Below are positions 1-64,000 of a stretch of DNA of 64,000 nt, piece after piece (the stretch's first letter is position 1; every line of letters starts with the position of its first letter). Location of the stretch: assembly GCA_002269645.1 (NCBI GenBank), contig NIVC01000573.1, forward strand, positions 248,001-312,000. The letters run 5' to 3'. The position numbers were made by a program, and so were the translations under genes. Under the pieces are notes generated by a model. It was not told the origin of the DNA. It worked only from the letters and a program-made list of their open reading frames with translations, and did not search any database. Source of the DNA: Macrostomum lignano (lineage: Eukaryota).

Positions 1-575
1 CATAAGCTGGAGTTGTGTTTCATAAACTGGAGTTGTGTTTCATAAACTGGAGTGTGTTTCATAAACTGGAGTTGTGTTTCATAAACTGGAGTTGTGTTTC
101 ATAAACTGGAGTTGTGTTTCATAAACTGGAGTGTGTTTCATAAGCTGGAGTTGTGTTTAATAAACTGGAGTTGTGTTTCATAAACTGGAGTTGTGTTTCA
201 TAAACTGGAGTTGTGTTTCATAAACTGGAGTTGTGTTTCATAAACTGGAGTGTGTTTCATAAGCTGGAGTTGTGTTTAATAAACTGGAGTTGTGTTTCAT
301 AAATTGGAGTTGTGTTTCATAAACTGCAGTTGTGTTTCATAAACTGGAGTTGTGTTTCATAAACTGCAGTTGTGTTTCATAAACTGCAGTTGTGTTTCAT
401 AAACTGCAGTTGTGTTTCATAAACTGGAGTGTGTTTCATAAACTGGAGTGTGTTTCATAAACTGCAGTTGTGTTTCATAAACTGCAGTTGTGTTTCATAA
501 ACTGGAGTTGTGTTTCATAAACTGGAGTGTGTTTCATAAACTGTAGTTGTGTTTCATAAACTGGATTGTGTTTCA
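1..575. repeat. 20-bp minisatellite (CATAAACTGGAGTTGTGTTT)n, probably in an upstream intron of the protocadherin
   Basis: About 28 near-identical tandem units read directly; runs off the window start. Confidence 0.95.
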
Positions 576-1084
576 GAAAATATCGGAGGTGTTCAAAAAG
601 AAGATATTTTGTGCACCGTGAAACCTTTCAGAGCTGTCAGAGCACATACCCAGGTAATTATTGACAGAGAAACTTGAAAATGAAGAAGAGACGGGTTGAG
701 TTTTTTCAAATTTGCTTTTAACTGTAAAGGAATATTTTTCTCTTTATAGGTAATTTTGTTTTTTAGAACCCACCGGGTGCGCCGATGAAACATCTGCAAG
801 CAAATCACCTGGGCAATCAATTTTTGTCGAGGTTGCCGCGATGAGCAGGCGGGGACTGGGGCGGGGGGAGGGGCAGCAGAATCGATGAGCACACAGGCAG
901 CAATTTTCGCCTCAACGAAGCGGGATAAATGGAGAAAAAAAGCAAAATCACCATCATCTTTATGCACCTTTGAAAAGCGGAGCAGCTGATGATTCTTAGC
1001 AGCCTGTAAGAGCGAATTTTCGTTGCATTTCTTGGAAAGCTAGCGTGTTACAGATCACACAAAACCGAAGCTAAAATGACCAAA

Positions 1085-1195
1085 ATTAAAATACCCGAAA
1101 CCGAATTCAAACCCGAAACCGAACTCAAACCCGAAACTGAATTCCAACCCGAAACTGAATTCCAACCCGAAACTGAATTAAAACCTGAAAACGCA
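1085..1195. repeat. Short 18-bp tandem repeat (AAACCCGAAACTGAATTC-like) ending just before the acceptor at 1209-1210
   Basis: About 6 degenerate units seen directly. Confidence 0.8.
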
Positions 1196-1210
1196 CCCGA
1201 AAATGCGTAG

Positions 1211-5303
<4,093 letters not shown>

Positions 5304-8300
5304 GCTCCGAGTTTTCAGTAACCGAGGCAGTGTACATGTATTCAGTTTAAACATTGTCACTAAATGACGACTTGTATTGGATTCTGACTAAAAGACTTAA
5401 AAGCATTTCTTCGGCACTAATTCGGGTTACCGATCCACAGACGCAGTAGAAAGCACAGATGCACCATGGCACCGATACAGTAGGCTTAGCGATATACCAA
5501 TAGAGAAGAAGGGCAGGTCATACGAATATACAGCCAACGTAAGGTCATTGGGGTAGAAAATAATAGTCTGACTTCTGGTTCTACTAAAATGCAAATGACA
5601 TTCGCCAACCTCGAGCACTGTTAGCCTGCAGCAGTAAATGAGGGTTTGCTGGGTAGAGAACTTGGGGTTAGGACCGGAGAGACAGACCAGAAAATCGATA
5701 ACTTTCATTCAACCCCACGCACGGCTAGCCTGCAGCAATTAAATGGGATAGCGCGCGGGGGTAGAAAACAAGAGGTGGGGAAGGCAGTGGGACAGACCAG
5801 AAAATCGATAACGTTCACCAAACCACACGCAAGGCTGTCCTGCGGCTAGAAGAGTTAGAAAGTTACGAAACAAACCAGTTTACTGATAAGGGGTTTACTT
5901 CTACTTTAAAAAGCATTATAGATTTAGTTGGCTGGTTAGTAGTAAGTATTGAATTGCTTCTCACTCGGATGTTTTAGCGTAGTGCGCTTTGGCATAACTT
6001 TTTCGTGCACATGGAAATTGTTTTTCTTTTCTGTTGAAATTGTTCGCAATGCACCATTGCTTTTTGCTGTATCAATACGTTTGTATCCAACCTTATCTAA
6101 AATATGGTAGATTTTAATAAAGATAAAGTGATGACTGCCAAGTGCAATTTTCGAGTTGAACAGTCTTCGATATTTCTTCAGCTTTTACTGAGGAACTTTC
6201 ATTTTTTGAAAAATGCATCTTTCATAGGCCGCTTTTTGTCCTAGAATCAGACCATTACGGATCTGGATAAATAGGAATTCCAGATGTATCAGACGACAAT
6301 TTCCTGCCTTAACTAAACCGTTTGCTCCTATTTCATGCATCAGACTAAAATTTTATAATTTCAAGAAAACGATATTTGATGTCAGAAAAGTCAAAGCACG
6401 ACGCATTATAGTCAGAAACTCGTATAGTCAGAAATGCTGCGAACGGTGATGTTCGGACGAAAACAAAACGAAAACGACTTCGTTGGAGTCTGTCTTCTAC
6501 AGATTTAGTCGAGAATTAATTTCCGATCAATAGAATTCACACATTAGTTTTTTTACTCATCTGCAACTCCAAAGCTGAGACGAGAGATCATTGCTAATTG
6601 ATGTGTTGTTTCATTTTGCAGCGATAATGATCGAGTCACCAATAAAGTTTGCACGGGTCTAGGAGTGCAGAGTCCTTCAGATTGAGCACAGTGAGAGGAC
6701 TGGAACACGATTATGGCAGACCCTGGTCTCCAATCTGAGCTCTGAGCCGCAGCTGCAGAGCTGAGCTACTCAAAAAACAGCCAACCTTCAAGTCGCCCTT
6801 GTGTATATATTGATTGGATAGTGTGCGCCAGTGTGTGTTTTTTCGGCAATGACTTGCACAGGCTGCAGCGTGTGGGAGGGGCAATTCCCCAGCGATGGGG
6901 ACGCAAAATAGTTGAGTAGCTTCTCCTCCTTGGGGCAGAGCTTTCCGCCAGCAGGCGGCCTCTCATTCCTGTCGAAGCAGCTTCCCGCTGTCAGTGTGGA
7001 AACTGCCGGACTGGCTGCTGTCGAGTGGAACTCATTAGAATGAGCTGGTCGGGTGCGAGACTGTTGAGTCTGTTTGGCGTGAGGGACTAGCTAGGAGGGG
7101 GATAATTTTCCCAGTAAGAAGGCGCAGCTGCTTCTTTCCCAACAGCTGGGTAGTGGAGTGGGGTGGAGGTATCGATGCAGCGGGTCAGTGTACTTGCCTT
7201 GGCTAGCTGGATACAGACACTGCCTAGGCTTCACATTGTGGGAAGAAAAACGGGGACTCGCTGAGTAATTGCGGGGCTGACCTGTGCATCACGCACTAAA
7301 CAGTGGGAAATAGCGATTCAATAATCTGTAAGGAAAAGCGAAAGACAAAGTGCCGGTCAAAGTGCGTCTGTGGCTCAAATTTCGACGTTGCTTTAGTCGG
7401 GGCTAAGTGGAACAGGGGAAGTTAAAAAATTCAGAAGTCAATCCGATTCGATAAATGCCAATGGAGTGAGGGTTTTCAACACAGGCAGCAGGCATCGAGA
7501 TTAATCACAGCTATTTCATCGAATTTCCATTTTTAAGACGACTGACTCCATGGAAATAGAATTTGAGGAAGCGTCTTTCTTGCCACCTTTTTAAAGAAAT
7601 TTCAGCTTGCAGGGTCAGCCTTCGCACAGCCTTGGTTCTCCCAAGCATGTGATGCTGCTGTACTTCTGTCCTGAAAAATTCAACCGAAGAACAACAATTA
7701 GAAAGCGGAGATGCCTGGGAGACAAGCCGATTCCGTCGTTACTTTGCAGTATCTACGAAGTCAAATCCCGTGTTTTTTCGAAAAATCCAGTTTAACAAAT
7801 ATATTGGTCCGAATAAACGAGGCTGTGTATTTTTAAAACATTTACTCGTATAGGTTCCAGGGATATACATTACAGGCTATGCAGCACAACGTCAATGGCA
7901 TGGGTAGCGTAGCCGTACTGCTAACAGACCGAACACAATATTAGCACAACATCGCGGTAACCAGATCGCAGAGTGGCATTCATCATAAGCGGGTTTAAAA
8001 GCTAGGAAAATCCGAACAAGCTCACAATGCAGGGGGAATGAGTCTCAATGCGGCAGCTCTTATTTGTTTACCCTATGTCTGAAAAGCCAGTGCAGACAAA
8101 CAGTGACTGGTTTTGTTATAACTGCAACAGAAACCTGTAAAAAAGCACAGGTGAAATCGCTATTGTTTTCTATTCATTTGCGACTTCGCGATCAATTCAT
8201 ACGAGTGCTCTGTTTTTTTTTCACGACAGTCAGCACTCAATGAAGTCACTGGAATTTTGTATTTAAAAATGAATATTAAAATCACTGCGACACGCACGGT

Positions 8301-8516
8301 CATACAGGTGACATCTTCTTTGGGTAATTAATTTTGGAAATCATTTGCTTTTCTATCAGTTTTCCAATTTCCTTTATTGAATTCGCAATTCCCAAACGCC
8401 TGCGCTTCCAAAAATAAAGCATGCACAGTATCTCAAAGCGAAGCCAGACGGATGTGATGCAGAGCTGGGCTCAAAGCGCAGTTGCAGCTCAGCCAGACTC
8501 CGCAGCGACTCCCCGC

Positions 8517-11500
8517 TCACTTCCTGGAGCCGGACGCGGCCGGAGCCGTCAGACGGTGCCACCTTGCCGGGGCGCTCTTGGACTTGAGCATGTTCCACCA
8601 GTGCTGGTACTCCTGGCCGCTGGTGTCGGGGCCCAGGTACACCCGGCCGACCTCCGTGCTGCTTAGTACGCCTTCGTGGCACACGGAGATCTCCAGGCAG
8701 CCGATGCGCAGGTCCTCCTCGGCCACCCCGTTGAACACGAGCGCCTCTTCCCACACAGGGTTGCCTGGCGTCTTGCAGCTGCTGGTCTTCTTCTTCTTTT
8801 GCTTCCGGCCTCCCTGTGTGCTCAGGGTGACGCGTACGGAGGCGTCTGAGCGGCGACGGGGGGGGGGGGTGGGGATTGACAGGACGAGTTCAGTGCTGCT
8901 ACGCAGTTTTTGAGCTAGAAGATCACTAATAAACCTAGTCGTGTTTGTCCCAGAATCGAATTTCAGCTCCCGCACATCCTGACTGAAGTCTTTGGTTGCT
9001 CATATTTGCTCTGTTCATTAAAAACGAACTCAGGTTCAGATCAGCTCATCCTTCTTGTCTTGCCACCCACTTGCCGCTTGCTATCAGGCTCTGCCTAATT
9101 CTGCCTCAAACTGGTGCATCAAATTCTATAATGTCCTTTTCTGCTGCGTCCTGTTTCATCCCTATCCGATTTCATCTAATAGATTGCCTTCTATTATTGG
9201 CGTACTTTGCCTCAGCACAGGTTTTGTGCAGCAAGACGAAGCTGTAGAGTTTTACCGATGCAAAATAGAGGATTCCTATAATCAAAGGCATATTCAACTG
9301 TCGAGCTAAAAGGGTCAAATTAGGACTATTGCTAGTCAGATTCAGCTATATTAGTTCTTTTGCCTTCTTCCTACGAGTTTTATGGAATCATAATTTAGGC
9401 TTTAATGGCCCAGCCTTTTATTCGGATTGCAGAAGCCACTGTGGGAGCTGCTCAAAATTAAGCCAAGAGCTCACCACTAATTGGCTTGTCTTTGTTGATG
9501 TCGCGCAGGTTGCGTGCCTTTATGATTGACACGCCAAGGCGCTTGCAGCGGACAAGAAGGACAGCGAAAACATCAGGTCACCGATTTTATGCTCCTGAAA
9601 TAGTGGGCGATTGCAAGATGGAAATGATTTTGTGACGGGACGGAACGCCTGAACAGGTATCCTCACCGGGTCTGGATCTTTCTCAAGCGAAGTCAGTCCC
9701 TTCCACAGGGTGGTCTGAACCTCAGCGCCGGCAGCGGCCGAGTCCGCATCCAGCACATCAGTTAGCGGTAGACGGACCTGACCCAGACAGTCGTCAAGAG
9801 AACACGGGTCATAGTCAAACACGGTAATCTCCAAAACGCTCCAGTGAATGTCCTGCTGAGCGAGTTCGAATATGAAAGCCTCCTCAAACTCGGGGCGCAG
9901 CGTCTTCTTGTGAACCTGGAGACGAGTGAATGGCGCGATGCGATAGCAGGCTTTAAAGGAGCATCGATCTCGTAATTTAGTTTGCTTTCCTTGTTCAGAA
10001 ACTGGGACAGTAATTATCAAACGCGAGCTGCTGCCATCTGAGAGCCTGGCTTCTTGAGCAGGCGATCTAGCCTCATTGCTTTGCATCTCTGAAGCACGAT
10101 AATTTAATAAACGGGCCGACAGATGTTTGCGCTTCTCGTCTCCCCCATTGCCCTTCAAATTAGCGGGGCAGAGAGGGGGCCTGTGGATCTTCACCCTCCG
10201 TCTTTGCAATAATCCCATGCCCTTGAAATTGCAGGCCCTTTTGCTGCCTTGCTCGATTCTTTGGCTTCTGTCCCGCTGTCGCTTTTCTGTTAGATCTCAA
10301 GCCGGTTCGGAGAGGAAAATTATTTTGGCATTGCTTTCTGCGACGCCTCTTTCCTTAGCTACCAGCACTTCATCGACAAATTCCAGCTTTTCGGCTCACA
10401 TCTCTCTGGCAGTTTTTTATTCCGAAAAAATAGTCTGCCTTGTTGCCTTTGACCAACAGCCCATTAGGCCAGGCAAGCTGATTGAGCGCATTGGGTGCTG
10501 GCGTCTTGCCAGCTTCAAAGAGGTTGCCTTGGGGAGGAGAAAAGAAAATTCCTGAAGAAAAATTAATCCTCTTGGTCGCACTGGTGGAGAATTCTATACG
10601 AGCCACAAAGGGAAAACGTCGACGCTAAATTTTATTGAAATAACTCACTAAGCTCCTTCCATAGAAATGGGTGGATTTCCGAGCTCTCCGAGCAGCCAAA
10701 GGCAATTTCTGCCATAGACAGCAACCATAGACAGCAACCATAGACAGCAACCATAGACAACAGTCATAGACAACAGCCATAGACAGCAACCATAGACAGC
10801 AACCATAGACAACAGTCATAGACAACAGCCATAGACAGCAACCATAGACAGCAACCATAGACAGCAACCATAGACAACAGCCATAGACAGCAGCCATAGA
10901 CAGCAACCATAGACAGCAACCATAGACAACAGTCATAGACAACAGCCATAGACAGCAACCATAGACAGCAACCATAGACAAAAGCCATAGACAGCAGCCA
11001 TAGACAACAGCCATAGACAACAGCCATAGACAACAGCCATAGACAACAGCCATAGACAATCTCTGCCATAGGCCGCAGCCATAGACAATCTCTGCCATAG
11101 ACAGCAGCCATAGACAACAGCCATAGACAACAGCCATAGACAATCTCTGCCATAGGCCGCAGCCATAGACAATCTCTGCCATAGACAGCAGCCATAGACA
11201 ATCTCTGCCATAGGCCGCAGCCGTTGGAACTCTGCTGTAGAAAAATGCTTGATCCTACACTCTAAGCCTGAATCTGGAGTCAAAAGCCTCCTGCTCTTTG
11301 AAAAAAAGCAAGATAGAATATTTTCAAGTCTAATAGCCTGCCTTCCGAACTTTAATTTCTTGACCGAACTTTAGGAGAAAAAAGTTGCATATACTGTACG
11401 AGCTGTTTATTGTAGAATTGTTAAATTACAGGGTTTATAGGCAAAGTTGATCACTCATGCCTAGCGCACAAGTAATAGAGTTAAGTCCGTATCCTGCATC

Positions 11501-14500
11501 ATCCCAATTTTGATTAGTACCTTGTGCAGGATACACGTGAGCTATTTGCTTCAATATCGCTAAACTCGTTAACGCAGTCGTATATTAGATAAAAAATATC
11601 CATAGCCACTTCGTCTGCAGAGCTCTTTCATTCATCCCACCGCTGCCCACCAGATACATCCCGTTAGCCAAATGAATTATCCCCCCCCCTTACCTTTGTA
11701 GTGCTCTGAGTCTTGCGGTTGGGCAGAAGGGCCACGCGGCAGTAGGGGTTGACCGATCCGGTGGAGCTGTCCTTTGGCTGCAGGTCGATGGCCTGAATGA
11801 TGCGCACAGTCAGGATGCCGGTGTCCTCCCGGTAGCTGAGAGAGAAATTCAGCTGGCCGAGGTTCTCCTCCTGGATGCTCTGGATGGCGCTGGTCTGATT
11901 GTACTGCAATTTGGAGGGCGATTCTCCGGAAATGGCTGATGACTGAAAGGTACTTCTGCTCAACATCCGGGTGCCGATTTGTCTCCCTCAGTTTTATGAG
12001 TCAGGGCAGGGCCGCCATGCTCTAACTATACTGCAGCCATTCAACATTGAACTGTGTTTGATTCTTTCTGAAGTCCCTGCAACCTTTGTTCTTCCTGAAT
12101 GGCATGCGGTTTAGATATTCTGTTTACGGATTTTCCCTGTGAATACGAGGGTTGTGTCAAAGGTTTCTGGCAAGGGAATGCAGCCCCATGGCGCAAGACT
12201 TAAATGAAGCCCATGATTTTCAGCCCTCGCAAACAACTCTTCCGGAACTTCTGACACAATCATTCTTTTTCCCAGCAGCTTTTAATGCACCACACGGTAC
12301 TTCATCTCATGACTTTTCAGGTAAATCGTGCTTCGAAATAATTCTGATATAATTCCCAAACAAATTCTAAGCTGGTACTGCTCACTTAGGCTCACTTTAA
12401 GGCTAAAGGGCGCAAAAAGTCTTCCAAAAAGGGTGCTTTTTCCAGCCTCCCCCACCTGAGCCGTGCGCCTCCTTTTTCTCTTCTTAGCTTCTCCTGTGCT
12501 CGAGACCTGCAGCTCAGTGTGGCGCACCGGCCCACCTTTTCTCCCTTTCGTTTCCTCCCGGCTCATGTTTGCTTTTGCTGCAAAGAAAACTTTCTTTCGA
12601 GGATCATGCAGTTGAAAGCAAAGGCGCTCTCTGAAATTCTATCTCCAGCTCTGACGGACTCTTTGCTTCAATCTGATAAGGGGCAGCCGTTAACGAATGA
12701 GGGATGAAAAACTGCAATGCTGTCTTCGCTAAGACAGATGCTTTGGAGATGCTCAAAGTAAATGAATGCCGCTTTGAGCAATTTTATGAGCAGTGTTCTG
12801 AGTATTGATTGCGGACTGGATTGTGAGCACTGATATCTGTTAATCCTATGCATTGCTATGAGCACTGCCGGTGAGCACTATGAGCACAGTCTGTGAGTAC
12901 AATGAGCGCTGCCCCGTGATCACTATGAGCACTGCCCCGTGATCACTATGAGCACTGCCCCGTGATCACTATGAGCACTGCCCTGTGATCACTATGAGCA
13001 CTGCCCCGTGATCACTATGAGCACTGCCCCGTGATCACTATGAGCACTGCCCCGTGATCACTATGAGCATTGCCCCGTGATCACTATGAGCACTGCCCCG
13101 TGATCACTATGAGCACTGCCCCGTGATCACTATGAGCACTGCCCTGTGATCACTATGAGCACTGCCCCGTGATCACTATGAGCACTGCCCTGTGAGCATC
13201 ATCATGAGCCCGGCATCAAAGCCAAACTCACCACCTTGCTGTACAGATCCGCATTGATCTTCGAAGCGTCGATGGCGTCCTGCATGCTGGCTCTGCGTCG
13301 CTCCCTCCGATAGTCGCAACTGCCGCTCACCGCAATGCAGCCTCCTCCGGCGCATCCTCCGATCGCCAGTTTTGATGCCGAAGAGGAGGCCGCTTCCTCG
13401 TTGGTTGCCATGGAGACTGGAGCAATCGCCTCGCCCCCGCGACCAACCAGAGAGGACAGTGAGCGGTGGCCTGGCGGGTCGGGAAGGGACAGGCATGACA
13501 GATCAGAGCACAGCTGTCCTTGCAAACAGCCAATGGGACCGCACCGCCTGCTTGTGTGAGTCCGAAGGCCGGCAAAGGAAACGGAGATTTGCTGCTCAAA
13601 AAGCATCTGTGCTATGCGGGACAGGCAGTGCAGAGGGAAAATGCAACAGACTAAAGCTGTTTTGGAATTTATGACTCCCCTCTCGTTGTGAATTCGGGTC
13701 TTCTGCTCTTGCTTAATTTAATTCCTTTTTTCTATCATTTCCTGGCCGAAATCCCGGCGTTCTCTACGCTCGTACGAGGCGATTTCTCCCCCAGCTGCTG
13801 CTTTTATTGCTCAGAGCGAACGCAGAGGGATTGCCAGAATTTTTAGCTGAGCGTTATTTTCCTTGGATGATGTTGGAAAATGTCGAAGAATTTGCAAACG
13901 TCGATAAAAGACACTTTCCCTCGCCAACCCGAGTAACACTTCGGGTCTCTTATCTCCTAACTGCGATTTGATGTTTGTCAGAGTTTGTCTACTAATTAGT
14001 AGAAAGTATAGAGTGTAGCGCTAAAAACTTGCACGACGGGCAAAGATATATCGCCGTGTTTGTGAGCAGGGGGTTGTAGCCCAGTGGAAGGGGGGTTGTA
14101 GCCCAGTGGAGGGGGTTGTAGCCCAGTGGAGGGGGGTTGTAGCCCAGTGGGGGGTTGTAGCTCAGTGGAGGGGTTGTAGCCCAGTGGAGGGGGTTTTAGC
14201 CCAGTGGAGGGGGGTTGTAGCCCAGTGGAGGGGGTTGTAGCCCAGTGGAGGGGGTTGTAGCCCAGTGGAGGGGGTTGTAGCCCAGTGGAGGGGGTTGTAG
14301 CCCAGTGGGGGGTTGTAGCTCAGTGGAGGGGGTTGTAGCCCAGTGGAGGGGGTTGTAGCCCAGTGGAGGGGGTTGTAGCTCAGTGGAGGGGGGTTGTAGC
14401 CCAGTGGAGGGGGTTGTAGCCCAGTGGAGGGTATTGTAGCCCAGTGGAGGGGGGTTGTAGCTCAGTGGAGGGTTGTAGCCCAGTGGAGGGGGGTTGTAGC

Positions 14501-17500
14501 CCAGTGGAGGGTATTGTAACACAGTGGAGGGGGGTTGTAGCTCAGTGGAGGGTTGTAGCCCAGTGGAGGGGGTTGTAGCCCAGTGGAGGGTATTGTAGCC
14601 CAGTGGAGGGGGGTTGTAGCTCAGTGGAGGGTTGTAGCCCAGTGGAGGGGGGTTGTAGCCCAGTGGAGGGGGGTTGCAGCCCAGTGGAGGGGGCTGTAGC
14701 CCAGTGGAGGGTTGTAGCCCAGTGGAGGGGGTTGCAGCCCAGTGGAGGGGGGTTGTAGCCCAGTGGAGGGTATTGTAACCCAGTGGAGGGGGGTTGTAGC
14801 TCAGTGAAGGGTTGTAGCCCAGTGGAGGGGGTTGTAGCCCAGTGGAGGGTATTTTAGCCCAGTGGAGGGGGGTTGTAGCTCAGTGGAGGGTTGTAGCCCA
14901 GTGGAGGGGGGTTGTAGCTCAGTGGAGGGTTGTAGCCCAGTGGAGGGGGGTTGTAGCCCAGTGGAGGGGGGTTGCAGCCCAGTGGAGGGGGCTGTAGCCC
15001 AGTGGAGGGGGGTTGTAGCTCAGTAGAGGGTTGTAGCCCAGTGGAGGGGGTTGTAGCTCAGTGGAGGGGGGTTGCAGCCCAGTGGAGGGTTGTAGCCCAG
15101 TGGAAGGGGGTTGTAGCCCAGTGGAGGGGGGTTGCAGCCCAGTGGAGGGGGCTTTAGCCCAGTGGAGGGGGGTTGTAGCTCAGTGGAGGGTTGTAGCCCA
15201 GTTGAGGGGGTTGTAGCTCAGTGGAGGGGGTTGTAGCTCAGTGGAGGGGGGTTGCAGCCCAGTGGAGGGTAATTTAGCCCAGTGGTTAAAGCGTTGGACT
15301 TACGACTTGAAAATCGGGGGTTCGATTCCCGATCCCACTCGGAACAATTTGTGTCCTTGACCGAGACGCTTAACTCTGCATTGCTTCAGTTCTCCCAGCT
15401 GTAAAATGGGTGCCAGAATTAACTTGGGTAATTGAGGGTGTGTGTGGGCGACCCGGTTACACATCTGGCCCAAACGGGGCAGGAGTAATCAATCAAGAAA
15501 CCGGCCCTGGCCGTAGCAACTGGGTTTGACTTCACTTTCGTTAGCCAAGAGCTGACGATGCTGTGACATTTCGCAGTGCATTCAATTCCACCTCTTTGCC
15601 GGACAATGACACCGTGGGAAGTCAAACTCACCTGTGAGCTCCATACCGGACAAGGCGGACGCTGCCAGGCTCATGGCTCTTTGCCTGGCAACTGGCGGCC
15701 CGATCGGACTGTCGCCATCCCTGTCTGTTTGAGGCGTCTGCGGCGACAGCGGTAGCGGGTTGGCTGCGGCAGCCGGATGCTGGGAGCTCTGGCCTGCCGC
15801 TGCTGCAGTGTCGTTGAGGTTGGGTCATGGGTTATGCTTAGAGTAGCAAATTAGCTAAGAGTAGCAACGGGGAGCCATAGATTAGCAATAAGGGAAGCCA
15901 TAGATTAGCAACAGGAGCCATAGATTAGCAACGGGGAGCCATAGATTAGCAACGGGGAGCCATAGATTAGCAACGGGGGGAGCCATAGATTAGCAACGGG
16001 GAGCCATAGATTAGCAAGCCACCTCAGATTTAGAACGCAATGAACGCAGCAAAGCAGCCAATTCAAACTGGGATAATTAGGAAAAAATACTGTGGAAGCA
16101 AAGTTAATTACTTCCAATTATTGAAGTTTCGGTCTATGGCATGGTTTGTCTACTTATAATAGCAGAAGAAGAATATTTTATTCCTTTTCTTATCCAGCAT
16201 GTTCAAATTTAACATCGAAATCTGATGGAACTCATTCAAATCTCATTTTCTGTATTAGAAAAACATCTGTAGGATAATTCTCAATAGAAAAGGCAGGAAA
16301 GCTGCTGAATTCATAAAAACTGCTAGCGCATCCATTATCATTGACAATTTTTGAATAAGCCACTCCAGATTACCCCCCCCCCCCTACTCAGACTACTCCC
16401 CTACTCAGAGAGCCGAAACAATGGCAGGCACACGAGGCACGCGGTAGTCTGTTTACGGAATCCAGCAGGGCATTGAATTCTGGGAATCTGCATCGGCGGC
16501 CTTGCCGCTTCAGCGGTCCCGGGAGGAAAAACATTTAAAACAAAAAGCAGAGCAGCTCAACGAAATTTCCCTTCCCCCCTTTTCAATAGAGATAATAAGA
16601 ATCCTCTTCCTCACGGAGCAGAGTCGGGATTTTTTTGGGGGGGGGGAATTGGCGACAGGCTGAGGGCGGAGCCGAGCTGGCAGATTCCTGCTAGAGGATC
16701 TGCATCCTTCTCATGCGGGCTGCCGGAGGCGAGCCGTGGAGCTCTGGAACCATGCTGTCTGGATTGGAAACAGCAGACTGGGCTAAGCACAAGCCGAAGC
16801 TGAAATTTCTACTCCTTGATTAAACTGCACTGAGTAGACTTACAAAATTTGTTATAAATTTAATGGCTTATTCAGAGGACGCCTTCACAAATCGGCAACT
16901 TCACTAGGGCTAGGGCTAGGGCTAGGATTAGGGTTAGGATTAGGGTTAGGGTTAGGATTAGGGTTAGGGTTAGGGTTAGGATTAGGATTAGGGTTAGGGT
17001 TAGGGTTAGGGTTAGGGCTACAGAAAGAGGTGCACCAACGCCCCTGGACTGCCGGCAATGCCGCGAGGCTGTCCCTGTCCTTTACCCGCCCTGCGCAGGG
17101 CCCTGCTTGGACTCAACCGCAAGGACATCAGGGCGTCGACCATGGCCTTCTCGGGTCATGACTGCCTTGCCAGGTATCGTCAGCTCCAGGGAAAATCCGC
17201 AGTGAGGAATGCCCCTTCTGCCTCTCCGGTGTCGAGAATGCGGAGCACCTCATCTGTGAACTCCCCGCCTTTACTCAGGACCGGCTCAGGACAGAACCCG
17301 GACCTCTCCGACGTTTTTAGGCCCGAGAATCTCTGCCAGCTCGTCCGCTACCTAAGGGCTACCGGGCGAGCGACAATCCACCTCCTGGACTCTCGGACAC
17401 CGGCACCACCGGATCTCCCTGCGCGACACCGCAGCACCAGCTGCGCGTGGTCGCCAGGGGTTAGCGAAATGGGCGGAAACGCCTCCTCGCTGCATCCGGA

Positions 17501-20500
17501 TGCACGGAGCCCCCTGCAGCTCTTACCCAACAATAGTCAAAAGCTCCACCCACCAATCAAAGATATTTCTTCACCTCTTACTGTGAATTTCAAATAAGAA
17601 GTTTTTATTTATACAGGTGGAACTTTTGGCTGTTGCTGAGGATAAGTCAAGTAGGGTTAAGACTAGTGCTAGGGCTAGCTAGGGTTAGGGTTAGGGATAG
17701 GACTGGCTAGGGCTAGGGTTGAAGTCTAATTGGCTATTTTCGAGCTGTAGAGTTCAGGAACTACAAATCTGCAATGCTATCTTAGTAGGGTGTCTTCACC
17801 ATGAGGGAAAGACAATGTGTGCTGCATTAAAACTGTCTCTTTTTTTCACAACAATATTACTTCAGTAGGAAAGAGCCCATTGAGATGATAGCTTGCGTGA
17901 TTAATGAAACCTGCCACAAGGGCCGCGGTCAGGTCCGCCTTCCAGACGCTGCGTCCAGAACTCCTTGTCCGAGCCTGTCTACTTGGTCGGGGACTCGGCC
18001 AGCAGGGGGTGGGGGTAGAAAGGGGGGCAAATATTGGCTCTATCTGGGACCTGGAGTCTTCAGCAGGGGTGTTTTATCGCTGTGTGGCGAGCAGAAACTC
18101 GCAGAATCGAGCTGCGGCCTCCTCAACCCCCCTCCCGCCCCCAACACCCGAGATGCCGGAAGACGCCAGGGCAGGAGATGAATGACTAAAAGTTAGCCCG
18201 AGGTAAAGAGGATGAGATGAATAATGGCGCTCGCACTGACTGACTGACTGACCGAGCAGTTTAAGAATTGACTAGCATGAAGGCTGCGGTTGACCTCAGG
18301 AACTGACAGGTCAAGCCCGCTGCTGCTGCCACCTGGCGGCCAGAAATTGAAGCAATACCGATGCACTGTTCGAGCATTTTCTCACCAAAGCGACTTACTA
18401 GTGATTTCTTATTAGAGGCAGGGAGCTGTGTGCACCTGGTGCACTTTAAGCGACAAATTGTCACCCAACCGGCGAGAGGCATTACTGCCCATTCTGCCAA
18501 CATACCCTGAGCAGACATACAGCGGCCCTAACTCGTACACACCACTGTGCTTTGGGGATTGGCCCTCAATGGCGTTAATTACACGAGCAGAGCCAAAGTC
18601 GATATTCCAAGAGCCTCAAATTATTATCTACAGTTTGGTTCTTACTCATGATAAACATAAAAAGGTAATGCCTAAGGGATAATTTAATACTTTAGAGATC
18701 CAATAAATCATCACTGAATCTCACCCTGGAGAATCTCTCATGACTGAATCTCACCCTAGAGAATCTCTCATCAATGAATCTCACCCTAGAGAATCTCTCA
18801 TCAACCAATCTCACCCTGGAGAATCTCTCATCACTGAATCCCACCCTGGAGAATCTCTCATCAATGAATCTCACCCTGGAGAATCTTTCATCAATGAATC
18901 TCACCCTAGAGAATCTCTCATCAATGAATCTCACCTACAGAATCTCTTATCACTGAATCTCACCCTGGAGAATCTCTCATCACTGAATCTCACCCTGGAG
19001 AATCTTTCATCAATGAATCTCACCCTAGAGAATCTCTCATCAATGAATCTCACCTACAGAATCTCTTATCACTGAATCTCACCCTGGAGAATCTCTCATC
19101 AATGAATCTCACCCTGGAGAATCTCTCATCACTGAATCTCACCCTGGAGAATCTTTCATCAATGAATCTCACCCTAGAGAATCTCTCATCAATGAATCTC
19201 ACCTACAGAATCTCTTATCACTGAATCTCACCCTTGAGAATCTCTCATCACTGAATCTCACCCTGGAGAATCTCTCATCAATGAATCCCACCCTGGAGAA
19301 TCTCTCATCACTGAATCTCACCCTGGAGAATCTTTCATCAATGAATCTCACCCTAGAGAATCTCTCATCAATGAATCTCACCTACAGAATCTCTTATCAC
19401 TGAATCTCACCCTTGAGAATCTCTCATCAATGAATCCCACCCTGGAGAATCTCTCATCACTGAATCTCACCCTGGAGAATCTTTCATCAATGAATCTCAC
19501 CCTAGAGAATCTCTCATCAATGAATCTCACCTACAGAATCTCTTATCACTGAATCTCACCCTTGAGAATCTCTCATCACTGAATCCCACCCTGGAGAATC
19601 TCTCATCAATGAATCTCACCCTGAAGAATCTCTCATCACTGAATCTCACCCTGGAGAATCTCTCATCACTGAATTTCACCCTGGAGAATCTTTCATCAAT
19701 GAATCTCACCCTGGAGAATCTTTCATCAATGAATCTCACCTACAGAATCTCTTATCACTGAATCTCACCCTTGAGAATCTCTCATCACTGAATCCCACCC
19801 TGGAGAATCTCTCATCAATGAATCTCACCCTGGAGAATCTCTCATCACTGAATCTCACCCTGGAGAATCTCTCATCACTGAATCTCACCCTGGAGAATCT
19901 TTCATCAATGAATCCCACCCTAGAGAATCTCTCATCAATGAATCTCACCTACAGAATCTCTTATCACTGAATCTCACCCTTGAGAATCTCTCATCACTGA
20001 ATCTCACCCTGGAGAATCTCTCATCAATGAATCCCACCCTGGAGAATCTCTCATCAATGAATCTCACCCTGGAGAATCTATCATCACTGAATCTCACCCT
20101 ACAGAATCTCTCATCAACCAATCTCACCCTGGAGAATCTCTCATCAATTAATCTCACCCTACAGAATCTATCATCACTGAATCTCACCCTAGAGAATCTT
20201 TCATCACTGAATCTCACCCTGGAGAATATTTCATCATTGAATCTCACCCTACAGAATATATTTTCACTGAATCTCACCCTAGAGAATATTTTATCACTGA
20301 ATCTCACCCTGGTAAATCTCGCGCCAGAGATTATGATTTATTAGAAAAATCACGGTTAGAACGGAATGAAAACCGCTTTAATCTCTCATAAAATTGGTAA
20401 AAGGGCACCCTACCTCAGCCGGGCGGGATGAGGCAGAGAGGCTGGGCGTGACTGCTCTGCAAATTAATTTGACTAAGAGCAGCGTGGGCCCCCCACCCCA

Positions 20501-23473
20501 GGTTGAATTCCCGAGCAGAGCGAACGCAAGTGAATCGAGTGAGTATGGCTTCTCAGAGTTCAGGGCTGCGTGAATTGAGTAGGGCTGGGTTCACATACGA
20601 GGGCTTGCTCGTAAGAATGCTGTAAATTCACTTAAGTTAATGGCGCCAACTTTTATGTCACAGGCACCACCATTTAGATGTCAAGTGGACACATTTTGTG
20701 TTATGGGTGCCATTTTGTGTGTCATGGGTGCCATTTTGTGTGTCATGGGTGCCATTTTGTGTGATTGGTTGCCATTTTGTGTCATGGGTGCCATTTTGTG
20801 TGTCATGGGTGCCATTTTGGGTGTCATGGCTGCCATTTTGGGTGTCATGGCTGCCATTTTTTGGGTGTGCTGGGTGTCATTTTGTGTGTCATGGGTGCCA
20901 TTTTGTGTGTCATGGCTGCCATTTTGTGTCACGGGTGCCATTTTGTGTGTCACGGGTGCCATTTTGTGTGTCATGGGTGCCATTTTGTGTGATCGGTTGC
21001 CATTTTGTGTCATGGGTGCCATTTTGGGTGTCATGGCTGCTATTTTTTGAGTGTGATGGGTGCCATTTTGTGTGTCATGGCTGCCATTTTTTGGGTGTCA
21101 TGGGTGCCATTTTGTGTGCCATTGGTGCCATTTTGTGTGTCATGGGTGCCATTTTGTGTGTCATGGGTGCCATTTTGTGTGTCATGGGTGCCATTTTGTG
21201 TGTCATGGCTGTCATTTTGTGTCACGGGTGCCATTTTGTGTTTCACGGGTGCCATTTTGTGTGTCATGGGTGCCATTTTGGGTGTCATGGCTGCCATTTT
21301 TTAGGTGTGCTGGGTGCCATTTTGTGTGCCATTGGTGCCATTTTGGGTGTCATGAGTGCCATTTTTGGAGTAGTAGGCGTCATTTTTTAGCTTTAGTGCC
21401 GCGAAAATTAGGGAGCCGAAAATGCGCCTGCGGTGCTCTAACCCAGACCGGGTACGCTTCTGGCTTATCAAAGGAAAAATGAACTCAACACTCAGCTTGC
21501 CCCGAGACGGGAAGAGAAAGCCAGGTCGGTCGCCGAGGGGGCGGCCGCCCAACTGTGAAAAGCAGCTGCCGCCATTTTCCCCTTGAAGTTTTCTTTCGCT
21601 ACTTCCGCTGCCGACGGCTCATTAATTAAATTGGGGGGGGGGGCTTGGCAAGGTAAGGCGAGGGCTCCGCATTGAGGCGAAGCCCGAAGTGAGCGGCGCA
21701 AGCTGCCAACGAAGCGCCAGGAGAAAATAAAATTTCTCCAAAAATGAGCGGCTTTGTTAGTAGGGAAATCAAAAAGGAGAAGGATACGAATAAAAATAGG
21801 AACAAAAATGTGAGAGAGGGAGGGCGAGACAGTAAGGGAGGGAGATGAAGGGAGGGAGAGGAAAGGAGGGAGAGAAAGGGGGAGAGAAAGGGAGAAAAAG
21901 GTTGAGCAAGGAGGGGAGAGGTAGGAAGGGAGAGGAAGGGAGGGAGAGGAAGGGAGAGAGAGGAAGGGAGGGAGAGGAAGGGAGAGAGAGAGAGGGAGAG
22001 GTAGGGAGAAAGGAAGGGGGGAGAGGAAGGGAGAGAGAGGAAGGGAGAGAGAGGAAGGGAGGGAGAGGAAGGGAGAGAGAGGAAGGGAGGGAGAGGAAGG
22101 GAAGGAGAGGAAGGGAAAGAGAGAGAGGGAGAGGTAGGGAGAAAGGAAGGGGGGAGAGGAAGGGAGAGAGAGGAAGGGAGGGAGAGGAAGGGAGAGAGAG
22201 GAAGGGAGGGAGAGGAAGGGAGAGGGAGGAAGGGAGGGAGAGGAAGGGAAGGAGAGGAAGGGAGAGAGAGAGGGAGAGGTAGGGAGAAAGGAAGGGGGGA
22301 GAGGAAGGGAGAGAAAGGTTGAGCAAGGAGGGGAGAGGAAGGGAGGGAGAGGAAGGGAGAGAGAGAGGGAGAGGTAGGGAGAAAGGAAGGGGGGAGAGGA
22401 AGGGAGAGAAAGGTTGAGCAAGGAGGGGAGAGGAAGGAAGGGAGAGGAAGGGAGGGACTTAACTGCAAGGCAGTCCGAAGACGCAGCAGGGAGGCAAGCG
22501 CCGCCCATTCCACTAGAGGAAGGGAGAGAGAAGAAGGGAGGGAATTGAGGGAGGAAGGGAGGGAGAGGAAAATGGAGCTGATGAGAAGTGACAATATGGG
22601 CTCTGCTTCCCAGATGGTACTACTTGGAAATTCTTACGAGGCCGACTGCCTCCGCCGCCGCTGCTGCCGCCGCTGCCGCCGCTGCCGCCAATGCCGCCGC
22701 CGCTGCAGGTGCCGCAGGAGCCAGCGGCAGTCGCGGCGGAGTTGCGATTCATTCGGGCCTGCATGATGCGCAGATCGCGCAGCGACTCCTCCAGGCGTTT
22801 CTCGAACACCTGCGCCGACGACTCGCCCGTTGAAGCTGCCGAAGTTCGTCGCTTTTGTCGACTGGTCGGAGAGAGCGGCGGCTGCGTCGGCTGCGACTTC
22901 GTCAGCGCGTCGGTCAGGCTGAACCGCTTGGCCGTCGAGCCGGGCGCATCAGCAGCCGCAGCCGATGGTGCAGCTGGAGGCGGACCGCCGGGCGAGCGGA
23001 AGCTCGAGCTGCGCTTGTGCCGGTCGGGCGATGACGGAGTCTGGAAGGACATGGCCTGGAATTCGAGGGCTTCGGGCGATGAGCTGGCGGGATCTGCGAT
23101 TGCCTGGGCTTCACTCTGCTCGCATTTTTGTACCTCTGGGGATACCCAGATTTCATTGGCTCTGGCTAAGGCTGGGAGGTGGGCGGACAGGCGGATCAAG
23201 GAGTAAAATAATCTGCCTACTATAAGGAATGGGATTTAGTTTGTTGAAATCCCCTATTCCGGCCCTTTTACTGTCTCAGTGCTTGCCTGCGGGTCTCTGA
23301 TATCCTACGGGCGGCACGGCACCCCCCGCCCTATCGTCCCCGCTCTCTCCTCTGTCCCGGACTCGAGCACTTCAATCTCGGAGCACTCTTGGGGGCCTGC
23401 AGAGTCAAAGAGAATGCAGCAGAGTGGCTGTATCTCGCTTCTCCTTACCCCGGGGCTTCTCTTCTCCACGCAT
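8517..23473 (-). CDS. Synaptotagmin-like tandem C2-domain protein. Exons on the minus strand: 23473-23449 (tentative), 23135-22638, about 15811-15632, 13470-13232, 12506-12456, 11942-11694, 9915-9667, 9594-9475, 8845-8517
   Basis: C2A: [35 protein letters not shown]|[33 protein letters not shown]2B: [20 protein letters not shown]..|[41 protein letters not shown]. Splice phases are consistent through the chain. One missing A near 9543 is needed ([11 protein letters not shown]). Linkage of the three 5'-most exons rests on phase compatibility only. Confidence 0.8.
10713..11220. repeat. 13-bp minisatellite (CATAGACAGCAAC / CATAGACAACAGC variants), intronic
   Basis: About 35 units seen directly. 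Confidence 0.92.
12860..13200. repeat. 23-bp minisatellite (CACTATGAGCACTGCCCCGTGAT)n, intronic, ending about 30 nt from the donor at 13231
   Basis: About 14 units seen directly. Confidence 0.92.
14068..15280 (+). repeat. 20-21-bp G-rich minisatellite (GGGGGTTGTAGCCCAGTGGA)n running directly into a SINE head
   Basis: About 60 units. The unit matches the SINE 5' end TAGCCCAGTGG. Confidence 0.95.
15270..15500 (+). mobile_element. tRNA-derived SINE, copy 1 (pol III A and B boxes, CORE-like central domain)
   Basis: A-box TAGCCCAGTGGTTAAAGC; B-box GGTTCGATTCC (15319-15329). These are followed by GTGTCCTTGA...CTTAACT...GCTTCAGT...CTGTAAAATGGG, which resembles the MIR/CORE-SINE domain. A related copy is at 37535. 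Confidence 0.8.
15865..16020. repeat. 21-bp minisatellite (AGCCATAGATTAGCAACGGGG)n
   Basis: About 7 units seen directly. Confidence 0.88.
16905..17018 (+). repeat. Interstitial telomere-type repeat (TTAGGG)n with TTAGGA and CTAGGG variants
   Basis: About 19 hexamers read directly. Confidence 0.92.
17020..17400 (+). mobile_element. Decayed 3' fragment of a non-LTR retrotransposon ORF2 (I-group, R1/LOA-like): post-RNase H region and C-terminal zinc knuckle
   Basis: Joining frames gives NAP.DCRQCRE...[53 protein letters not shown](L)PAFTQDR...LSDVF...LVRYL. This is a C-x2-C-x8-H-x4-C motif with the last Cys lost, in the usual context. Confidence 0.72.
17652..17720 (+). repeat. Second, degenerate TTAGGG/CTAGGG tract downstream of the LINE fragment
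   Basis: AGGGTTAAG...CTAGGGCTAGCTAGGGTTAGGGTTAGGGATAGG...CTAGGGCTAGGGTT. Confidence 0.7.
18705..20315. repeat. 30-bp minisatellite (GAATCTCACCCTGGAGAATCTCTCATCACT)n built from two GAATCTC half-units, with higher-order blocks
   Basis: About 53 units. The variant CCTACAGAATCTCTTATCA recurs every 4-7 units. Confidence 0.95.
20695..21370. repeat. 19-21-bp minisatellite (TGTGTCATGGGTGCCATTTTG)n
   Basis: About 32 units seen directly. Confidence 0.92.
21830..22460. repeat. Polypurine (G/A) low-complexity repeat, intronic
   Basis: Almost pure GGAAGGGAGAGAGA-type runs. Confidence 0.9.
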
Positions 23474-25103
23474 TATCTGGGACACGCGGGCGGAAGGTCC
23501 CCCCCGAGCCCTCAGCCAGATGAAAACGAATTTTTTGCCTTGCTAACCAAAAAATTGCAATCCCACAGCCGGCATGCTGGCCACAGTTCATTAGCGACTC
23601 GGCCGGGAGCATTGTGGGCGGCAACTGCACGCCTTCGCTCCTTATCTCTTTCCGCTCACTTCCCCCTGGCCTGCCAAAATGCAATCAAAATTATCAGCTC
23701 TCATAAATTCACTATTACATCTTTTTTGATGGACAGCTACTCCCATCATTTATAGTCGTCATGCATTCGTGACGGCTTTCAGGAAGTTCTCGGGCAAACT
23801 TTCATGCTTATAATAAACAACGCCCAATGATCCAGTTCAGCATAGTTATTTTTTATTTAAACTAATTTTAATTAACAAACGTAATTTTGTACATTGAAAT
23901 TAGCTAACCTAAATAATATATGAAAAAATACGACGTATTTTACAAACGCTTAATACAGATGAGATAAAGTATTTCACATTTCACATTATAACTGATCGAA
24001 CATAAAGTACACGTACTCGAAAAAGTAGCTATAAACTTAATGAGGACAATGAATCGTATAATAGTTAAAATTAAAATAAACAACAATTATTATTTAGTTA
24101 TGTATTTATGTGCCGCGCTGGTGCATTTTGCTTTATTCATTTTTATTTTATTCATAGTTTCGTGAATAATATTTTGTGTTTTTAGTTAAGACGAAGATGT
24201 CGAATGAAATGGTTGAATGTTAATGTGTTTATTATTATATTGATGCATGCATAAAAAAACGAAAAAAACAGGAACATAATTTAGGTTTAATAAATTACTT
24301 GTTTTTTGTTTTTTGTTTTAAAGATAGTCTGCAATCTTGAAAAGTTAATATCCTGTTTCTTAGAAATTAACCAAATTGTTTCATTTTTGCCGGGAAAAAA
24401 TAGTAAAACCAAGTAGTGATTCTATATAAAAAATTCAAACATGATTTGATAAAATTGACCATTCGAGCGTCAGTTTTCCTGTAAAAATTTGATAAGAAAA
24501 ACACTGTGAAAGCGAAGCAAAAAAGTACAGAGTGCAATTTTATTCGGAAAATAATGGACAAAGCGATACTTAAGAAAGTACTTTTCAATGGTAATTAATT
24601 CATCAGCAATGTCTGCATGTCCACTCGGACCGTAGCTAAAAATGGTAATCGCAGGTGCAACACTCAAAAGCTCTCTTTCGCGTACGCATTTGCTGCAAAC
24701 ACCTGCACACCTATATGTGCCAAATCGTTCAATCTTGCAGAGAGCTAATTAGCAATTTTCAAGCCCCTGCTTCGTGCGACCCCCAGCGCATGTTGCTGAT
24801 TAGTCTAGAAATTTCTTCGTGCTTTCGAAGGGCAACTCCGCTGTCCATATTTTTGTTACATCACGGCATTTGAACGGATAGTCGCCAAGGTGTTTTTTTT
24901 AATTTTTATGGAATATGCAACTTGAATTTTTGGAGCATCTAACAATTTAAGATACGAGTAATTTAAAATAAAACATCCAATTTAACGGTAGTAAAAGCTT
25001 GACAAAAGGTATGACAAATATTTCTGTTGGTTTGAAACCTGCTCCCGAAAAGGGTAAAGTTTACCATATGATACTGGTCCCTAAGCCAACGAAAATATTT
25101 AAC

Positions 25104-28100
25104 TTAACGACCCCCGCGGCGCCTGAAGCCCCGACCACCGCGTCTGAAGCCGCGACTCCTGGCACGCCTGAAGCCCCGACCACGGCGCCTGAAGCCACGA
25201 CCACCGCGCCTGAATCTCATTCTATGCCGCCGATAGAAGCGTCTGCGATGATGATTCCGTGAATGACCATGGCGGAATCTGCGAGAACGGCGTCGGTTCA
25301 GGACATAGTAGCGACGGTGGTTGTGTGGCCGTTTAGTCCACGAACTGGTTGTAGCTGGCTCCTCCGAGGGACTGGGTACTGCTGAGGTAACTGATACTGT
25401 GCTGGGAGTTGGAGTGGTGGTAACCTCTGGCTCGTTCGTGTCAGAAGCTTGAGTAGTCTCAGGCTTGATGGTGTCAGGAGCCGGAGTGGTTACAGGCTCT
25501 ATAGTGCCACTGGATGAAGTTGACGCAGGCTGATTGGTGTCAGGAGCTAGAGTACTCTCCGGCTTGACAGTATCAGGAGCCGGAGAGGTTGCAGGCTCAA
25601 CGGTCTCAGGTGCTGGAGTGGTTGCAGGCTCGACGGTCTCAGGATTCGGAGAGGTTGCAGTCTCGACGGTCTCAGGAGCTGGAGTGGTTGCAGGCTCGAC
25701 CGTGTCGGGAACTGGAGTGGTTGCAGGCTCAACGGTCTCAGGTGCTGGAGTGGTTGCAGGCTCGACGGTCTCAGGATCCGGAGAGGTTGCAGGCTCGACG
25801 GTATCAGGAGCTGGAGTGGTTGCAGGCTTGACGGTATCAGGAGCTGGAGTGGTTGCAGGCTCGACGGTCTCAGGAGATGGAGTGGTTGCAGGCTCGACGG
25901 TATCAGGAGCTGAAGTGGTTGCAGGCTCGACCGTGTCAGTAGATGGAGTGGTTGCAGGCTCAACGGTCTCAGGATCCGGAGAGGTTGTAGGCTCGACGGT
26001 CTCAGGATCCGGAGAGGTTGCAGTCTCGACGGTCTCAGGAGCTTGAGTGGTTGCAGGCTCGACCGTGTCAGGAACTGGAGTGGTTGCAGGCTCAACGGTC
26101 TCAGGTGCTGGAGTGGTTGCAGGCTCGATGGTCTCAGGATCCGGAGTAGTTGCAGGCTTGACGGTATCAGGAGCTGGAGTGGTTGCAGGCTTGACGGTAT
26201 CAGGAGCTGGAGTGGTTGCAGGCTCGACGGTCTCAGGAGATGGAGTGGTTGCAGGCTCGACGGTATCAGGAGCTGGAGTGGTTGCAGGCTCGACCGTGTC
26301 AGTAGATGGAGTGGTTGCAGGCTTAACGATTTCAGGATCCGCAGTGGTTGCAGTCTCGATGGTCTCAGGAGCTTGAGTGGTTGCAGGCTCGACGGTCTCA
26401 AGTGCTGGAGTGGTTGCAGGCTCAACGGTTTCAGGTGCTGGAGTGGTTGCAGGCTGGACGGTCTCAGGAGATGGAGTGGTTGCAGGCTCGACCGTGTCCG
26501 GATCCGGAGTGGTTGCAGGCTTGACGGTATCAGGAGCTGGAGTGGTTGCAGGCTCGACGGTATCAGGAGATGGAGTGGTTGCAGGCTTGACGGTCTCAGG
26601 AGCTGGAGTGGTTGCAGGCTTGACGGTATCAGGAGCTGGAGTGGTTGCAGGCTCGACGGTCTCAGGAGATGGAGTGGTTGCAGGCTTGACGGTCTCAGGA
26701 GCTGGAGTGGTTGCAGGCTCGACCGTGTCAGTAGATGGAGTGGTTGCAGGCTCAACGGTTTCAGGATCCGCAGTGGTTGCAGTCTCGACGGTCTCAGGAG
26801 CTTGAGTGGTTGCAGGCTCGACCGTGTCAGGAACTGGAGTGGTTGCAGGCTCAACGGTCTCAGGTGCTGGAGTGGTTGCAGGCTCGACGGTCTCAGGATC
26901 CGGAGAGGTTGCAGGCTCGACGGTATCAGGAGCTGGAGTGGTTGCAGGCTTGACGGTATCAGGAGCTAGAGTGGTTGCAGGCTCGACGGTCTCAGGAGAT
27001 GGAGTGGTTGCAGGCTCGACGGTATCAGGAGCTGGAGTGGTTGCAGGCTCGACCATGTCAGTAGATGGAGTGGTTGCAGGCTCAACGGTCTCAGGATCCG
27101 GAGAGGTTGCAGGCTCGACGGTCTCAGGATCCGGAGAGGTTGCAGTCTCGACGGTCTCAGGAGCTTGAGTGGTTGCAGGCTCGACCGTGTCAGGAACTGG
27201 AGTGGTTGCAGGCTCAACGGTCTCAGGTGCTGGAGTGGTTGCAGGCTCGATGGTCTCAGGATCCGGAGTAGTTGCAGGCTTGACGGTATCAGGAGCTGGA
27301 GTGGTTGCAGGCTTGACGGTATCAGGAGCTGGAGTGGTTGCAGGCTCGACCGTGTCAGTAGATGGAGTGGTTGCAGGCTCAACGGTTTCAGGATCCGCAG
27401 TGGTTGCAGGCTCGACGGTCTCAAGTGCTGGAGTGGTTGCAGGCTCGACGGTCTCAGGAGATGGAGTGGTTGCAGGCTCGACCGTGTCAGGAGCTGAAGT
27501 GGTTGCAGGCTCGACGGTCTCAGGATCCGGAGAGGTTGCAGGCTCGACGGTCTCAGAAGCCGGAGTGGTTGCAGGCTCCAGGGTCTCAGGATCTGGAGAT
27601 GTTGCAGTCTCGACGGTCTCAGGAGCTGGAGTGGTTGCAGGCTCAACCGTGTCAGGAGCTGGAGTGGTTGCAGGCTCGACCGTGTCAGGAGATGGAGTGG
27701 TTGCAGGCTTGACGGTATCAGGAGCTGGAGTGGTTGCAGGCTCGACCGTGTCAGGAGCTGGAGTGGTTGCAGGCTCAACGGTCTCAGGATCCGCAGTGGT
27801 TGCAGTCTCGACGGTCTCAGGATCCGAAGTGGTTGCAGGCTTGACGGTATCAGGTGCTGGAGTGGTTGCAGGCTCGACGGTCTCAGGTGCTGGAGTTGCT
27901 GCAGTCTCTGGCTTGATGGTCGCTGCAGCTGGAGTAGTTTGTACGGTTACAGTTGTTACCTCTGGCTCGACTGTATTAAGAGCTTCAAAGGTGCTTGATT
28001 CCGGCTGGCTTGTAGTAGGAGTAGTGCTCAAGTCGGTAGTAGTCTCAGTTGTCACTGGCTTAGCGGTGCTCAATCCGGAAGTGGCTTCAGGGGTCGCTGA

Positions 28101-28400
28101 AGCAGTCACAGTGGCCGGTTGCTCCGTGATGAAGCCGCAGTTGATGATGACCCCGGCCTTCAACCCTTCAACGTACGCTATCTTGCCAGCCTCGCTGGCG
28201 CAGGTGTTGGAGCTCGGGAACGAGGCGCAGAAGTCAATCAGTCTCTGCTGGCTGTAGACGCCAATGCAGGACTCGCACAGTTTGATTCGCGGCTTGTTGA
28301 AGCACTCGTCCAGGGTGACGGACTCGGCTGGTGGCAGCAGCCTGCTGTCGGCCATGACGGAGGCCGCCAGCAGCAGCAGGTTCAGCCAGTTCGGTCGCAT
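25104..28400 (-). CDS. Intronless secreted mucin-like protein (1098 aa): signal peptide, small 6-Cys domain, about 74 x 11-aa PATTPAPETVE repeats, and a 76-aa Arg-rich C-terminal tail
   Basis: Uninterrupted ORF from ATG (28400) to TAA (25104). N-terminus MRPNWLNLLLLAASVMA is hydrophobic and signal-like. The 33-bp unit stays in frame and varies mostly at synonymous or conservative positions. Unique sequence lies on both sides of the repeat in the same frame. Confidence 0.88.
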   Translation of the reverse strand: MRPNWLNLLLLAASVMADSRLLPPAESVTLDECFNKPRIKLCESCIGVYSQQRLIDFCASFPSSNTCASEAGKIAYVEGLKAGVIINCGFITEQPATVTASATPEATSGLSTAKPVTTETTTDLSTTPTTSQPESSTFEALNTVEPEVTTVTVQTTPAAATIKPETAATPAPETVEPATTPAPDTVKPATTSDPETVETATTADPETVEPATTPAPDTVEPATTPAPDTVKPATTPSPDTVEPATTPAPDTVEPATTPAPETVETATSPDPETLEPATTPASETVEPATSPDPETVEPATTSAPDTVEPATTPSPETVEPATTPALETVEPATTADPETVEPATTPSTDTVEPATTPAPDTVKPATTPAPDTVKPATTPDPETIEPATTPAPETVEPATTPVPDTVEPATTQAPETVETATSPDPETVEPATSPDPETVEPATTPSTDMVEPATTPAPDTVEPATTPSPETVEPATTLAPDTVKPATTPAPDTVEPATSPDPETVEPATTPAPETVEPATTPVPDTVEPATTQAPETVETATTADPETVEPATTPSTDTVEPATTPAPETVKPATTPSPETVEPATTPAPDTVKPATTPAPETVKPATTPSPDTVEPATTPAPDTVKPATTPDPDTVEPATTPSPETVQPATTPAPETVEPATTPALETVEPATTQAPETIETATTADPEIVKPATTPSTDTVEPATTPAPDTVEPATTPSPETVEPATTPAPDTVKPATTPAPDTVKPATTPDPETIEPATTPAPETVEPATTPVPDTVEPATTQAPETVETATSPDPETVEPTTSPDPETVEPATTPSTDTVEPATTSAPDTVEPATTPSPETVEPATTPAPDTVKPATTPAPDTVEPATSPDPETVEPATTPAPETVEPATTPVPDTVEPATTPAPETVETATSPNPETVEPATTPAPETVEPATSPAPDTVKPESTLAPDTNQPASTSSSGTIEPVTTPAPDTIKPETTQASDTNEPEVTTTPTPSTVSVTSAVPSPSEEPATTSSWTKRPHNHRRYYVLNRRRSRRFRHGHSRNHHRRRFYRRHRMRFRRGGRGFRRRGRGFRRARSRGFRRGGRGFRRRGGR

Positions 28401-28814
28401 CTCTCACCACCGTCACACCTCAATGCAAACCAAATTTGAATTTATTGGACGTCAGAAGCACGTTGATAGAGCTTGAGAAACTAATTTTCAGCCTGTTTTA
28501 ATATTTTCCATTGATTGCGTAACTCAAAACTCAGGTGTTGCAAGTAAAAAGTAATTCTCTTGAGCTAGCAATAGCTTTATGTAACTATATGAAATTCCGT
28601 GCCTATTATACAGCTTTAATCACGGTGCAACCTCGTGCGAGAAAAAGAGTTCAAGGACATCTGAAGTTTGTAGTCATCACTTGTAAGTACTAGAAATACT
28701 ATTACTATTATTTTTATTTTTATTATTAATAGTACTTTTAATATTCAATAACTGCGCAAGCCGAAGAGATGATTTCATAATTACTAATTACATCGAAAGA
28801 ATTACAAAATAGAA

Positions 28815-28816
<2 letters not shown>

Positions 28817-28878
<62 letters not shown>
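28817..28878. repeat. (CAA)n microsatellite
   Basis: Direct reading. Confidence 0.95.
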
Positions 28879-28879
<1 letters not shown>

Positions 28880-28924
28880 TAAAATCCCCCCACCATAAAA
28901 TCCACGGTGACGCCCCTGGTCCTT

Positions 28925-29140
28925 TTTTGTATTGTAGATAGGACTCACCAATCCGACTGACCACTGTCTGGGTGTGTATCCAAGCCTCAGGATTGCATTG
29001 AACAGCTTCAGTAGGACTGATTTTTTTGCCGTGAGCAATGTGTTCATTGAAGCTATTCCCGCTTGCTCTTTTCTTCTTCTGGCTGGATGGGAGCTGAACA
29101 CTTACTCAGATTGTTCTTCTTTATTTCTGATATTTGGGCA
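28925..29140 (-). mobile_element. Short non-LTR retrotransposon RT fragment (start of RT domain), truncated
   Basis: VLLKLFNAILRLGYTPRQWSVGLVSPIY matches the LINE consensus L..LFN.I...G..P..W....I.PI.K. Confidence 0.6.
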
Positions 29141-30067
29141 GTGCTTTTTGGATGTGCCTGTTTAGAAACAGGAGTTCTTGTGCCTTCTTCGGATCCCTGT
29201 GGAGTGTTTGATGAAGGCATCTTCTCAATACAGTCATCAATGCCAGCTCTCTTCAGCTTCTTCAACTGATCTCCGGTATTTGCAAACATAAATTTAAGCG
29301 GTTATTTTTGACACAAGCAGAGATCCAAAGCGAGTTTGTTAAAACAAAACACAATCGTTTTTAGATGCGATTTAGTATATGGAGATAAATGAAATGCAAC
29401 AAAACTGTTTGGCGCAGGCAATGCAATTCGAAAAACAGTTTGAGTCATAGGCACTGATGCAATATGGGCTATGGCTGAAATTGAAAAGCAAGCAGGCTCG
29501 TCATCTGCTATGGTTGCTAGGTCAGCGTAGGAGCTTTGAAGAGCTTCTGCATAGCCCGAGTAAGCTACGACTTGTCTAATTTAAACTAGCTATAGGAAGT
29601 TTACATGCAAGCAGTGCTAGTTTTTTTTCACAAAATATACTAATCACTAAACTTAAACTATCTAATTAAGTGATTTATGGATTTGTCTATGGCCGAAACG
29701 GGCGCTCATTGTTCAAAATATCTATGGTAGTTTACTTAAGGCAATGACATTCAAGCAATGACCCGTCATTGTTTGAAATTGACAAGAAGCAATTTACCGA
29801 GAATATCATTTTAGAAAACGAACGAGTCTATGAGCGTTAAATAAAATAGTCTATGGTTGTAAGTGGGGGCTTTGCCCCCACACCCCTTTCCCTTCCCACT
29901 TAGACCCTGATGGACAAATTGACCAATGAAGTTAGCTGGAATTGAGAAAACATGGTAATTATGTCCTTTAATGCCATAGTTATTAATGTTATTAATGTTG
30001 TTATTAACAATATTATTTCTACACCGTTTATGCATAGTTAATTATTAATTTACATGAATTCTTGTAC

Positions 30068-30265
30068 TGTAACACTTAGTCACTATTTGAGCAATACGTA
30101 CATACAACTTAGTTTTGTTATAACGATGCACGTTTTTCCAGAACTTTCCCGAAACCCCAATTTCATCTATAAATACACGAAACCAGGAATGCAATTATTT
30201 TAAGTCCTTTTCAATCACTCGATTGACTCAAATAAACAGAGCATTCAACTGCTAAAGTCTTTACA
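30068..30265 (+). mobile_element. Probable 5' LTR (about 198 bp) of the Ty3/gypsy element
   Basis: TGTAA...TTACA termini, TATAAATA near 30168, AATAAA near 30233. Immediately followed by a PBS-like TGGTCCGGTGAGG at 30268 and the gag ATG at 30310. No 3' LTR is available to confirm the boundaries. Confidence 0.6.
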
Positions 30266-30309
30266 ACTGGTCCGGTGAGGCGGATCAACGCAAATACATC
30301 GCGACAACA

Positions 30310-32210
30310 ATGTCAACTCCTAGTGACTCCAGTGCGTCGAACCTACCGCCTCCTCCACCGACGGAGCAACCTCCGTTACCGGTCGTCAGCCAGCCCAGCG
30401 GCGTTGCTTCACCACCGGCGATAAGCCCGCCTAGCACCACCGCCGCGGCACCGTCGATTAGCCAGCCCAGCGTCCTTTTCTCGCCGGCTGCGATGCCGCC
30501 TTACCAGCAGGCTGTGGCTGCCGTCAGCGTCAAAGCCCCGCCGTTCTATCGCAACAACCCAGACGCTTGGTTCCAGACGCTGGAATCTCAGTTTAAGTTA
30601 GCCCGCATCACATCCGAGGAAACAAAGTACCATCACCTCGTGTCCAACCTGCCAGAAGACGTCGCATCTGTTCTCCTGTCGTCTGAGACTCCTGCCAACT
30701 ACACTCTACTGAAGACCAGCGTCTGCAACATGATGCAGAAGAGTAAGCAGGAGAAGATTAACGAACTTCTGGCGACATCGGACCTCGGCGGCGACAAGCC
30801 CTCGATTTTTCTACAACGCCTCACAGCCAAGATGTCGCAATGCGGGATACAACCAGCCAGCTGCCCGGACATGGTCAAAGCCACGCTGTTGCGCTGCCTA
30901 CCGAGCGAATTCCGCCTGGCCTTGTCTGGATTCCAGGAACAGACTCCAGCACAGCTCGCCTCCATCGCCGACTCGATGTTCACCGTCCAGAATTCATTCG
31001 GTCGGGTCAACGCAGCGCAACCAGAGCTCATCGCGGCTGTACCAGCAAAACCAACCGGTGACTTCAACAAGGCTCGGAAAACTAGAAGCAAAGCAGGCCG
31101 TTCAAAGCAGGTCAACGCCCCGTCATCTGCCGCGCTCATATCTTCTACGGCCAACAAGCGCGTACCTGCCGCCACTGGTGCCAGTTTCCAAAGGCACCCA
31201 GTCACTTCCCGCGCGTCCTTACGAACAACGAGGCGACGCCAGCGCAATCGCGATCATCGTCACCAACGCGAAACAGCCCAACTCCGGGAAACTGGACGAC
31301 ACTGCCCAACACGCCGCAGTGAGCAGCGTCAGCCGAGGAAATGCGGCGACGAAGCACTTCCTGGTGGTGGACCTCACATTCAACGGTCAATGTCTGTCCT
31401 TCCTCGTCGACACAGGAGCGGAGCCGCTGTGTCCATCATTCCGCCAAAGTATCTCCACCAGGCTCTTCAGGCTACCGGTTACAGATTGACTACCGCCACC
31501 GGCACGTCCATTCCGGTTTCTGGAGAGATCACTCTCACCGTCTCCATCCGAGGACTTCGTCGATCCTTTCAGTGGACCTTCCTCGTCGCCGCCGTCATCC
31601 AGCCGATCCTTGGTTATGACTTACTATCCCGGTACGGTCTTTTAGTTGACTGCAAGGCACGACAACTGGTGGATCCAGAAACTACGCTGCACACGCAGAC
31701 TCTACCTGTCACCAGCCTGCAGCTTGACAGCTTCGCCGTCTCCCTGGCATATCCCGAGCATTGCGATCCGAGAGTGCAACAGCTCATCGATCGTTTTGCC
31801 GACACCTTCTCGTACGTCGAAGGTGGTCGCCTGCCTAGAGCTGAGGAGGTTAAACACAACACGAAGCACCACATCATCACCAACGAGCATCCTCCGACAC
31901 ATGCCAAAGCGCGACAGCTACATCCCGAGAAGCTTGCCATAGCCAAGGACGAGTTCCAGCAGCTGATCGACGCAGGATACCTTCGGCCTTCCGCCAGCAA
32001 CTGGGCATCAGCTCTTCATATGGTTCCCAAGAAGGACAACGGTGTACCTAACGGAAAATGGCGACCCTGCGGTGATTACCGGCAGCTCAACAAGTTGACC
32101 AAACCGGACAACTATCCTATTCCGCACATCCAGTGCTTCACAAGGAGTCTTCACGGTGCAAGGATCTTCTCGAAGCTGGACCTCGTACGAGCGTACCACC
32201 AGATTCCGAC
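30310..32210 (+). mobile_element. Ty3/gypsy LTR retrotransposon of the CsRn1 lineage: gag, protease and N-terminal RT, truncated at about 32210
   Basis: Gag [28 protein letters not shown]...[10 protein letters not shown]. Gag CHCC motif [18 protein letters not shown] (C-x2-H-x9-C-x3-C) in an alternate frame near 31125-31185. Protease [49 protein letters not shown]. Compensating frameshifts; no YxDD, RNase H or integrase. Confidence 0.92.
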
Positions 32211-32330
32211 ATAGACAATCGGGCGTTAAATGTCATTAACTGCCCGCTAATTTGCATGAAAGTAAGTTTGACATAGACAATCGGGCGTTAAATGTCATTA
32301 ACTGCCCGCTAATTTGCATTAAAGTAAGTT
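32209..32330. repeat. 62-bp direct tandem duplication at the gypsy truncation point
   Basis: ACATAGACAATCGGGCGTTAAATGTCATTAACTGCCCGCTAATTTGCAT(G/T)AAAGTAAGTTT occurs twice. Confidence 0.85.
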
Positions 32331-33067
32331 TAAAGCATTAAAGTCCTGCAAGCGGGCTTAAATGTAGTCTGTGGCATTAAAATGCAAGAATAAGTGCCCA
32401 GCGGGCACAAAGGTCATGGTACAATGGCCATAGACACGAGCGGCGATAGCCAACTCTCTTGAATTCTCACTTCCAGACAACCCCTGATTGCCCTAAGCGA
32501 TTGAGAAATCTGAAAAAGTCGATAGTTAGACAAAGTTGGCTGGCGTCTGCAGTCACGTGATTGTGGCTCTTCGCCAGCGCGTGCACTCAAATTTAACGCG
32601 AAACGACCCTGAAAGGCAGAAAAATATAACGAGCGTGCTAATTACCTTTGACTGCAAAACAAATTTTGAAATTCAATAGAACGCGTAACATTCAGATGCA
32701 CGCTCCAAAACATTTAAGCACTTTTTGTTGATAGGACGCTTTTAGAAATGGATGCTTTTCCAAATCGTTTTCGGGGGAAAACACGCATTGTATTTGCCAG
32801 CAGTCTTCCGTAATGGCTACTTGAAGTAGTTTCTGCAGAAAATTACGGACAAAGTATTCTAACAAAATAAGCTTCTGCACAAAGGAGTGTTGGTGCTTTG
32901 TTGCCTGGCATCATAGGTTCTGATATTAGTTACTGTACATAGAACTTTGCAGAACTTTCCGAGATTAAGAGGGTCAAAGTATTTTCAAGTGAACAACTTC
33001 AATAAACGCTCTGGCTATACAAAACTCGATGACAGTAGCAAAAAAATAAGCTCGCTAAGTTGGCTGC

Positions 33068-33853
33068 TTAGAAGGAAAAGAACGGGCCCAGAGGCACCCT
33101 GGCGAAGTCCATGCGCTGCTTCGGCCCTTTCATCGTGAATCGCCGTCTACCAACTTTTGTAACCATGGCCGTAGATTTCTCGTTGTCATAGCGACCGGGC
33201 CCGGGGTTCGGCGGGATGGCCGGCCACAGCCGCGTCTCGCCGCGGCACCCGATGCGGCAGCAGCGCTGGCAGTTGTCGCAGACCCCGGCCGGGGTCGCCT
33301 CGTAGGCTCCTGGCGGCGGGCAGGCCAGCTGGCGCCGCAGCTCCGGGTCGTAGGAGGCGCGCGAGTTGAACTGGAAGCCGCTCGCCCTCGGCCGGGTCGG
33401 ATCGGGCTGGCCGAGAGAGCGCAGCCGGTAGGTGGCCGGCTCCGGCCACTGCTCTTCGCGGTAGAGGCCGTCAACCTTCTGGCGCCAGGGGTCGCAGGTG
33501 CAGAACCAGCTCTTCTCCAGAGACTGCTTGGCTCCGGCAATTTCTGATTGGGATTCAGCATTAGATAGTGAGATTATTGTCTGCTTTGCTTCTAACTGAA
33601 CTCTAACTGAACTGCTCACTTCTCTCAGCCCAGGTGCGCCGGCCCATGGACCAGGCGGGCGAAAAGCCAACGGGCCCGGCCAGATTGTAGGACCCGGGGC
33701 CCGGGTTGCCGCAGTCCCGGTATCGAATCTTGCTGAGGGCCTGTTCGACTGGCAGATCGAGACTGGAGCTAAAAATGTTCATTAGGATCAGAGACGTCTG
33801 AATGTGGGTCATGTGTGTTTGGGGCTCTATTGGCCTCAGTCTGTCTGCGTTAG

Positions 33854-33890
<37 letters not shown>

Positions 33891-33999
33891 TAGTGTCTGT
33901 CTGTCTTAGTGTCTGTCTGTCTTAGTGTCTGTCTGTCTGTCTTTCTGTCTGTCTGTCTGTCTTTCTGTCTGTCTGTCTGTCCGTCTGTCTGTTTATTTA

Positions 34000-34066
<67 letters not shown>

Positions 34067-34069
34067 GCC

Positions 34070-34158
<89 letters not shown>

Positions 34159-34173
34159 GCCTGCCTGTCTGCC

Positions 34174-34222
<49 letters not shown>

Positions 34223-34229
34223 GCCTGCC

Positions 34230-34262
<33 letters not shown>

Positions 34263-34427
34263 GCCTGTCTGTCTGTCTGCCTGCCCCTCACCCTCCGTCC
34301 TCGGTGGTCATGGCAACGGTGGTCATGAGCCTCCCAGTCGTCGCTCCGCCGGGAGGGAACCGAAACCCGGCGGTGACCCGCGGAGGCGACCTGCTGGTTG
34401 CCTGGCTGTTCAGACTTGGCAGCCGAA
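33068..34427 (-). CDS. ODF3/STPG-like (SHIPPO / sperm-tail PG-rich repeat) axonemal protein. Exons 34427-34292, 33768-33620, 33543-33068; 5' end not resolved
   Basis: Repeated P-G-P-G-x-Y-type motifs: [36 protein letters not shown], each followed by an aromatic-containing segment (AWSMG, FQFN, FTMKG). Splice phases are consistent (2, then 1). Confidence 0.7.
33838..34285. repeat. (GTCT)n / (GACA)n microsatellite filling most of the ODF3-like intron
   Basis: Direct reading; on the gene strand it begins immediately after the donor at 34291. Confidence 0.95.
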
Positions 34428-35063
34428 CTGCAGAAGCTGCCACTGCCGACATTTTGTTATGAAGCTGCTCTGCTTGCCAGTGAAAATAGCAATGCGGTGC
34501 TCATGAACCGTTCATTCGTTTGAGTTATGTCTTTTTCAAGTCTGCAGCCTCCTAAACTCTACACCTTTATACTCATTATTGTCCGTCGTTTTCTCCTGGG
34601 TTACAATTTCTCTTACCCCAGCTCACTGCTCACTGCTCACACAGAACAGACGGGTGCGGCAATACCTGCGCTGCGGAGTTCATATAATTGAGATAATATA
34701 ACTATTGGAGCAGGTTCTTTTAAACCTCAAATGTGGTGAGAGAATCCATTATCCACAAAAAAGAGCTTGCCAAGATTTGACAGCGGCAAGTGCAGCCACA
34801 GCAAACTCTGCACAGATGCCTCTCTCAGCAGAGTTACCGCCATCGACAGGAAAGACCTCCTCATGTACCTTTACTGCAAGCCAAGTTAGGAAGGCCAATG
34901 GTTAAAGACGGAAACAGCAAACAATGTCCACCTGAAAGTTAATCGATTTTTATGATACGAGTTGAGTGTAGAACACTGGAGAGAGAATAAGTGTAGATTT
35001 TCCTGAGTTTTACAGCTTGCTCATGTTCCTGGACAGAACGCATGCTTCAGTTAAGCAAGTTTA

Positions 35064-35582
<519 letters not shown>

Positions 35583-35943
35583 AACAAGTTCAGTTGATTT
35601 AACCATATTTTCCGCATCGCATAGCTGTAGGTAAATAGTCGCACAACCAAAATAAGCCACTCTGCTAATAATATAAGTTATTGCTCTGTGTACAGACTTG
35701 GCCCTGGACACTCAGACAATCAGTTTATAAAAAGTTTATAATCGATACCCTGAGCTGCTAAATAGAGCCCGATTAACGCTTTCTTGTCTAAGCTACATCA
35801 AAATTTAACGAGAAGCCACATGTATGCCTGCTGCGTCAATGCGATGGTCACATGGCTGGCACTCTGTGTAAACATGGAGTGCCCATCGCCATCCAGTGCC
35901 AACGGACCGTATAAAGCTATAACTATAGAAAATTCTATTAAGC

Positions 35944-37428
35944 ATGTCTTCTGAAGCTGCCAGCGAGAGCCAGCCGCTGATCGGAGAGCCGTCCGTGCCA
36001 GAAGCAGCAGCCCCAGCTCCCATGAGCTTCCGGTTGAAGCAGACGGCATTTCTGCTGCTACTAATTAAGCTATGCAGCAACACCTACGAGTACCAGATGA
36101 TGGCCTACAGCGCTGAGCTGCAGGCGAACTCCAGCGAGACTGGGAACTGCAGGTACAGCAGGCAGCCGCAGAACTGCTTGTCCAGCCTGGCCTGCAAAGC
36201 CTCGGCTGCTGCGGCCTACGCGATGCCAACCCTGGGCGGCGTTCTGTGCGACGTCCTGCTCGACTGCCTGCCCACTCTCTGGCTGGGCACGGGGGTCCAC
36301 GCGGCCGGCTCCGTCCTGCTTACCGCCATGGACCGTTTGAATATCCTCTGCCACCTGCCCATCTACCTGCTTACCTGGTCGGCCGTGCTGCTCCATCTCA
36401 GCATCAACGATGCCACGATAATTCACGCTCTGCTGCGGCTGTCCAACCACAGCAGGAACCGGCAGGTGCTTGTCTGTCTGTACTTTGCCGCGGCAGCCGC
36501 TGGGGAGACATTGGGCACCGTGCCCTCACTGCTCCGTCAAGAGCAGAGTGACAGTTTTGAAATTATTTGCTTGGTCTTCGGGATGGCGCACCTGGTCTGC
36601 ATGTCGCAGCTGGCCATCTCAGCGCCGCGGACTGCAAGAATTCGCTTTGAGATGCCTCGACTAAGACAGCTGCGCAGGTTCTACCTGATCACGGCCGGCA
36701 CGGTTCTCCCACTGGCCTGCTTGGTGCTGAGCAGGCTGTCGCTCTACTGGCACCAGATCCAATACTTCACCCGTGCTAGCGGAGACCAGGCGATCCTGGC
36801 CTACTACGTGCCCTTCTCCGGGTACCAGACGGCCATGATTTTGTTCAGCCTGGTTGGCGCAGCCGCTGCGGGGAGGTCCGCCGTCCCTGCCTGGTTCGAT
36901 CGCATCATTCGCATCCGCGCTGGTCTCGGGCTGGCCGCGGCCAACAAGCTGCCGCTGATGCTGCTGAGCCTGCTGGACCATCACGGCGTCATCAGCATGG
37001 CGAGCTGGACGCCTCTGTCAATCTGGTCCGCCTACTTTGCGGTGTCATTCGTGGACGGTGCGGCCAACGCGCTCGCCATTCTGACCATCTACGAGGTTGC
37101 GTACAGCATCGCCAACAAGAGCGCCAAGGCTACGATGGTGGGCGTTTTCTACACATTGTGGGGTCTCGCCGTGCTGCTCGGCTCATCCGTGCTCAGCTTT
37201 TTACAATCTGTTGGAGCCGTGGTCCTGGACGATGCAGACGGCAGTCACGGACAGAAGCCGATGGTTCACAATGCCTATGCAGTGATGATAGCTCTGCAGC
37301 TGATTGCCATTGTCTACTGGGAGAAAATTTCCTGGCCGCTTGCTTCGGTAATGCTGCCTTCGGATGCCGAGCTTGACGAGCAGTTCCGCGAGATTCACGA
37401 GGAGTCGCTGACCAGTGCCGATGAATGA
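35944..37428 (+). CDS. Single-exon MFS transporter, divergent POT/SLC15 family (494 aa)
   Basis: Multiple hydrophobic helices. PTLGGVLCDVLL resembles the POT P.LGG..AD..LG motif. IYEVAYSIANKSAKATMVGVFY resembles the SLC15 GLEFAYS.AP.SM....G.F motif. The protein begins MSSEAASESQPLI. Confidence 0.7.
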   Translation: MSSEAASESQPLIGEPSVPEAAAPAPMSFRLKQTAFLLLLIKLCSNTYEYQMMAYSAELQANSSETGNCRYSRQPQNCLSSLACKASAAAAYAMPTLGGVLCDVLLDCLPTLWLGTGVHAAGSVLLTAMDRLNILCHLPIYLLTWSAVLLHLSINDATIIHALLRLSNHSRNRQVLVCLYFAAAAAGETLGTVPSLLRQEQSDSFEIICLVFGMAHLVCMSQLAISAPRTARIRFEMPRLRQLRRFYLITAGTVLPLACLVLSRLSLYWHQIQYFTRASGDQAILAYYVPFSGYQTAMILFSLVGAAAAGRSAVPAWFDRIIRIRAGLGLAAANKLPLMLLSLLDHHGVISMASWTPLSIWSAYFAVSFVDGAANALAILTIYEVAYSIANKSAKATMVGVFYTLWGLAVLLGSSVLSFLQSVGAVVLDDADGSHGQKPMVHNAYAVMIALQLIAIVYWEKISWPLASVMLPSDAELDEQFREIHEESLTSADE

Positions 37429-37534
37429 GATCAGAGGCTCTTCGAGTAATTAGCAGGGGCGAAAGTATGGCATACACAGCCCGTATTTACAATTTATATA
37501 CAGCGTAAAATGTACTCGTACACGTAATCACGTA

Positions 37535-37820
37535 GTTGGAGTTGTAGCCTATTTGTCAGAGCGTCTGACTCACGACTTGAAGGTCGGGGGTTGGATTCCC
37601 GATCCCACTGGAACAATTTGTTTCCTTGAGGAAGACACTTAGCTCAGCACTGCTTCAGCTCACCCAGTTTAATTGAGGCTGAGTGTGGCGCCCCCCCCCC
37701 AGTCCTTCGACTGAACAGCCGTACGCAGCCTTCAGATGCGCCGCGCAGTAGCTGCGGCTGAGCTGTCGGTTGCACATCTGGCCCAATCCGGGCAGGTGTT
37801 ATCTATTATTATTATTATTT
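37535..37820 (+). mobile_element. tRNA-derived SINE, copy 2, with an (ATT)n tail
   Basis: Aligns with 15270-15500 (ACGACTTGAA..TCGGGGGTT.GATTCCCGATCCCACT.GGAACAATTTGT.TCCTTGA...CACATCTGGCCCAA) and ends in ATTATTATTATT. Confidence 0.8.
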
Positions 37821-38830
37821 ATGCAAAGATACACACAGATACTGTGTCACTTCCATATTTCCTGAGCTCCTTTGACTCGAGGACACCAGCAAAAAAGTCT
37901 GCTCCAGTGTTAAACAAAGATTTTTATTTTCGCTTTATCGCAATAATTCATAGACGCACTGCCAGGCTCTATGTAGCCGGTAGCCAACTGTAGAAATTTT
38001 TTCCGAAAAAAGTTCACTGCACACAACAGCTAGCTACAGAAAGCAACATGTTAATTTCGCACTCAGTTCTGCATCGAGATGGCTCGTATTTAACGATTCC
38101 ATATATAGCGAAGACAGCATAGTTTTATTCAATATGCAACATTTCATGTCTTAATTCACTGTGCCCTGAATTGTCATGCGGTACCTTTCGGTTTTTGCTG
38201 TTACTAAAAAAATTACCCATGAAAGAAGCTTTACGTAACTGTAGGTTTGGGTGGACTCACAAAACAACAATACAACAAAACACTGCTCAAAGTACTTTAA
38301 ACTCATGCTCCGCTCCTCTGCCAGCTATACTGTAGTTGCGCATCTAACGATAGTTTGCGCAAAAGAATGCGCGTAAGCCTCAAGAATTCCAAGCTTTTGA
38401 TCAACCTTGCTTCCATCTACCATCTACCTATGCATGTGTCTATGTTACCTATACATCACATGTCAACCTATACTACTTCATGCAAATAGTAGGAAACGCG
38501 TTTATGTTTTAGAGGCAAAATATAAGCGAAAGGGATGAAAAGTGTCACTTAAAAAGATTCTTGTAAGTTTCATCTCAAGTTTTGCACTCAGTTACCGATA
38601 AGATGCGGCTATAGGTTTAACTGTGCAACAGTCAAAGGGGTCGTTAGTCGTTAGTTTTCGTTAGTTTCAAAATTAGCGCATAATTATTATACAGGTTTAG
38701 GTAAATTGATTAGCTTGGCGTACAGTAAAGTCGTAATTAAAATTGCGAACTAATTGTATCCTGCTGCTTAGTCAGTTGTGCTTGTTGGCTCCAATCAAAT
38801 TCACTTAATGATGTAACGCCCGCCGCAATG

Positions 38831-39568
38831 TCAGTCAAAAGGCGACACGCACTCGCACAGAACTCTCGAAATGCCAAGATTTTCTGGAATGTCGCTAAGA
38901 GCTGACAGGTGGCGGTATCTTGCGATGGCATTTTCAGCGCCTCCATGATTGTTCGGCTCCGTGCTGCCAAAGACACTCGGGCTGACGCTGATGTTGCAGC
39001 CGACCCAGAAGAATCTGCCAGCTGGCTCAGGACTGCCGGGCTGCTGGTAGCCTCCGAGCCAGAACGACTTCCTAGAGCTGTGGTGGACAAAGATAGTCTC
39101 GACATGGCTCATCTCCTCAGCGCTGGTCACGTCGGCCATGATGACCAGACCGCTGTCTGACTCGCACTTCTGTCTGCTCGGCCACCAAGCCCCGATGCCA
39201 GAGTACAGCCTGTACTTCACTCCGCACAGGTCCATGCCGTAGCCAGACGGACACAGCGCGCCCGTCTCAAGTCCCTGTTGGGATTTCATAAACACCCGGC
39301 CTCTCCTGGAGCAGCTGCAGTTCTTCACCGACTTGCTGCACTTGTCGAACACGAACAGCTGGCACGGAACCTCAGTCACCCTGAACGCTTGGCAGCTAGG
39401 GGCGCGGCTGCACAGAGCAGCGCAGCCAATCTTGCTATCCTCTTTGGAGTACGTCTGGACAAACTCGCTGTTGATGCACAGGCTAACATCGGTGAGGCTG
39501 TACAGCAGCAGGCTGGCACTGCTGAAGGCGCAGCGCAAAGTCAGTATCGCGACTATAAGGAGCTGCAT
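38831..39568 (-). CDS. Secreted PAN/apple + C-type lectin domain protein, single exon (start at ATG 39568 or 39598)
   Basis: Signal-like MQLLIVAILTLRCAFSSA. PAN-like CAALCSRAPSCQAF...CQL. CTLD with W..SRQKC, FWLGG, FFW, EPNN, EN and terminal LCE. Confidence 0.8.
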   Translation of the reverse strand: MQLLIVAILTLRCAFSSASLLLYSLTDVSLCINSEFVQTYSKEDSKIGCAALCSRAPSCQAFRVTEVPCQLFVFDKCSKSVKNCSCSRRGRVFMKSQQGLETGALCPSGYGMDLCGVKYRLYSGIGAWWPSRQKCESDSGLVIMADVTSAEEMSHVETIFVHHSSRKSFWLGGYQQPGSPEPAGRFFWVGCNISVSPSVFGSTEPNNHGGAENAIARYRHLSALSDIPENLGISRVLCECVSPFD

Positions 39569-42142
39569 CAGGTGGCACGGTGGAACAGTTGATTCCATTC
39601 TTTCAGGTTTAAAACTGTCGGTCTGGGTATCTCTGGATGATTGAGTGTTCACGAAAAAGCAATTTCTAGCTCGTACAGGCACAAGTGCTGCTGTTGATGC
39701 AGTTTTCAAGAGCTATGAGATGCAGTTATAAGCTTACTTTCCTACTCAATGTTGTGAATTGAAGCGCCATGGCAACAAATAGCTCTTGAGTCCACACATT
39801 ATCACTACAACGTCTGTTTCATATACTTTGCCCTCCCAGGCCATTGGAGGTTCAGTCGACTTCAGTACGAGCGAACGAACGACGAGCTCATCTCCCTTAA
39901 AAGCCCTTCAATGACTTTTTGATGACTGGCTGTGTTGTCCGGGTAGCTCAGCGCTTGTCCTTGTCCTGTGTTATCCTTGGTTCGATTCTGTAAGCGACTA
40001 TATTAATTTTTGGGCACGAAAATTGGTGGTGGTTGCCGTGCGACTTATACCGGCGGCCATGATGGCCAAACCCCAAGACACAGCTATAGCGTACATCCCA
40101 GCAGATGATTAGAATGTCAGGGTCGCTGTACACCCAGCTGTGTCAGAGTACGTGTGAGTGCGTGCCTACACTGCAGTGTACATGTATGTGCGCACTACGA
40201 GTCAGCGGTTGTGAGACGATGTGGCGCAATGGGGTGCCTGTGGGGAACAATAATCGATCGATAGCTACTGCGGACCACGCCTGGCAACGGGACGAGAGCG
40301 AGCCGGCCGGAAGACAATTGGGACCAAAAAAGTGTACTAGCTGTGGGGATCGCAGCGGCCTAGGAAAGGAGAGGGCGTCAAATTCAACAAATGCATTAAA
40401 ATCCCCAATTCTGTGAGGGCAGAGCGGACCCCAACCTAGCAACGGGCTAGTTTAGTGTTTTGGGCTAGACTTCAATTTATCGGATCAGCTGGCCCTGCAT
40501 GTGTCCCCCCAAACAGCGCTAATGTGTACTGTTGTGAAGGCTACCCCCACCTCAAAAGGAACTTGCAAGATTTTGAGAATATTGTAAAAGAAGGAAGGAA
40601 CGGGAGCGCAGAATCTGCTCTTCTCTGATTTTGGTTTAGCTATAGCACCGTTTAGTTCCAGTCGTTACTAATATGCTGCCTTGACTTTGTAATCTGCGGG
40701 AATCTGCAGCTGTTGATTTGGAAAGAGAGTTGGTTTTCAGTCTGCATTTATTACGTTATAGCAAACCCATGGGCCTAGGTAATATTTTTTCAGTCGATTT
40801 CGCTTCTTAGATGTCGAAAGTACTTGTACTTGTGTATGTAGGCTCTTTCCAACCCTGTCAAAGAACCAATCAAAGACAAACCCTGCACTGCTCATCTCTC
40901 TGGGTCCATACGCTCGTACATATATCCTTCTTCTACCTAGCCTGTAACGTGTACATCCAATTCGCACTGTTGATTTACCCGTAAATTATGGAGGGCTTCT
41001 GCGCATGAAGCAACCCATGAAGTAGTTGTGCAAAACCTCTGTTTCGGCTTCTTCTAATTCCTGTTTCTTCCTTCCTTGATCTCTCGATCTCTCTTATCCT
41101 GTTGATATAATAAAAATAAGTCATTATCTTCTTCCTTACCGTAAACTATAGTTAGTGTGCATTTTTTTCAAATTGGTCTCTCATTCTTTTTGACTGCCAC
41201 TCTATCGACGGGACGGGACGATTGAATAATACGAAACAATTAATGCAGTATACCAAAGTGCCAGTGATATAATTTACTGAAAATACTCTGTGCGATTTAC
41301 ATTTCAGAAAATATAATATTAAAGAAATATAAAGTATTTCTTACTAAATATTTAATAGACTTATGTGCCACCGAGCGCGTGCATCGTATTCAATCCAAGA
41401 TTTTAATGTTGTTTACTTTAAAACTTTAGCGTGCACGGGCATGGACGTAACGTCCTGGGCAGCAAGGGATCAAGCTCGAAAGCTTCAAGTCAACAAAACT
41501 TAATTAAACGCAAGTCCTAATGTCTTATCATGGGAGCTTTTCAGATCATGTAGTAATGTGGGCTAAAGAAAAGAGCGATTTAAAAAATAAAATTTCTCAC
41601 TTGAAATATATGTGGAATACAAATGATTAGAAATTTGAGATTTAGTAAAATAAAAGAAACGCTACAAATCTGCTATTGCAAAGTGCACAATTTCAAAGTT
41701 TGTAGGCCTAGTAATTAGTGAGCTATTATACTAAGCTTATTGACCGATCTTAGAAATGTATATTGAACTTTACCACTTGGTATACTTGGTAGGCCTATAG
41801 TATTTACTTTTAGGTTCCAAATTACAAACTTAATAAAGTAGGTTCACCATTCATGTTTAGCTTCTGTTCTAGATCCAATTATATCTAAGCCTTTTCAATA
41901 AGATTCTAGATCTTTTTTAATAATACATCTAATATATATAGGCCTAGCAAATATATACATTTTTAAAAACTTATTTTTTTAATTTAAGTTTTTTGTCACT
42001 TAACAAGCTACACCTTAAAAAATCATGCACAACACAGTCATAAGTATATGGCTATGAACCATAGCCTATCTTTATAATTAAAAATAGTCTGAGCTAGCTA
42101 GAAGGCAAATTTTTTAAGATTTATACTTATGACAAATGGTAA

Positions 42143-42721
42143 CTGGTCATTTTGCCCATAAACCATTTTGGCCATGGACATTTTGCTCCCAGACCATTTT
42201 GCCAACAGACCATTTTGCCCACAGACTGTTTTGTCCACAGACCATTTCACCCATAGACAGTTTCAGCCATGGACCATTTCTAAACTTTATGATTTTAAAC
42301 TTTGTGCTTTAATTCTTAATTTTGGTGACAAATCTTATTCTTTTAGTATTTCTAGCTTTACTTTGCTTATAACCAAAACCCTTTCTGATCCTCAGATTGT
42401 TAAAATTGGCTTTAGTTGTCACACTTTCGAAAGGAATGACTTTTTAAAAATATTTGTAATAATTTACAATTGTAATAAAAATTGCAATAGCACAATTGTT
42501 ATAGCAACAATTTAGATCATATTTTATTATATATTAAAACTAAAAATTAGTATTGAAAAAAGAAAATAAAGATGTATATATGGCTATATCTCTAAATTAC
42601 ATAATTACCATTTTGGCCAAAATGCCTATAGCCAAACTGGTTTATAGGCAAAATGGACTATGGTCAAAATGGTCTGGGGAGAACTGTCTATGGCCAAAAT
42701 AGTTTGGGGCAAAACAACCAG
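42143..42721. mobile_element. Foldback/MITE-like element with inverted arrays of about 19-bp subrepeats around an AT-rich core
   Basis: The left arm repeats GACCATTTTGCCC and the right arm repeats GGCAAAATGG(A/T)C. Ends CTGGTCATTTTGCCC ... GGGCAAAACAACCAG are imperfect inverted repeats. Confidence 0.6.
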
Positions 42722-43172
42722 AATTCTAGGTTATTAATATATCAAAGAGAGCCATACTAGAGAAAGTAGGCCCTAGTCAAACTCTAGAAATTATCGAAAT
42801 CAATATTTGTAAAATATGTTATACTTTATATATATATATATATATTATAAATATTAATGTTGAAAACATAATTATAACTGTACTTTTACCATAGAACAAT
42901 GAAATAAATAGACTTTCTAATAAATAACTATTTCCAAGTGTTAGGCCCTAGGTTTTGTTGACAATATACTTACTTTTAGTTTTAGTTTGGCCAATATAAC
43001 TTGTAAGTATATAGTTTAAACATTAGAAAAGTTTAGACTAGAGTACTTAAGCCTAGTTTCTAATAAATAGCTATTTTGTAAATTAAATTGATAATTTTAT
43101 AAACCAAAATGCAAGCCAAATATAATAAGATAATTTTTTTAATTTAAATTGTATGAAAATTTATGAGGAAAA

Positions 43173-44972
43173 ATGGCCTTCTCATTCAACTTCCAAATTG
43201 ACCCTAAGGATATTGGCAATGATATTGAAAGTTTTAAAATTTCAACTAGCTGTGAAAATCAGGCTAACAAAAGCAAATCTACAGGCCTAATATCAGATAA
43301 GTCATCAGGTCAATTGAAGGAGCTCAGCCTAGAGCTAGATGAACTGCCAGTATGTGAGGATGATGTTGTGACCTCAGTGCAGCTGCTAAAGGGATCAACT
43401 AACCCCAATGCATCTGTCAGCTACTATTGTCCTGAGGAGGTCAGCCTATGGGCCAAGGCGAATGACCTGATGCCTATAGACTCTGAGCAAAGCACTGACT
43501 TGGTTAGTCTATATTTTGGTATTGCTTTTTTATTTGCTACTGAGGAAAATGGAAAGAAATTAGGCCACAGTTTACCCCTAAAGTTACAAGTTTGCAAGCT
43601 TTGCAAGTTTTGAAATTATGAATAATTATCTCAATGAGAGTTTTTTTAATTTGTGCAATCTCACTGAGAGTCTGTTTGGATGTATGCAATCTCACTGAGA
43701 GTCTGTTTAAATGTATGCAATCTCACTGAGAGTCTGTTTAAATGTGTGCAATCTCACTGGGAGTCTGTTTGTGTGCAATCTCACTGAGAGTCTGTTTGTG
43801 TGCAACCTTACTGAGTGACATCAATTAAAAGCATCTCCCTAACTGCTAGGTAAGCAACCTCACTGGGTGACACCAATTAAAAGCAGCTCCCTAACTGCTA
43901 GGTAAGCAACCTCACTGAGTGACACCAATTAAAAGCAGCTCCCTAACTGCTAGGTAAGCAACCTCACTGAGTGACACCAATTAAAAGCAGCTCCCTAACT
44001 GCTAGGTAAGCAACCTCACTGAGTGACACCAATTAAAAGCAGCTCCCTAACTGCTAGGTAAGCAACCTCACTGGGTGACACCAATTAAAAGCAGCTCCCT
44101 AACTGCTAGGTAAGCAACCTCACTGAGTGACACCAATTAAAAGCAGCTCCCTAACTGCTAGGTAAGCAACCTCACTGAGTGACACCAATTAAAAGCAGCT
44201 CCCTAACTGCTAGGTAAGCAACCTCTCTGAGTGACACCAATTAAAAGCATCTCCCTAACTGCTAGGTAAGCAACCTCACTGGGTGACACCAATTAAAAGC
44301 ATCTCCCTAACTGCTAGGTAAGCGGCGTGTACGAAGGCGGCTTGCAGCTGTGGGAGTGCTCGGAAGACTTGGCCAAATGGCTGCTGGACAAGGCGGAGCT
44401 GCAGCCGGGTCTCCGAGTGATGGAGCTGGGCTGCGGAGCTGGACTGCCTGGGCTGAGCTGCCTGAGAAGGCACCGGCCAGTGAAGGTGGCCTTTCAGGTG
44501 AGGTGTCCGTGAAGTTTCACAGTGGTTCACAAAATTTGCAATTTTATCCCTTGTCACTTCATTCTCTTCTCAGGACTTCAACCCGGAAGTGCTCCGAGCC
44601 TGGACGATGCCGAACTGCCGGTTAAACCTCGCCGATCTGGCGCGGCCGCCGCAGCTGGAGTTCCTGGCCGGCAGCTGGGCCGGCCTGGCGGCTTGGGAGG
44701 CGGCGCGCGGCGCCTTCGATCTGGTGCTGACAGCTGAGACTATTTACAATCCCGACTATTACCAGCAGCTCCACGACGCGCTAAGCCATCTGCTGGCCCC
44801 GGACGGTGTCGCTCTGGTTGCCGCCAAGGTCAGCTACTTCGGCGTCGGCGGCTCCGAGTCTTTGTTTTGCGACTTCCTCGACCGTCGCGGCCAGTTCAGC
44901 CACTCGACTGCCATGCGCACGGAGTCGGCGGCTCTGGCCCGAGTGATTCTTGAGCTGCGGCGGCGGCGGTGA
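43173..44972 (+). CDS. METTL18: Histidine protein methyltransferase 1 homolog. Exons 43173-43502, 44318-44497, 44574-44972
   Basis: MAFSFNF N-terminus. Spliced STDL|VSGVYEGGLQLWEC; motif I VMELGCGAGLPGL; FQ|DFNPEVL; FDLVLTAETIYNPDYY; ALVAAKVSYFGVGGS. All junctions are phase 0 and GT-AG. Confidence 0.93.
43625..43802. repeat. About 27-31-bp tandem repeat (TGCAATCTCACTGAGAGTCTGTTT...) in METTL18 intron 1
   Basis: About 6 units seen directly; shares CAA(T/C)CTCACTGAG with the adjacent 52-bp array. Confidence 0.85.
43803..44323 (+). repeat. 52-bp tandem array containing the branch point, acceptor AG and first 6 exon nt of METTL18 exon 2
   Basis: Unit GTAAGCAACCTCACTGAGTGACACCAATTAAAAGCAGCTCCCTAACTGCTAG. 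AG|GTAAGC junctions at 43850, 43902, 43954, 44006, 44058, 44110, 44162, 44214, 44266 and 44318. Confidence 0.95.
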
Positions 44973-44999
44973 CCGGTTCTGATTCCATCGCATTCTCAT

Positions 45000-45385
45000 T
45001 ATCCGTGCAATTCCCCTCATTATTGATGGAATTCCCCTTATTATCAGTGCAATTCACTTCATTATCCATGGAATGTCCCTCATCCACGAAATCCACGAAA
45101 TTCCCTTGAATATCCTTGGAATTCCCTCATTAACCATGGAATTTCCCTCATTATCCATAGAATTTCCCTCAATATCCATGGAATTCCCCTCAACATTCAT
45201 GGAATTCTACTCATTCATGGAATACCCCTCGTTATCCATTATCTCATTATCCATGGAATTCCCCTCAATATCCATGGAATTTCCCTCATTACCCATGGAA
45301 TTCCCCTCAATATCCATGGAATTCCCCTCAATATCCAAGGAATTTCCCTTATTATCCATGGAATTTCCCTCGATATCCATGGAGT
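45000..45385. repeat. 21-bp minisatellite (AATTCCCCTCAATATCCATGG)n starting about 30 nt after the METTL18 stop codon
   Basis: About 17 degenerate units. Confidence 0.88.
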
Positions 45386-45699
45386 TCCTGAATTGTAAAG
45401 TCCTCCAACCTAAGCCTAAAATCTCACTTTTCGTAGAGTCCTTTTCCGGTATGAAAATAAATTGCAATTATGATATTGTTAAAGGTTGTTATGACATTTC
45501 TGGCAAAGTTTGCTCTGCTGGTGCAATTTTAGCAAAATTTTATTAATAAATAAAAATTGCAGCCAAGCCCAGGCTCTGGCAATTATTTGCGAGGCTCTGT
45601 GCATTTTTTACCTTGTCTGGCAGCATTTATATTTTATTGAGTAAAATTGGGCTGAAATATACTTTTCATCCTGCACTTCCTCTCCTTATCTTTCCTATC

Positions 45700-46500
45700 A
45701 GACTTTCCCTCTCCCTATGTCCCTCTCCCCCATCTCCCGGTCCCTCATCTCCCTCTATTATCCCTATCTCCCTAATCGCTCTCCTCAATCTCCCTCTCCC
45801 CCATCTCCCTCTCCCCATCTCCCTCTCCCCCATCTCCCTCTCCCCATCTCCCTCTTCCCCTCTCCCTCTCCCTCATCTCCCTCTCCCCATCTCCCTCTGC
45901 CTCATCTCCCTCTCCCCCATCTCCCTCTCCCCCATCTCCCTCTACCCCATCTCCCTCTCCCCCATCTCCCTCTCCCCATCTCCCTCTTCCCCTCTCCCTC
46001 TCCCCATCTCCCTCTTCCCCTCTCCCTCTGCCTCATCTCCCTCTCCCCCATCTCCCTCTCCCCATCTCCCTCTTCCCCTCTCCCTCTCCCCATCTCCCTC
46101 TTCCCCTCTCCCTCTGCCTCATCTCCCTCTCCCCCATCTCCCTCTCCCCATCTCCCTCTTCCCCTCTCCCTCTCCCTCATCTCCCTCTTCCCCTCTCCCT
46201 CTCCCCATCTCCCTCTTCCCCTCTCCCTCTGCCTCATCTCCCTCTCCCCCATCTCCCTCTCCCCATCTCCCTCTTCCCCTCTCCCTCTCCCTCATCTCCC
46301 TCTTCCCCTCTCCCTCTCCCTCATCTCCCTCTCCCCATCTCCCTCTGCCTCATCTCCCTCTCCCCCATCTCCCTCTCCCCAACTCCCTCTCCCCATCTTC
46401 CTCTCAGCGTTTGTCCATCTCCTCTCGTTCCCCTCTCTCTCTCTCCCCTACTCCTCTCTGTCCATCGTTCTCTCCCTGGCTCTCCTTTCTCCCTTCGCCC
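45700..46500. repeat. Polypyrimidine-rich low-complexity repeat (CATCTCCCTCTCCC)n upstream of PHYH
   Basis: Direct reading. Confidence 0.9.
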
Positions 46501-46585
46501 TTTTCTCCCAGTAACCTATCCCTGAGATGTGTTAAGTTCATAAATCAGAGAGCGGCTCCATCGCAATGAATTCATGCCAGCAGGC

Positions 46586-49500
46586 ATGGCAGAGACGCCA
46601 CTCAGATACTCTGTCGGCGGCGGGCAGCTGAGCCCATCCGACCGGCTGTTCTACGAAAAGAACGGCTTTATTGTGGTGAAAGGCCTGGTGCCCGAGCACT
46701 GCGTGCGAGATTACATGTGCGTGCAACCTGACTTTGCCTTCTTTGCCTTGGCTTCCAAGTCAGCTGATATCCTCCTTATCAATCTGCCCTTGCTGCAGAT
46801 CTAACTGCCGATTTTAATAACCCCTGGGTTTTGTCTGCACTTTTAAAAATATGCAAGCTCTTTAAAGGCTCAGACAACCAGCTTGTATTTTGGCGTCTGC
46901 GTTAAATCTTTTCTTTACCTAGCAACTTTCTTGACTACCTTCACTACATGTTTGGTGTCCCTTATGCTCATTTTGGCGCCCCCCATACTCATCTTAGCCC
47001 CCCCCCCGATACTCATCTTGGCGCCCCCCCCCCCCGATGCTCATCTTGGTGCCCCCCCCCCGATGCTATCTTGGCGCCCTCGATACTCATCTTGGCGCCC
47101 CCCCCGATGCTCATCTCCCCCCCCCCGATGCTCATCTTCCCCCCCCCGATGCTATCTTGGCACCCCCGATACTCATCTTAGCGCCCCCGATACTCATCTT
47201 AGCGCCCCCGATACTCATCTTGGCGCCCCCCCGATGCTATCTTGGCACCCCCGATACTCATCTTAGCGCCCCCGATACTCATCTTGGCGCCCCCCCGATG
47301 CTATTTTGGCGCCTCCCGATGCTCATCTTCCCCCCCCCCCCCGATGCTCATCTCCCCCCCCCGATGCTCATCTCCCCCCCGATGCTCATTTTCCCCCTCC
47401 CCCGATGCTATCTTGGCGCCTTCCGATGCTCATCTTCCCCCCCCCCCCCGATGCTCATCTTCCCTCCCCGATGCTCATCTTGGCGCCCCCCCCCCCGATA
47501 CTCATCTTAGCGCCCCCGATACTCATCTTGGCGCCCCCGATGCTATCTTGGCGCCTCCCGATGCTATCTTGGCGCCTCCCGATGCTCATCTTCCCCCCCC
47601 GATGCTCATCTCCCCCCCCCGATACTCATCTTGGCGCCCCCCCGATGCTATCTTGGCGCCTCCCGATGCTCATCTTCCCAGTGTCCATGATGTCAGCATT
47701 ATGCCGTAATTATGCTGACGCGTCAGCATATTTTTGACAAGCAAAAAAATTCCAAATTTGTGTTGCATTGATATCTGTTTGATATTTATTGAAAGTGCTT
47801 TCAGTTTCGCCAGCAATTCTTTCTTTTTTAGGCGCAGCATCAAACTGGAATAAATTTGGCCTGTGCATGCCACGGCACAATTAAGACATTAAGTGCTAAA
47901 AATATGACTTTGAGAAATTTAGAAGGAAAAGATTTTATGCAGGTTCCTGAATAGTCCCAAATTGATAATAGTCTTCAAAGATACCCATTGACAAATTTTA
48001 CTGTCTTCATAATTTTCGCATATATACAGCATGCAAATGCTTGTTCATTTCGTCGATTTCATATAATTTGAATTGTACATGTTTCTTATATATACTGAAT
48101 GGACTACAAATAGTAGTCATACAAGTAATATTTAGATGGTTTATTTTAAGCTATGTTATCTTTTGGCTATAGTAGTTATACATGTTTTTATTTTTTGTTA
48201 TAATACTAAGTATTGAACAATATTGAACAAAAATATAGCACATTTTTAATTGATGCTTTACGAGTCTTAGGCTTCTGTCTCGATCAATTGTACTGGCTTT
48301 TATATGTATGCGCAGAAAAATACCTTTTCTAACAAGGCATTTGTATATTAGTTTCTAGCAATAGTAGTGGGTGCAGTCTGACAATTTTCTAAGGCTGTAT
48401 ATGATATTACGAAGTTATATATGTTAATGTACTAGCCTAGGCTCTATAGGCATAGGCCTATGTGAAATATTGTACTTGTCATTTTTTATATACACCAGTC
48501 TTTAGTTGCTTTGTTGTATAAATTGCTGTTAAAATATGATATGATATAATACTGTTCCTTGTAGTTTATATTGCAAATAGCAAACAATTACATTTTCAGT
48601 TGTCAAAAAAGGATAAAACTAATTTTAAGTTTTATCTAAATCAATAAAACAAATGTTGAAATCAGACAATAGGCTTTTTCTAGTTTCTTAACTATTTTAT
48701 TTACTGGGACACTTAAGCCTTTAAGAGGTCTACTTATAGTAAAGTACTTATCTATAAATTCTATAAACAAAAAAATTAAATTGAATATCAATTTTTTAGC
48801 AATATTAAAAATGTGATAAATATATTTTTTCCATCATAGTTTAAGACTTTATTATGGCTTTTTAAATTCTAATTTTTTATTTTTTATATTGTAATGTTCA
48901 TGATATTTTCATGATTAAATGTCTAAATATGATATATTGATACAATATTAAATATAGCAAAAGCAGTTAATATGCAGTGTATTATGTTAATGTGTAGTTT
49001 AATATTTTTATATATTGCAAGTATAGCATGTTGTTAAAGAGGGACATTATTTTCATGGTATATATTGACAAAGATCAATCAATTTTATTAGTTTACTATG
49101 TGGATAAGACTAGGACTAGGAGCAGCATTATCTACATAATTCTATGCCAATTGGGAAGATATTCTATAGTATATAATATTAAATATTAAGTATTGAGTAG
49201 TATTAAGTATTTTCTTCCTTAATAGTCAGTTTATCTAAGATTCTAAGAGAAGGAAAGACAGGGATTGGAAAAGAATGATAGATATATATTAGACAACTAT
49301 ATAAGTGGTAGAAAGGAGAGAAGACTATGGGAATTGAAAAAAGAAAAGTTTGTAAGTGGGAATTAAAAGCCAAATAAACATGTTATCTAAAGTCCAATTT
49401 ATGCATTATTTCTTATTTCAGATGAGCATTCAATTTGAACAATGCAAATTCAAAGTCACGTGCTTCGAAGCTGGGATGCAATTACTGTCAAGGTTGAAGA

Positions 49501-52500
49501 AGTTTCGCTGAAGATAGGGTGGTTTACAAAACTTTTGTAGGCATTAAAAGAACAGCTAGATGCGGACTACAAATCTGGTCTTGAGAATAACCAACTGCAG
49601 ATTTCGCCACTCATTGACAATGCAAACTTGCAGTCTGGTTTCCCTGTTGATTACTAACATTCTGTTTGTTTGGGAGTTGTTCGCCAATTGTTAAAGTTTT
49701 TTCTCCACTGTAAAGGGTTTTCGTCTTCGTTGTAAATTATACCCAACTGCTTTGGCTGAGCTGTCTGAAAAGTCGATTTCTTTGGCGAAATTTATACCAA
49801 ATGAGTTTCAGTGACGGCCAAGGCAATTTGATACCAAGCTTTCTCATTTTAAGGCAACAGAATTCAGACTCTTTGCTGTATTTGGGACCCTATCTTTTAA
49901 AGAAGTATCTGCTTATAACTTTTGTATGTTGTTTTTGTTGCTATATTCTGTTTATATTTTTATGTTGTTATGTTTCTGTTTTCCCATGCTATTTAAGTTA
50001 CTATTTAAGTTAAATTATAAAAGAATTAAAGAACTAAAAACATGTTCCTACCATTGTTTTCGATGTTAAAAAAATACTTTTCTGCGCCGTCTTTTTTACA
50101 ATACACTTGTATTTAGTTCTTTTGTACCATTTCCTAAAGCCTAATTAAAGCCTTGTGGAGTTCAAAAAGGGTTAAGTGCTTCATTGTAATAATTGGACAA
50201 CAATTGCATTATTTATAAGCCACAGAAAGCTACGACGTACATTGGTTTACTATATAATTGAACAGGCATATCAGTCGCATATAGTCGGCATAAAAGCAGC
50301 ATTACACTGGCATTTCATGCTAACATAATGCCTGGATCCTGTCGCGACATTCAGTCTGGCATGATATGCCAGCATTATTCCAACAATGCAGCCACAATGC
50401 TACGAAGTACATTGGTTAACTACGTAATTGAACAGGCATATCAGTCGCATATAGTCGGCATAAAAGCAGCATTATACTGGCACTTCATGCTAACATAATG
50501 CCTGGATCTCGTCGCGACATTCAGTCTGGCATGATGCTGGCATAATATTCTGGCATTATTCCGACAATGCGGACACTGGGTTCCCCCCCCCCCCGATGCT
50601 CATCTTCCCCCCCCCGATGCTCATCTTCCCCCCCCAATGCTCATCTTGGCGCCCCCCCCCCCCGATAGTCATCTTGGCGCCCCCCCCGATACTCATCTTG
50701 GCACCCCCGATACTCATCTTGGCGCCCCAGATACTCATCTTGGCGCCCCAGATACTCATCTTGGCACCCCCGATACTCATCTTGGCGCCCCAGATACTCA
50801 TCTTGGCACCTCCGATACTCATCTTGGCACCTCCGATACTCATCTTGGCGCCCCAGATACTCATCTTGGCGCCCCAGATACTTATCTTGGCACCCCCGAT
50901 ACTCATCTTGGCGCCCCAGATACTCATCTTGGCACCCCCGATACTCATCTTGGCGCCCCAGATACTCATCTTGGCACCCCCGATACTCATCTTGGCGCCC
51001 CAGATACTCATCTTGGCGCCCCAGATACTCATCTTGGCACCCCCGATACTCATCTTGGCGCCCCAGATACTCATCTTGGCACCTCCGATACTCATCTTGG
51101 CACCTCCGATACTCATCTTGGCGCCCCAGATACTCATCTTGGCACACCCGATGCTCATCTTGGCGCCCCAGATACTCATCTTGGCACCCCCGATACTCAT
51201 CTTGGCGCCCCAGATACTCATCTTGGCACACCCGATGCTCATCTTGGCGCCCCAGATACTATGGACTGTGACGCTACATGTTATTTCTTATCTGTGCTGC
51301 TTTAATGAAATCTTCACAATTCATTTTTTCCGCCGGTCGGCAGCGCCCGTTTCCAGGAAATCTGCGCCGGTGCCCAGCGCCCGCCAGGCCTGACGGTGAT
51401 GCGCGACGTCAGCGCCTTGGACGACAGCGGCGGCGGTGAGCGGGCGGTGTACAAGCTGCAGGACTTCCAGAATGACGATCGGCTGTTCGCCTACTGCCAG
51501 CTGCCGCAGGTGCGATTGTTAGCTGTCCCCTGGGGAACTCAAATCCGCTCCCTGAAGAATCCATATCTGCTCCCTGAAGAATCCATATCTGCTCCCTGAA
51601 GAATTCATATCTGCTCCCTGAAGAATCCATATCTGCTCCCTGAAGAATTCATATCTGCTCCCTGAAGAATCCATATCCGCTCCCTGAAGAATCCATATCT
51701 GCTCCCTGAAGAATCCATATCTGCTCCCTGAAGAATCCATATCTGCTCCCTGAAGAATCTATATCTGCTCCCTGAAGAATCCATATGTCCACTCCCTGAA
51801 GAATCCATACGTCCACTCCCTGAAGAATCCATATGTCCACTCCCTGAAGAATCCATATGTCCACTCCCTGAAGAATCCATATGTCCGCCCCTGAAGAATC
51901 CATATCCGCTCCCTGAAGAATCCATATGTCCACTCCCTGAAGAATCCATATGTCCGCACCCTGAAGAATCCATATCCGCTCCCTGAAGAATCCATATCCG
52001 CTCCCTGAAGAATCCATATCCGCTCCCTGAAGAATCCATATCCGCACCCTGAAGAATCCATATGTCCGCATCCTGAATAATCCATATCCGCTCCCTGAAG
52101 AATCCATATCCGCTCCCTGAAGAATCCATGTCCGCATCCTGAATAATCCATATCCGCTCCCTGAAGAATCCATATCCGCTCCCTGAAGAATCCAAGTCCG
52201 CACCCTGAAGAATCCATATCCGCTCCCGCCAGGTGCTGGACTACGTCGTGGACATCATCGGGCCGGACGTCGCGGCGATGCACACAATGCTGATCAGCAA
52301 GCCGCCCGACCGCGGCACCCTGAGCAGCAGGCACCCGCTGCACCAGGACCTGTACTATTTCCCGTTCCGCCCGGCGGATAGGGTGGTTTGCGCCTGGACC
52401 GCCTTGGAGCCGGTTACCAGGGCCAACGGCTGCCTGGTGGCGGTGCCGGGGTCGCACCTGGACGGCCGGCTGCTGCCGCACGATTATCCCAATTGGGGGG

Positions 52501-53163
52501 TGAGGTTTGGGGATTCTGCAAAGCTTTTCTGGGATTATTTTGTTCTCCAATCTAAATTTTCATGCTCCAAGTTCTCATTTAAACACTCGTTCTCCTAATC
52601 CAAATTCCATTCTTAAAAAACACCGCTAATCCAGATCCCAGTCTTATAAACACGGCTAATCCAAATCCCGGTCTTATAAACACGGCTAATCCAAATCAAA
52701 ATTTATAACCACCGCTGATCCAAATCCAAATTTACAGACACCACTAATCCAAATCTTAATTCACCTCCCCAAATCCAAACTCTAGTCAGGCTAGTTCTCA
52801 TCGATAATCCCTAATCCACAGGGCAAGGTGAACAAAGCCTTCCACGGCATCGTGGACCTGGACCCGGGCTCCCTGCCCCTGACCTACCTGGAGATGTCCG
52901 CCGGCGACACAGTGCTGTTCCACCCCCTGCTGATCCACGGCAGCGGCGCGAACCGGACTGAGGGCTACCGGAAGGCCATCTCCTGCCACTACGCCTCCGC
53001 GCACGTGGAATACATCGACGTCACTGGCACCCATCAGCAGAAGATCGCCGATGAGGTTGACGAAATCGTCCGCCAGCGTCTTGGCCCCGACGCCAAGCTG
53101 TCCTACGAGGACGTCTGGCGGCTGCGGGCTCGCCACGTGCGCGGCCGGGAGGCCAAGCTGTGA
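46586..53163 (+). CDS. PHYH: Phytanoyl-CoA dioxygenase. Exons 46586 (or 46574)-46716, 51344-51509, 52233-52499, 52822-53163
   Basis: [14 protein letters not shown]; [19 protein letters not shown]; [38 protein letters not shown]; [11 protein letters not shown]; KVNKAFHGI; [32 protein letters not shown]. The Fe-binding HxD...H triad is intact and junction phases (2, 0, 0) are consistent. Confidence 0.95.
46963..47676. repeat. About 22-bp minisatellite (GATACTCATCTTGGCGCCCCCC)n, left part, PHYH intron 1
   Basis: Same unit as 50581-51260; the two parts are separated by the EnSpm element. Confidence 0.9.
47677..50580 (+). mobile_element. Defective EnSpm/CACTA (CMC) DNA transposon, 2.9 kb, with TIRs, a 2-bp TSD, subterminal repeats and a transposase pseudogene
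   Basis: Left end CCCAGTGTCC (47677) and right end GGACACTGGG (50571-50580), with TT on both flanks. Transposase remnants GCNYC (about 49475), [17 protein letters not shown] (about 49640), and PNEFQ*RPR...FKATEFR...LLYLGP (about 49795-49890). About 136-bp direct repeat at 50229 and 50399. Confidence 0.85.
50581..51260. repeat. 21-22-bp minisatellite (GATACTCATCTTGGCGCCCCA)n, right part
   Basis: About 31 units seen directly. Confidence 0.92.
51545..52225. repeat. 22-23-bp minisatellite (CTCCCTGAAGAATCCATATCTG)n filling PHYH intron 2 up to the acceptor
   Basis: About 30 units; the last unit merges into ccgctcccgccag|GTG at 52233. Confidence 0.93.
52590..52820. repeat. Degenerate about 30-bp repeat with a CTAATCCAAATCC core in PHYH intron 3
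   Basis: About 7 units, ending in ccctaatccacag| at the acceptor. Confidence 0.75.
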
Positions 53164-53184
53164 CCTTCGATGACTTCAGCGGCG

Positions 53185-53880
53185 CGACCTTGATTGACCT
53201 GTGACCTTTGTCATCATTGACCTAATGGTGACCTTGATTGACCTGAGACCTTTGTCATCATTGACCTAATGGTAATTGATTGACCTGAGACCTTTGTCAT
53301 CATTGACCTAATGGTGACCTTGATTGACCTGAGACCTTTGTCATCATTGACCTAATGGTGACCTTGATTGACCTGAGACCTTTGTCATCATTGACCTAAT
53401 GGTGACCTTGATTGACTTGAGACCTTTGTCATCATTGACCTAATGGTGACCTTTTCATTTGACCTCATGGAGACCTTGATTGACCTGAGACCTTTGTCAT
53501 CATTGACCTAATGGTGACCTTGTCATTTGACCTCATGGTGACCTTGATTGACCTGAGACCTTTGTCATCATTGACCTAATGGTGACCTTTTCATTTGACC
53601 TCATGGTGACCTTGATTGACCTGAGACCTTTGTCATCATTGACCTAATGGTGACCTTGTCATTTGACCTCATGGTGACCTTGATTGACCTGAGACCTTTG
53701 TCATCATTGACCTAATGGTGACCTTGTCATTTGACCTCATGGTGACCTTGATTGACCTGAGACCTTTGTCATCATTGACCTAATGGTGACCTTAATTGAC
53801 CTGAGACCTTTGTCATCATTGACCTAATAGTGACCTTAATTGACCTGAGACCTTTGTCATCATTGACCTAATTGAGACCT
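53185..53880. repeat. 44-bp (with 66-bp variant) minisatellite rich in TGACCT, starting about 20 nt after the PHYH stop codon
   Basis: Unit GGTGACCTTGATTGACCTGAGACCTTTGTCATCATTGACCTAAT. Confidence 0.93.
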
Positions 53881-54559
53881 TAATAAACCTATTTGTGAAT
53901 TGATGTGAATTGAGACACCAGTTCATCTAATTGGAATCGTTAGACCCCCGAGACTATCCAGTTAAAACCATCTAGAGTCTAAATCAGTAATTGACTCAGT
54001 AATTGACATAAATTATTCTCTACTGAGTCTACAGTGTGCTAGCTATATAGGTGAAGCCAGTATTTGCCATTTCAATTCGATGCTGAAAATTAATTTGATA
54101 ATTTGGCACTAATTTACTCGTACTGCTACTTGTAGTAGAGCAGCAACGCCTTTGCTTTAATTGTTAATTTTAATGATTTCCTGTGCAGATTTGAAATAAA
54201 TTTTTGTGTTTATTTTCGGCGGCCAGTTCTTCTGATTGGCACTGGCGCTTATCGAATGCTGCATAACATTTAACCCGCTGCTAGTCTGGACAGCCACTTT
54301 CTCATTTCTGTTGCCGAATTTATTCCTCACCATGGGGCCATGCAGTTTCAGGCTTCATCAAGCAAGATTGACGGCTTGAAGATGGTTTCCACCAAGAGGT
54401 TAAATGTTTGGCTTGAACGGGGGGGGACAGTGGGGCCATGGCCCCCGCCCCCCACTTTTTAAATACAAAATGTAGACTTTTTCCTTATTTTTTACTCTTA
54501 TTTTTTATTTTTGCTGCTCTGCGTCAATGCATTTTGCTGCAGGGTGACAAAACGTAACG

Positions 54560-56190
54560 TCTGTGGCGCTAAAATGGGTGCCTGCGACGCTAAAATGAGT
54601 GCCTGCGACGCTAAAATGAGTGCCTGCGGCGCTAAAATGAGTGCCTGCGGCGCTAAAATGAGTGCCTGCGACGCTAAAATGAGTGCCTGCGACGCTAAAA
54701 TGAGTGCCTGCGGCGCTAAAATGAGTGCCTGCGGCGCTAAAATGGGTGCCTGCGGCGCTAAAATGGGTGCCTGCGGCGCTAAAATGGGTGCCTGCGGCGC
54801 TACAAATGAGTGCCTGCGGCGCTAAAATGGGTGCCTGCGGCGCTAAAATGAGTGCCTGCGGCGCTAAAATGAGTGCCTGCGGCGCTACAAATGAGTGCCT
54901 GCGGCGCTAAAATGGGTGCCTGCGGCGCTAAAATGGGTGCCTGCGGCGCTAAAATGAGTGGCTGCGGCGCTAAAATGGGTGCCTGCGGCGCTAAAATGAG
55001 TGCCTGCGGCGCTAAAATGAGTGCCTGCGGCGCTAAAATGGGTGCCTGCGGCGCTAAAATGAGTGCCTGCGGCGCTAAAATGAGTGCCTGCGGCGCTACA
55101 AATGAGTGCCTGCGGCGCTAAAATGGGTGCCTGCGGCGCTAAAATGAGTGCCTGCGGCGCTAAAATGGGTGCCTGCGGCGCTAAAATGGGTGCCTGCGGC
55201 GCTAAAATGAGTGCCTGCGGCGCTAAAATGAGTGGCTGCGGCGCTAAAATGAGTGCCTGCGGCGCTAAAATGAGTGGCTGCGGCGCTAAAATGGGTGCCT
55301 GTGGCGCTACAAATGAGTGCCTGCGGCGCTAAAATGGGTGTCTGCGACGCTAAAATGGGTTCCTGCGGCGCTAAAATGAGTGCCTGCGGCGCTAAAATGA
55401 GTGGCTGCGGCGCTAAAATGGGTGCCTGTGGCGCTACAAATGAGTGCCTGCGGCGCTAAAATGGGTGTCTGCGACGCTAAAATGGGTTCCTGCGGCGCTA
55501 AAATGAGTGCCTGCGGCGCTAAAATGAGTGCCTGCGGCGCTAAAATGAGTGCCTGCGGCGCTAAAATGAGTGCCTGCGGCGCTACAAATGAGTGCCTGCG
55601 GCGCTAAAATGGGTGCCTGCGGCGCTAAAATGTAGCCTGCGGCGCCAAAATGGGTGCCTGCGGCGCTAAAATGGGTGCGCTAAAATGGGTGCCTGCGGCG
55701 CTAAAATGTAGCCTGCGGCGCCAAAATGGGTGCCTGCGGCGCTAAAATGGGTGCGCTAAAATGAGTGCCTGCGGCGCTAAAATGAGTGCCTGCGGCGCTA
55801 AAATGGGTGCCTGCGGCGCTAAAATGAGTGCCTGCGGCGCTAAAATGAGTGCCTGCGGCGCTACAAATGAGTGCCTGCGGCGCTAAAATGGGTGCCTGCG
55901 GCGCTAAAATGAGTGCCTGCGGCGCTAAAATGGGTGCCTGCGGCGCTAAAATGGGTGCCTGCGGCGCTAAAATGAGTGCCTGCGGCGCTAAAATGAGTGG
56001 CTGCGGCGCTAAAATGAGTGCCTGCGGCGCTAAAATGAGTGGCTGCGGCGCTAAAATGGGTGCCTGTGGCGCTACAAATGAGTGCCTGCGGCGCTAAAAT
56101 GGGTGTCTGCGACGCTAAAATGGGTTCCTGCGGCGCTAAAATGAGTGCCTGCGGCGCTAAAATGAGTGCCTGCGGCGCTAAAATGAGTGC
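54560..56190. repeat. 21-bp minisatellite (GCCTGCGGCGCTAAAATGAGT)n, possibly inside a MITE-like element spanning about 54415-56312
   Basis: About 75 units. Flanks GAACGGGGGGGG..GGGGCCATGGCCCCC..CCCCCACTTTTT on the left and CCCCCACTTTTTGAAACGTTCCTACGCCTATG on the right look like element termini. Confidence 0.9.
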
Positions 56191-57943
56191 TGACAACACC
56201 GATTCTAAAAATAATCGGTACATGATAATGTGCATTTTCCATATAAATGCGTACACCCTGTACGCCCCCTCCCCCTATATCCCCCACTTTTTGAAACGTT
56301 CCTACGCCTATGTGGCAAGCAGAGGGCGCTGGGAGACTCAAGTTGACTGCTATCTCAGGTACTCGTAGCTATGACCATTTCCTGCCGAGAGAACTGAATT
56401 CGGCCATTGTGTCAATTCATTTATCCTCTCTGCCTGCTTTGAGAGCTGCTGTGGGAAACCCCGGCAATGGAAACTCACTCTGCCATCGATCAATAACAGC
56501 GGGACCGGCTGCTTTCTTATTTTATTTCTGCTATTGTTGGCAGAGAGAGAGCAAGCATAATGCATGTGGCAGCATAGCTATGAGAATAGTTGAGAGCTGA
56601 GCTGCTTGCTGCGTGTCACGTGCCTGAGCTCAAGGCTGCCGCGCTGTGTTTTTGTCAAACTGCTGTTTATTATATACACTGCAATGCAACGCTCTTCCGT
56701 ATGTAATGCGCGTTTGTACGTGTACGGGTGTTGACCTTTTTTAGTACATTTTTGCCATTTCGTATTTTTTTGCCAATTGCCTGCTTTGGAGTGGGACAAA
56801 TGGGACACCCAGCTCCTCTCCATCTTCTTGAGTCATTATTCGAGAGTTCCAGCTCAAATTTATCACGGAGAGCAACTATAAAAGTTCCAACATAAGGCTG
56901 AATTGACAAGGGAAATCCAGCATTTATCGCATTTAATTGCATTCATATTTATGCTATGGAATGCTCTAATTACATTTGGCCTTTAATTATGGACACATTC
57001 CTTCGTGAGAATTTCTCTCTCTAGGGACTGGCGGCACTGGCCGGTAAACAGCATGAGCGAGGCGCAACTCCAAATGACTTTCTTCTGACCTTCCAGTCAG
57101 CCAAGGGAGTGACAGGTCCCTGGATGGAGTGTAAATTGATATACGTGCAACAGTAGCTGAGGCGACCATCTTGAGCGATTTTCTCGAAACTGTTGCGTAA
57201 CGCATGCTCTTACAGAATACGGCTGGTACTGCCTGCCTGTCGCTCGTGTGCAGGCCCAAAAATCTTAGCAACTCCAATGCTCCAGCACAACTTGTATGGA
57301 CTGCGTTCCAGTTTCACTCAGTTCTGCAGCTCTTTCGAAGTGAACTGATTAAGTCTGATGTAAGCGAGTACGTGTAAACTTATGCCAACCTTGAGTGGGC
57401 AAGAAAGACCCTCTGCCCCAGTGAGCAGTGTCTTTCGACCAGCGTCTATCATCACCGGGCCAACCATTTCGATAGAGATTTTACCTGCGCTCTCAAAAGT
57501 GGCGATCACAGACGGAATCTTTTGTGATGGCGACTTTTCAATGTTGCTGAGCATACATGTGGAGCTCTTCTAGGATCTTACCAACAAATTAGGGGCTCAC
57601 GTTCTCCTTCACATTCATGCATATCTGGGGGAAGGGCAGTTGCAGTTCAGCTCTTCTATTTAGTTGCATGTGGCCTCGTCGGTTAGGGGTTGCATGACGT
57701 TTCCACCCCCAACGTGCTTCTTCTACCAGTCAACTACTTCATGCACGCTGCTCCTTCAACCATGTCTTAATGATCCGCGGCTGCACCTTGACCAAAGGCT
57801 GCAGCACACCGTTTCTGTCTAATTCAGGCAGCGTTTAAAGAGACCTGCACTGCATGGAGATGAAAAATTGAGCGGATTTGCTTAGCAACAACCTGAACTG
57901 GGCTGATCGAGACTCATTTTGCTGTTTACCAGCAAGACGCACC

Positions 57944-60877
57944 ATGGCTTCGTCTGCCGAATTACTCAACGGAACTCTACAGGAGCTGAAGACGCAGATC
58001 CGGGGAACCAACGAATCCCTGGACTCCTTCTTCTTGTGCACCATGGCCATTGTCGTGTACTTCATGCAGTGCGGCTTCGCCTTTCTGGAGGCGGGCGCCG
58101 TTCGTTCGAAAAATACTACAAACATCCTGATCAAGAACATCCTGGACTCGTTCATCGGCGGCATCGCCTATTACGTAATCGGCTACGGCCTGGCGTTCGG
58201 AGCTCCGAACGGAAACCCGTTCTGCGGCAGCGGCTACTTTGCCATGTCCTACCTGCCCGAATCGAAGTTCTCCCACTGGTTCTTCCAGTTCGTCTTTGCC
58301 GCCACTGCTTCAACAATTGTTTCTGGGGCCGTAGCAGAGAGGTGTGACTTCAAGGCCTACATAGCCTACTCCTTTGTTATCACAGGTGAGTAACAGAGAG
58401 ATTTTTCACAAACGAGTGAGTAGCCCACGACAAAGTTAATTAAGGAAACTAACTTTCACTTGACGCATCAAACTGCAGGCTTTCTCTACCCCATTGTGTC
58501 GCACTGGGTCTGGGACACAGGCGTTGGCTGGCTGTCGGTCAGCATCACCGCCCACAACGGCGCTCTGGCCTCCACTTTTCACGTGAGTGATCTGGCTTAA
58601 TTCTGCCGTTGGCCTACAGTTTGGGACAAAATCAAATTTCTGAGATTAGATCCTGACTGACAATCAGAGAAACAAATATCTGATAGAATCACTCCATCAT
58701 CTCCGAATGCTCACAGGATTTCGCCGGCTCCGGAGTCGTCCACGTCACCGGAGGCTGCGCAGCTTTCGTGGCGGCGGCCATCCTCGGCCCGCGAATCGGA
58801 CGCTTCGACGACGAAACCAAGAAGCCGCTCGATATCCGCGGCCACTCGGTGCCGCTCGCCTCTCTCGGCGGCTTCATCCTGTTCTTCGGCTTCTTCGCCT
58901 TCAACGGCGGCAGCCAGCTATCGATCTCGAATTCAAGCGACGGCTCTGTCGTGGCCATCGCGATGGTCAACACGATCCTCAGCGGCAGCGTCGCTGCCTT
59001 TGTCACCCTGCTGCTCGGGCGCATCCGCGGACCGCACTGGTCGCTGCTGCAGACAATCAACGGCGGCCTGGCCGGCATGGTGGCCATCTGCGCCGGCTGC
59101 GACGTCGTGTATCCGTGGGGCGCCTGCATCATCGGCTTCTTCGCCGCCATCTCCTACACCTGCTGGTCCATGCTGCTGCTGGCGCTCAAGATATCGACGA
59201 CCCGCTTGACGCGGTGGCCGTGCACTACGGCGGAGGTCTCTGGGGCGTCATCGCGGTAGCCTTCCTGCACCGCAGCCGGGGCATCGTGATGACCTTCGAC
59301 CAGCAGAGCGGACTCTTCCTGGCCGTGCAGCTCGTCGGCGTTCTGGCCATCACGGCGTGGAGCGGCGGCGTCTCCATCATCGTGTTCGGCATCCTTCGCC
59401 TGCTCAAGGTGTTCCGAGTCAGCAGGGAGTACGAGATCAAAGGTGAGAAGCTTAATATTGATTATGAAACTTTTTGGTTTTAATCAGTGTGATTCCGACC
59501 AAGACTAAGTCAAAGGACGGAGTTCGTTGAATATGGTTGATCTGTATTCCAATTTGGTTATAAAGACGATTTTTGGAGTTTTTCGATTGCCAGCTTTGTG
59601 GGATGTGAATGACTAAGTTTGCTTGTTTTGCTGGTGTTTTGGCAGACAGTTCCTATTATTTTCAATTTTATTAACCTCTACAGGTCTTGACTTTCCAAAG
59701 CATGGAGAAATGGCCTATCCTCTGACCTCGTACGGCCATGGTTGGAAAGAAGGTGAGTGAGCTTTCGGCTCCAGGTGCCATACCTGCATCTAATGTAAAT
59801 CGGCTTTAAACATAGCTCGTAGTTTTTAATATAGCTTTTTGCAGCCCATTTGGGCTTACGCGCATTGAATTTAACCCAAGATATGTTTGTCAAAGTAATG
59901 GAGCTTTTGTCTATGGTAGCAAGGCTGGCACAGCGGCATTTAATTTGGTCCAACAAGCATCAATTTGGTCCATTTAGTTCATTTGCAGCTCAGTCCCAGA
60001 ATTGTGGACCATATGCTAGGCTGTGGAACGAATGTCATTGGCTTGTGATCGAAGCACTCGACGGAGGTAAACACCCAAAGGACATTGCAAGGTTGCTGAA
60101 TGTAAAAGAAAAGGTGGTTTACAGCATCCAGCAGCGCCTTGAAACTCTGCCGGCAGAGATTGCCTGCGAAAGGGTGGCAATCGCCAAGGAAAGTTGCTCG
60201 AGAGCCTCAGGTCCAACTGCTACTCGATGCAGTGGAGACGAACCCTTTGTTGACGTTTCAGAAAATGCAGCAGAAGTTGAGGGAACAGCTCCAGTTGGTT
60301 ATCAGATTTCGACTATCAGCAGAGCTCTGGAAAAGTAACTGAAAATTGCTGGTAGAGACGCTGACATTCCAGCGGTGCGAACAACCTGCAGACGGTTGAG
60401 AGAAGGCAAGAGTTTGTCCAATGGCTCACGAGTGTTTGGACCAAATGGATGCTTTTTGGACCAAATTAAATGCCGCTGCGCCAGCCTTGCTACCATAGAC
60501 AAAAGCTCCGTTACATTGGCAAACGTATCTTGGATTAAATTAAATGCGCGTAAGCCCAAATGGGCTGCAAAATGCTATATTTGTCTTTTAATCCGTAGCT
60601 CGCATTGGTGACATTTGAAAATTTTCAATGCTGATCTAACGCATTGAAACGGCATAACTAGGCATAACTAAACTAACTGTAACTGATGGTACAAATCAGG
60701 GTTTAGCAAACAACTGATCCTATTGCCATCGTTTTAGACAATGTTGTGCCGGAGATCGGAGCCACAGAGATGCTGCCCGAGGTGCTCATCAACTACGACC
60801 GTTTCCATAACATGACTCGCCACCATCAGCTCAAAGGAACTCAAAACGACGCTGTGGAAGATGCTACTGCTATGTGA
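57944..60877 (+). CDS. amt: Ammonium transporter (Amt family), copy 1. Exons 57944-58385, 58479-58582, 58717-59442, 59684-59752, 60738-60877
   Basis: FMQCGFAFLEAGAVRSKNTTNILIKN; WFFQFVFAA..TIVSGAVAER; YPIVSHWVW; DFAGSGVVH; GPRIGRF; GFFAFNGGS; NGGLAGMVAICAG; IDDPLDAVAVH; GLDFPKHGEMAY. Twin His retained. Frameshift near 59188-59193 (AAGATATCGACGAC, an extra AT). Confidence 0.93.
59830..60579 (+). mobile_element. Non-autonomous Tc1/mariner-like element in Amt intron 4: about 140-bp TIRs, TA flanks, N-terminal HTH remnant
   Basis: 59832-59971 and 60438-60577 are imperfect inverted repeats, both flanked by TA. Internal frames give VIEALDGGKHPKDIARLLNVKEKVVYSIQQR and LLDAVETNPLLTFQKMQQKL...STISRAL (paired HTH-like). 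No DDE/D domain. Confidence 0.78.
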
Positions 60878-61404
60878 TTTCGAAAGCTCGACGATGAGTG
60901 AACCATTAACTCAGTGATAGTGAAAAATAGTAACAGGTCTTCTATTTTATTAGGATTTTATGCACCTACTCCGCCTGTAGCTTCAGAAGATAAAAGTGCG
61001 TGGACACTAAAAAGAAATCAGTCATGTCATGTCAATAACTAATTTACACTATCGGCAATCAATAAATTACTTACTATTTACTGCGAGTTCCACAATGCTG
61101 CTTGCGTTATACACGAACTAGTCTCAAACAAACTTTATTTTAACACCTGCATCTTACACATTTTACATCAAAGCTGCATCACCGCGAGAATGCCTGCAGG
61201 GTCCAGAGAAAACTGCAGATAATAAAGGGACTCTGCTTCCAAAAATGGGGCCTAAGAGAACCGACCCAGCTGGTCAATTCGTTTCTGAAAAATATAGTGG
61301 CTTTTTCAAGATGAGCAGAAAAATCTTACTATCTGCACATAGTTCTCGATAATTTTTGAATAGCAAAGCGGGATACTACGACCGTTCACCCGTTTTCCTT
61401 CGCT

Positions 61405-61745
61405 CGTGAGACATTTGCCCGCAGGATATTTGCCCACCGGACGTTCGTTCACCGGACGTTTGCCCCACCGAACGTTTGCCCACCGGAAGTTTGCCCCACC
61501 GAACGTTTGCCCACCGGAAGTTTGCTCACCGAAAGTTTGCTCACCGAACGTTTACCCAACGGACATTACCGAATGTTTGCCCACCGGAAGTTTGCCCCAC
61601 CAAACGTTTGCCCACCAGAAGTTTGCTCATTGGAAGTTTGCTCACCAGAAGTTTGTTCACCGAAAGTTTGCTCACCGGACGTTGCCCCCCGAAGTATACT
61701 CGATTTCCCGCTGGATATTTACACACCAGACGTTTGCCCGTCAGA
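61405..61745. repeat. Array of about 17-19-bp subrepeats (GAAGTTTGCCCACCG), typical of foldback-like transposon ends
   Basis: About 18 degenerate units; no matching inverted arm found in the window. Confidence 0.7.
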
Positions 61746-62969
61746 TTTTTTACCTCAATTAACTAATTACACTAGCCTACTCTTCACGTCTGTAATTATG
61801 AGAGAAAATATTGCTCGCGAAGACCCTACAACGCATGTCACTTGTGGCTTAAGTCAATTTAACGACCAGCTTACGAGCTACATGTTAGTAGCTGAAAATA
61901 CATCTAGGTATAGTAATGATGGTCTTTTATGTACACCCACAGAGTGTGTGTGTCCGTGAGTGTACATGCATCTATTAGATGTTGATGAGCTTGTTTTAAT
62001 TGCATCTGATCTTGATGCAAAGGGAATGAAAAATAACTCTATCACCAGTTACACAAAATGATAAATTTCCCATAACTAAATGAAACTTTTCAGCATCAAG
62101 TGAATGATCAGTTTTCTTTTGTTTTGTTAAAGCTACTTTGAATATTGCGTCTAACTTAGGTACTTGCACAAACACAAATTGCATCGAGAAATCAATCGAG
62201 CTGCTACAGTACACTCAGCAACATTGAGAACCGCCAACCCAGACGCAGTGCGCCTGAGTTAGGCTGGAAAACAGTGTCATTGCGTCAGCGTAGTGAGCTG
62301 AAGTTGCAATCGCTCTGTCAATGCTCCTAGGGTGGTGTTAGTATCCGCTGGACAAATCAGTCATCAAACGAGTACAAGCCTCACGGGAGGTAGTTATGCA
62401 AGGTGAAATCGAGAATCAGCTGTATAACTATTCTGAAGCGAGTAGGTAAGAAGCGATTTGCTACTCAAGCTACAAGCCACAAGGCACAAGTACTAAATTG
62501 AGCTCCACCCTTAGCTATAGTCGAGACCCTCCATCCATCGGGCTGAGAGTTGGAGCTGTCGGTCTACGTAACAAAATTCATAACTACGAGCTATTTTATT
62601 TGTTAAACTTTCTCCTTAATTGGTGAGTCGGCGGCTTGATAATTACAGGGTTTCTCAGATCGTTAATAATTAATCGGAGGTGGGAGATGGGGGTTTTGTG
62701 TGCGCAGTCAACTCACTGCACGCGGCTTTATTTCGACCAGACCTCGTGCTTGCGTCTGCATGCACTGAACAGCCTACCCCCTCACTTCACCCTCCTCTCT
62801 CGTATGAGCCGCATGGGCTTCTTGACCAATGGCTGCAGCGTTTGTCTATTTAAAAAAACGTACTTGCTTCGACAATTCAATAGTCTGAAAAGCACAGTAG
62901 AAGGGCGAGTTGCAACCTGAACTGGGCTGATCGAGACTCTCATTTTGCTGTTTACCAGCAAGACGCACC

Positions 62970-63411
62970 ATGGCTTCGTCTGCCGAATTACTCAACGGAA
63001 CTCTACAGGAGCTGAAGACGCAGATCCGGGGAACCAACGAATCCCTGGACTCCTTCTTCTTGTGCACCATGGCCATTGTCGTGTACTTCATGCAGTGCGG
63101 CTTCGCCTTTCTGGAGGCGGGCGCCGTTCGTTCGAAAAATACTACAAACATCCTGATCAAAAACATCCTGGACTCGTTCATCGGCGGCATCGCCTATTAC
63201 GTAATCGGTTACGGCCTGGCGTTCGGAGCTCCGAACGGAAACCCGTTCTGCGGCAGCGGCTACTTTGCCATGTCCTACCTGCCCGAATCGAAGTTCTCCC
63301 ACTGGTTCTTCCAGTTCGTCTTTGCCGCCACTGCCGCTACGATCGTTTCCGGTGCTGTGGCAGAGAGGTGCGAGTTCCTGGCTTACATCACCTACTCCTT
63401 CATCATTACGG
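62970..63411 (+). CDS. amt: Ammonium transporter, copy 2, exon 1 only (the rest would lie beyond the window)
   Basis: 442-nt exon, same length and phase-1 donor (G|gtgagc) as copy 1; near-identical protein start MASSAELLNGTLQELK. Confidence 0.9.
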
Positions 63412-64000
63412 GTGAGCAGCCTTCTTTTCCGTTTGTCTATTTACGAGTAGAAATTTATATTTATATTGCACAAATATAAATGTCTGCATTAGCAATCAAC
63501 AATTCAACAGCAGCGAGTAATACAAGAAGTCCCAAGCTTTCCCTAAACATAGTAGATAAAATTTACATCCTTGGCGACTTGTTTCACCCTGTCACTGTTG
63601 AAGAAAACGACACAGATACCGAAGGCCCGCAAAGATTGAAACGACTGTTAAGACTAGTAGCAACGGAGTAAAATAATTCTTTTCTTCTTTGTTTAACGTT
63701 TCTTTGGATTTGTAGTATCAGCTGTACTTGCACAGGGGGTCGCGCCACCCATTGCACCGCCCCCTGCCCGCCCAGCATCGCAGATATATTTAAGCAGGCG
63801 GGCAGACAGACATCGTATGTAGAGCAGCCCCGGAGTTGCATTCTTTAGTCTTTAGTAAACAGAATTTTCTAAAAGGCACACAATTGTGACAAAGCCTTCG
63901 CCCCTGCCCAGCCCATCTTTTGGTTTGGTCTCGTGTTCGCCAGTTTCCAGCGCTGCAATAACAAATACGACTGCAGCGTCCCCCCTTCCCAGGAAAGGCT

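What the first reader, a model, noticed from the sequence alone, without database searches (positions are those of the whole stretch)
25104..28400. Secreted polyampholyte: unrecognised 6-Cys head, acidic mucin rod and protamine-like Arg/Phe/Gly tail
Seen: signal-like N-terminus, then an about 60-aa domain with six Cys (C-x8-C-x2-C-x12-C-x8-C-x20-C) that I do not recognise. About 74 Thr/Pro-rich 11-mers follow, each carrying acidic residues. The last 76 aa contain 35 Arg, no acidic residues and repeated GRGFRR motifs, after a dibasic KR site (WTKRPH). Established: Thr/Pro repeats are O-glycosylated; Arg/aromatic/Gly tracts promote coacervation, surface adhesion and antimicrobial activity; flatworm adhesive proteins combine a glycosylated repeat protein with Lys/Arg-rich repeats. 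Inference: a candidate adhesive, mucus, eggshell or seminal-fluid protein that self-assembles by charge, or a precursor that releases a cationic peptide.
Basis: partly seen in the sequence, partly recalled or inferred. Interest (0 to 1): 0.7.

Follow-up and report, generated by a model that had tools for sequence, protein, structure and literature searches.

The report
Orphan flatworm mucin with arginine tail
This is most likely a real, species-restricted flatworm gene for a secreted mucin-like protein with a long acidic sugar-bearing rod and a short, strongly positive arginine tail; the design is unusual, but nothing yet shows that the gene is expressed or what it does.

Summary
A 1098-aa ORF on the minus strand (25104-28400) encodes four parts:
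- a signal-like N-terminus;
- a 78-aa head with six Cys, spaced exactly as reported;
- 75 in-register 11-aa PATTPAP(E/D)TV(E/K) units, each acidic;
- a 76-aa tail with 35 Arg and no Asp/Glu.

It looks like a real single-exon gene. An in-frame stop lies two codons before the ATG. GC content steps up and down exactly at the ATG and the stop. The head fits local codon usage only in this frame. The 33-bp array has no indels, and its units vary least at codon position 2.

A neighbouring gene's only relative is a Macrostomum lignano protein (45% identity), so the host is a macrostomid-type flatworm.

Head and tail have no detectable relatives in Pfam, PDB, 5.8 billion clustered proteins, 1.84 billion representatives or metagenome contigs. 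The head's structure prediction is of low confidence.

Best reading: an orphan, non-gel-forming secreted mucin built as a charge-block polymer, whose Arg/Phe tail sticks to anionic surfaces or to neighbouring rods.

Rivals: a precursor that releases cationic peptides; a minisatellite-derived ORF that is not expressed.

It belongs to none of the known flatworm adhesive families. Tissue and function are untested. Interest is moderate to low.

The parts
28404..28406 (-). In-frame TGA stop two codons upstream of the start codon. The reading frame cannot extend further 5' in this exon.
   Evidence: translation ...V*RW*EMRPNW...
28350..28400 (-). Start codon (28398-28400) and predicted signal peptide, aa 1-17: MRPNWLNLLLLAASVMA, with cleavage expected before DS.
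   Evidence: the most hydrophobic 11-aa windows in the protein (Kyte-Doolittle 2.0-2.2, starting at aa 5-8), Arg in the n-region, V-x-A at -3/-1. SignalP was not available, so this is inferred.
28116..28349 (-). Head, aa 18-95, with six Cys (33, 42, 45, 58, 67, 88). Probably a small helical module with three disulfides. No detectable relatives.
   Evidence: Cys positions. Codon-usage log-likelihood +0.52 bits/codon in this frame, against -0.62 and -0.39 in the other sense frames. GC3 0.68, as in neighbouring genes. No family or relative. AlphaFold2 pLDDT 53-54, four short helices. Foldseek found nothing.
27906..28115 (-). Non-repetitive Thr/Ser/Pro-rich linker, aa 96-165 (29 Ser/Thr, 8 acidic residues).
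   Evidence: It is the source of the spurious sub-threshold MGC-24 and New_glue Pfam hits.
25441..27908 (-). 33-bp tandem array: 74.8 copies, 75 in-register 11-aa units with consensus PATTPAPETVE. This is the acidic mucin-type rod. A large internal duplication shows as a 34-unit (1122-bp) periodicity.
   Evidence: 0% indels. (register); entropy at codon positions 1/2/3 is 0.40/0.20/0.51; 60 synonymous changes and 0 stops in this frame, against 45/2 and 10/13 in the shifted frames; identity peaks at 0.906 at a lag of 34 units..
25335..25440 (-). Degenerate Ser/Thr/Pro-rich end of the rod (about aa 987-1022), ending ...EEPATTSSWT just before the KR site.
25107..25334 (-). Polycationic tail, aa 1023-1098: 35 Arg, 12 Gly, 7 His, 7 Phe, 3 Tyr, no Asp/Glu. 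Charge +36, pI at least 12. It opens with the dibasic KR and holds 11 runs of two or more basic residues.
   Evidence: Arg and Phe codon choice is roughly that of local genes (CGC is the commonest Arg codon, 7 of 7 Phe are TTC), but Gly codons deviate. Whole-codon usage does not favour this frame. No Pfam or PDB match.
25119..25214 (-). 21-bp tandem repeat (4.4 copies, 75% matches) that encodes the RRGGRGF / RRRGRGF heptads of the tail.
25104..25106 (-). TAA stop codon. GC falls from 0.70 to 0.37 immediately 3' of it.
24898..24903 (-). ATTAAA about 200 nt downstream of the stop, a possible polyadenylation signal. This is a consensus match only.
   Evidence: read from the sequence; not tested

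Best explanation
This is a single-exon, lineage-restricted gene of a macrostomid-type flatworm. It encodes a secreted, non-gel-forming mucin-type glycoprotein built as a charge-block polymer.

After the signal peptide is removed, the mature chain has three blocks:
- a 78-aa head with three probable disulfides, probably helical;
- a rod of about 930 aa made of Thr/Pro/Glu/Asp (75 x PATTPAP[E/D]TV[E/K]). Dense O-glycosylation would keep it extended and hydrated, at roughly 0.2 micrometre contour length and net charge -144;
- a 76-aa Arg/Gly/Phe/His tail with charge +36.

Proposed mechanism (inferred). The tail is the sticky block. It binds anionic glycans, surfaces or the acidic rods of neighbouring molecules through charge and Arg-aromatic contacts. 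The rod is a hydrated anionic spacer or brush. The head is a terminal binding or capping module. The result is either an end-anchored lubricating or protective coat, or a reversibly cross-linked, salt-sensitive gland secretion (mucus or another gland product).

Shown: the ORF, its composition and its coding-like properties. Inferred: secretion, glycosylation, survival of the tail after secretion, and the mechanism.
For: Real gene:
- A stop lies 2 codons upstream of the ATG.
- The GC step sits exactly at both ORF ends.
- The head matches local codon usage only in this frame and has GC3 of 0.68, as in neighbouring genes.
- The stop-free flanks are improbable by chance, at 0.3% and 4.2% of shuffles.
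- The array has 0% indels. Its units vary least at codon position 2, and this frame has the most synonymous changes and no stops.

Secreted and soluble:
- The only strongly hydrophobic segment is the N-terminus, with V-x-A before the predicted cut.
- There is no membrane-helix-like or GPI-like segment.
- The even number of Cys is confined to the head.

Mucin rod:
- 302 Ser/Thr and 205 Pro in 927 aa; all 75 units are acidic.

Sticky tail:
- +36 charge with 7 Phe and 3 Tyr.

Precedent in the same group of animals:
- Macrostomum gland cells secrete intact Lys/Arg-rich low-complexity regions, detected in footprints. These act by charge on glycans, and polyanions such as heparin block them (PMC6410801).
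- Other flatworms have Gly/Arg/Lys/His/Ser-rich ap3 proteins (PMC9229212, PMC8621496).

Host is a flatworm:
- The neighbouring 494-aa ORF has a single relative, M. lignano BOX15_Mlig026305g3, at 45% identity over 96% of its length.
Against: - There is no transcript, protein or orthologue evidence. The exact protein is not on record, no homologue was found anywhere, and the M. lignano locus of the neighbouring gene has no counterpart.
- The window is 27% minisatellite and the repeat is open in other frames.
- Codon usage does not support the rod or the tail in this frame. The rod uses locally rare codons (CCT, GCA).
- The charges are unbalanced, at -144 against +36. Self-neutralising assembly is therefore impossible without partner cations.
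- The tail opens with KR and holds 11 basic clusters and 2 R-x-[KR]-R sites. Convertases could cut it off or shred it.
- The head model is of low confidence.
Confidence: 0.5

Rival explanations
1. Proprotein. The acidic mucin acts as a long anionic pro-region that neutralises the C-terminal polycation. The polycation is cut off at WTKR|PH, and perhaps further at its RR/RRR clusters, and released as one or several cationic peptides that are antimicrobial or otherwise bioactive.
For: - A dibasic KR sits exactly at the rod/tail border, followed by 11 basic clusters.
- Complete dibasic cleavage and trimming would give repeated GGRGF, GRGF and ARSRGF pieces.
- A two-part layout with an anionic part before a cationic C-terminal part is the rule for Hydra antimicrobial peptide precursors, which are also confined to one genus (PMC10945409).
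- The tail's 46% Arg with Phe, Tyr and His is typical of membrane-active peptides (general knowledge).
Against: - A 930-aa glycosylated pro-region is far larger than any known antimicrobial peptide pro-piece and outweighs the tail's charge four to one.
- There is no paralogue cluster in the window, unlike typical antimicrobial peptide families (PMC10945409).
- Flatworm glands are known to secrete intact Lys/Arg-rich regions full of dibasic sites (PMC6410801).
- The GRGF pieces have no Gly after Phe, so they cannot become amidated RFamide-type peptides.
- No similarity to any known peptide family.
Confidence: 0.2
2. Not a functional gene as read. It could be a minisatellite that happens to be open next to a short ORF, a young or decaying lineage-specific ORF, or a gene whose real transcript is spliced or ends so that the Arg tail is not translated.
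For: - 30 tandem arrays cover 27% of the window, and many have periods that are multiples of 3.
- The 33-bp array is open in at least four frames.
- The rod and the tail get no support from codon usage.
- The tail is itself a 21-bp mini-repeat.
- No homologue, no recorded gene call and no synteny.
- Retroelement fragments lie only about 400 bp upstream.
Against: - The head has a clear frame-specific codon signal and a gene-like GC3.
- ATG, signal-peptide-like start, an even number of Cys, the rod and the tail form one uninterrupted frame of 1098 codons. Both of its ends coincide with sharp GC steps and with an upstream in-frame stop.
- The flanks are stop-free against odds of 0.3% and 4.2%.
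- There are no indels in about 75 units at 84% identity, and codon position 2 is the least variable.
Confidence: 0.17
3. A specific component of the duo-gland temporary adhesion system. It would be either a small cohesive or adhesive partner that bridges glycans and Gly/Arg/Lys-rich proteins, or the polyanionic releasing factor that displaces the cationic cohesive protein.
For: - The Macrostomum adhesion model rests on charge. A cationic Lys/Arg-rich ap1 binds glycans, polyanions block attachment, and an unidentified negatively charged releasing substance is postulated.
- Releasing vesicles are PAS-positive and protein-poor (PMC6410801, PMC9229212). A glycosylated chain of net charge -109 fits that description.
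- The tail's composition (Gly, Arg, His, Ser) resembles the ap3 'GRKHS' regions in miniature (PMC9229212).
Against: - The authors postulate a small molecule, not a 111-kDa protein (PMC6410801).
- None of the vWD, C8, TIL, EGF, TSP-1 or lectin domains of ap1/ap2 is present.
- The tail has 1 Lys against 35 Arg and is 76 aa long, not thousands.
- No similarity to any M. lignano protein, although that proteome is in the database searched.
- There are no expression data.
- A cationic tail on a releasing factor would work against its own purpose.
Confidence: 0.08

Closest known systems
Small secreted non-gel-forming mucins and mucin-domain lubricants (e.g. human MUC7, lubricin/PRG4; Drosophila Sgs glue mucins). 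General knowledge, not tested by alignment.
   Same: - Signal peptide.
- A long Pro/Thr/Ser tandem-repeat domain expected to be O-glycosylated and extended.
- Small non-mucin end modules that do the binding. MUC7 has a cationic His-rich antimicrobial end, PRG4 anchors to surfaces by its ends, and Sgs proteins have Cys-containing ends.
- No vWD or CK polymerisation domains.
   Different: - No sequence or domain relationship. Pfam finds nothing above threshold (New_glue E=0.19, MGC-24 E=0.023, both lost or sub-threshold).
- Every repeat unit here is acidic.
- The end module is a 46%-Arg, protamine-like tract not seen in those proteins.
Flatworm temporary-adhesion proteins: ap1/ap3 (Gly/Arg/Lys-rich, 'GRK' or 'GRKHS' low-complexity regions) and ap2 (O-glycosylated giant repeat protein) (PMC6410801, PMC8621496, PMC9229212)
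   Same: - Same group of animals.
- Secreted.
- Extreme positive low-complexity sequence rich in Arg and Gly (and His, Ser), used together with a glycosylated repeat protein.
- Charge-based mechanism.
- Also without homologues outside flatworms.
   Different: - There the two chemistries sit on separate giant proteins (about 3,700 to 14,800 aa) that carry vWD, C8, TIL, EGF, TSP-1 and lectin domains.
- Here both are on one 1098-aa chain with none of those domains.
- The tail is only 76 aa with 1 Lys.
- The repeats are 11 aa long, not 221-255 aa.
- No detectable similarity.
Two-part precursors of cationic antimicrobial peptides (anionic pro-region plus cationic C-terminal peptide), e.g. Hydra arminins and periculins (PMC10945409)
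   Same: - Signal peptide.
[quoted passage not shown]
- A basic cleavage site at the boundary.
- Restricted to one taxon and fast-evolving.
   Different: - Those precursors are about 100 aa long and form clustered paralogue families.
- Here the anionic part is a 930-aa mucin rod, and no paralogue lies in the 64-kb window.
Gly/Arg-rich (RGG/GAR) regions of nuclear RNA-binding proteins, and sperm protamines (general knowledge)
   Same: - RGG/RGF-type repeats with interspersed Phe.
- Arg content in the protamine range.
- Expected to bind polyanions and to drive phase separation.
   Different: - Those proteins are nuclear or cytosolic and have no signal peptide.
- This tract sits at the end of a secretory mucin.
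- No hits to any such protein.

Membership tests
Gel-forming mucins (MUC2/MUC5 type) | N-terminal vWD-C8-TIL assemblies and a C-terminal cystine-knot or vWC domain for polymerisation | tested here: not met
   Pfam scan of the whole protein found 0 families. All six Cys lie in the 78-aa head.
Gel-forming mucins (MUC2/MUC5 type) | Central Pro/Thr/Ser tandem-repeat domain | tested here: met
   75 units of 11 aa, with 302 Ser/Thr and 205 Pro in 927 aa. Glycosylation itself was not testable.
CD164/MGC-24 sialomucin (Pfam PF05283) | Match to the family profile above the gathering score, plus a transmembrane anchor | tested here: not met
   15.5 bits against a cut-off of 28.5. The hit vanishes when the Thr-rich linker is removed. 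No membrane-helix-like segment.
Flatworm adhesion protein ap1/ap3 | Very long (thousands of aa) Lys/Arg/Gly-rich low-complexity regions; ap1 also has a lectin-vWD-C8-TIL-EGF core | tested here: not met
   The tail is 76 aa with 35 Arg and 1 Lys. No domains. A head+tail query found no relative at E<=1, although M. lignano proteins are in that database.
Flatworm adhesion protein ap2 | Giant protein with 221-255-aa repeats flanked by TSP-1, TIL and vWD domains; stained by PNA | tested here: not met
   The repeat unit is 11 aa and there are no such domains. Lectin staining is not testable here.
Flatworm adhesion proteins (any) | Expression in tail-plate adhesive glands, presence in footprints, and an RNAi adhesion phenotype | not testable with these tools
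   No expression or proteome data for the source species could be reached.
Anionic-propiece / cationic-peptide antimicrobial precursors | Signal peptide, two-part charge layout, and a basic processing site at the boundary | tested here: met
   Signal-like N-terminus, rod at -144, tail at +36, KR at 1023-1024. This is sequence only; cleavage has not been shown.
Anionic-propiece / cationic-peptide antimicrobial precursors | Short precursor (about 100 aa) in clustered paralogue families, with antimicrobial activity of the released peptide | tested here: not met
   1098 aa, and no paralogue in the window. Activity is not testable here.
RGG/GAR RNA-binding proteins and protamines | Nuclear or cytosolic protein without a signal peptide; RRM, KH or other RNA-binding context, or a small sperm nuclear protein | tested here: not met
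   The tract is the C-terminus of a protein with a signal-like start and a mucin rod. No Pfam or PDB similarity.
Any described Cys-rich domain, for the head | Significant profile, sequence or fold match | tested here: not met
   Pfam: best is CTD5, E=0.11. PDB by sequence: E>1. 5.8 billion clusters: none. 1.84 billion representatives: one hit at E=2.6e-4, to a repetitive junk ORF. Foldseek against PDB: E>5, but on models with pLDDT 53-54, so the fold test is weak.

The most novel reading that the evidence does not exclude
The protein is a working part of the flatworm's reversible glue. One possibility is the long-postulated but unidentified polyanionic releasing or anti-adhesive factor, which would compete with the glycocalyx for the cationic cohesive protein. 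The other is a one-chain 'mini-glue', whose Arg/Phe tail and acidic glycosylated rod reproduce in one molecule the ap1/ap3-ap2 charge pairing. In either case its 6-Cys head would found a new disulfide domain family confined to Macrostomorpha.
Probability: 0.06. Interest if true: 0.75.

Novelty: new variant of a known kind. Interest (0 to 1): 0.35.

Why it matters
If the gene is expressed as read, one chain would combine an acidic O-glycosylated brush about 0.2 micrometre long with a compact Arg/aromatic anchor. Materials scientists build this block-polyampholyte design synthetically for lubrication, antifouling and reversible wet adhesion.

It occurs in the group of animals whose temporary adhesion is already known to run on charge and whose releasing factor is still unidentified. 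It would therefore be a small, tractable candidate to test in that system, at 1.1 kaa against 5-15 kaa for the known glue proteins.

It would also be a clear case of a gene assembled from minisatellites (33-bp and 21-bp arrays) around a short unique exon-like head.

Set against this, lineage-restricted mucin-like ORFs with low-complexity ends are common in invertebrate genomes. Without expression data, this one remains a sequence curiosity.

Tried and rejected
1. Pfam MGC-24 (CD164) and New_glue hits on the N-terminal 148 aa (E 0.023 and 0.19). Both are below threshold and are lost when the Thr-rich linker is removed, so they reflect composition.

2. The single hit in 1.84 billion representatives (P0001, E 2.6e-4). 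It is a 317-aa ORF made of an internal repeat, matched in three stretches of 35 aa. It is not a homologue.

3. Word-indexed searches with the head alone and with a head+tail chimera found nothing at E<=10 and E<=1.

4. Exact-sequence look-ups for this protein and for the neighbouring 494-aa ORF found nothing on record. The source genome's gene calls are therefore not in the collection.

5. Synteny. The M. lignano locus of the neighbour's homologue (L001, 66.9 kb) has no head- or tail-like sequence by tblastn.

6. A metagenome scan with the head found no relative.

7. Two single-sequence AlphaFold2 models (pLDDT 53.1 and 54.4) and Foldseek against PDB gave no match with E<5. The models are too poor for this to mean much.

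8. Idea: the Arg tail arose by inversion of mucin repeat DNA, because its antisense strand translates to APEAPTT-type peptide and short inverted matches exist (I7 and I10). The local DNA alignment score of 22 is reached by 80 of 300 and 114 of 300 shuffles. Rejected as an effect of composition.

9. Idea: the tail is an RFamide-type neuropeptide precursor, because GGRGF and GRGF pieces lie between dibasic sites. This is unlikely. There is no Gly after Phe for amidation, and a mucin rod is foreign to such precursors.

10. No paralogues of the head or tail in the window; the low-complexity tail hits fall on GA-rich repeats.

11. Rfam and tRNA scans of the window found nothing.

12. PDB sequence search with the tail found nothing.

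Full report
**1. What is there**

The minus strand carries one open frame from the ATG at 28400 to the TAA at 25104, 1098 codons long.

- The N-terminus, MRPNWLNLLLLAASVMA|DS, is the only strongly hydrophobic stretch in the protein, and V-x-A precedes the likely cut.
- Cys occur only at 33, 42, 45, 58, 67 and 88, which gives C-x8-C-x2-C-x12-C-x8-C-x20-C.
- A non-repetitive Thr/Ser-rich linker covers aa 96-165.
- It leads into a 33-bp tandem array at 25441-27908 with 74.8 copies, 84% matches and 0% indels.
- In register, the array reads as 75 units of consensus PATTPAPETVE. All 75 have at least one Asp/Glu, 59 have two or more, and 15 end in Lys.
- After a short degenerate Ser/Thr/Pro stretch and WTKR, the last 76 aa contain 35 Arg, 12 Gly, 7 His, 7 Phe, 3 Tyr and no acidic residue. 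RGFRR occurs four times. A 21-bp mini-repeat of 4.4 copies at 25119-25214 encodes this part.
- Computed charges at pH 7 are: head -2, rod (96-1022) -144, tail +36, mature chain -109. The pI is 4.1 overall and at least 12 for the tail.
- There is no N-glycosylation sequon, no membrane-helix-like segment and no hydrophobic C-terminus.

**2. Gene or open minisatellite?**

The question is a fair one. Thirty tandem arrays cover 27% of this window, and the 33-bp array is open in several frames on both strands. Several independent observations favour a real coding gene.

- An in-frame TGA lies two codons upstream of the ATG, so the signal-like Met is the first possible start.
- GC content in 100-bp windows rises from 0.40 to 0.67 at the ATG and falls from 0.70 to 0.37 at the stop. 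It stays between 0.48 and 0.70 throughout the ORF.
- A codon table was built from 2175 codons of recognisable genes in the same window: cadherin, ammonium transporter, PhyH, C2, the lysine-methyltransferase-like exon and the 494-aa membrane protein. Against it the head scores +0.52 bits per codon in the ORF frame and negative values in the other two sense frames. Its GC3 of 0.68 matches those genes, which have 0.54-0.78.
- With composition kept, the non-repeat flanks stay stop-free in 0.3% (head side) and 4.2% (tail side) of shuffles.
- Inside the array, variation among units is lowest at codon position 2 (entropy 0.20, against 0.40 and 0.51). The ORF frame has the most synonymous differences from the consensus and no stops: 60 synonymous and 0 stops, against 45 and 2, and 10 and 13, in the shifted frames. 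These counts are not independent events, because units are copied in blocks. A periodicity of 34 units (1122 bp) is visible.

The weak points are these.
- Codon usage gives the rod and tail no support in this frame.
- The rod uses locally rare CCT and GCA codons, as expected for a recently expanded unit.
- No transcript evidence could be obtained.

I put the probability that this is a functional protein-coding gene, as read, at about 0.8.

**3. Whose genome, and what lies around the gene**

The neighbouring single-exon ORF at 35944-37428 has exactly one relative among 5.8 billion clusters. It is Macrostomum lignano BOX15_Mlig026305g3, at 45% identity over 96% of its length. The host is therefore a flatworm related to M. 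lignano but not identical to it. The rest of the window is ordinary metazoan sequence:
- protocadherin-like exons;
- a C2-domain gene;
- a SHIPPO-repeat ORF;
- a lysine-methyltransferase-like exon;
- PhyH exons;
- two tandem ammonium-transporter copies;
- a Gag/RT retroelement;
- an RT fragment about 400 bp upstream of the ATG.

The window holds no paralogue of the head or the tail. The M. lignano locus of the neighbour's homologue has no counterpart either.

**4. Relatives of the protein**

None were found.
- Pfam gives nothing for the whole protein. The sub-threshold MGC-24 and New_glue hits on the N-terminal 148 aa disappear when the Thr-rich linker is removed.
- The head has no PDB sequence match.
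- It has no match among 5.8 billion clusters.
- It has no relative in metagenome contigs.
- Among 1.84 billion representatives there is one hit, and it is a repetitive junk ORF.
- A head+tail chimera also found nothing, although M. lignano proteins are in that database.
- The tail has no Pfam or PDB match.
- Two single-sequence AlphaFold2 models agree on four short helices but have pLDDT of only 53-54. Foldseek finds nothing, which means little with such models.

As a single sequence it cannot yet be called a domain family. An 81-aa query would also miss an orthologue at about 30% identity. That is plausible here, because secreted and reproduction-related genes evolve fast in this genus (PMC7336406).

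**5. How it most likely works**

Shown: the sequence architecture.

Inferred from established knowledge:
- A cleavable signal peptide sends the chain into the secretory pathway.
- A 927-aa stretch with 302 Ser/Thr and 205 Pro becomes densely O-glycosylated and extended, to about 0.2 micrometre at 0.25 nm per residue.
- Arg-rich tracts with aromatic residues bind polyanions and surfaces.

There is no membrane anchor, so the product is soluble or held by non-covalent contacts.

The best-supported mechanism is a charge-block polymer. The +36 Arg/Phe/His tail is the sticky block. The anionic glycosylated rod is a hydrated spacer or brush. The disulfide-bonded head is a terminal binding or capping module. 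The polymer could then act in one of two ways:
- as an end-anchored coat on anionic surfaces;
- as a reversible, salt-sensitive network in which tails bind the rods of other chains.

A precedent in the same group of animals makes this credible. Macrostomum gland cells secrete intact Lys/Arg-rich low-complexity regions that work by charge on glycans and are blocked by heparin (PMC6410801). Other flatworms have Gly/Arg/Lys/His/Ser-rich ap3 proteins (PMC8621496, PMC9229212).

With -144 against +36, the chain cannot neutralise itself. A neutral coacervate would need partner cations or proteins.

**6. Rivals**

- **Precursor of cationic peptides (0.20).** KR sits exactly at the rod/tail border and is followed by 11 basic clusters. 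The two-part charge layout is that of Hydra antimicrobial peptide precursors (PMC10945409). Against it: the 'pro-region' is a 930-aa mucin, there is no paralogue cluster, and flatworm glands tolerate dibasic-rich secreted proteins.
- **Not a functional gene, or tail not translated (0.17).** The minisatellite-rich context and the lack of any external support favour this. The frame-specific signals in section 2 count against it.
- **A specific part of the duo-gland adhesion system (0.08).** This is attractive because an unidentified negatively charged releasing substance is postulated and releasing vesicles are PAS-positive and protein-poor (PMC6410801). However, the protein has none of the ap1/ap2 domains, no similarity to them and no expression data.

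**7. Comparison with what is known**

In how it works, the protein most resembles small non-polymerising mucins with a functional end module (MUC7, lubricin and Sgs glue proteins, from general knowledge). It also resembles the flatworm pairing of ap1/ap3 with ap2, compressed into one chain.

It is a member of none of them. The defining domains (vWD, C8, TIL, CK, EGF, TSP-1, lectin, transmembrane) were tested and are absent. The CD164 profile is not met. The tail has 1 Lys and 76 aa, against thousands of Lys/Arg residues in ap1/ap3. RGG/GAR proteins and protamines share only composition.

**8. Verdict**

- Observation: confirmed.
- Interpretation: partly supported. The architecture and the flatworm precedent hold, the function is undetermined, and the self-assembly claim needs qualifying.
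- Novelty: a new variant of a known kind, namely a mucin-domain secreted protein with an orphan Cys head and an unusual protamine-like end block.
- Interest: 0.35. The design is neat and testable in a model group. However, orphan mucin-like ORFs with low-complexity ends are common, and nothing yet shows expression, conservation or function.

Noticed in passing
window 1-64000 (e.g. 14068-15285, 18708-20320, 54561-56190): Thirty tandem-repeat arrays with score of at least 100 cover 17.1 kb, 27% of the window. Most have 13-52-bp periods, several have 20-22 bp, and some show strong strand skew. Many create long spurious ORFs in several frames.
   Followed up: partly
window 16905-17017: (TAGGGT) x 18.8 is a TTAGGG-type telomeric hexamer array lying inside the window, that is, an interstitial telomere-like repeat.
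   Followed up: no
window 35944-37428 (+): A 494-aa single-exon multi-pass membrane protein with no Pfam hit. Its only relative among 5.8 billion clusters is M. lignano BOX15_Mlig026305g3 (45% identity; UniRef calls it MFS domain-containing). It appears to be a macrostomid-restricted transporter-like family. The M. lignano gene model spans 47 kb and encloses a duplicated esterase gene, which suggests a mis-joined model across a segmental duplication.
   Followed up: partly
window 57872-59480 and 62931-63476 (+): Two tandem copies of an ammonium transporter gene (Pfam Ammonium_transp, 2.8e-14). Their first exons are nearly identical over about 480 bp, which points to a recent local duplication.
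   Followed up: partly
window 28802-29101 (-) and 30256-32211 (+): A fragment resembling a non-LTR retrotransposon reverse transcriptase (judged from the translation, not scanned against Pfam), followed by (CAA)21, lies only about 400 bp upstream of the mucin ATG. A Gag (DUF7041) plus reverse-transcriptase retroelement lies 2 kb further on. The gene's promoter region is therefore short and flanked by mobile-element debris.
   Followed up: no
window 25104-25262 (+), antisense to the Arg tail: The antisense strand of the tail translates to a mucin-like TTPAAPEAPTTASEAATPGTPEAPTTAPEATTTAPE. Short inverted matches to the gene's own linker exist (25183-25198 against 28081-28096), but the alignment score is not above shuffles. 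This is a compositional mirror of Arg/Gly codons against Pro/Ala/Thr codons, not an inversion.
   Followed up: yes
window 38834-39712 (-): A 293-aa ORF that reads like a secreted Cys-rich protein with a C-type-lectin-like end (WLGGYQ..., FFWV..., EPNN). Pfam reports only a faint PAN_4 hit (E 0.6). It may be a divergent lectin exon.
   Followed up: partly
window 33071-33778 (-), 1211-3222 (+), 8520-12000 (-), 44502-44969 (+), 52209-53160 (+): Other recognisable coding pieces: a sperm-tail PG-rich (SHIPPO) repeat ORF, protocadherin-like exons ending in a membrane-spanning segment, C2-domain (synaptotagmin-like) exons, a lysine-methyltransferase-like exon, and phytanoyl-CoA dioxygenase exons.
   Followed up: partly

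What the first reader, a model, noticed from the sequence alone, without database searches (positions are those of the whole stretch)
43803..44497. Chain of nine 52-nt mini-introns with zero-length exons (recursive-splicing-like array) in METTL18 intron 1
Seen: the unit starts with a strong donor GTAAGC, carries a CCCTAAC branch-point motif 5 nt before TAG, and ends in the acceptor. The array therefore makes ten consecutive AG|GTAAGC junctions exactly 52 nt apart. The tenth (44318) is the real exon 2, whose coding start GTA AGC (Val-Ser of DL-VSGVYEGG) is itself donor-like. Retaining any unit adds an in-frame stop (GTA AGC AAC CTC ACT GAG/GGG TGA). Established: AG|GT sites drive recursive splicing in Drosophila and vertebrates, and tandem duplication across an AG|GT site is a proposed route of intron gain. 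Inference: functional mRNA needs either the most distal of ten equivalent acceptors or stepwise removal of up to nine 52-nt introns. Copy number could tune METTL18 output through NMD, and re-use of the 44318 donor could skip the in-frame 180-nt exon carrying the SAM-binding ELGCGAG motif. The 52-nt unit is shorter than the other introns seen here (72, 76, 76 and 93 nt).
Basis: partly seen in the sequence, partly recalled or inferred. Interest (0 to 1): 0.85.

Follow-up and report, generated by a model that had tools for sequence, protein, structure and literature searches.

The report
Minisatellite copying a splice junction
In a flatworm methyltransferase gene, a 52-base piece spanning the end of intron 1 and the first six bases of exon 2 is repeated ten times in tandem; this is a known kind of repeat ("mirage" minisatellite), and nothing available here shows that its extra splice sites are used.

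Summary
A 52-nt unit is repeated 10.0 times at 97% identity (43802-44323). It gives ten AG|GTAAGC junctions exactly 52 nt apart, and the last one is the true start of exon 2. The gene is the METTL18/HPM1 homologue of Macrostomum lignano (assembly GCA_002269645.1, contig NIVC01000709.1).

The array is the 3' part of a compound intronic minisatellite. It sits in a window where 27% of the sequence is tandem repeat. Its unit formed by unequal exchange between GTGTGC, at the end of an older 27-31-nt repeat, and GTAAGC, the first six bases of exon 2.

The closest known kind is the "mirage" minisatellite of amphioxus, a tandem duplication of an intron/exon boundary. RT-PCR there showed no interference with normal splicing.

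The special feature here is that the six copied exon bases form a near-consensus donor. Each unit is therefore formally both an acceptor|donor ratchet site and a 52-nt poison exon.

Recursive splicing, NMD tuning and exon-2 skipping are logically possible. They could not be tested: no transcript, close relative or second gene copy could be retrieved.

Most likely this is a young, near-neutral repeat, with splicing to the distal acceptor. Interest is modest.

The parts
43173..43502 (+). METTL18/HPM1 coding exon 1 (MAFSFNFQ...SEQSTDL), followed by donor TTG|GTTAGT
   Evidence: The N-terminal motif M-x-F-x-F-N-F and the ..SDL end align with orthologues. ORF and donor were read.
43503..43629 (+). 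Unique AT-rich 5' part of intron 1 (about 30% GC)
   Evidence: It shows no similarity to exon 2 beyond the donor hexamer.
43630..43806 (+). Older intronic minisatellite: six units of 27-31 nt (CTCACTGAG AGTCTGTTT.. TGCAAY)
   Evidence: TRF 43628-43815, period 31. The register alignment shows that it shares GCAAY+CTCACTGAG (14 nt) with the 52-nt unit.
43798..43849 (+). Founder copy of the 52-nt unit. It starts GTGTGC (no good donor) and ends in the first CTAACTGCTAG acceptor.
   Evidence: It is the most diverged copy (CTTACTGAG, GACATC, GCATCT), as expected for an array edge.
43850..44317 (+). Nine 52-nt units GTAAGC..CCCTAACTGCTAG. Each is bounded by AG|GTAAGC and each has an in-frame TGA at codon 7 when read from GTA.
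   Evidence: The CTGGG variant in units 1, 5 and 9, and 3/260 mismatches at lag 208 against 7/416 at lag 52, suggest a four-unit higher-order duplication.
44318..44497 (+). Exon 2 (180 nt, VSGVYEGG...ELGCGAG...VAFQ). Its first six bases, GTAAGC, are the 3' end of the repeat. Its donor is CAG|GTGAGG.
   Evidence: The invariant residues Y115 E116 G117 G118 W122 E123 and E146-A151 lie in this exon.
44498..44573 (+). Intron 2 (76 nt), with a pyrimidine-rich acceptor
   Evidence: pyrimidine fraction 0.85 over -23..-4, against 0.50-0.55 for the repeat acceptors.
44574..44972 (+). Exon 3 through the stop codon (DFNPEV...LELRRRR*)

Best explanation
This is a young 'mirage'-type minisatellite: a tandem duplication of an intron/exon boundary. 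It lies in the METTL18/HPM1 gene of the flatworm Macrostomum lignano.

Origin (inferred). An unequal exchange or replication slip joined GTGTGC, at the end of the last unit of a pre-existing 27-31-nt intronic minisatellite, to GTAAGC, the first six bases of exon 2. This created a 52-nt unit made of the last 46 nt of the intron plus those six exon bases. Further unequal exchanges, including one of four units, raised it to ten copies.

Why it is tolerated (shown by the sequence). All extra copies lie upstream of the intact exon, so the coding sequence is untouched.

Splicing (inferred). Productive splicing joins 43502 to 44318, the only acceptor followed by the GC-rich exon and by its donor 180 nt downstream. 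The nine decoys are mostly ignored. Occasional use of a decoy has two possible outcomes. It can be rescued, because the junction TTG|GTAAGC regenerates a donor at least as good as the authentic GTTAGT. Otherwise it yields stop-containing RNA that is lost.

I assign the array no dedicated function.
For: - Array anatomy and its junction with the older repeat.
- Edge copies carry GCATCT and interior copies carry GCAGCT, the usual pattern of homogenised tandem arrays.
- 27% of the window is tandem repeat in about 30 arrays. Only this one carries AGGTRAG, which is explained by its having been seeded on a real splice junction.
- The species was identified from the contig record and from papers. Tandem and simple repeats are 15% of that genome (PMC5730564).
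- The reading frame and all invariant family residues are intact.
- Precedent: amphioxus mirages with units of 10-72 bp and 150-160 bp vary in copy number, and RT-PCR showed no effect on regular splicing (PMC3087553).
- Donor comparison against the U1-complementary consensus: the authentic TTG|GTTAGT has a longest contiguous match of 3, and the regenerated TTG|GTAAGC has 6.
- There is no RNA structure signal (z = +0.78) and no Rfam match.
Against: - There is no RNA evidence of any kind, so which acceptor is used and how efficiently is inferred only.
- All ten acceptors have identical upstream sequence for at least 46 nt. The preference for the last one rests only on downstream exon context.
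- The decoy donors look stronger than the authentic donor, so interference or re-splicing may be substantial rather than occasional.
- The assembly is of a neopolyploid, and other copies of the gene could not be examined. This copy could be a crippled one.
Confidence: 0.6

Rival explanations
1. The array works as a chain of recursive splice sites. Exon 1 is first joined to an upstream AG, the regenerated GTAAGC donor is then used again, and splicing ratchets to exon 2. Copy number sets how much RNA is lost to NMD or to skipping of exon 2.
For: - Ten perfect acceptor|donor junctions.
- The regenerated donor is better than the authentic one.
- Each unit is also a roughly 50-nt cryptic exon flanked by a downstream donor, which is the architecture described for ratchet points (PMC8605326).
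- From eight of the nine decoys the true acceptor is at least 104 nt away, so rescue would not need a 52-nt intron.
- Exon 2 qualifies as an annotated 'RS-exon' of the kind the EJC protects from skipping (PMC6224609).
Against: - The intron is 815 nt, whereas ratchet points sit mainly in very long introns and are ultraconserved. The array is young (97% identity).
- The only YTNAY motif in the last 40 nt of a unit is CTAAC at -8. The same motif is at -27 and -29 in two other introns here.
- No intron shorter than 76 nt could be verified in the window.
- Amphioxus mirages splice normally.
- No RNA data are available.
Confidence: 0.15
2. The decoy acceptors compete effectively, and this gene copy is a hypomorph on its way to becoming a pseudogene. 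It is tolerated because M. lignano is a neopolyploid with redundant gene copies.
For: - The upstream context of all ten acceptors is identical.
- Every decoy leads to a stop codon.
- The Mlig_3_7 assembly holds 180 Mb of duplicated blocks that are at least 95% identical, and 79% of BUSCO genes are duplicated (PMC10468722).
- No protein from this gene is present in two very large protein libraries. Coverage of this species there is clearly sparse, so this point is weak.
Against: - The ORF is intact, with all invariant residues.
- Exons 2-3 keep GC3 of about 0.8.
- No frameshift or stop codon is present.
Confidence: 0.15
3. The repeated acceptors serve as spliced-leader trans-splice sites. The Macrostomum SL ends in AUG and the intron is phase 0. 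SL joined at 44318 would therefore read AUG|GUA AGC GGC.. and give an N-terminally truncated enzyme with the whole methyltransferase domain. SL joined at a decoy would give a 7-codon upstream ORF.
For: - 38.8% of M. lignano genes are SL trans-spliced (PMC5730564).
- The SL probably ends in the start codon ATG (PMC10468722).
- The frame was checked from the sequence.
Against: - Exon 1 has a usable donor upstream, so cis-splicing should outcompete trans-splicing.
- Exon 1 carries the conserved N-terminal motif.
- No SL-containing read could be examined.
Confidence: 0.04
4. The array, or its copy number, is an assembly artefact of the long-read assembly.
For: - Tandem arrays are error-prone in assemblies.
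- The amphioxus BflGb6 mirage was mis-assembled in the draft genome.
Against: - 520 nt is far shorter than long reads.
- The units carry structured variants (GGG in units 1, 5 and 9; T in units 0, 8 and 9; CTCTCT in unit 8). They are not identical collapsed copies.
Confidence: 0.05

Closest known systems
[quoted passage not shown] 2002, cited in Ebner et al. 2010, PMC3087553)
   Same: - The tandem repeat unit consists of the 3' end of an intron plus the 5' start of the next exon.
- Units are in the same size range (Adh3 10-72 bp).
- Many units carry AG/GT signals.
- Interior copies are homogenised and edge copies diverged.
- The authentic exon follows the last copy.
   Different: - The phylum differs (flatworm rather than cephalochordate).
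- Only six exon bases are copied here, and they happen to form a near-consensus donor. Every unit is therefore a complete acceptor|donor junction.
- The array grew out of an older, unrelated intronic minisatellite.
- Splicing and length polymorphism, both shown in amphioxus, are untested here.
Recursive splice sites / ratchet points and RS-exons (Hatton 1998; Duff 2015; Sibley 2015; Joseph 2018 and 2021, PMC8605326; Blazquez 2018, PMC6224609)
   Same: - Acceptor and donor are juxtaposed (YAG|GTAAG).
- A roughly 50-nt cryptic exon with a stop codon is flanked by a further donor.
- A donor is regenerated after the first ligation.
- Exon 2 itself begins with a donor-like hexamer, as annotated RS-exons do.
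   Different: - The intron is short (815 nt) rather than tens to hundreds of kb.
- There are ten identical sites 52 nt apart, not a single conserved site.
- The sequence is young, not ultraconserved.
- There is no evidence of intermediates.
Introns born from tandem arrays in human genes (Zhuo et al. 2007, PNAS 104:882; reference seen in PMC3488318; paper not held, content from my own knowledge)
   Same: Repeat units each carry both splice signals, so arrays offer many alternative donor-acceptor pairs.
   Different: Those arrays lie in exons or UTRs and create new alternative introns. Here the array lies inside an existing intron and duplicates its real acceptor.
Novel intron positions by tandem duplication across a proto-splice site, and 'near intron pairs' (Rogers 1989; Lehmann et al. 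2010, PMC2891723)
   Same: - The duplication spans an AG|GT site.
- Intron 1 here lies 19 nt from the position conserved in four protostome orthologues, which makes it a near intron pair.
   Different: I found no trace that the intron itself arose by duplication. The intron 5' end shows no significant similarity to the exon 2 5' end, and the exon 1 3' end shows none to the unit.

Membership tests
Mirage minisatellite (tandem duplication of an intron/exon boundary) | Head-to-tail repeat whose unit spans an intron/exon boundary | tested here: met
   The array 43802-44323 ends 6 nt inside exon 2. Exon 2's start is fixed by orthologue alignment.
Mirage minisatellite (tandem duplication of an intron/exon boundary) | The authentic exon stays intact and the coding sequence is unaffected | tested here: met
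   The 302-aa ORF keeps all invariant residues and has no indel at the junction.
Mirage minisatellite (tandem duplication of an intron/exon boundary) | Length instability or polymorphism between haplotypes | not testable with these tools
   Only one copy of the locus could be read. Look-ups of exon ORFs found no other contig.
Mirage minisatellite (tandem duplication of an intron/exon boundary) | Regular splicing is maintained | not testable with these tools
   No transcript or close relative is present in either protein library.
Recursive splice site / ratchet point | Juxtaposed acceptor and donor (YAG|GTRAGT-like) | tested here: met
   CTAG|GTAAGC occurs ten times. As a donor it matches 8 of 11 consensus positions, with a contiguous run of 7.
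Recursive splice site / ratchet point | Cryptic RS-exon (about 50 nt) with its own downstream donor | tested here: met
   Each 52-nt unit is followed by the next GTAAGC. This is a formal match only.
Recursive splice site / ratchet point | Location in a long intron (tens of kb or more) | tested here: not met
   Intron 1 is 815 nt. The criterion is from PMC8605326. [quoted passage not shown]
Recursive splice site / ratchet point | Strong evolutionary conservation of the acceptor|donor motif | not testable with these tools
   No related Macrostomum locus is accessible. The 97% identity between units points to recent origin.
Recursive splice site / ratchet point | Splicing intermediates, lariats or a sawtooth RNA-seq profile | not testable with these tools
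   No RNA data are available through these tools.
METTL18 / HPM1 protein-histidine methyltransferase | Methyltransf_16 fold with motif I (ELGCGAGLPG) and the family's YEGG..WEC block | tested here: met
   PF10294 at E 2.7e-12. 187 library proteins score at E<=1e-30. Named hits are 'histidine protein methyltransferase 1 homolog'. Invariant columns are present.
Intron gained by tandem duplication across AG|GT (Rogers model) | The intron 5' end resembles the downstream exon start, and the intron 3' end resembles the upstream exon end | tested here: not met
   All comparisons are at chance level: p=0.58; nucleotide p>=0.6; amino-acid p about 0.2. Only the hexamers GTTAGT and GTAAGC are alike.

The most novel reading that the evidence does not exclude
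The array is a self-correcting splice ratchet in a short intron. Every decoy acceptor is fused to a donor stronger than the gene's own, so a 'wrong' first choice is not a dead end. It is re-spliced towards exon 2. The number of units then sets the fraction of transcripts that end with a stop-containing unit or lose exon 2. That would make a hypervariable minisatellite a heritable dial on METTL18 output. It would also be the first case of recursive splicing at a tandem array, and the first in a flatworm.
Probability: 0.12. Interest if true: 0.65.

Novelty: new member of a known kind. Interest (0 to 1): 0.3.

Why it matters
If the plain reading holds, this extends 'mirage' minisatellites from amphioxus to a flatworm. 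It also gives an unusually clean natural construct: ten identical acceptors, each fused to a consensus-like donor, in front of one real exon.

Macrostomum lignano has working transgenesis and plenty of RNA-seq. The locus could therefore serve as a ready-made test of three questions:
- how a spliceosome picks among identical 3' splice sites;
- whether regenerated donors are re-used;
- how short an intron this animal can remove.

The locus also shows how repeat-rich genomes can multiply splice signals without breaking a gene. On its own, without RNA data, it is a curiosity rather than a discovery.

Tried and rejected
1. Repeat unit derived from the 3' end of exon 1 plus the donor. The local alignment score equals the chance expectation (p=0.58).
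2. Intron 1 born by duplication, with its 5' end a decayed copy of the exon 2 start. Nucleotide alignments are at chance. The tempting amino-acid echo VS-LYFG versus VSGVYEG is not significant (p about 0.2).
3. Structured RNA. Folding three units plus the exon start gives z=+0.78. There are no Rfam matches in the whole window.
4. The unit as a dispersed element. It has no copy elsewhere in the window.
5. Transcript or annotation evidence. No protein more than 50% identical exists among 5.8 billion clustered proteins or 1.84 billion representatives. Coverage of this species in those libraries is evidently sparse: only one 116-aa ORF from the contig turned up. Absence therefore says nothing about expression.
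6. Homeologous copies. Exact-sequence look-ups of the exon 1 and exon 3 ORFs found nothing.
7. Look-up of the Tachypleus orthologue locus failed.
8. The original 'mirage' paper (PMC117041) and Zhuo et al. 2007 (PMC1783408) are not held. They are cited second-hand or from my own knowledge.
Full report
**What is in the sequence**

Tandem Repeats Finder reports one array at 43802-44323 with period 52, 10.0 copies, 97% matches and no indels. The octamer AGGTAAGC occurs at 43848, 43900... 44316. That is ten sites exactly 52 nt apart, and none elsewhere in the window. The 31-nt core of the unit is found ten times, against zero in 100 dinucleotide-preserving shuffles.

Nine units of the form GTAAGC...CCCTAACTGCTAG fill 43850-44317. 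A more diverged founder copy at 43798-43849 begins GTGTGC. The tenth GTAAGC (44318) continues GGCGTGTACGAAGGCGGC, which is coding sequence.

**The gene and its junction**

Joining 43173-43502, 44318-44497 and 44574-44972 gives a 302-aa protein. It matches Pfam Methyltransf_16 (PF10294, E 2.7e-12). Its best named relatives are 'histidine protein methyltransferase 1 homolog', that is METTL18/HPM1, at about 35-45% identity.

In an alignment with 11 orthologues the junction reads STDL|VSGVYEGG with no gap. A horseshoe-crab orthologue has the identical DLVSGVYEGG. The invariant Y-E-G-G, W-E and E-L-G-C-G-A residues all lie in exon 2. No other donor/acceptor pairing gives this sequence, so productive mRNA must join 43502 to 44318.

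Retaining one, two or three units gives VSNLT(G/E)* or VSNLSE*. Omitting the 180-nt exon 2 keeps the frame.

**Which organism**

A 116-aa ORF of the window's ammonium-transporter gene is on record on contig NIVC01000709.1 of assembly GCA_002269645.1. The papers that hold these accessions identify it as the Mlig_3_7 assembly of the free-living flatworm Macrostomum lignano.

The genome paper reports the following (PMC5730564):
- Simple and tandem repeats are 15% of the genome.
- 180 Mb is in duplicated blocks at least 95% identical, because the species is a hidden polyploid.
- 38.8% of genes are SL trans-spliced.

The Macrostomum spliced leader probably ends in ATG (PMC10468722).

**Context of the array**

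27% of the window is tandem repeat (25% with period of at least 10), in about 30 arrays. Among arrays with at least three copies, only the 52-nt one contains AGGTRAG on either strand.

In the register that starts at CTCACTGAG, intron 1 contains two repeat families:
- six units of 27-31 nt (CTCACTGAG-AGTCTGTTT..-TGCAAY);
- then ten units of 52 nt (CTCACTGAG-TGACACCAATTAAAAGCAGCTCCCTAACTGCTAG-GTAA-GCAAC).

The two families share 14 nt (GCAAY+CTCACTGAG). In the last 52-nt unit GCAAC is replaced by GCGGC, which is exon.

The simplest history (inference) has three steps:
1. The intron once ended ..GTGTGC AAC CTTACTGAG TGACATC..CTAACTGCTAG|GTAAGC GGC.
2. An unequal exchange between GTGTGC and GTAAGC (four of six bases alike, ending in the shared GC) produced the first 52-nt duplication.
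3. Later exchanges amplified it.

Three observations fit this history:
- Edge copies 0, 8 and 9 carry GCATCT, while the interior copies carry GCAGCT.
- The CTGGG variant recurs in units 1, 5 and 9.
- Mismatches are fewer at lag 208 (3/260) than at lag 52 (7/416), which points to a four-unit duplication.

**Splice signals**

Against the U1-complementary consensus CAG|GTAAGTAT:
- The authentic donor TTG|GTTAGT has a longest contiguous match of 3.
- The donor regenerated when exon 1 is joined to any unit, or to exon 2 (TTG|GTAAGC), has a run of 6.
- The unit-to-unit donor TAG|GTAAGC has a run of 7.

The repeat acceptors are modest. Their pyrimidine fraction is 0.50-0.55 over -23..-4, against 0.85 for intron 2.

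The only YTNAY motif in the last 40 nt of a unit is CTAAC, with its branch A 8 nt before the exon. The same CTAAC lies 27 nt before the exon in an ammonium-transporter intron (58386-58478, 93 nt). It lies 29 nt before a protocadherin exon (about 2161).

The two transporter introns (93 and 134 nt) are supported by an uninterrupted match of the spliced product to PF00909. No intron shorter than 76 nt could be verified in the window.

Whether a 52-nt unit can be removed on its own is therefore doubtful. From eight of the nine decoys, however, the true acceptor is at least 104 nt away, so re-splicing would not need such a short intron. That is arithmetic.

**What it most likely is**

The closest described phenomenon is the 'mirage' minisatellite of amphioxus. 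[quoted passage not shown] Many units carry AG/GT signals. Copy number differs between haplotypes and edge copies escape homogenisation. Adh3 data and globin RT-PCR indicated that regular splicing is not disturbed (PMC3087553).

The array here meets the two structural criteria that I could test. Its length polymorphism and its splicing could not be tested.

My best explanation (confidence about 0.6) is a young, near-neutral mirage. It is tolerated because all extra copies lie upstream of an intact exon. Splicing normally goes to the last acceptor, the only one followed by the GC-rich exon (64% GC against 46% in the array) and by a donor 180 nt downstream.

The array does reproduce the formal architecture of a ratchet point (PMC8605326):
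- a tandem acceptor|donor;
- a roughly 50-nt cryptic exon with a stop codon;
- a further donor downstream.

Exon 2 is also of the 'RS-exon' type that the exon junction complex protects from skipping (PMC6224609).

Against this, known ratchet points lie predominantly in very long introns and are ultraconserved, while this intron is 815 nt and the array is recent. The branch-point geometry is also unfavourable for 52-nt introns, and there are no RNA data. I give regular recursive use with copy-number tuning about 0.15.

**Other rivals**
- A crippled gene copy tolerated by polyploid redundancy (0.15).
- SL trans-splicing onto the acceptors (0.04). The SL's AUG would be in frame with exon 2 because the intron is phase 0.
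- An assembly artefact (0.05). The structured variants among the units argue against it.

**Evolution of the intron**

In a gastropod, an oyster, a nemertean and a tick, the corresponding intron lies in VYEG^G (phase 1, TAYGAAG|GT). The flatworm has no intron there. Its intron 1 lies 19 nt upstream, at DL|VS (phase 0).

Likewise its intron 2 (FQ|DF) lies 6 nt upstream of the conserved FQDY|N intron. The conserved LE^LGCG intron is absent.

These are 'near intron pairs' in the sense of Lehmann et al. (PMC2891723). I tested whether intron 1 shows traces of origin by duplication and found none.

**Limits**

Neither protein library contains a relative more than 50% identical. Exact look-ups of the exon ORFs found no other contig. 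There is therefore no transcript, paralogue or sister-species evidence.

All statements about which splice sites are used are inference from sequence and from the amphioxus and recursive-splicing literature.

**Verdict**

This is a new member of a known kind (mirage minisatellite), with the neat extra that every copy is a complete acceptor|donor junction. Interest is 0.3.

Noticed in passing
43502/43503 and 44497/44498, compared with L001-L004: Both METTL18 introns sit close to, but not at, the positions conserved in four protostome orthologues. Intron 1 is 19 nt upstream of VYEG^G and intron 2 is 6 nt upstream of FQDY|N. The conserved LE^LGCG intron is missing. These are 'near intron pairs'.
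   Followed up: partly
43173-43502 versus 44318-44972: There is a sharp composition jump inside one gene. Exon 1 has GC3 0.455, and exons 2 and 3 have GC3 0.78 and 0.80. The minisatellite-filled intron lies at the break. This is unexplained.
   Followed up: no
58386-58478; about 2129-2161; the 52-nt units: An exact CTAAC lies 27 and 29 nt before the exon in a transporter intron and a protocadherin intron, but only 8 nt before the exon in the repeat unit. From the CTAAC of one unit, the AG of CTGAG in the next unit is at about +25, the usual distance. That AG is absent in the CTGGG variants (units 1, 5 and 9).
   Followed up: partly
whole window: 27% of the 64 kb is tandem repeat, in about 30 arrays with periods mostly 13-68 nt and up to 78 copies. 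This includes long (ATAG)n and (TGTC)n tracts.
   Followed up: partly
44995-45388: A 21-nt x 19 array (CTCATTATCCATGGAATTCCC) starts 23 nt after the METTL18 stop codon, so it is probably in the 3' UTR. A 29-nt x 24 C/T-rich array follows at 45706-46405.
   Followed up: no
1825-2058 and 2161: A protocadherin intron holds a 24-nt x 9.8 array whose units each contain CCTGTAG. The next exon, inferred from frame and a Cadherin match, also begins with GT (GTTACG).
   Followed up: partly
57944-59480 and 62970-63400: Two tandem ammonium-transporter (Amt) paralogues are present. In copy 1 the reading frame changes near 59190 (AAGAT[AT]CGACGAC, where K-I-D-D-P is expected). This is either a 2-nt insertion or an assembly error.
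   Followed up: no
16905-17017: An interstitial telomere-like repeat, (TAGGGT) x 18.8, which is a permutation of TTAGGG.
   Followed up: no
25104-28400 (minus strand): A 1098-aa open reading frame for a mucin-like Thr/Pro-rich protein. It is built from about 75 copies of a 33-nt (11-aa) coding repeat and has an Arg-rich tail.
   Followed up: no
30310-32214: A 634-aa gag-pol-like ORF, probably part of an LTR retrotransposon.
   Followed up: no
protein P0241 (from; not in the window): A 1535-aa predicted protein from an unknown organism contains 27 tandem copies of a methyltransferase motif-I segment (..RVLELGCGVGLTGL..). It looks like a tandemly amplified exon read through by a gene predictor.
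   Followed up: no
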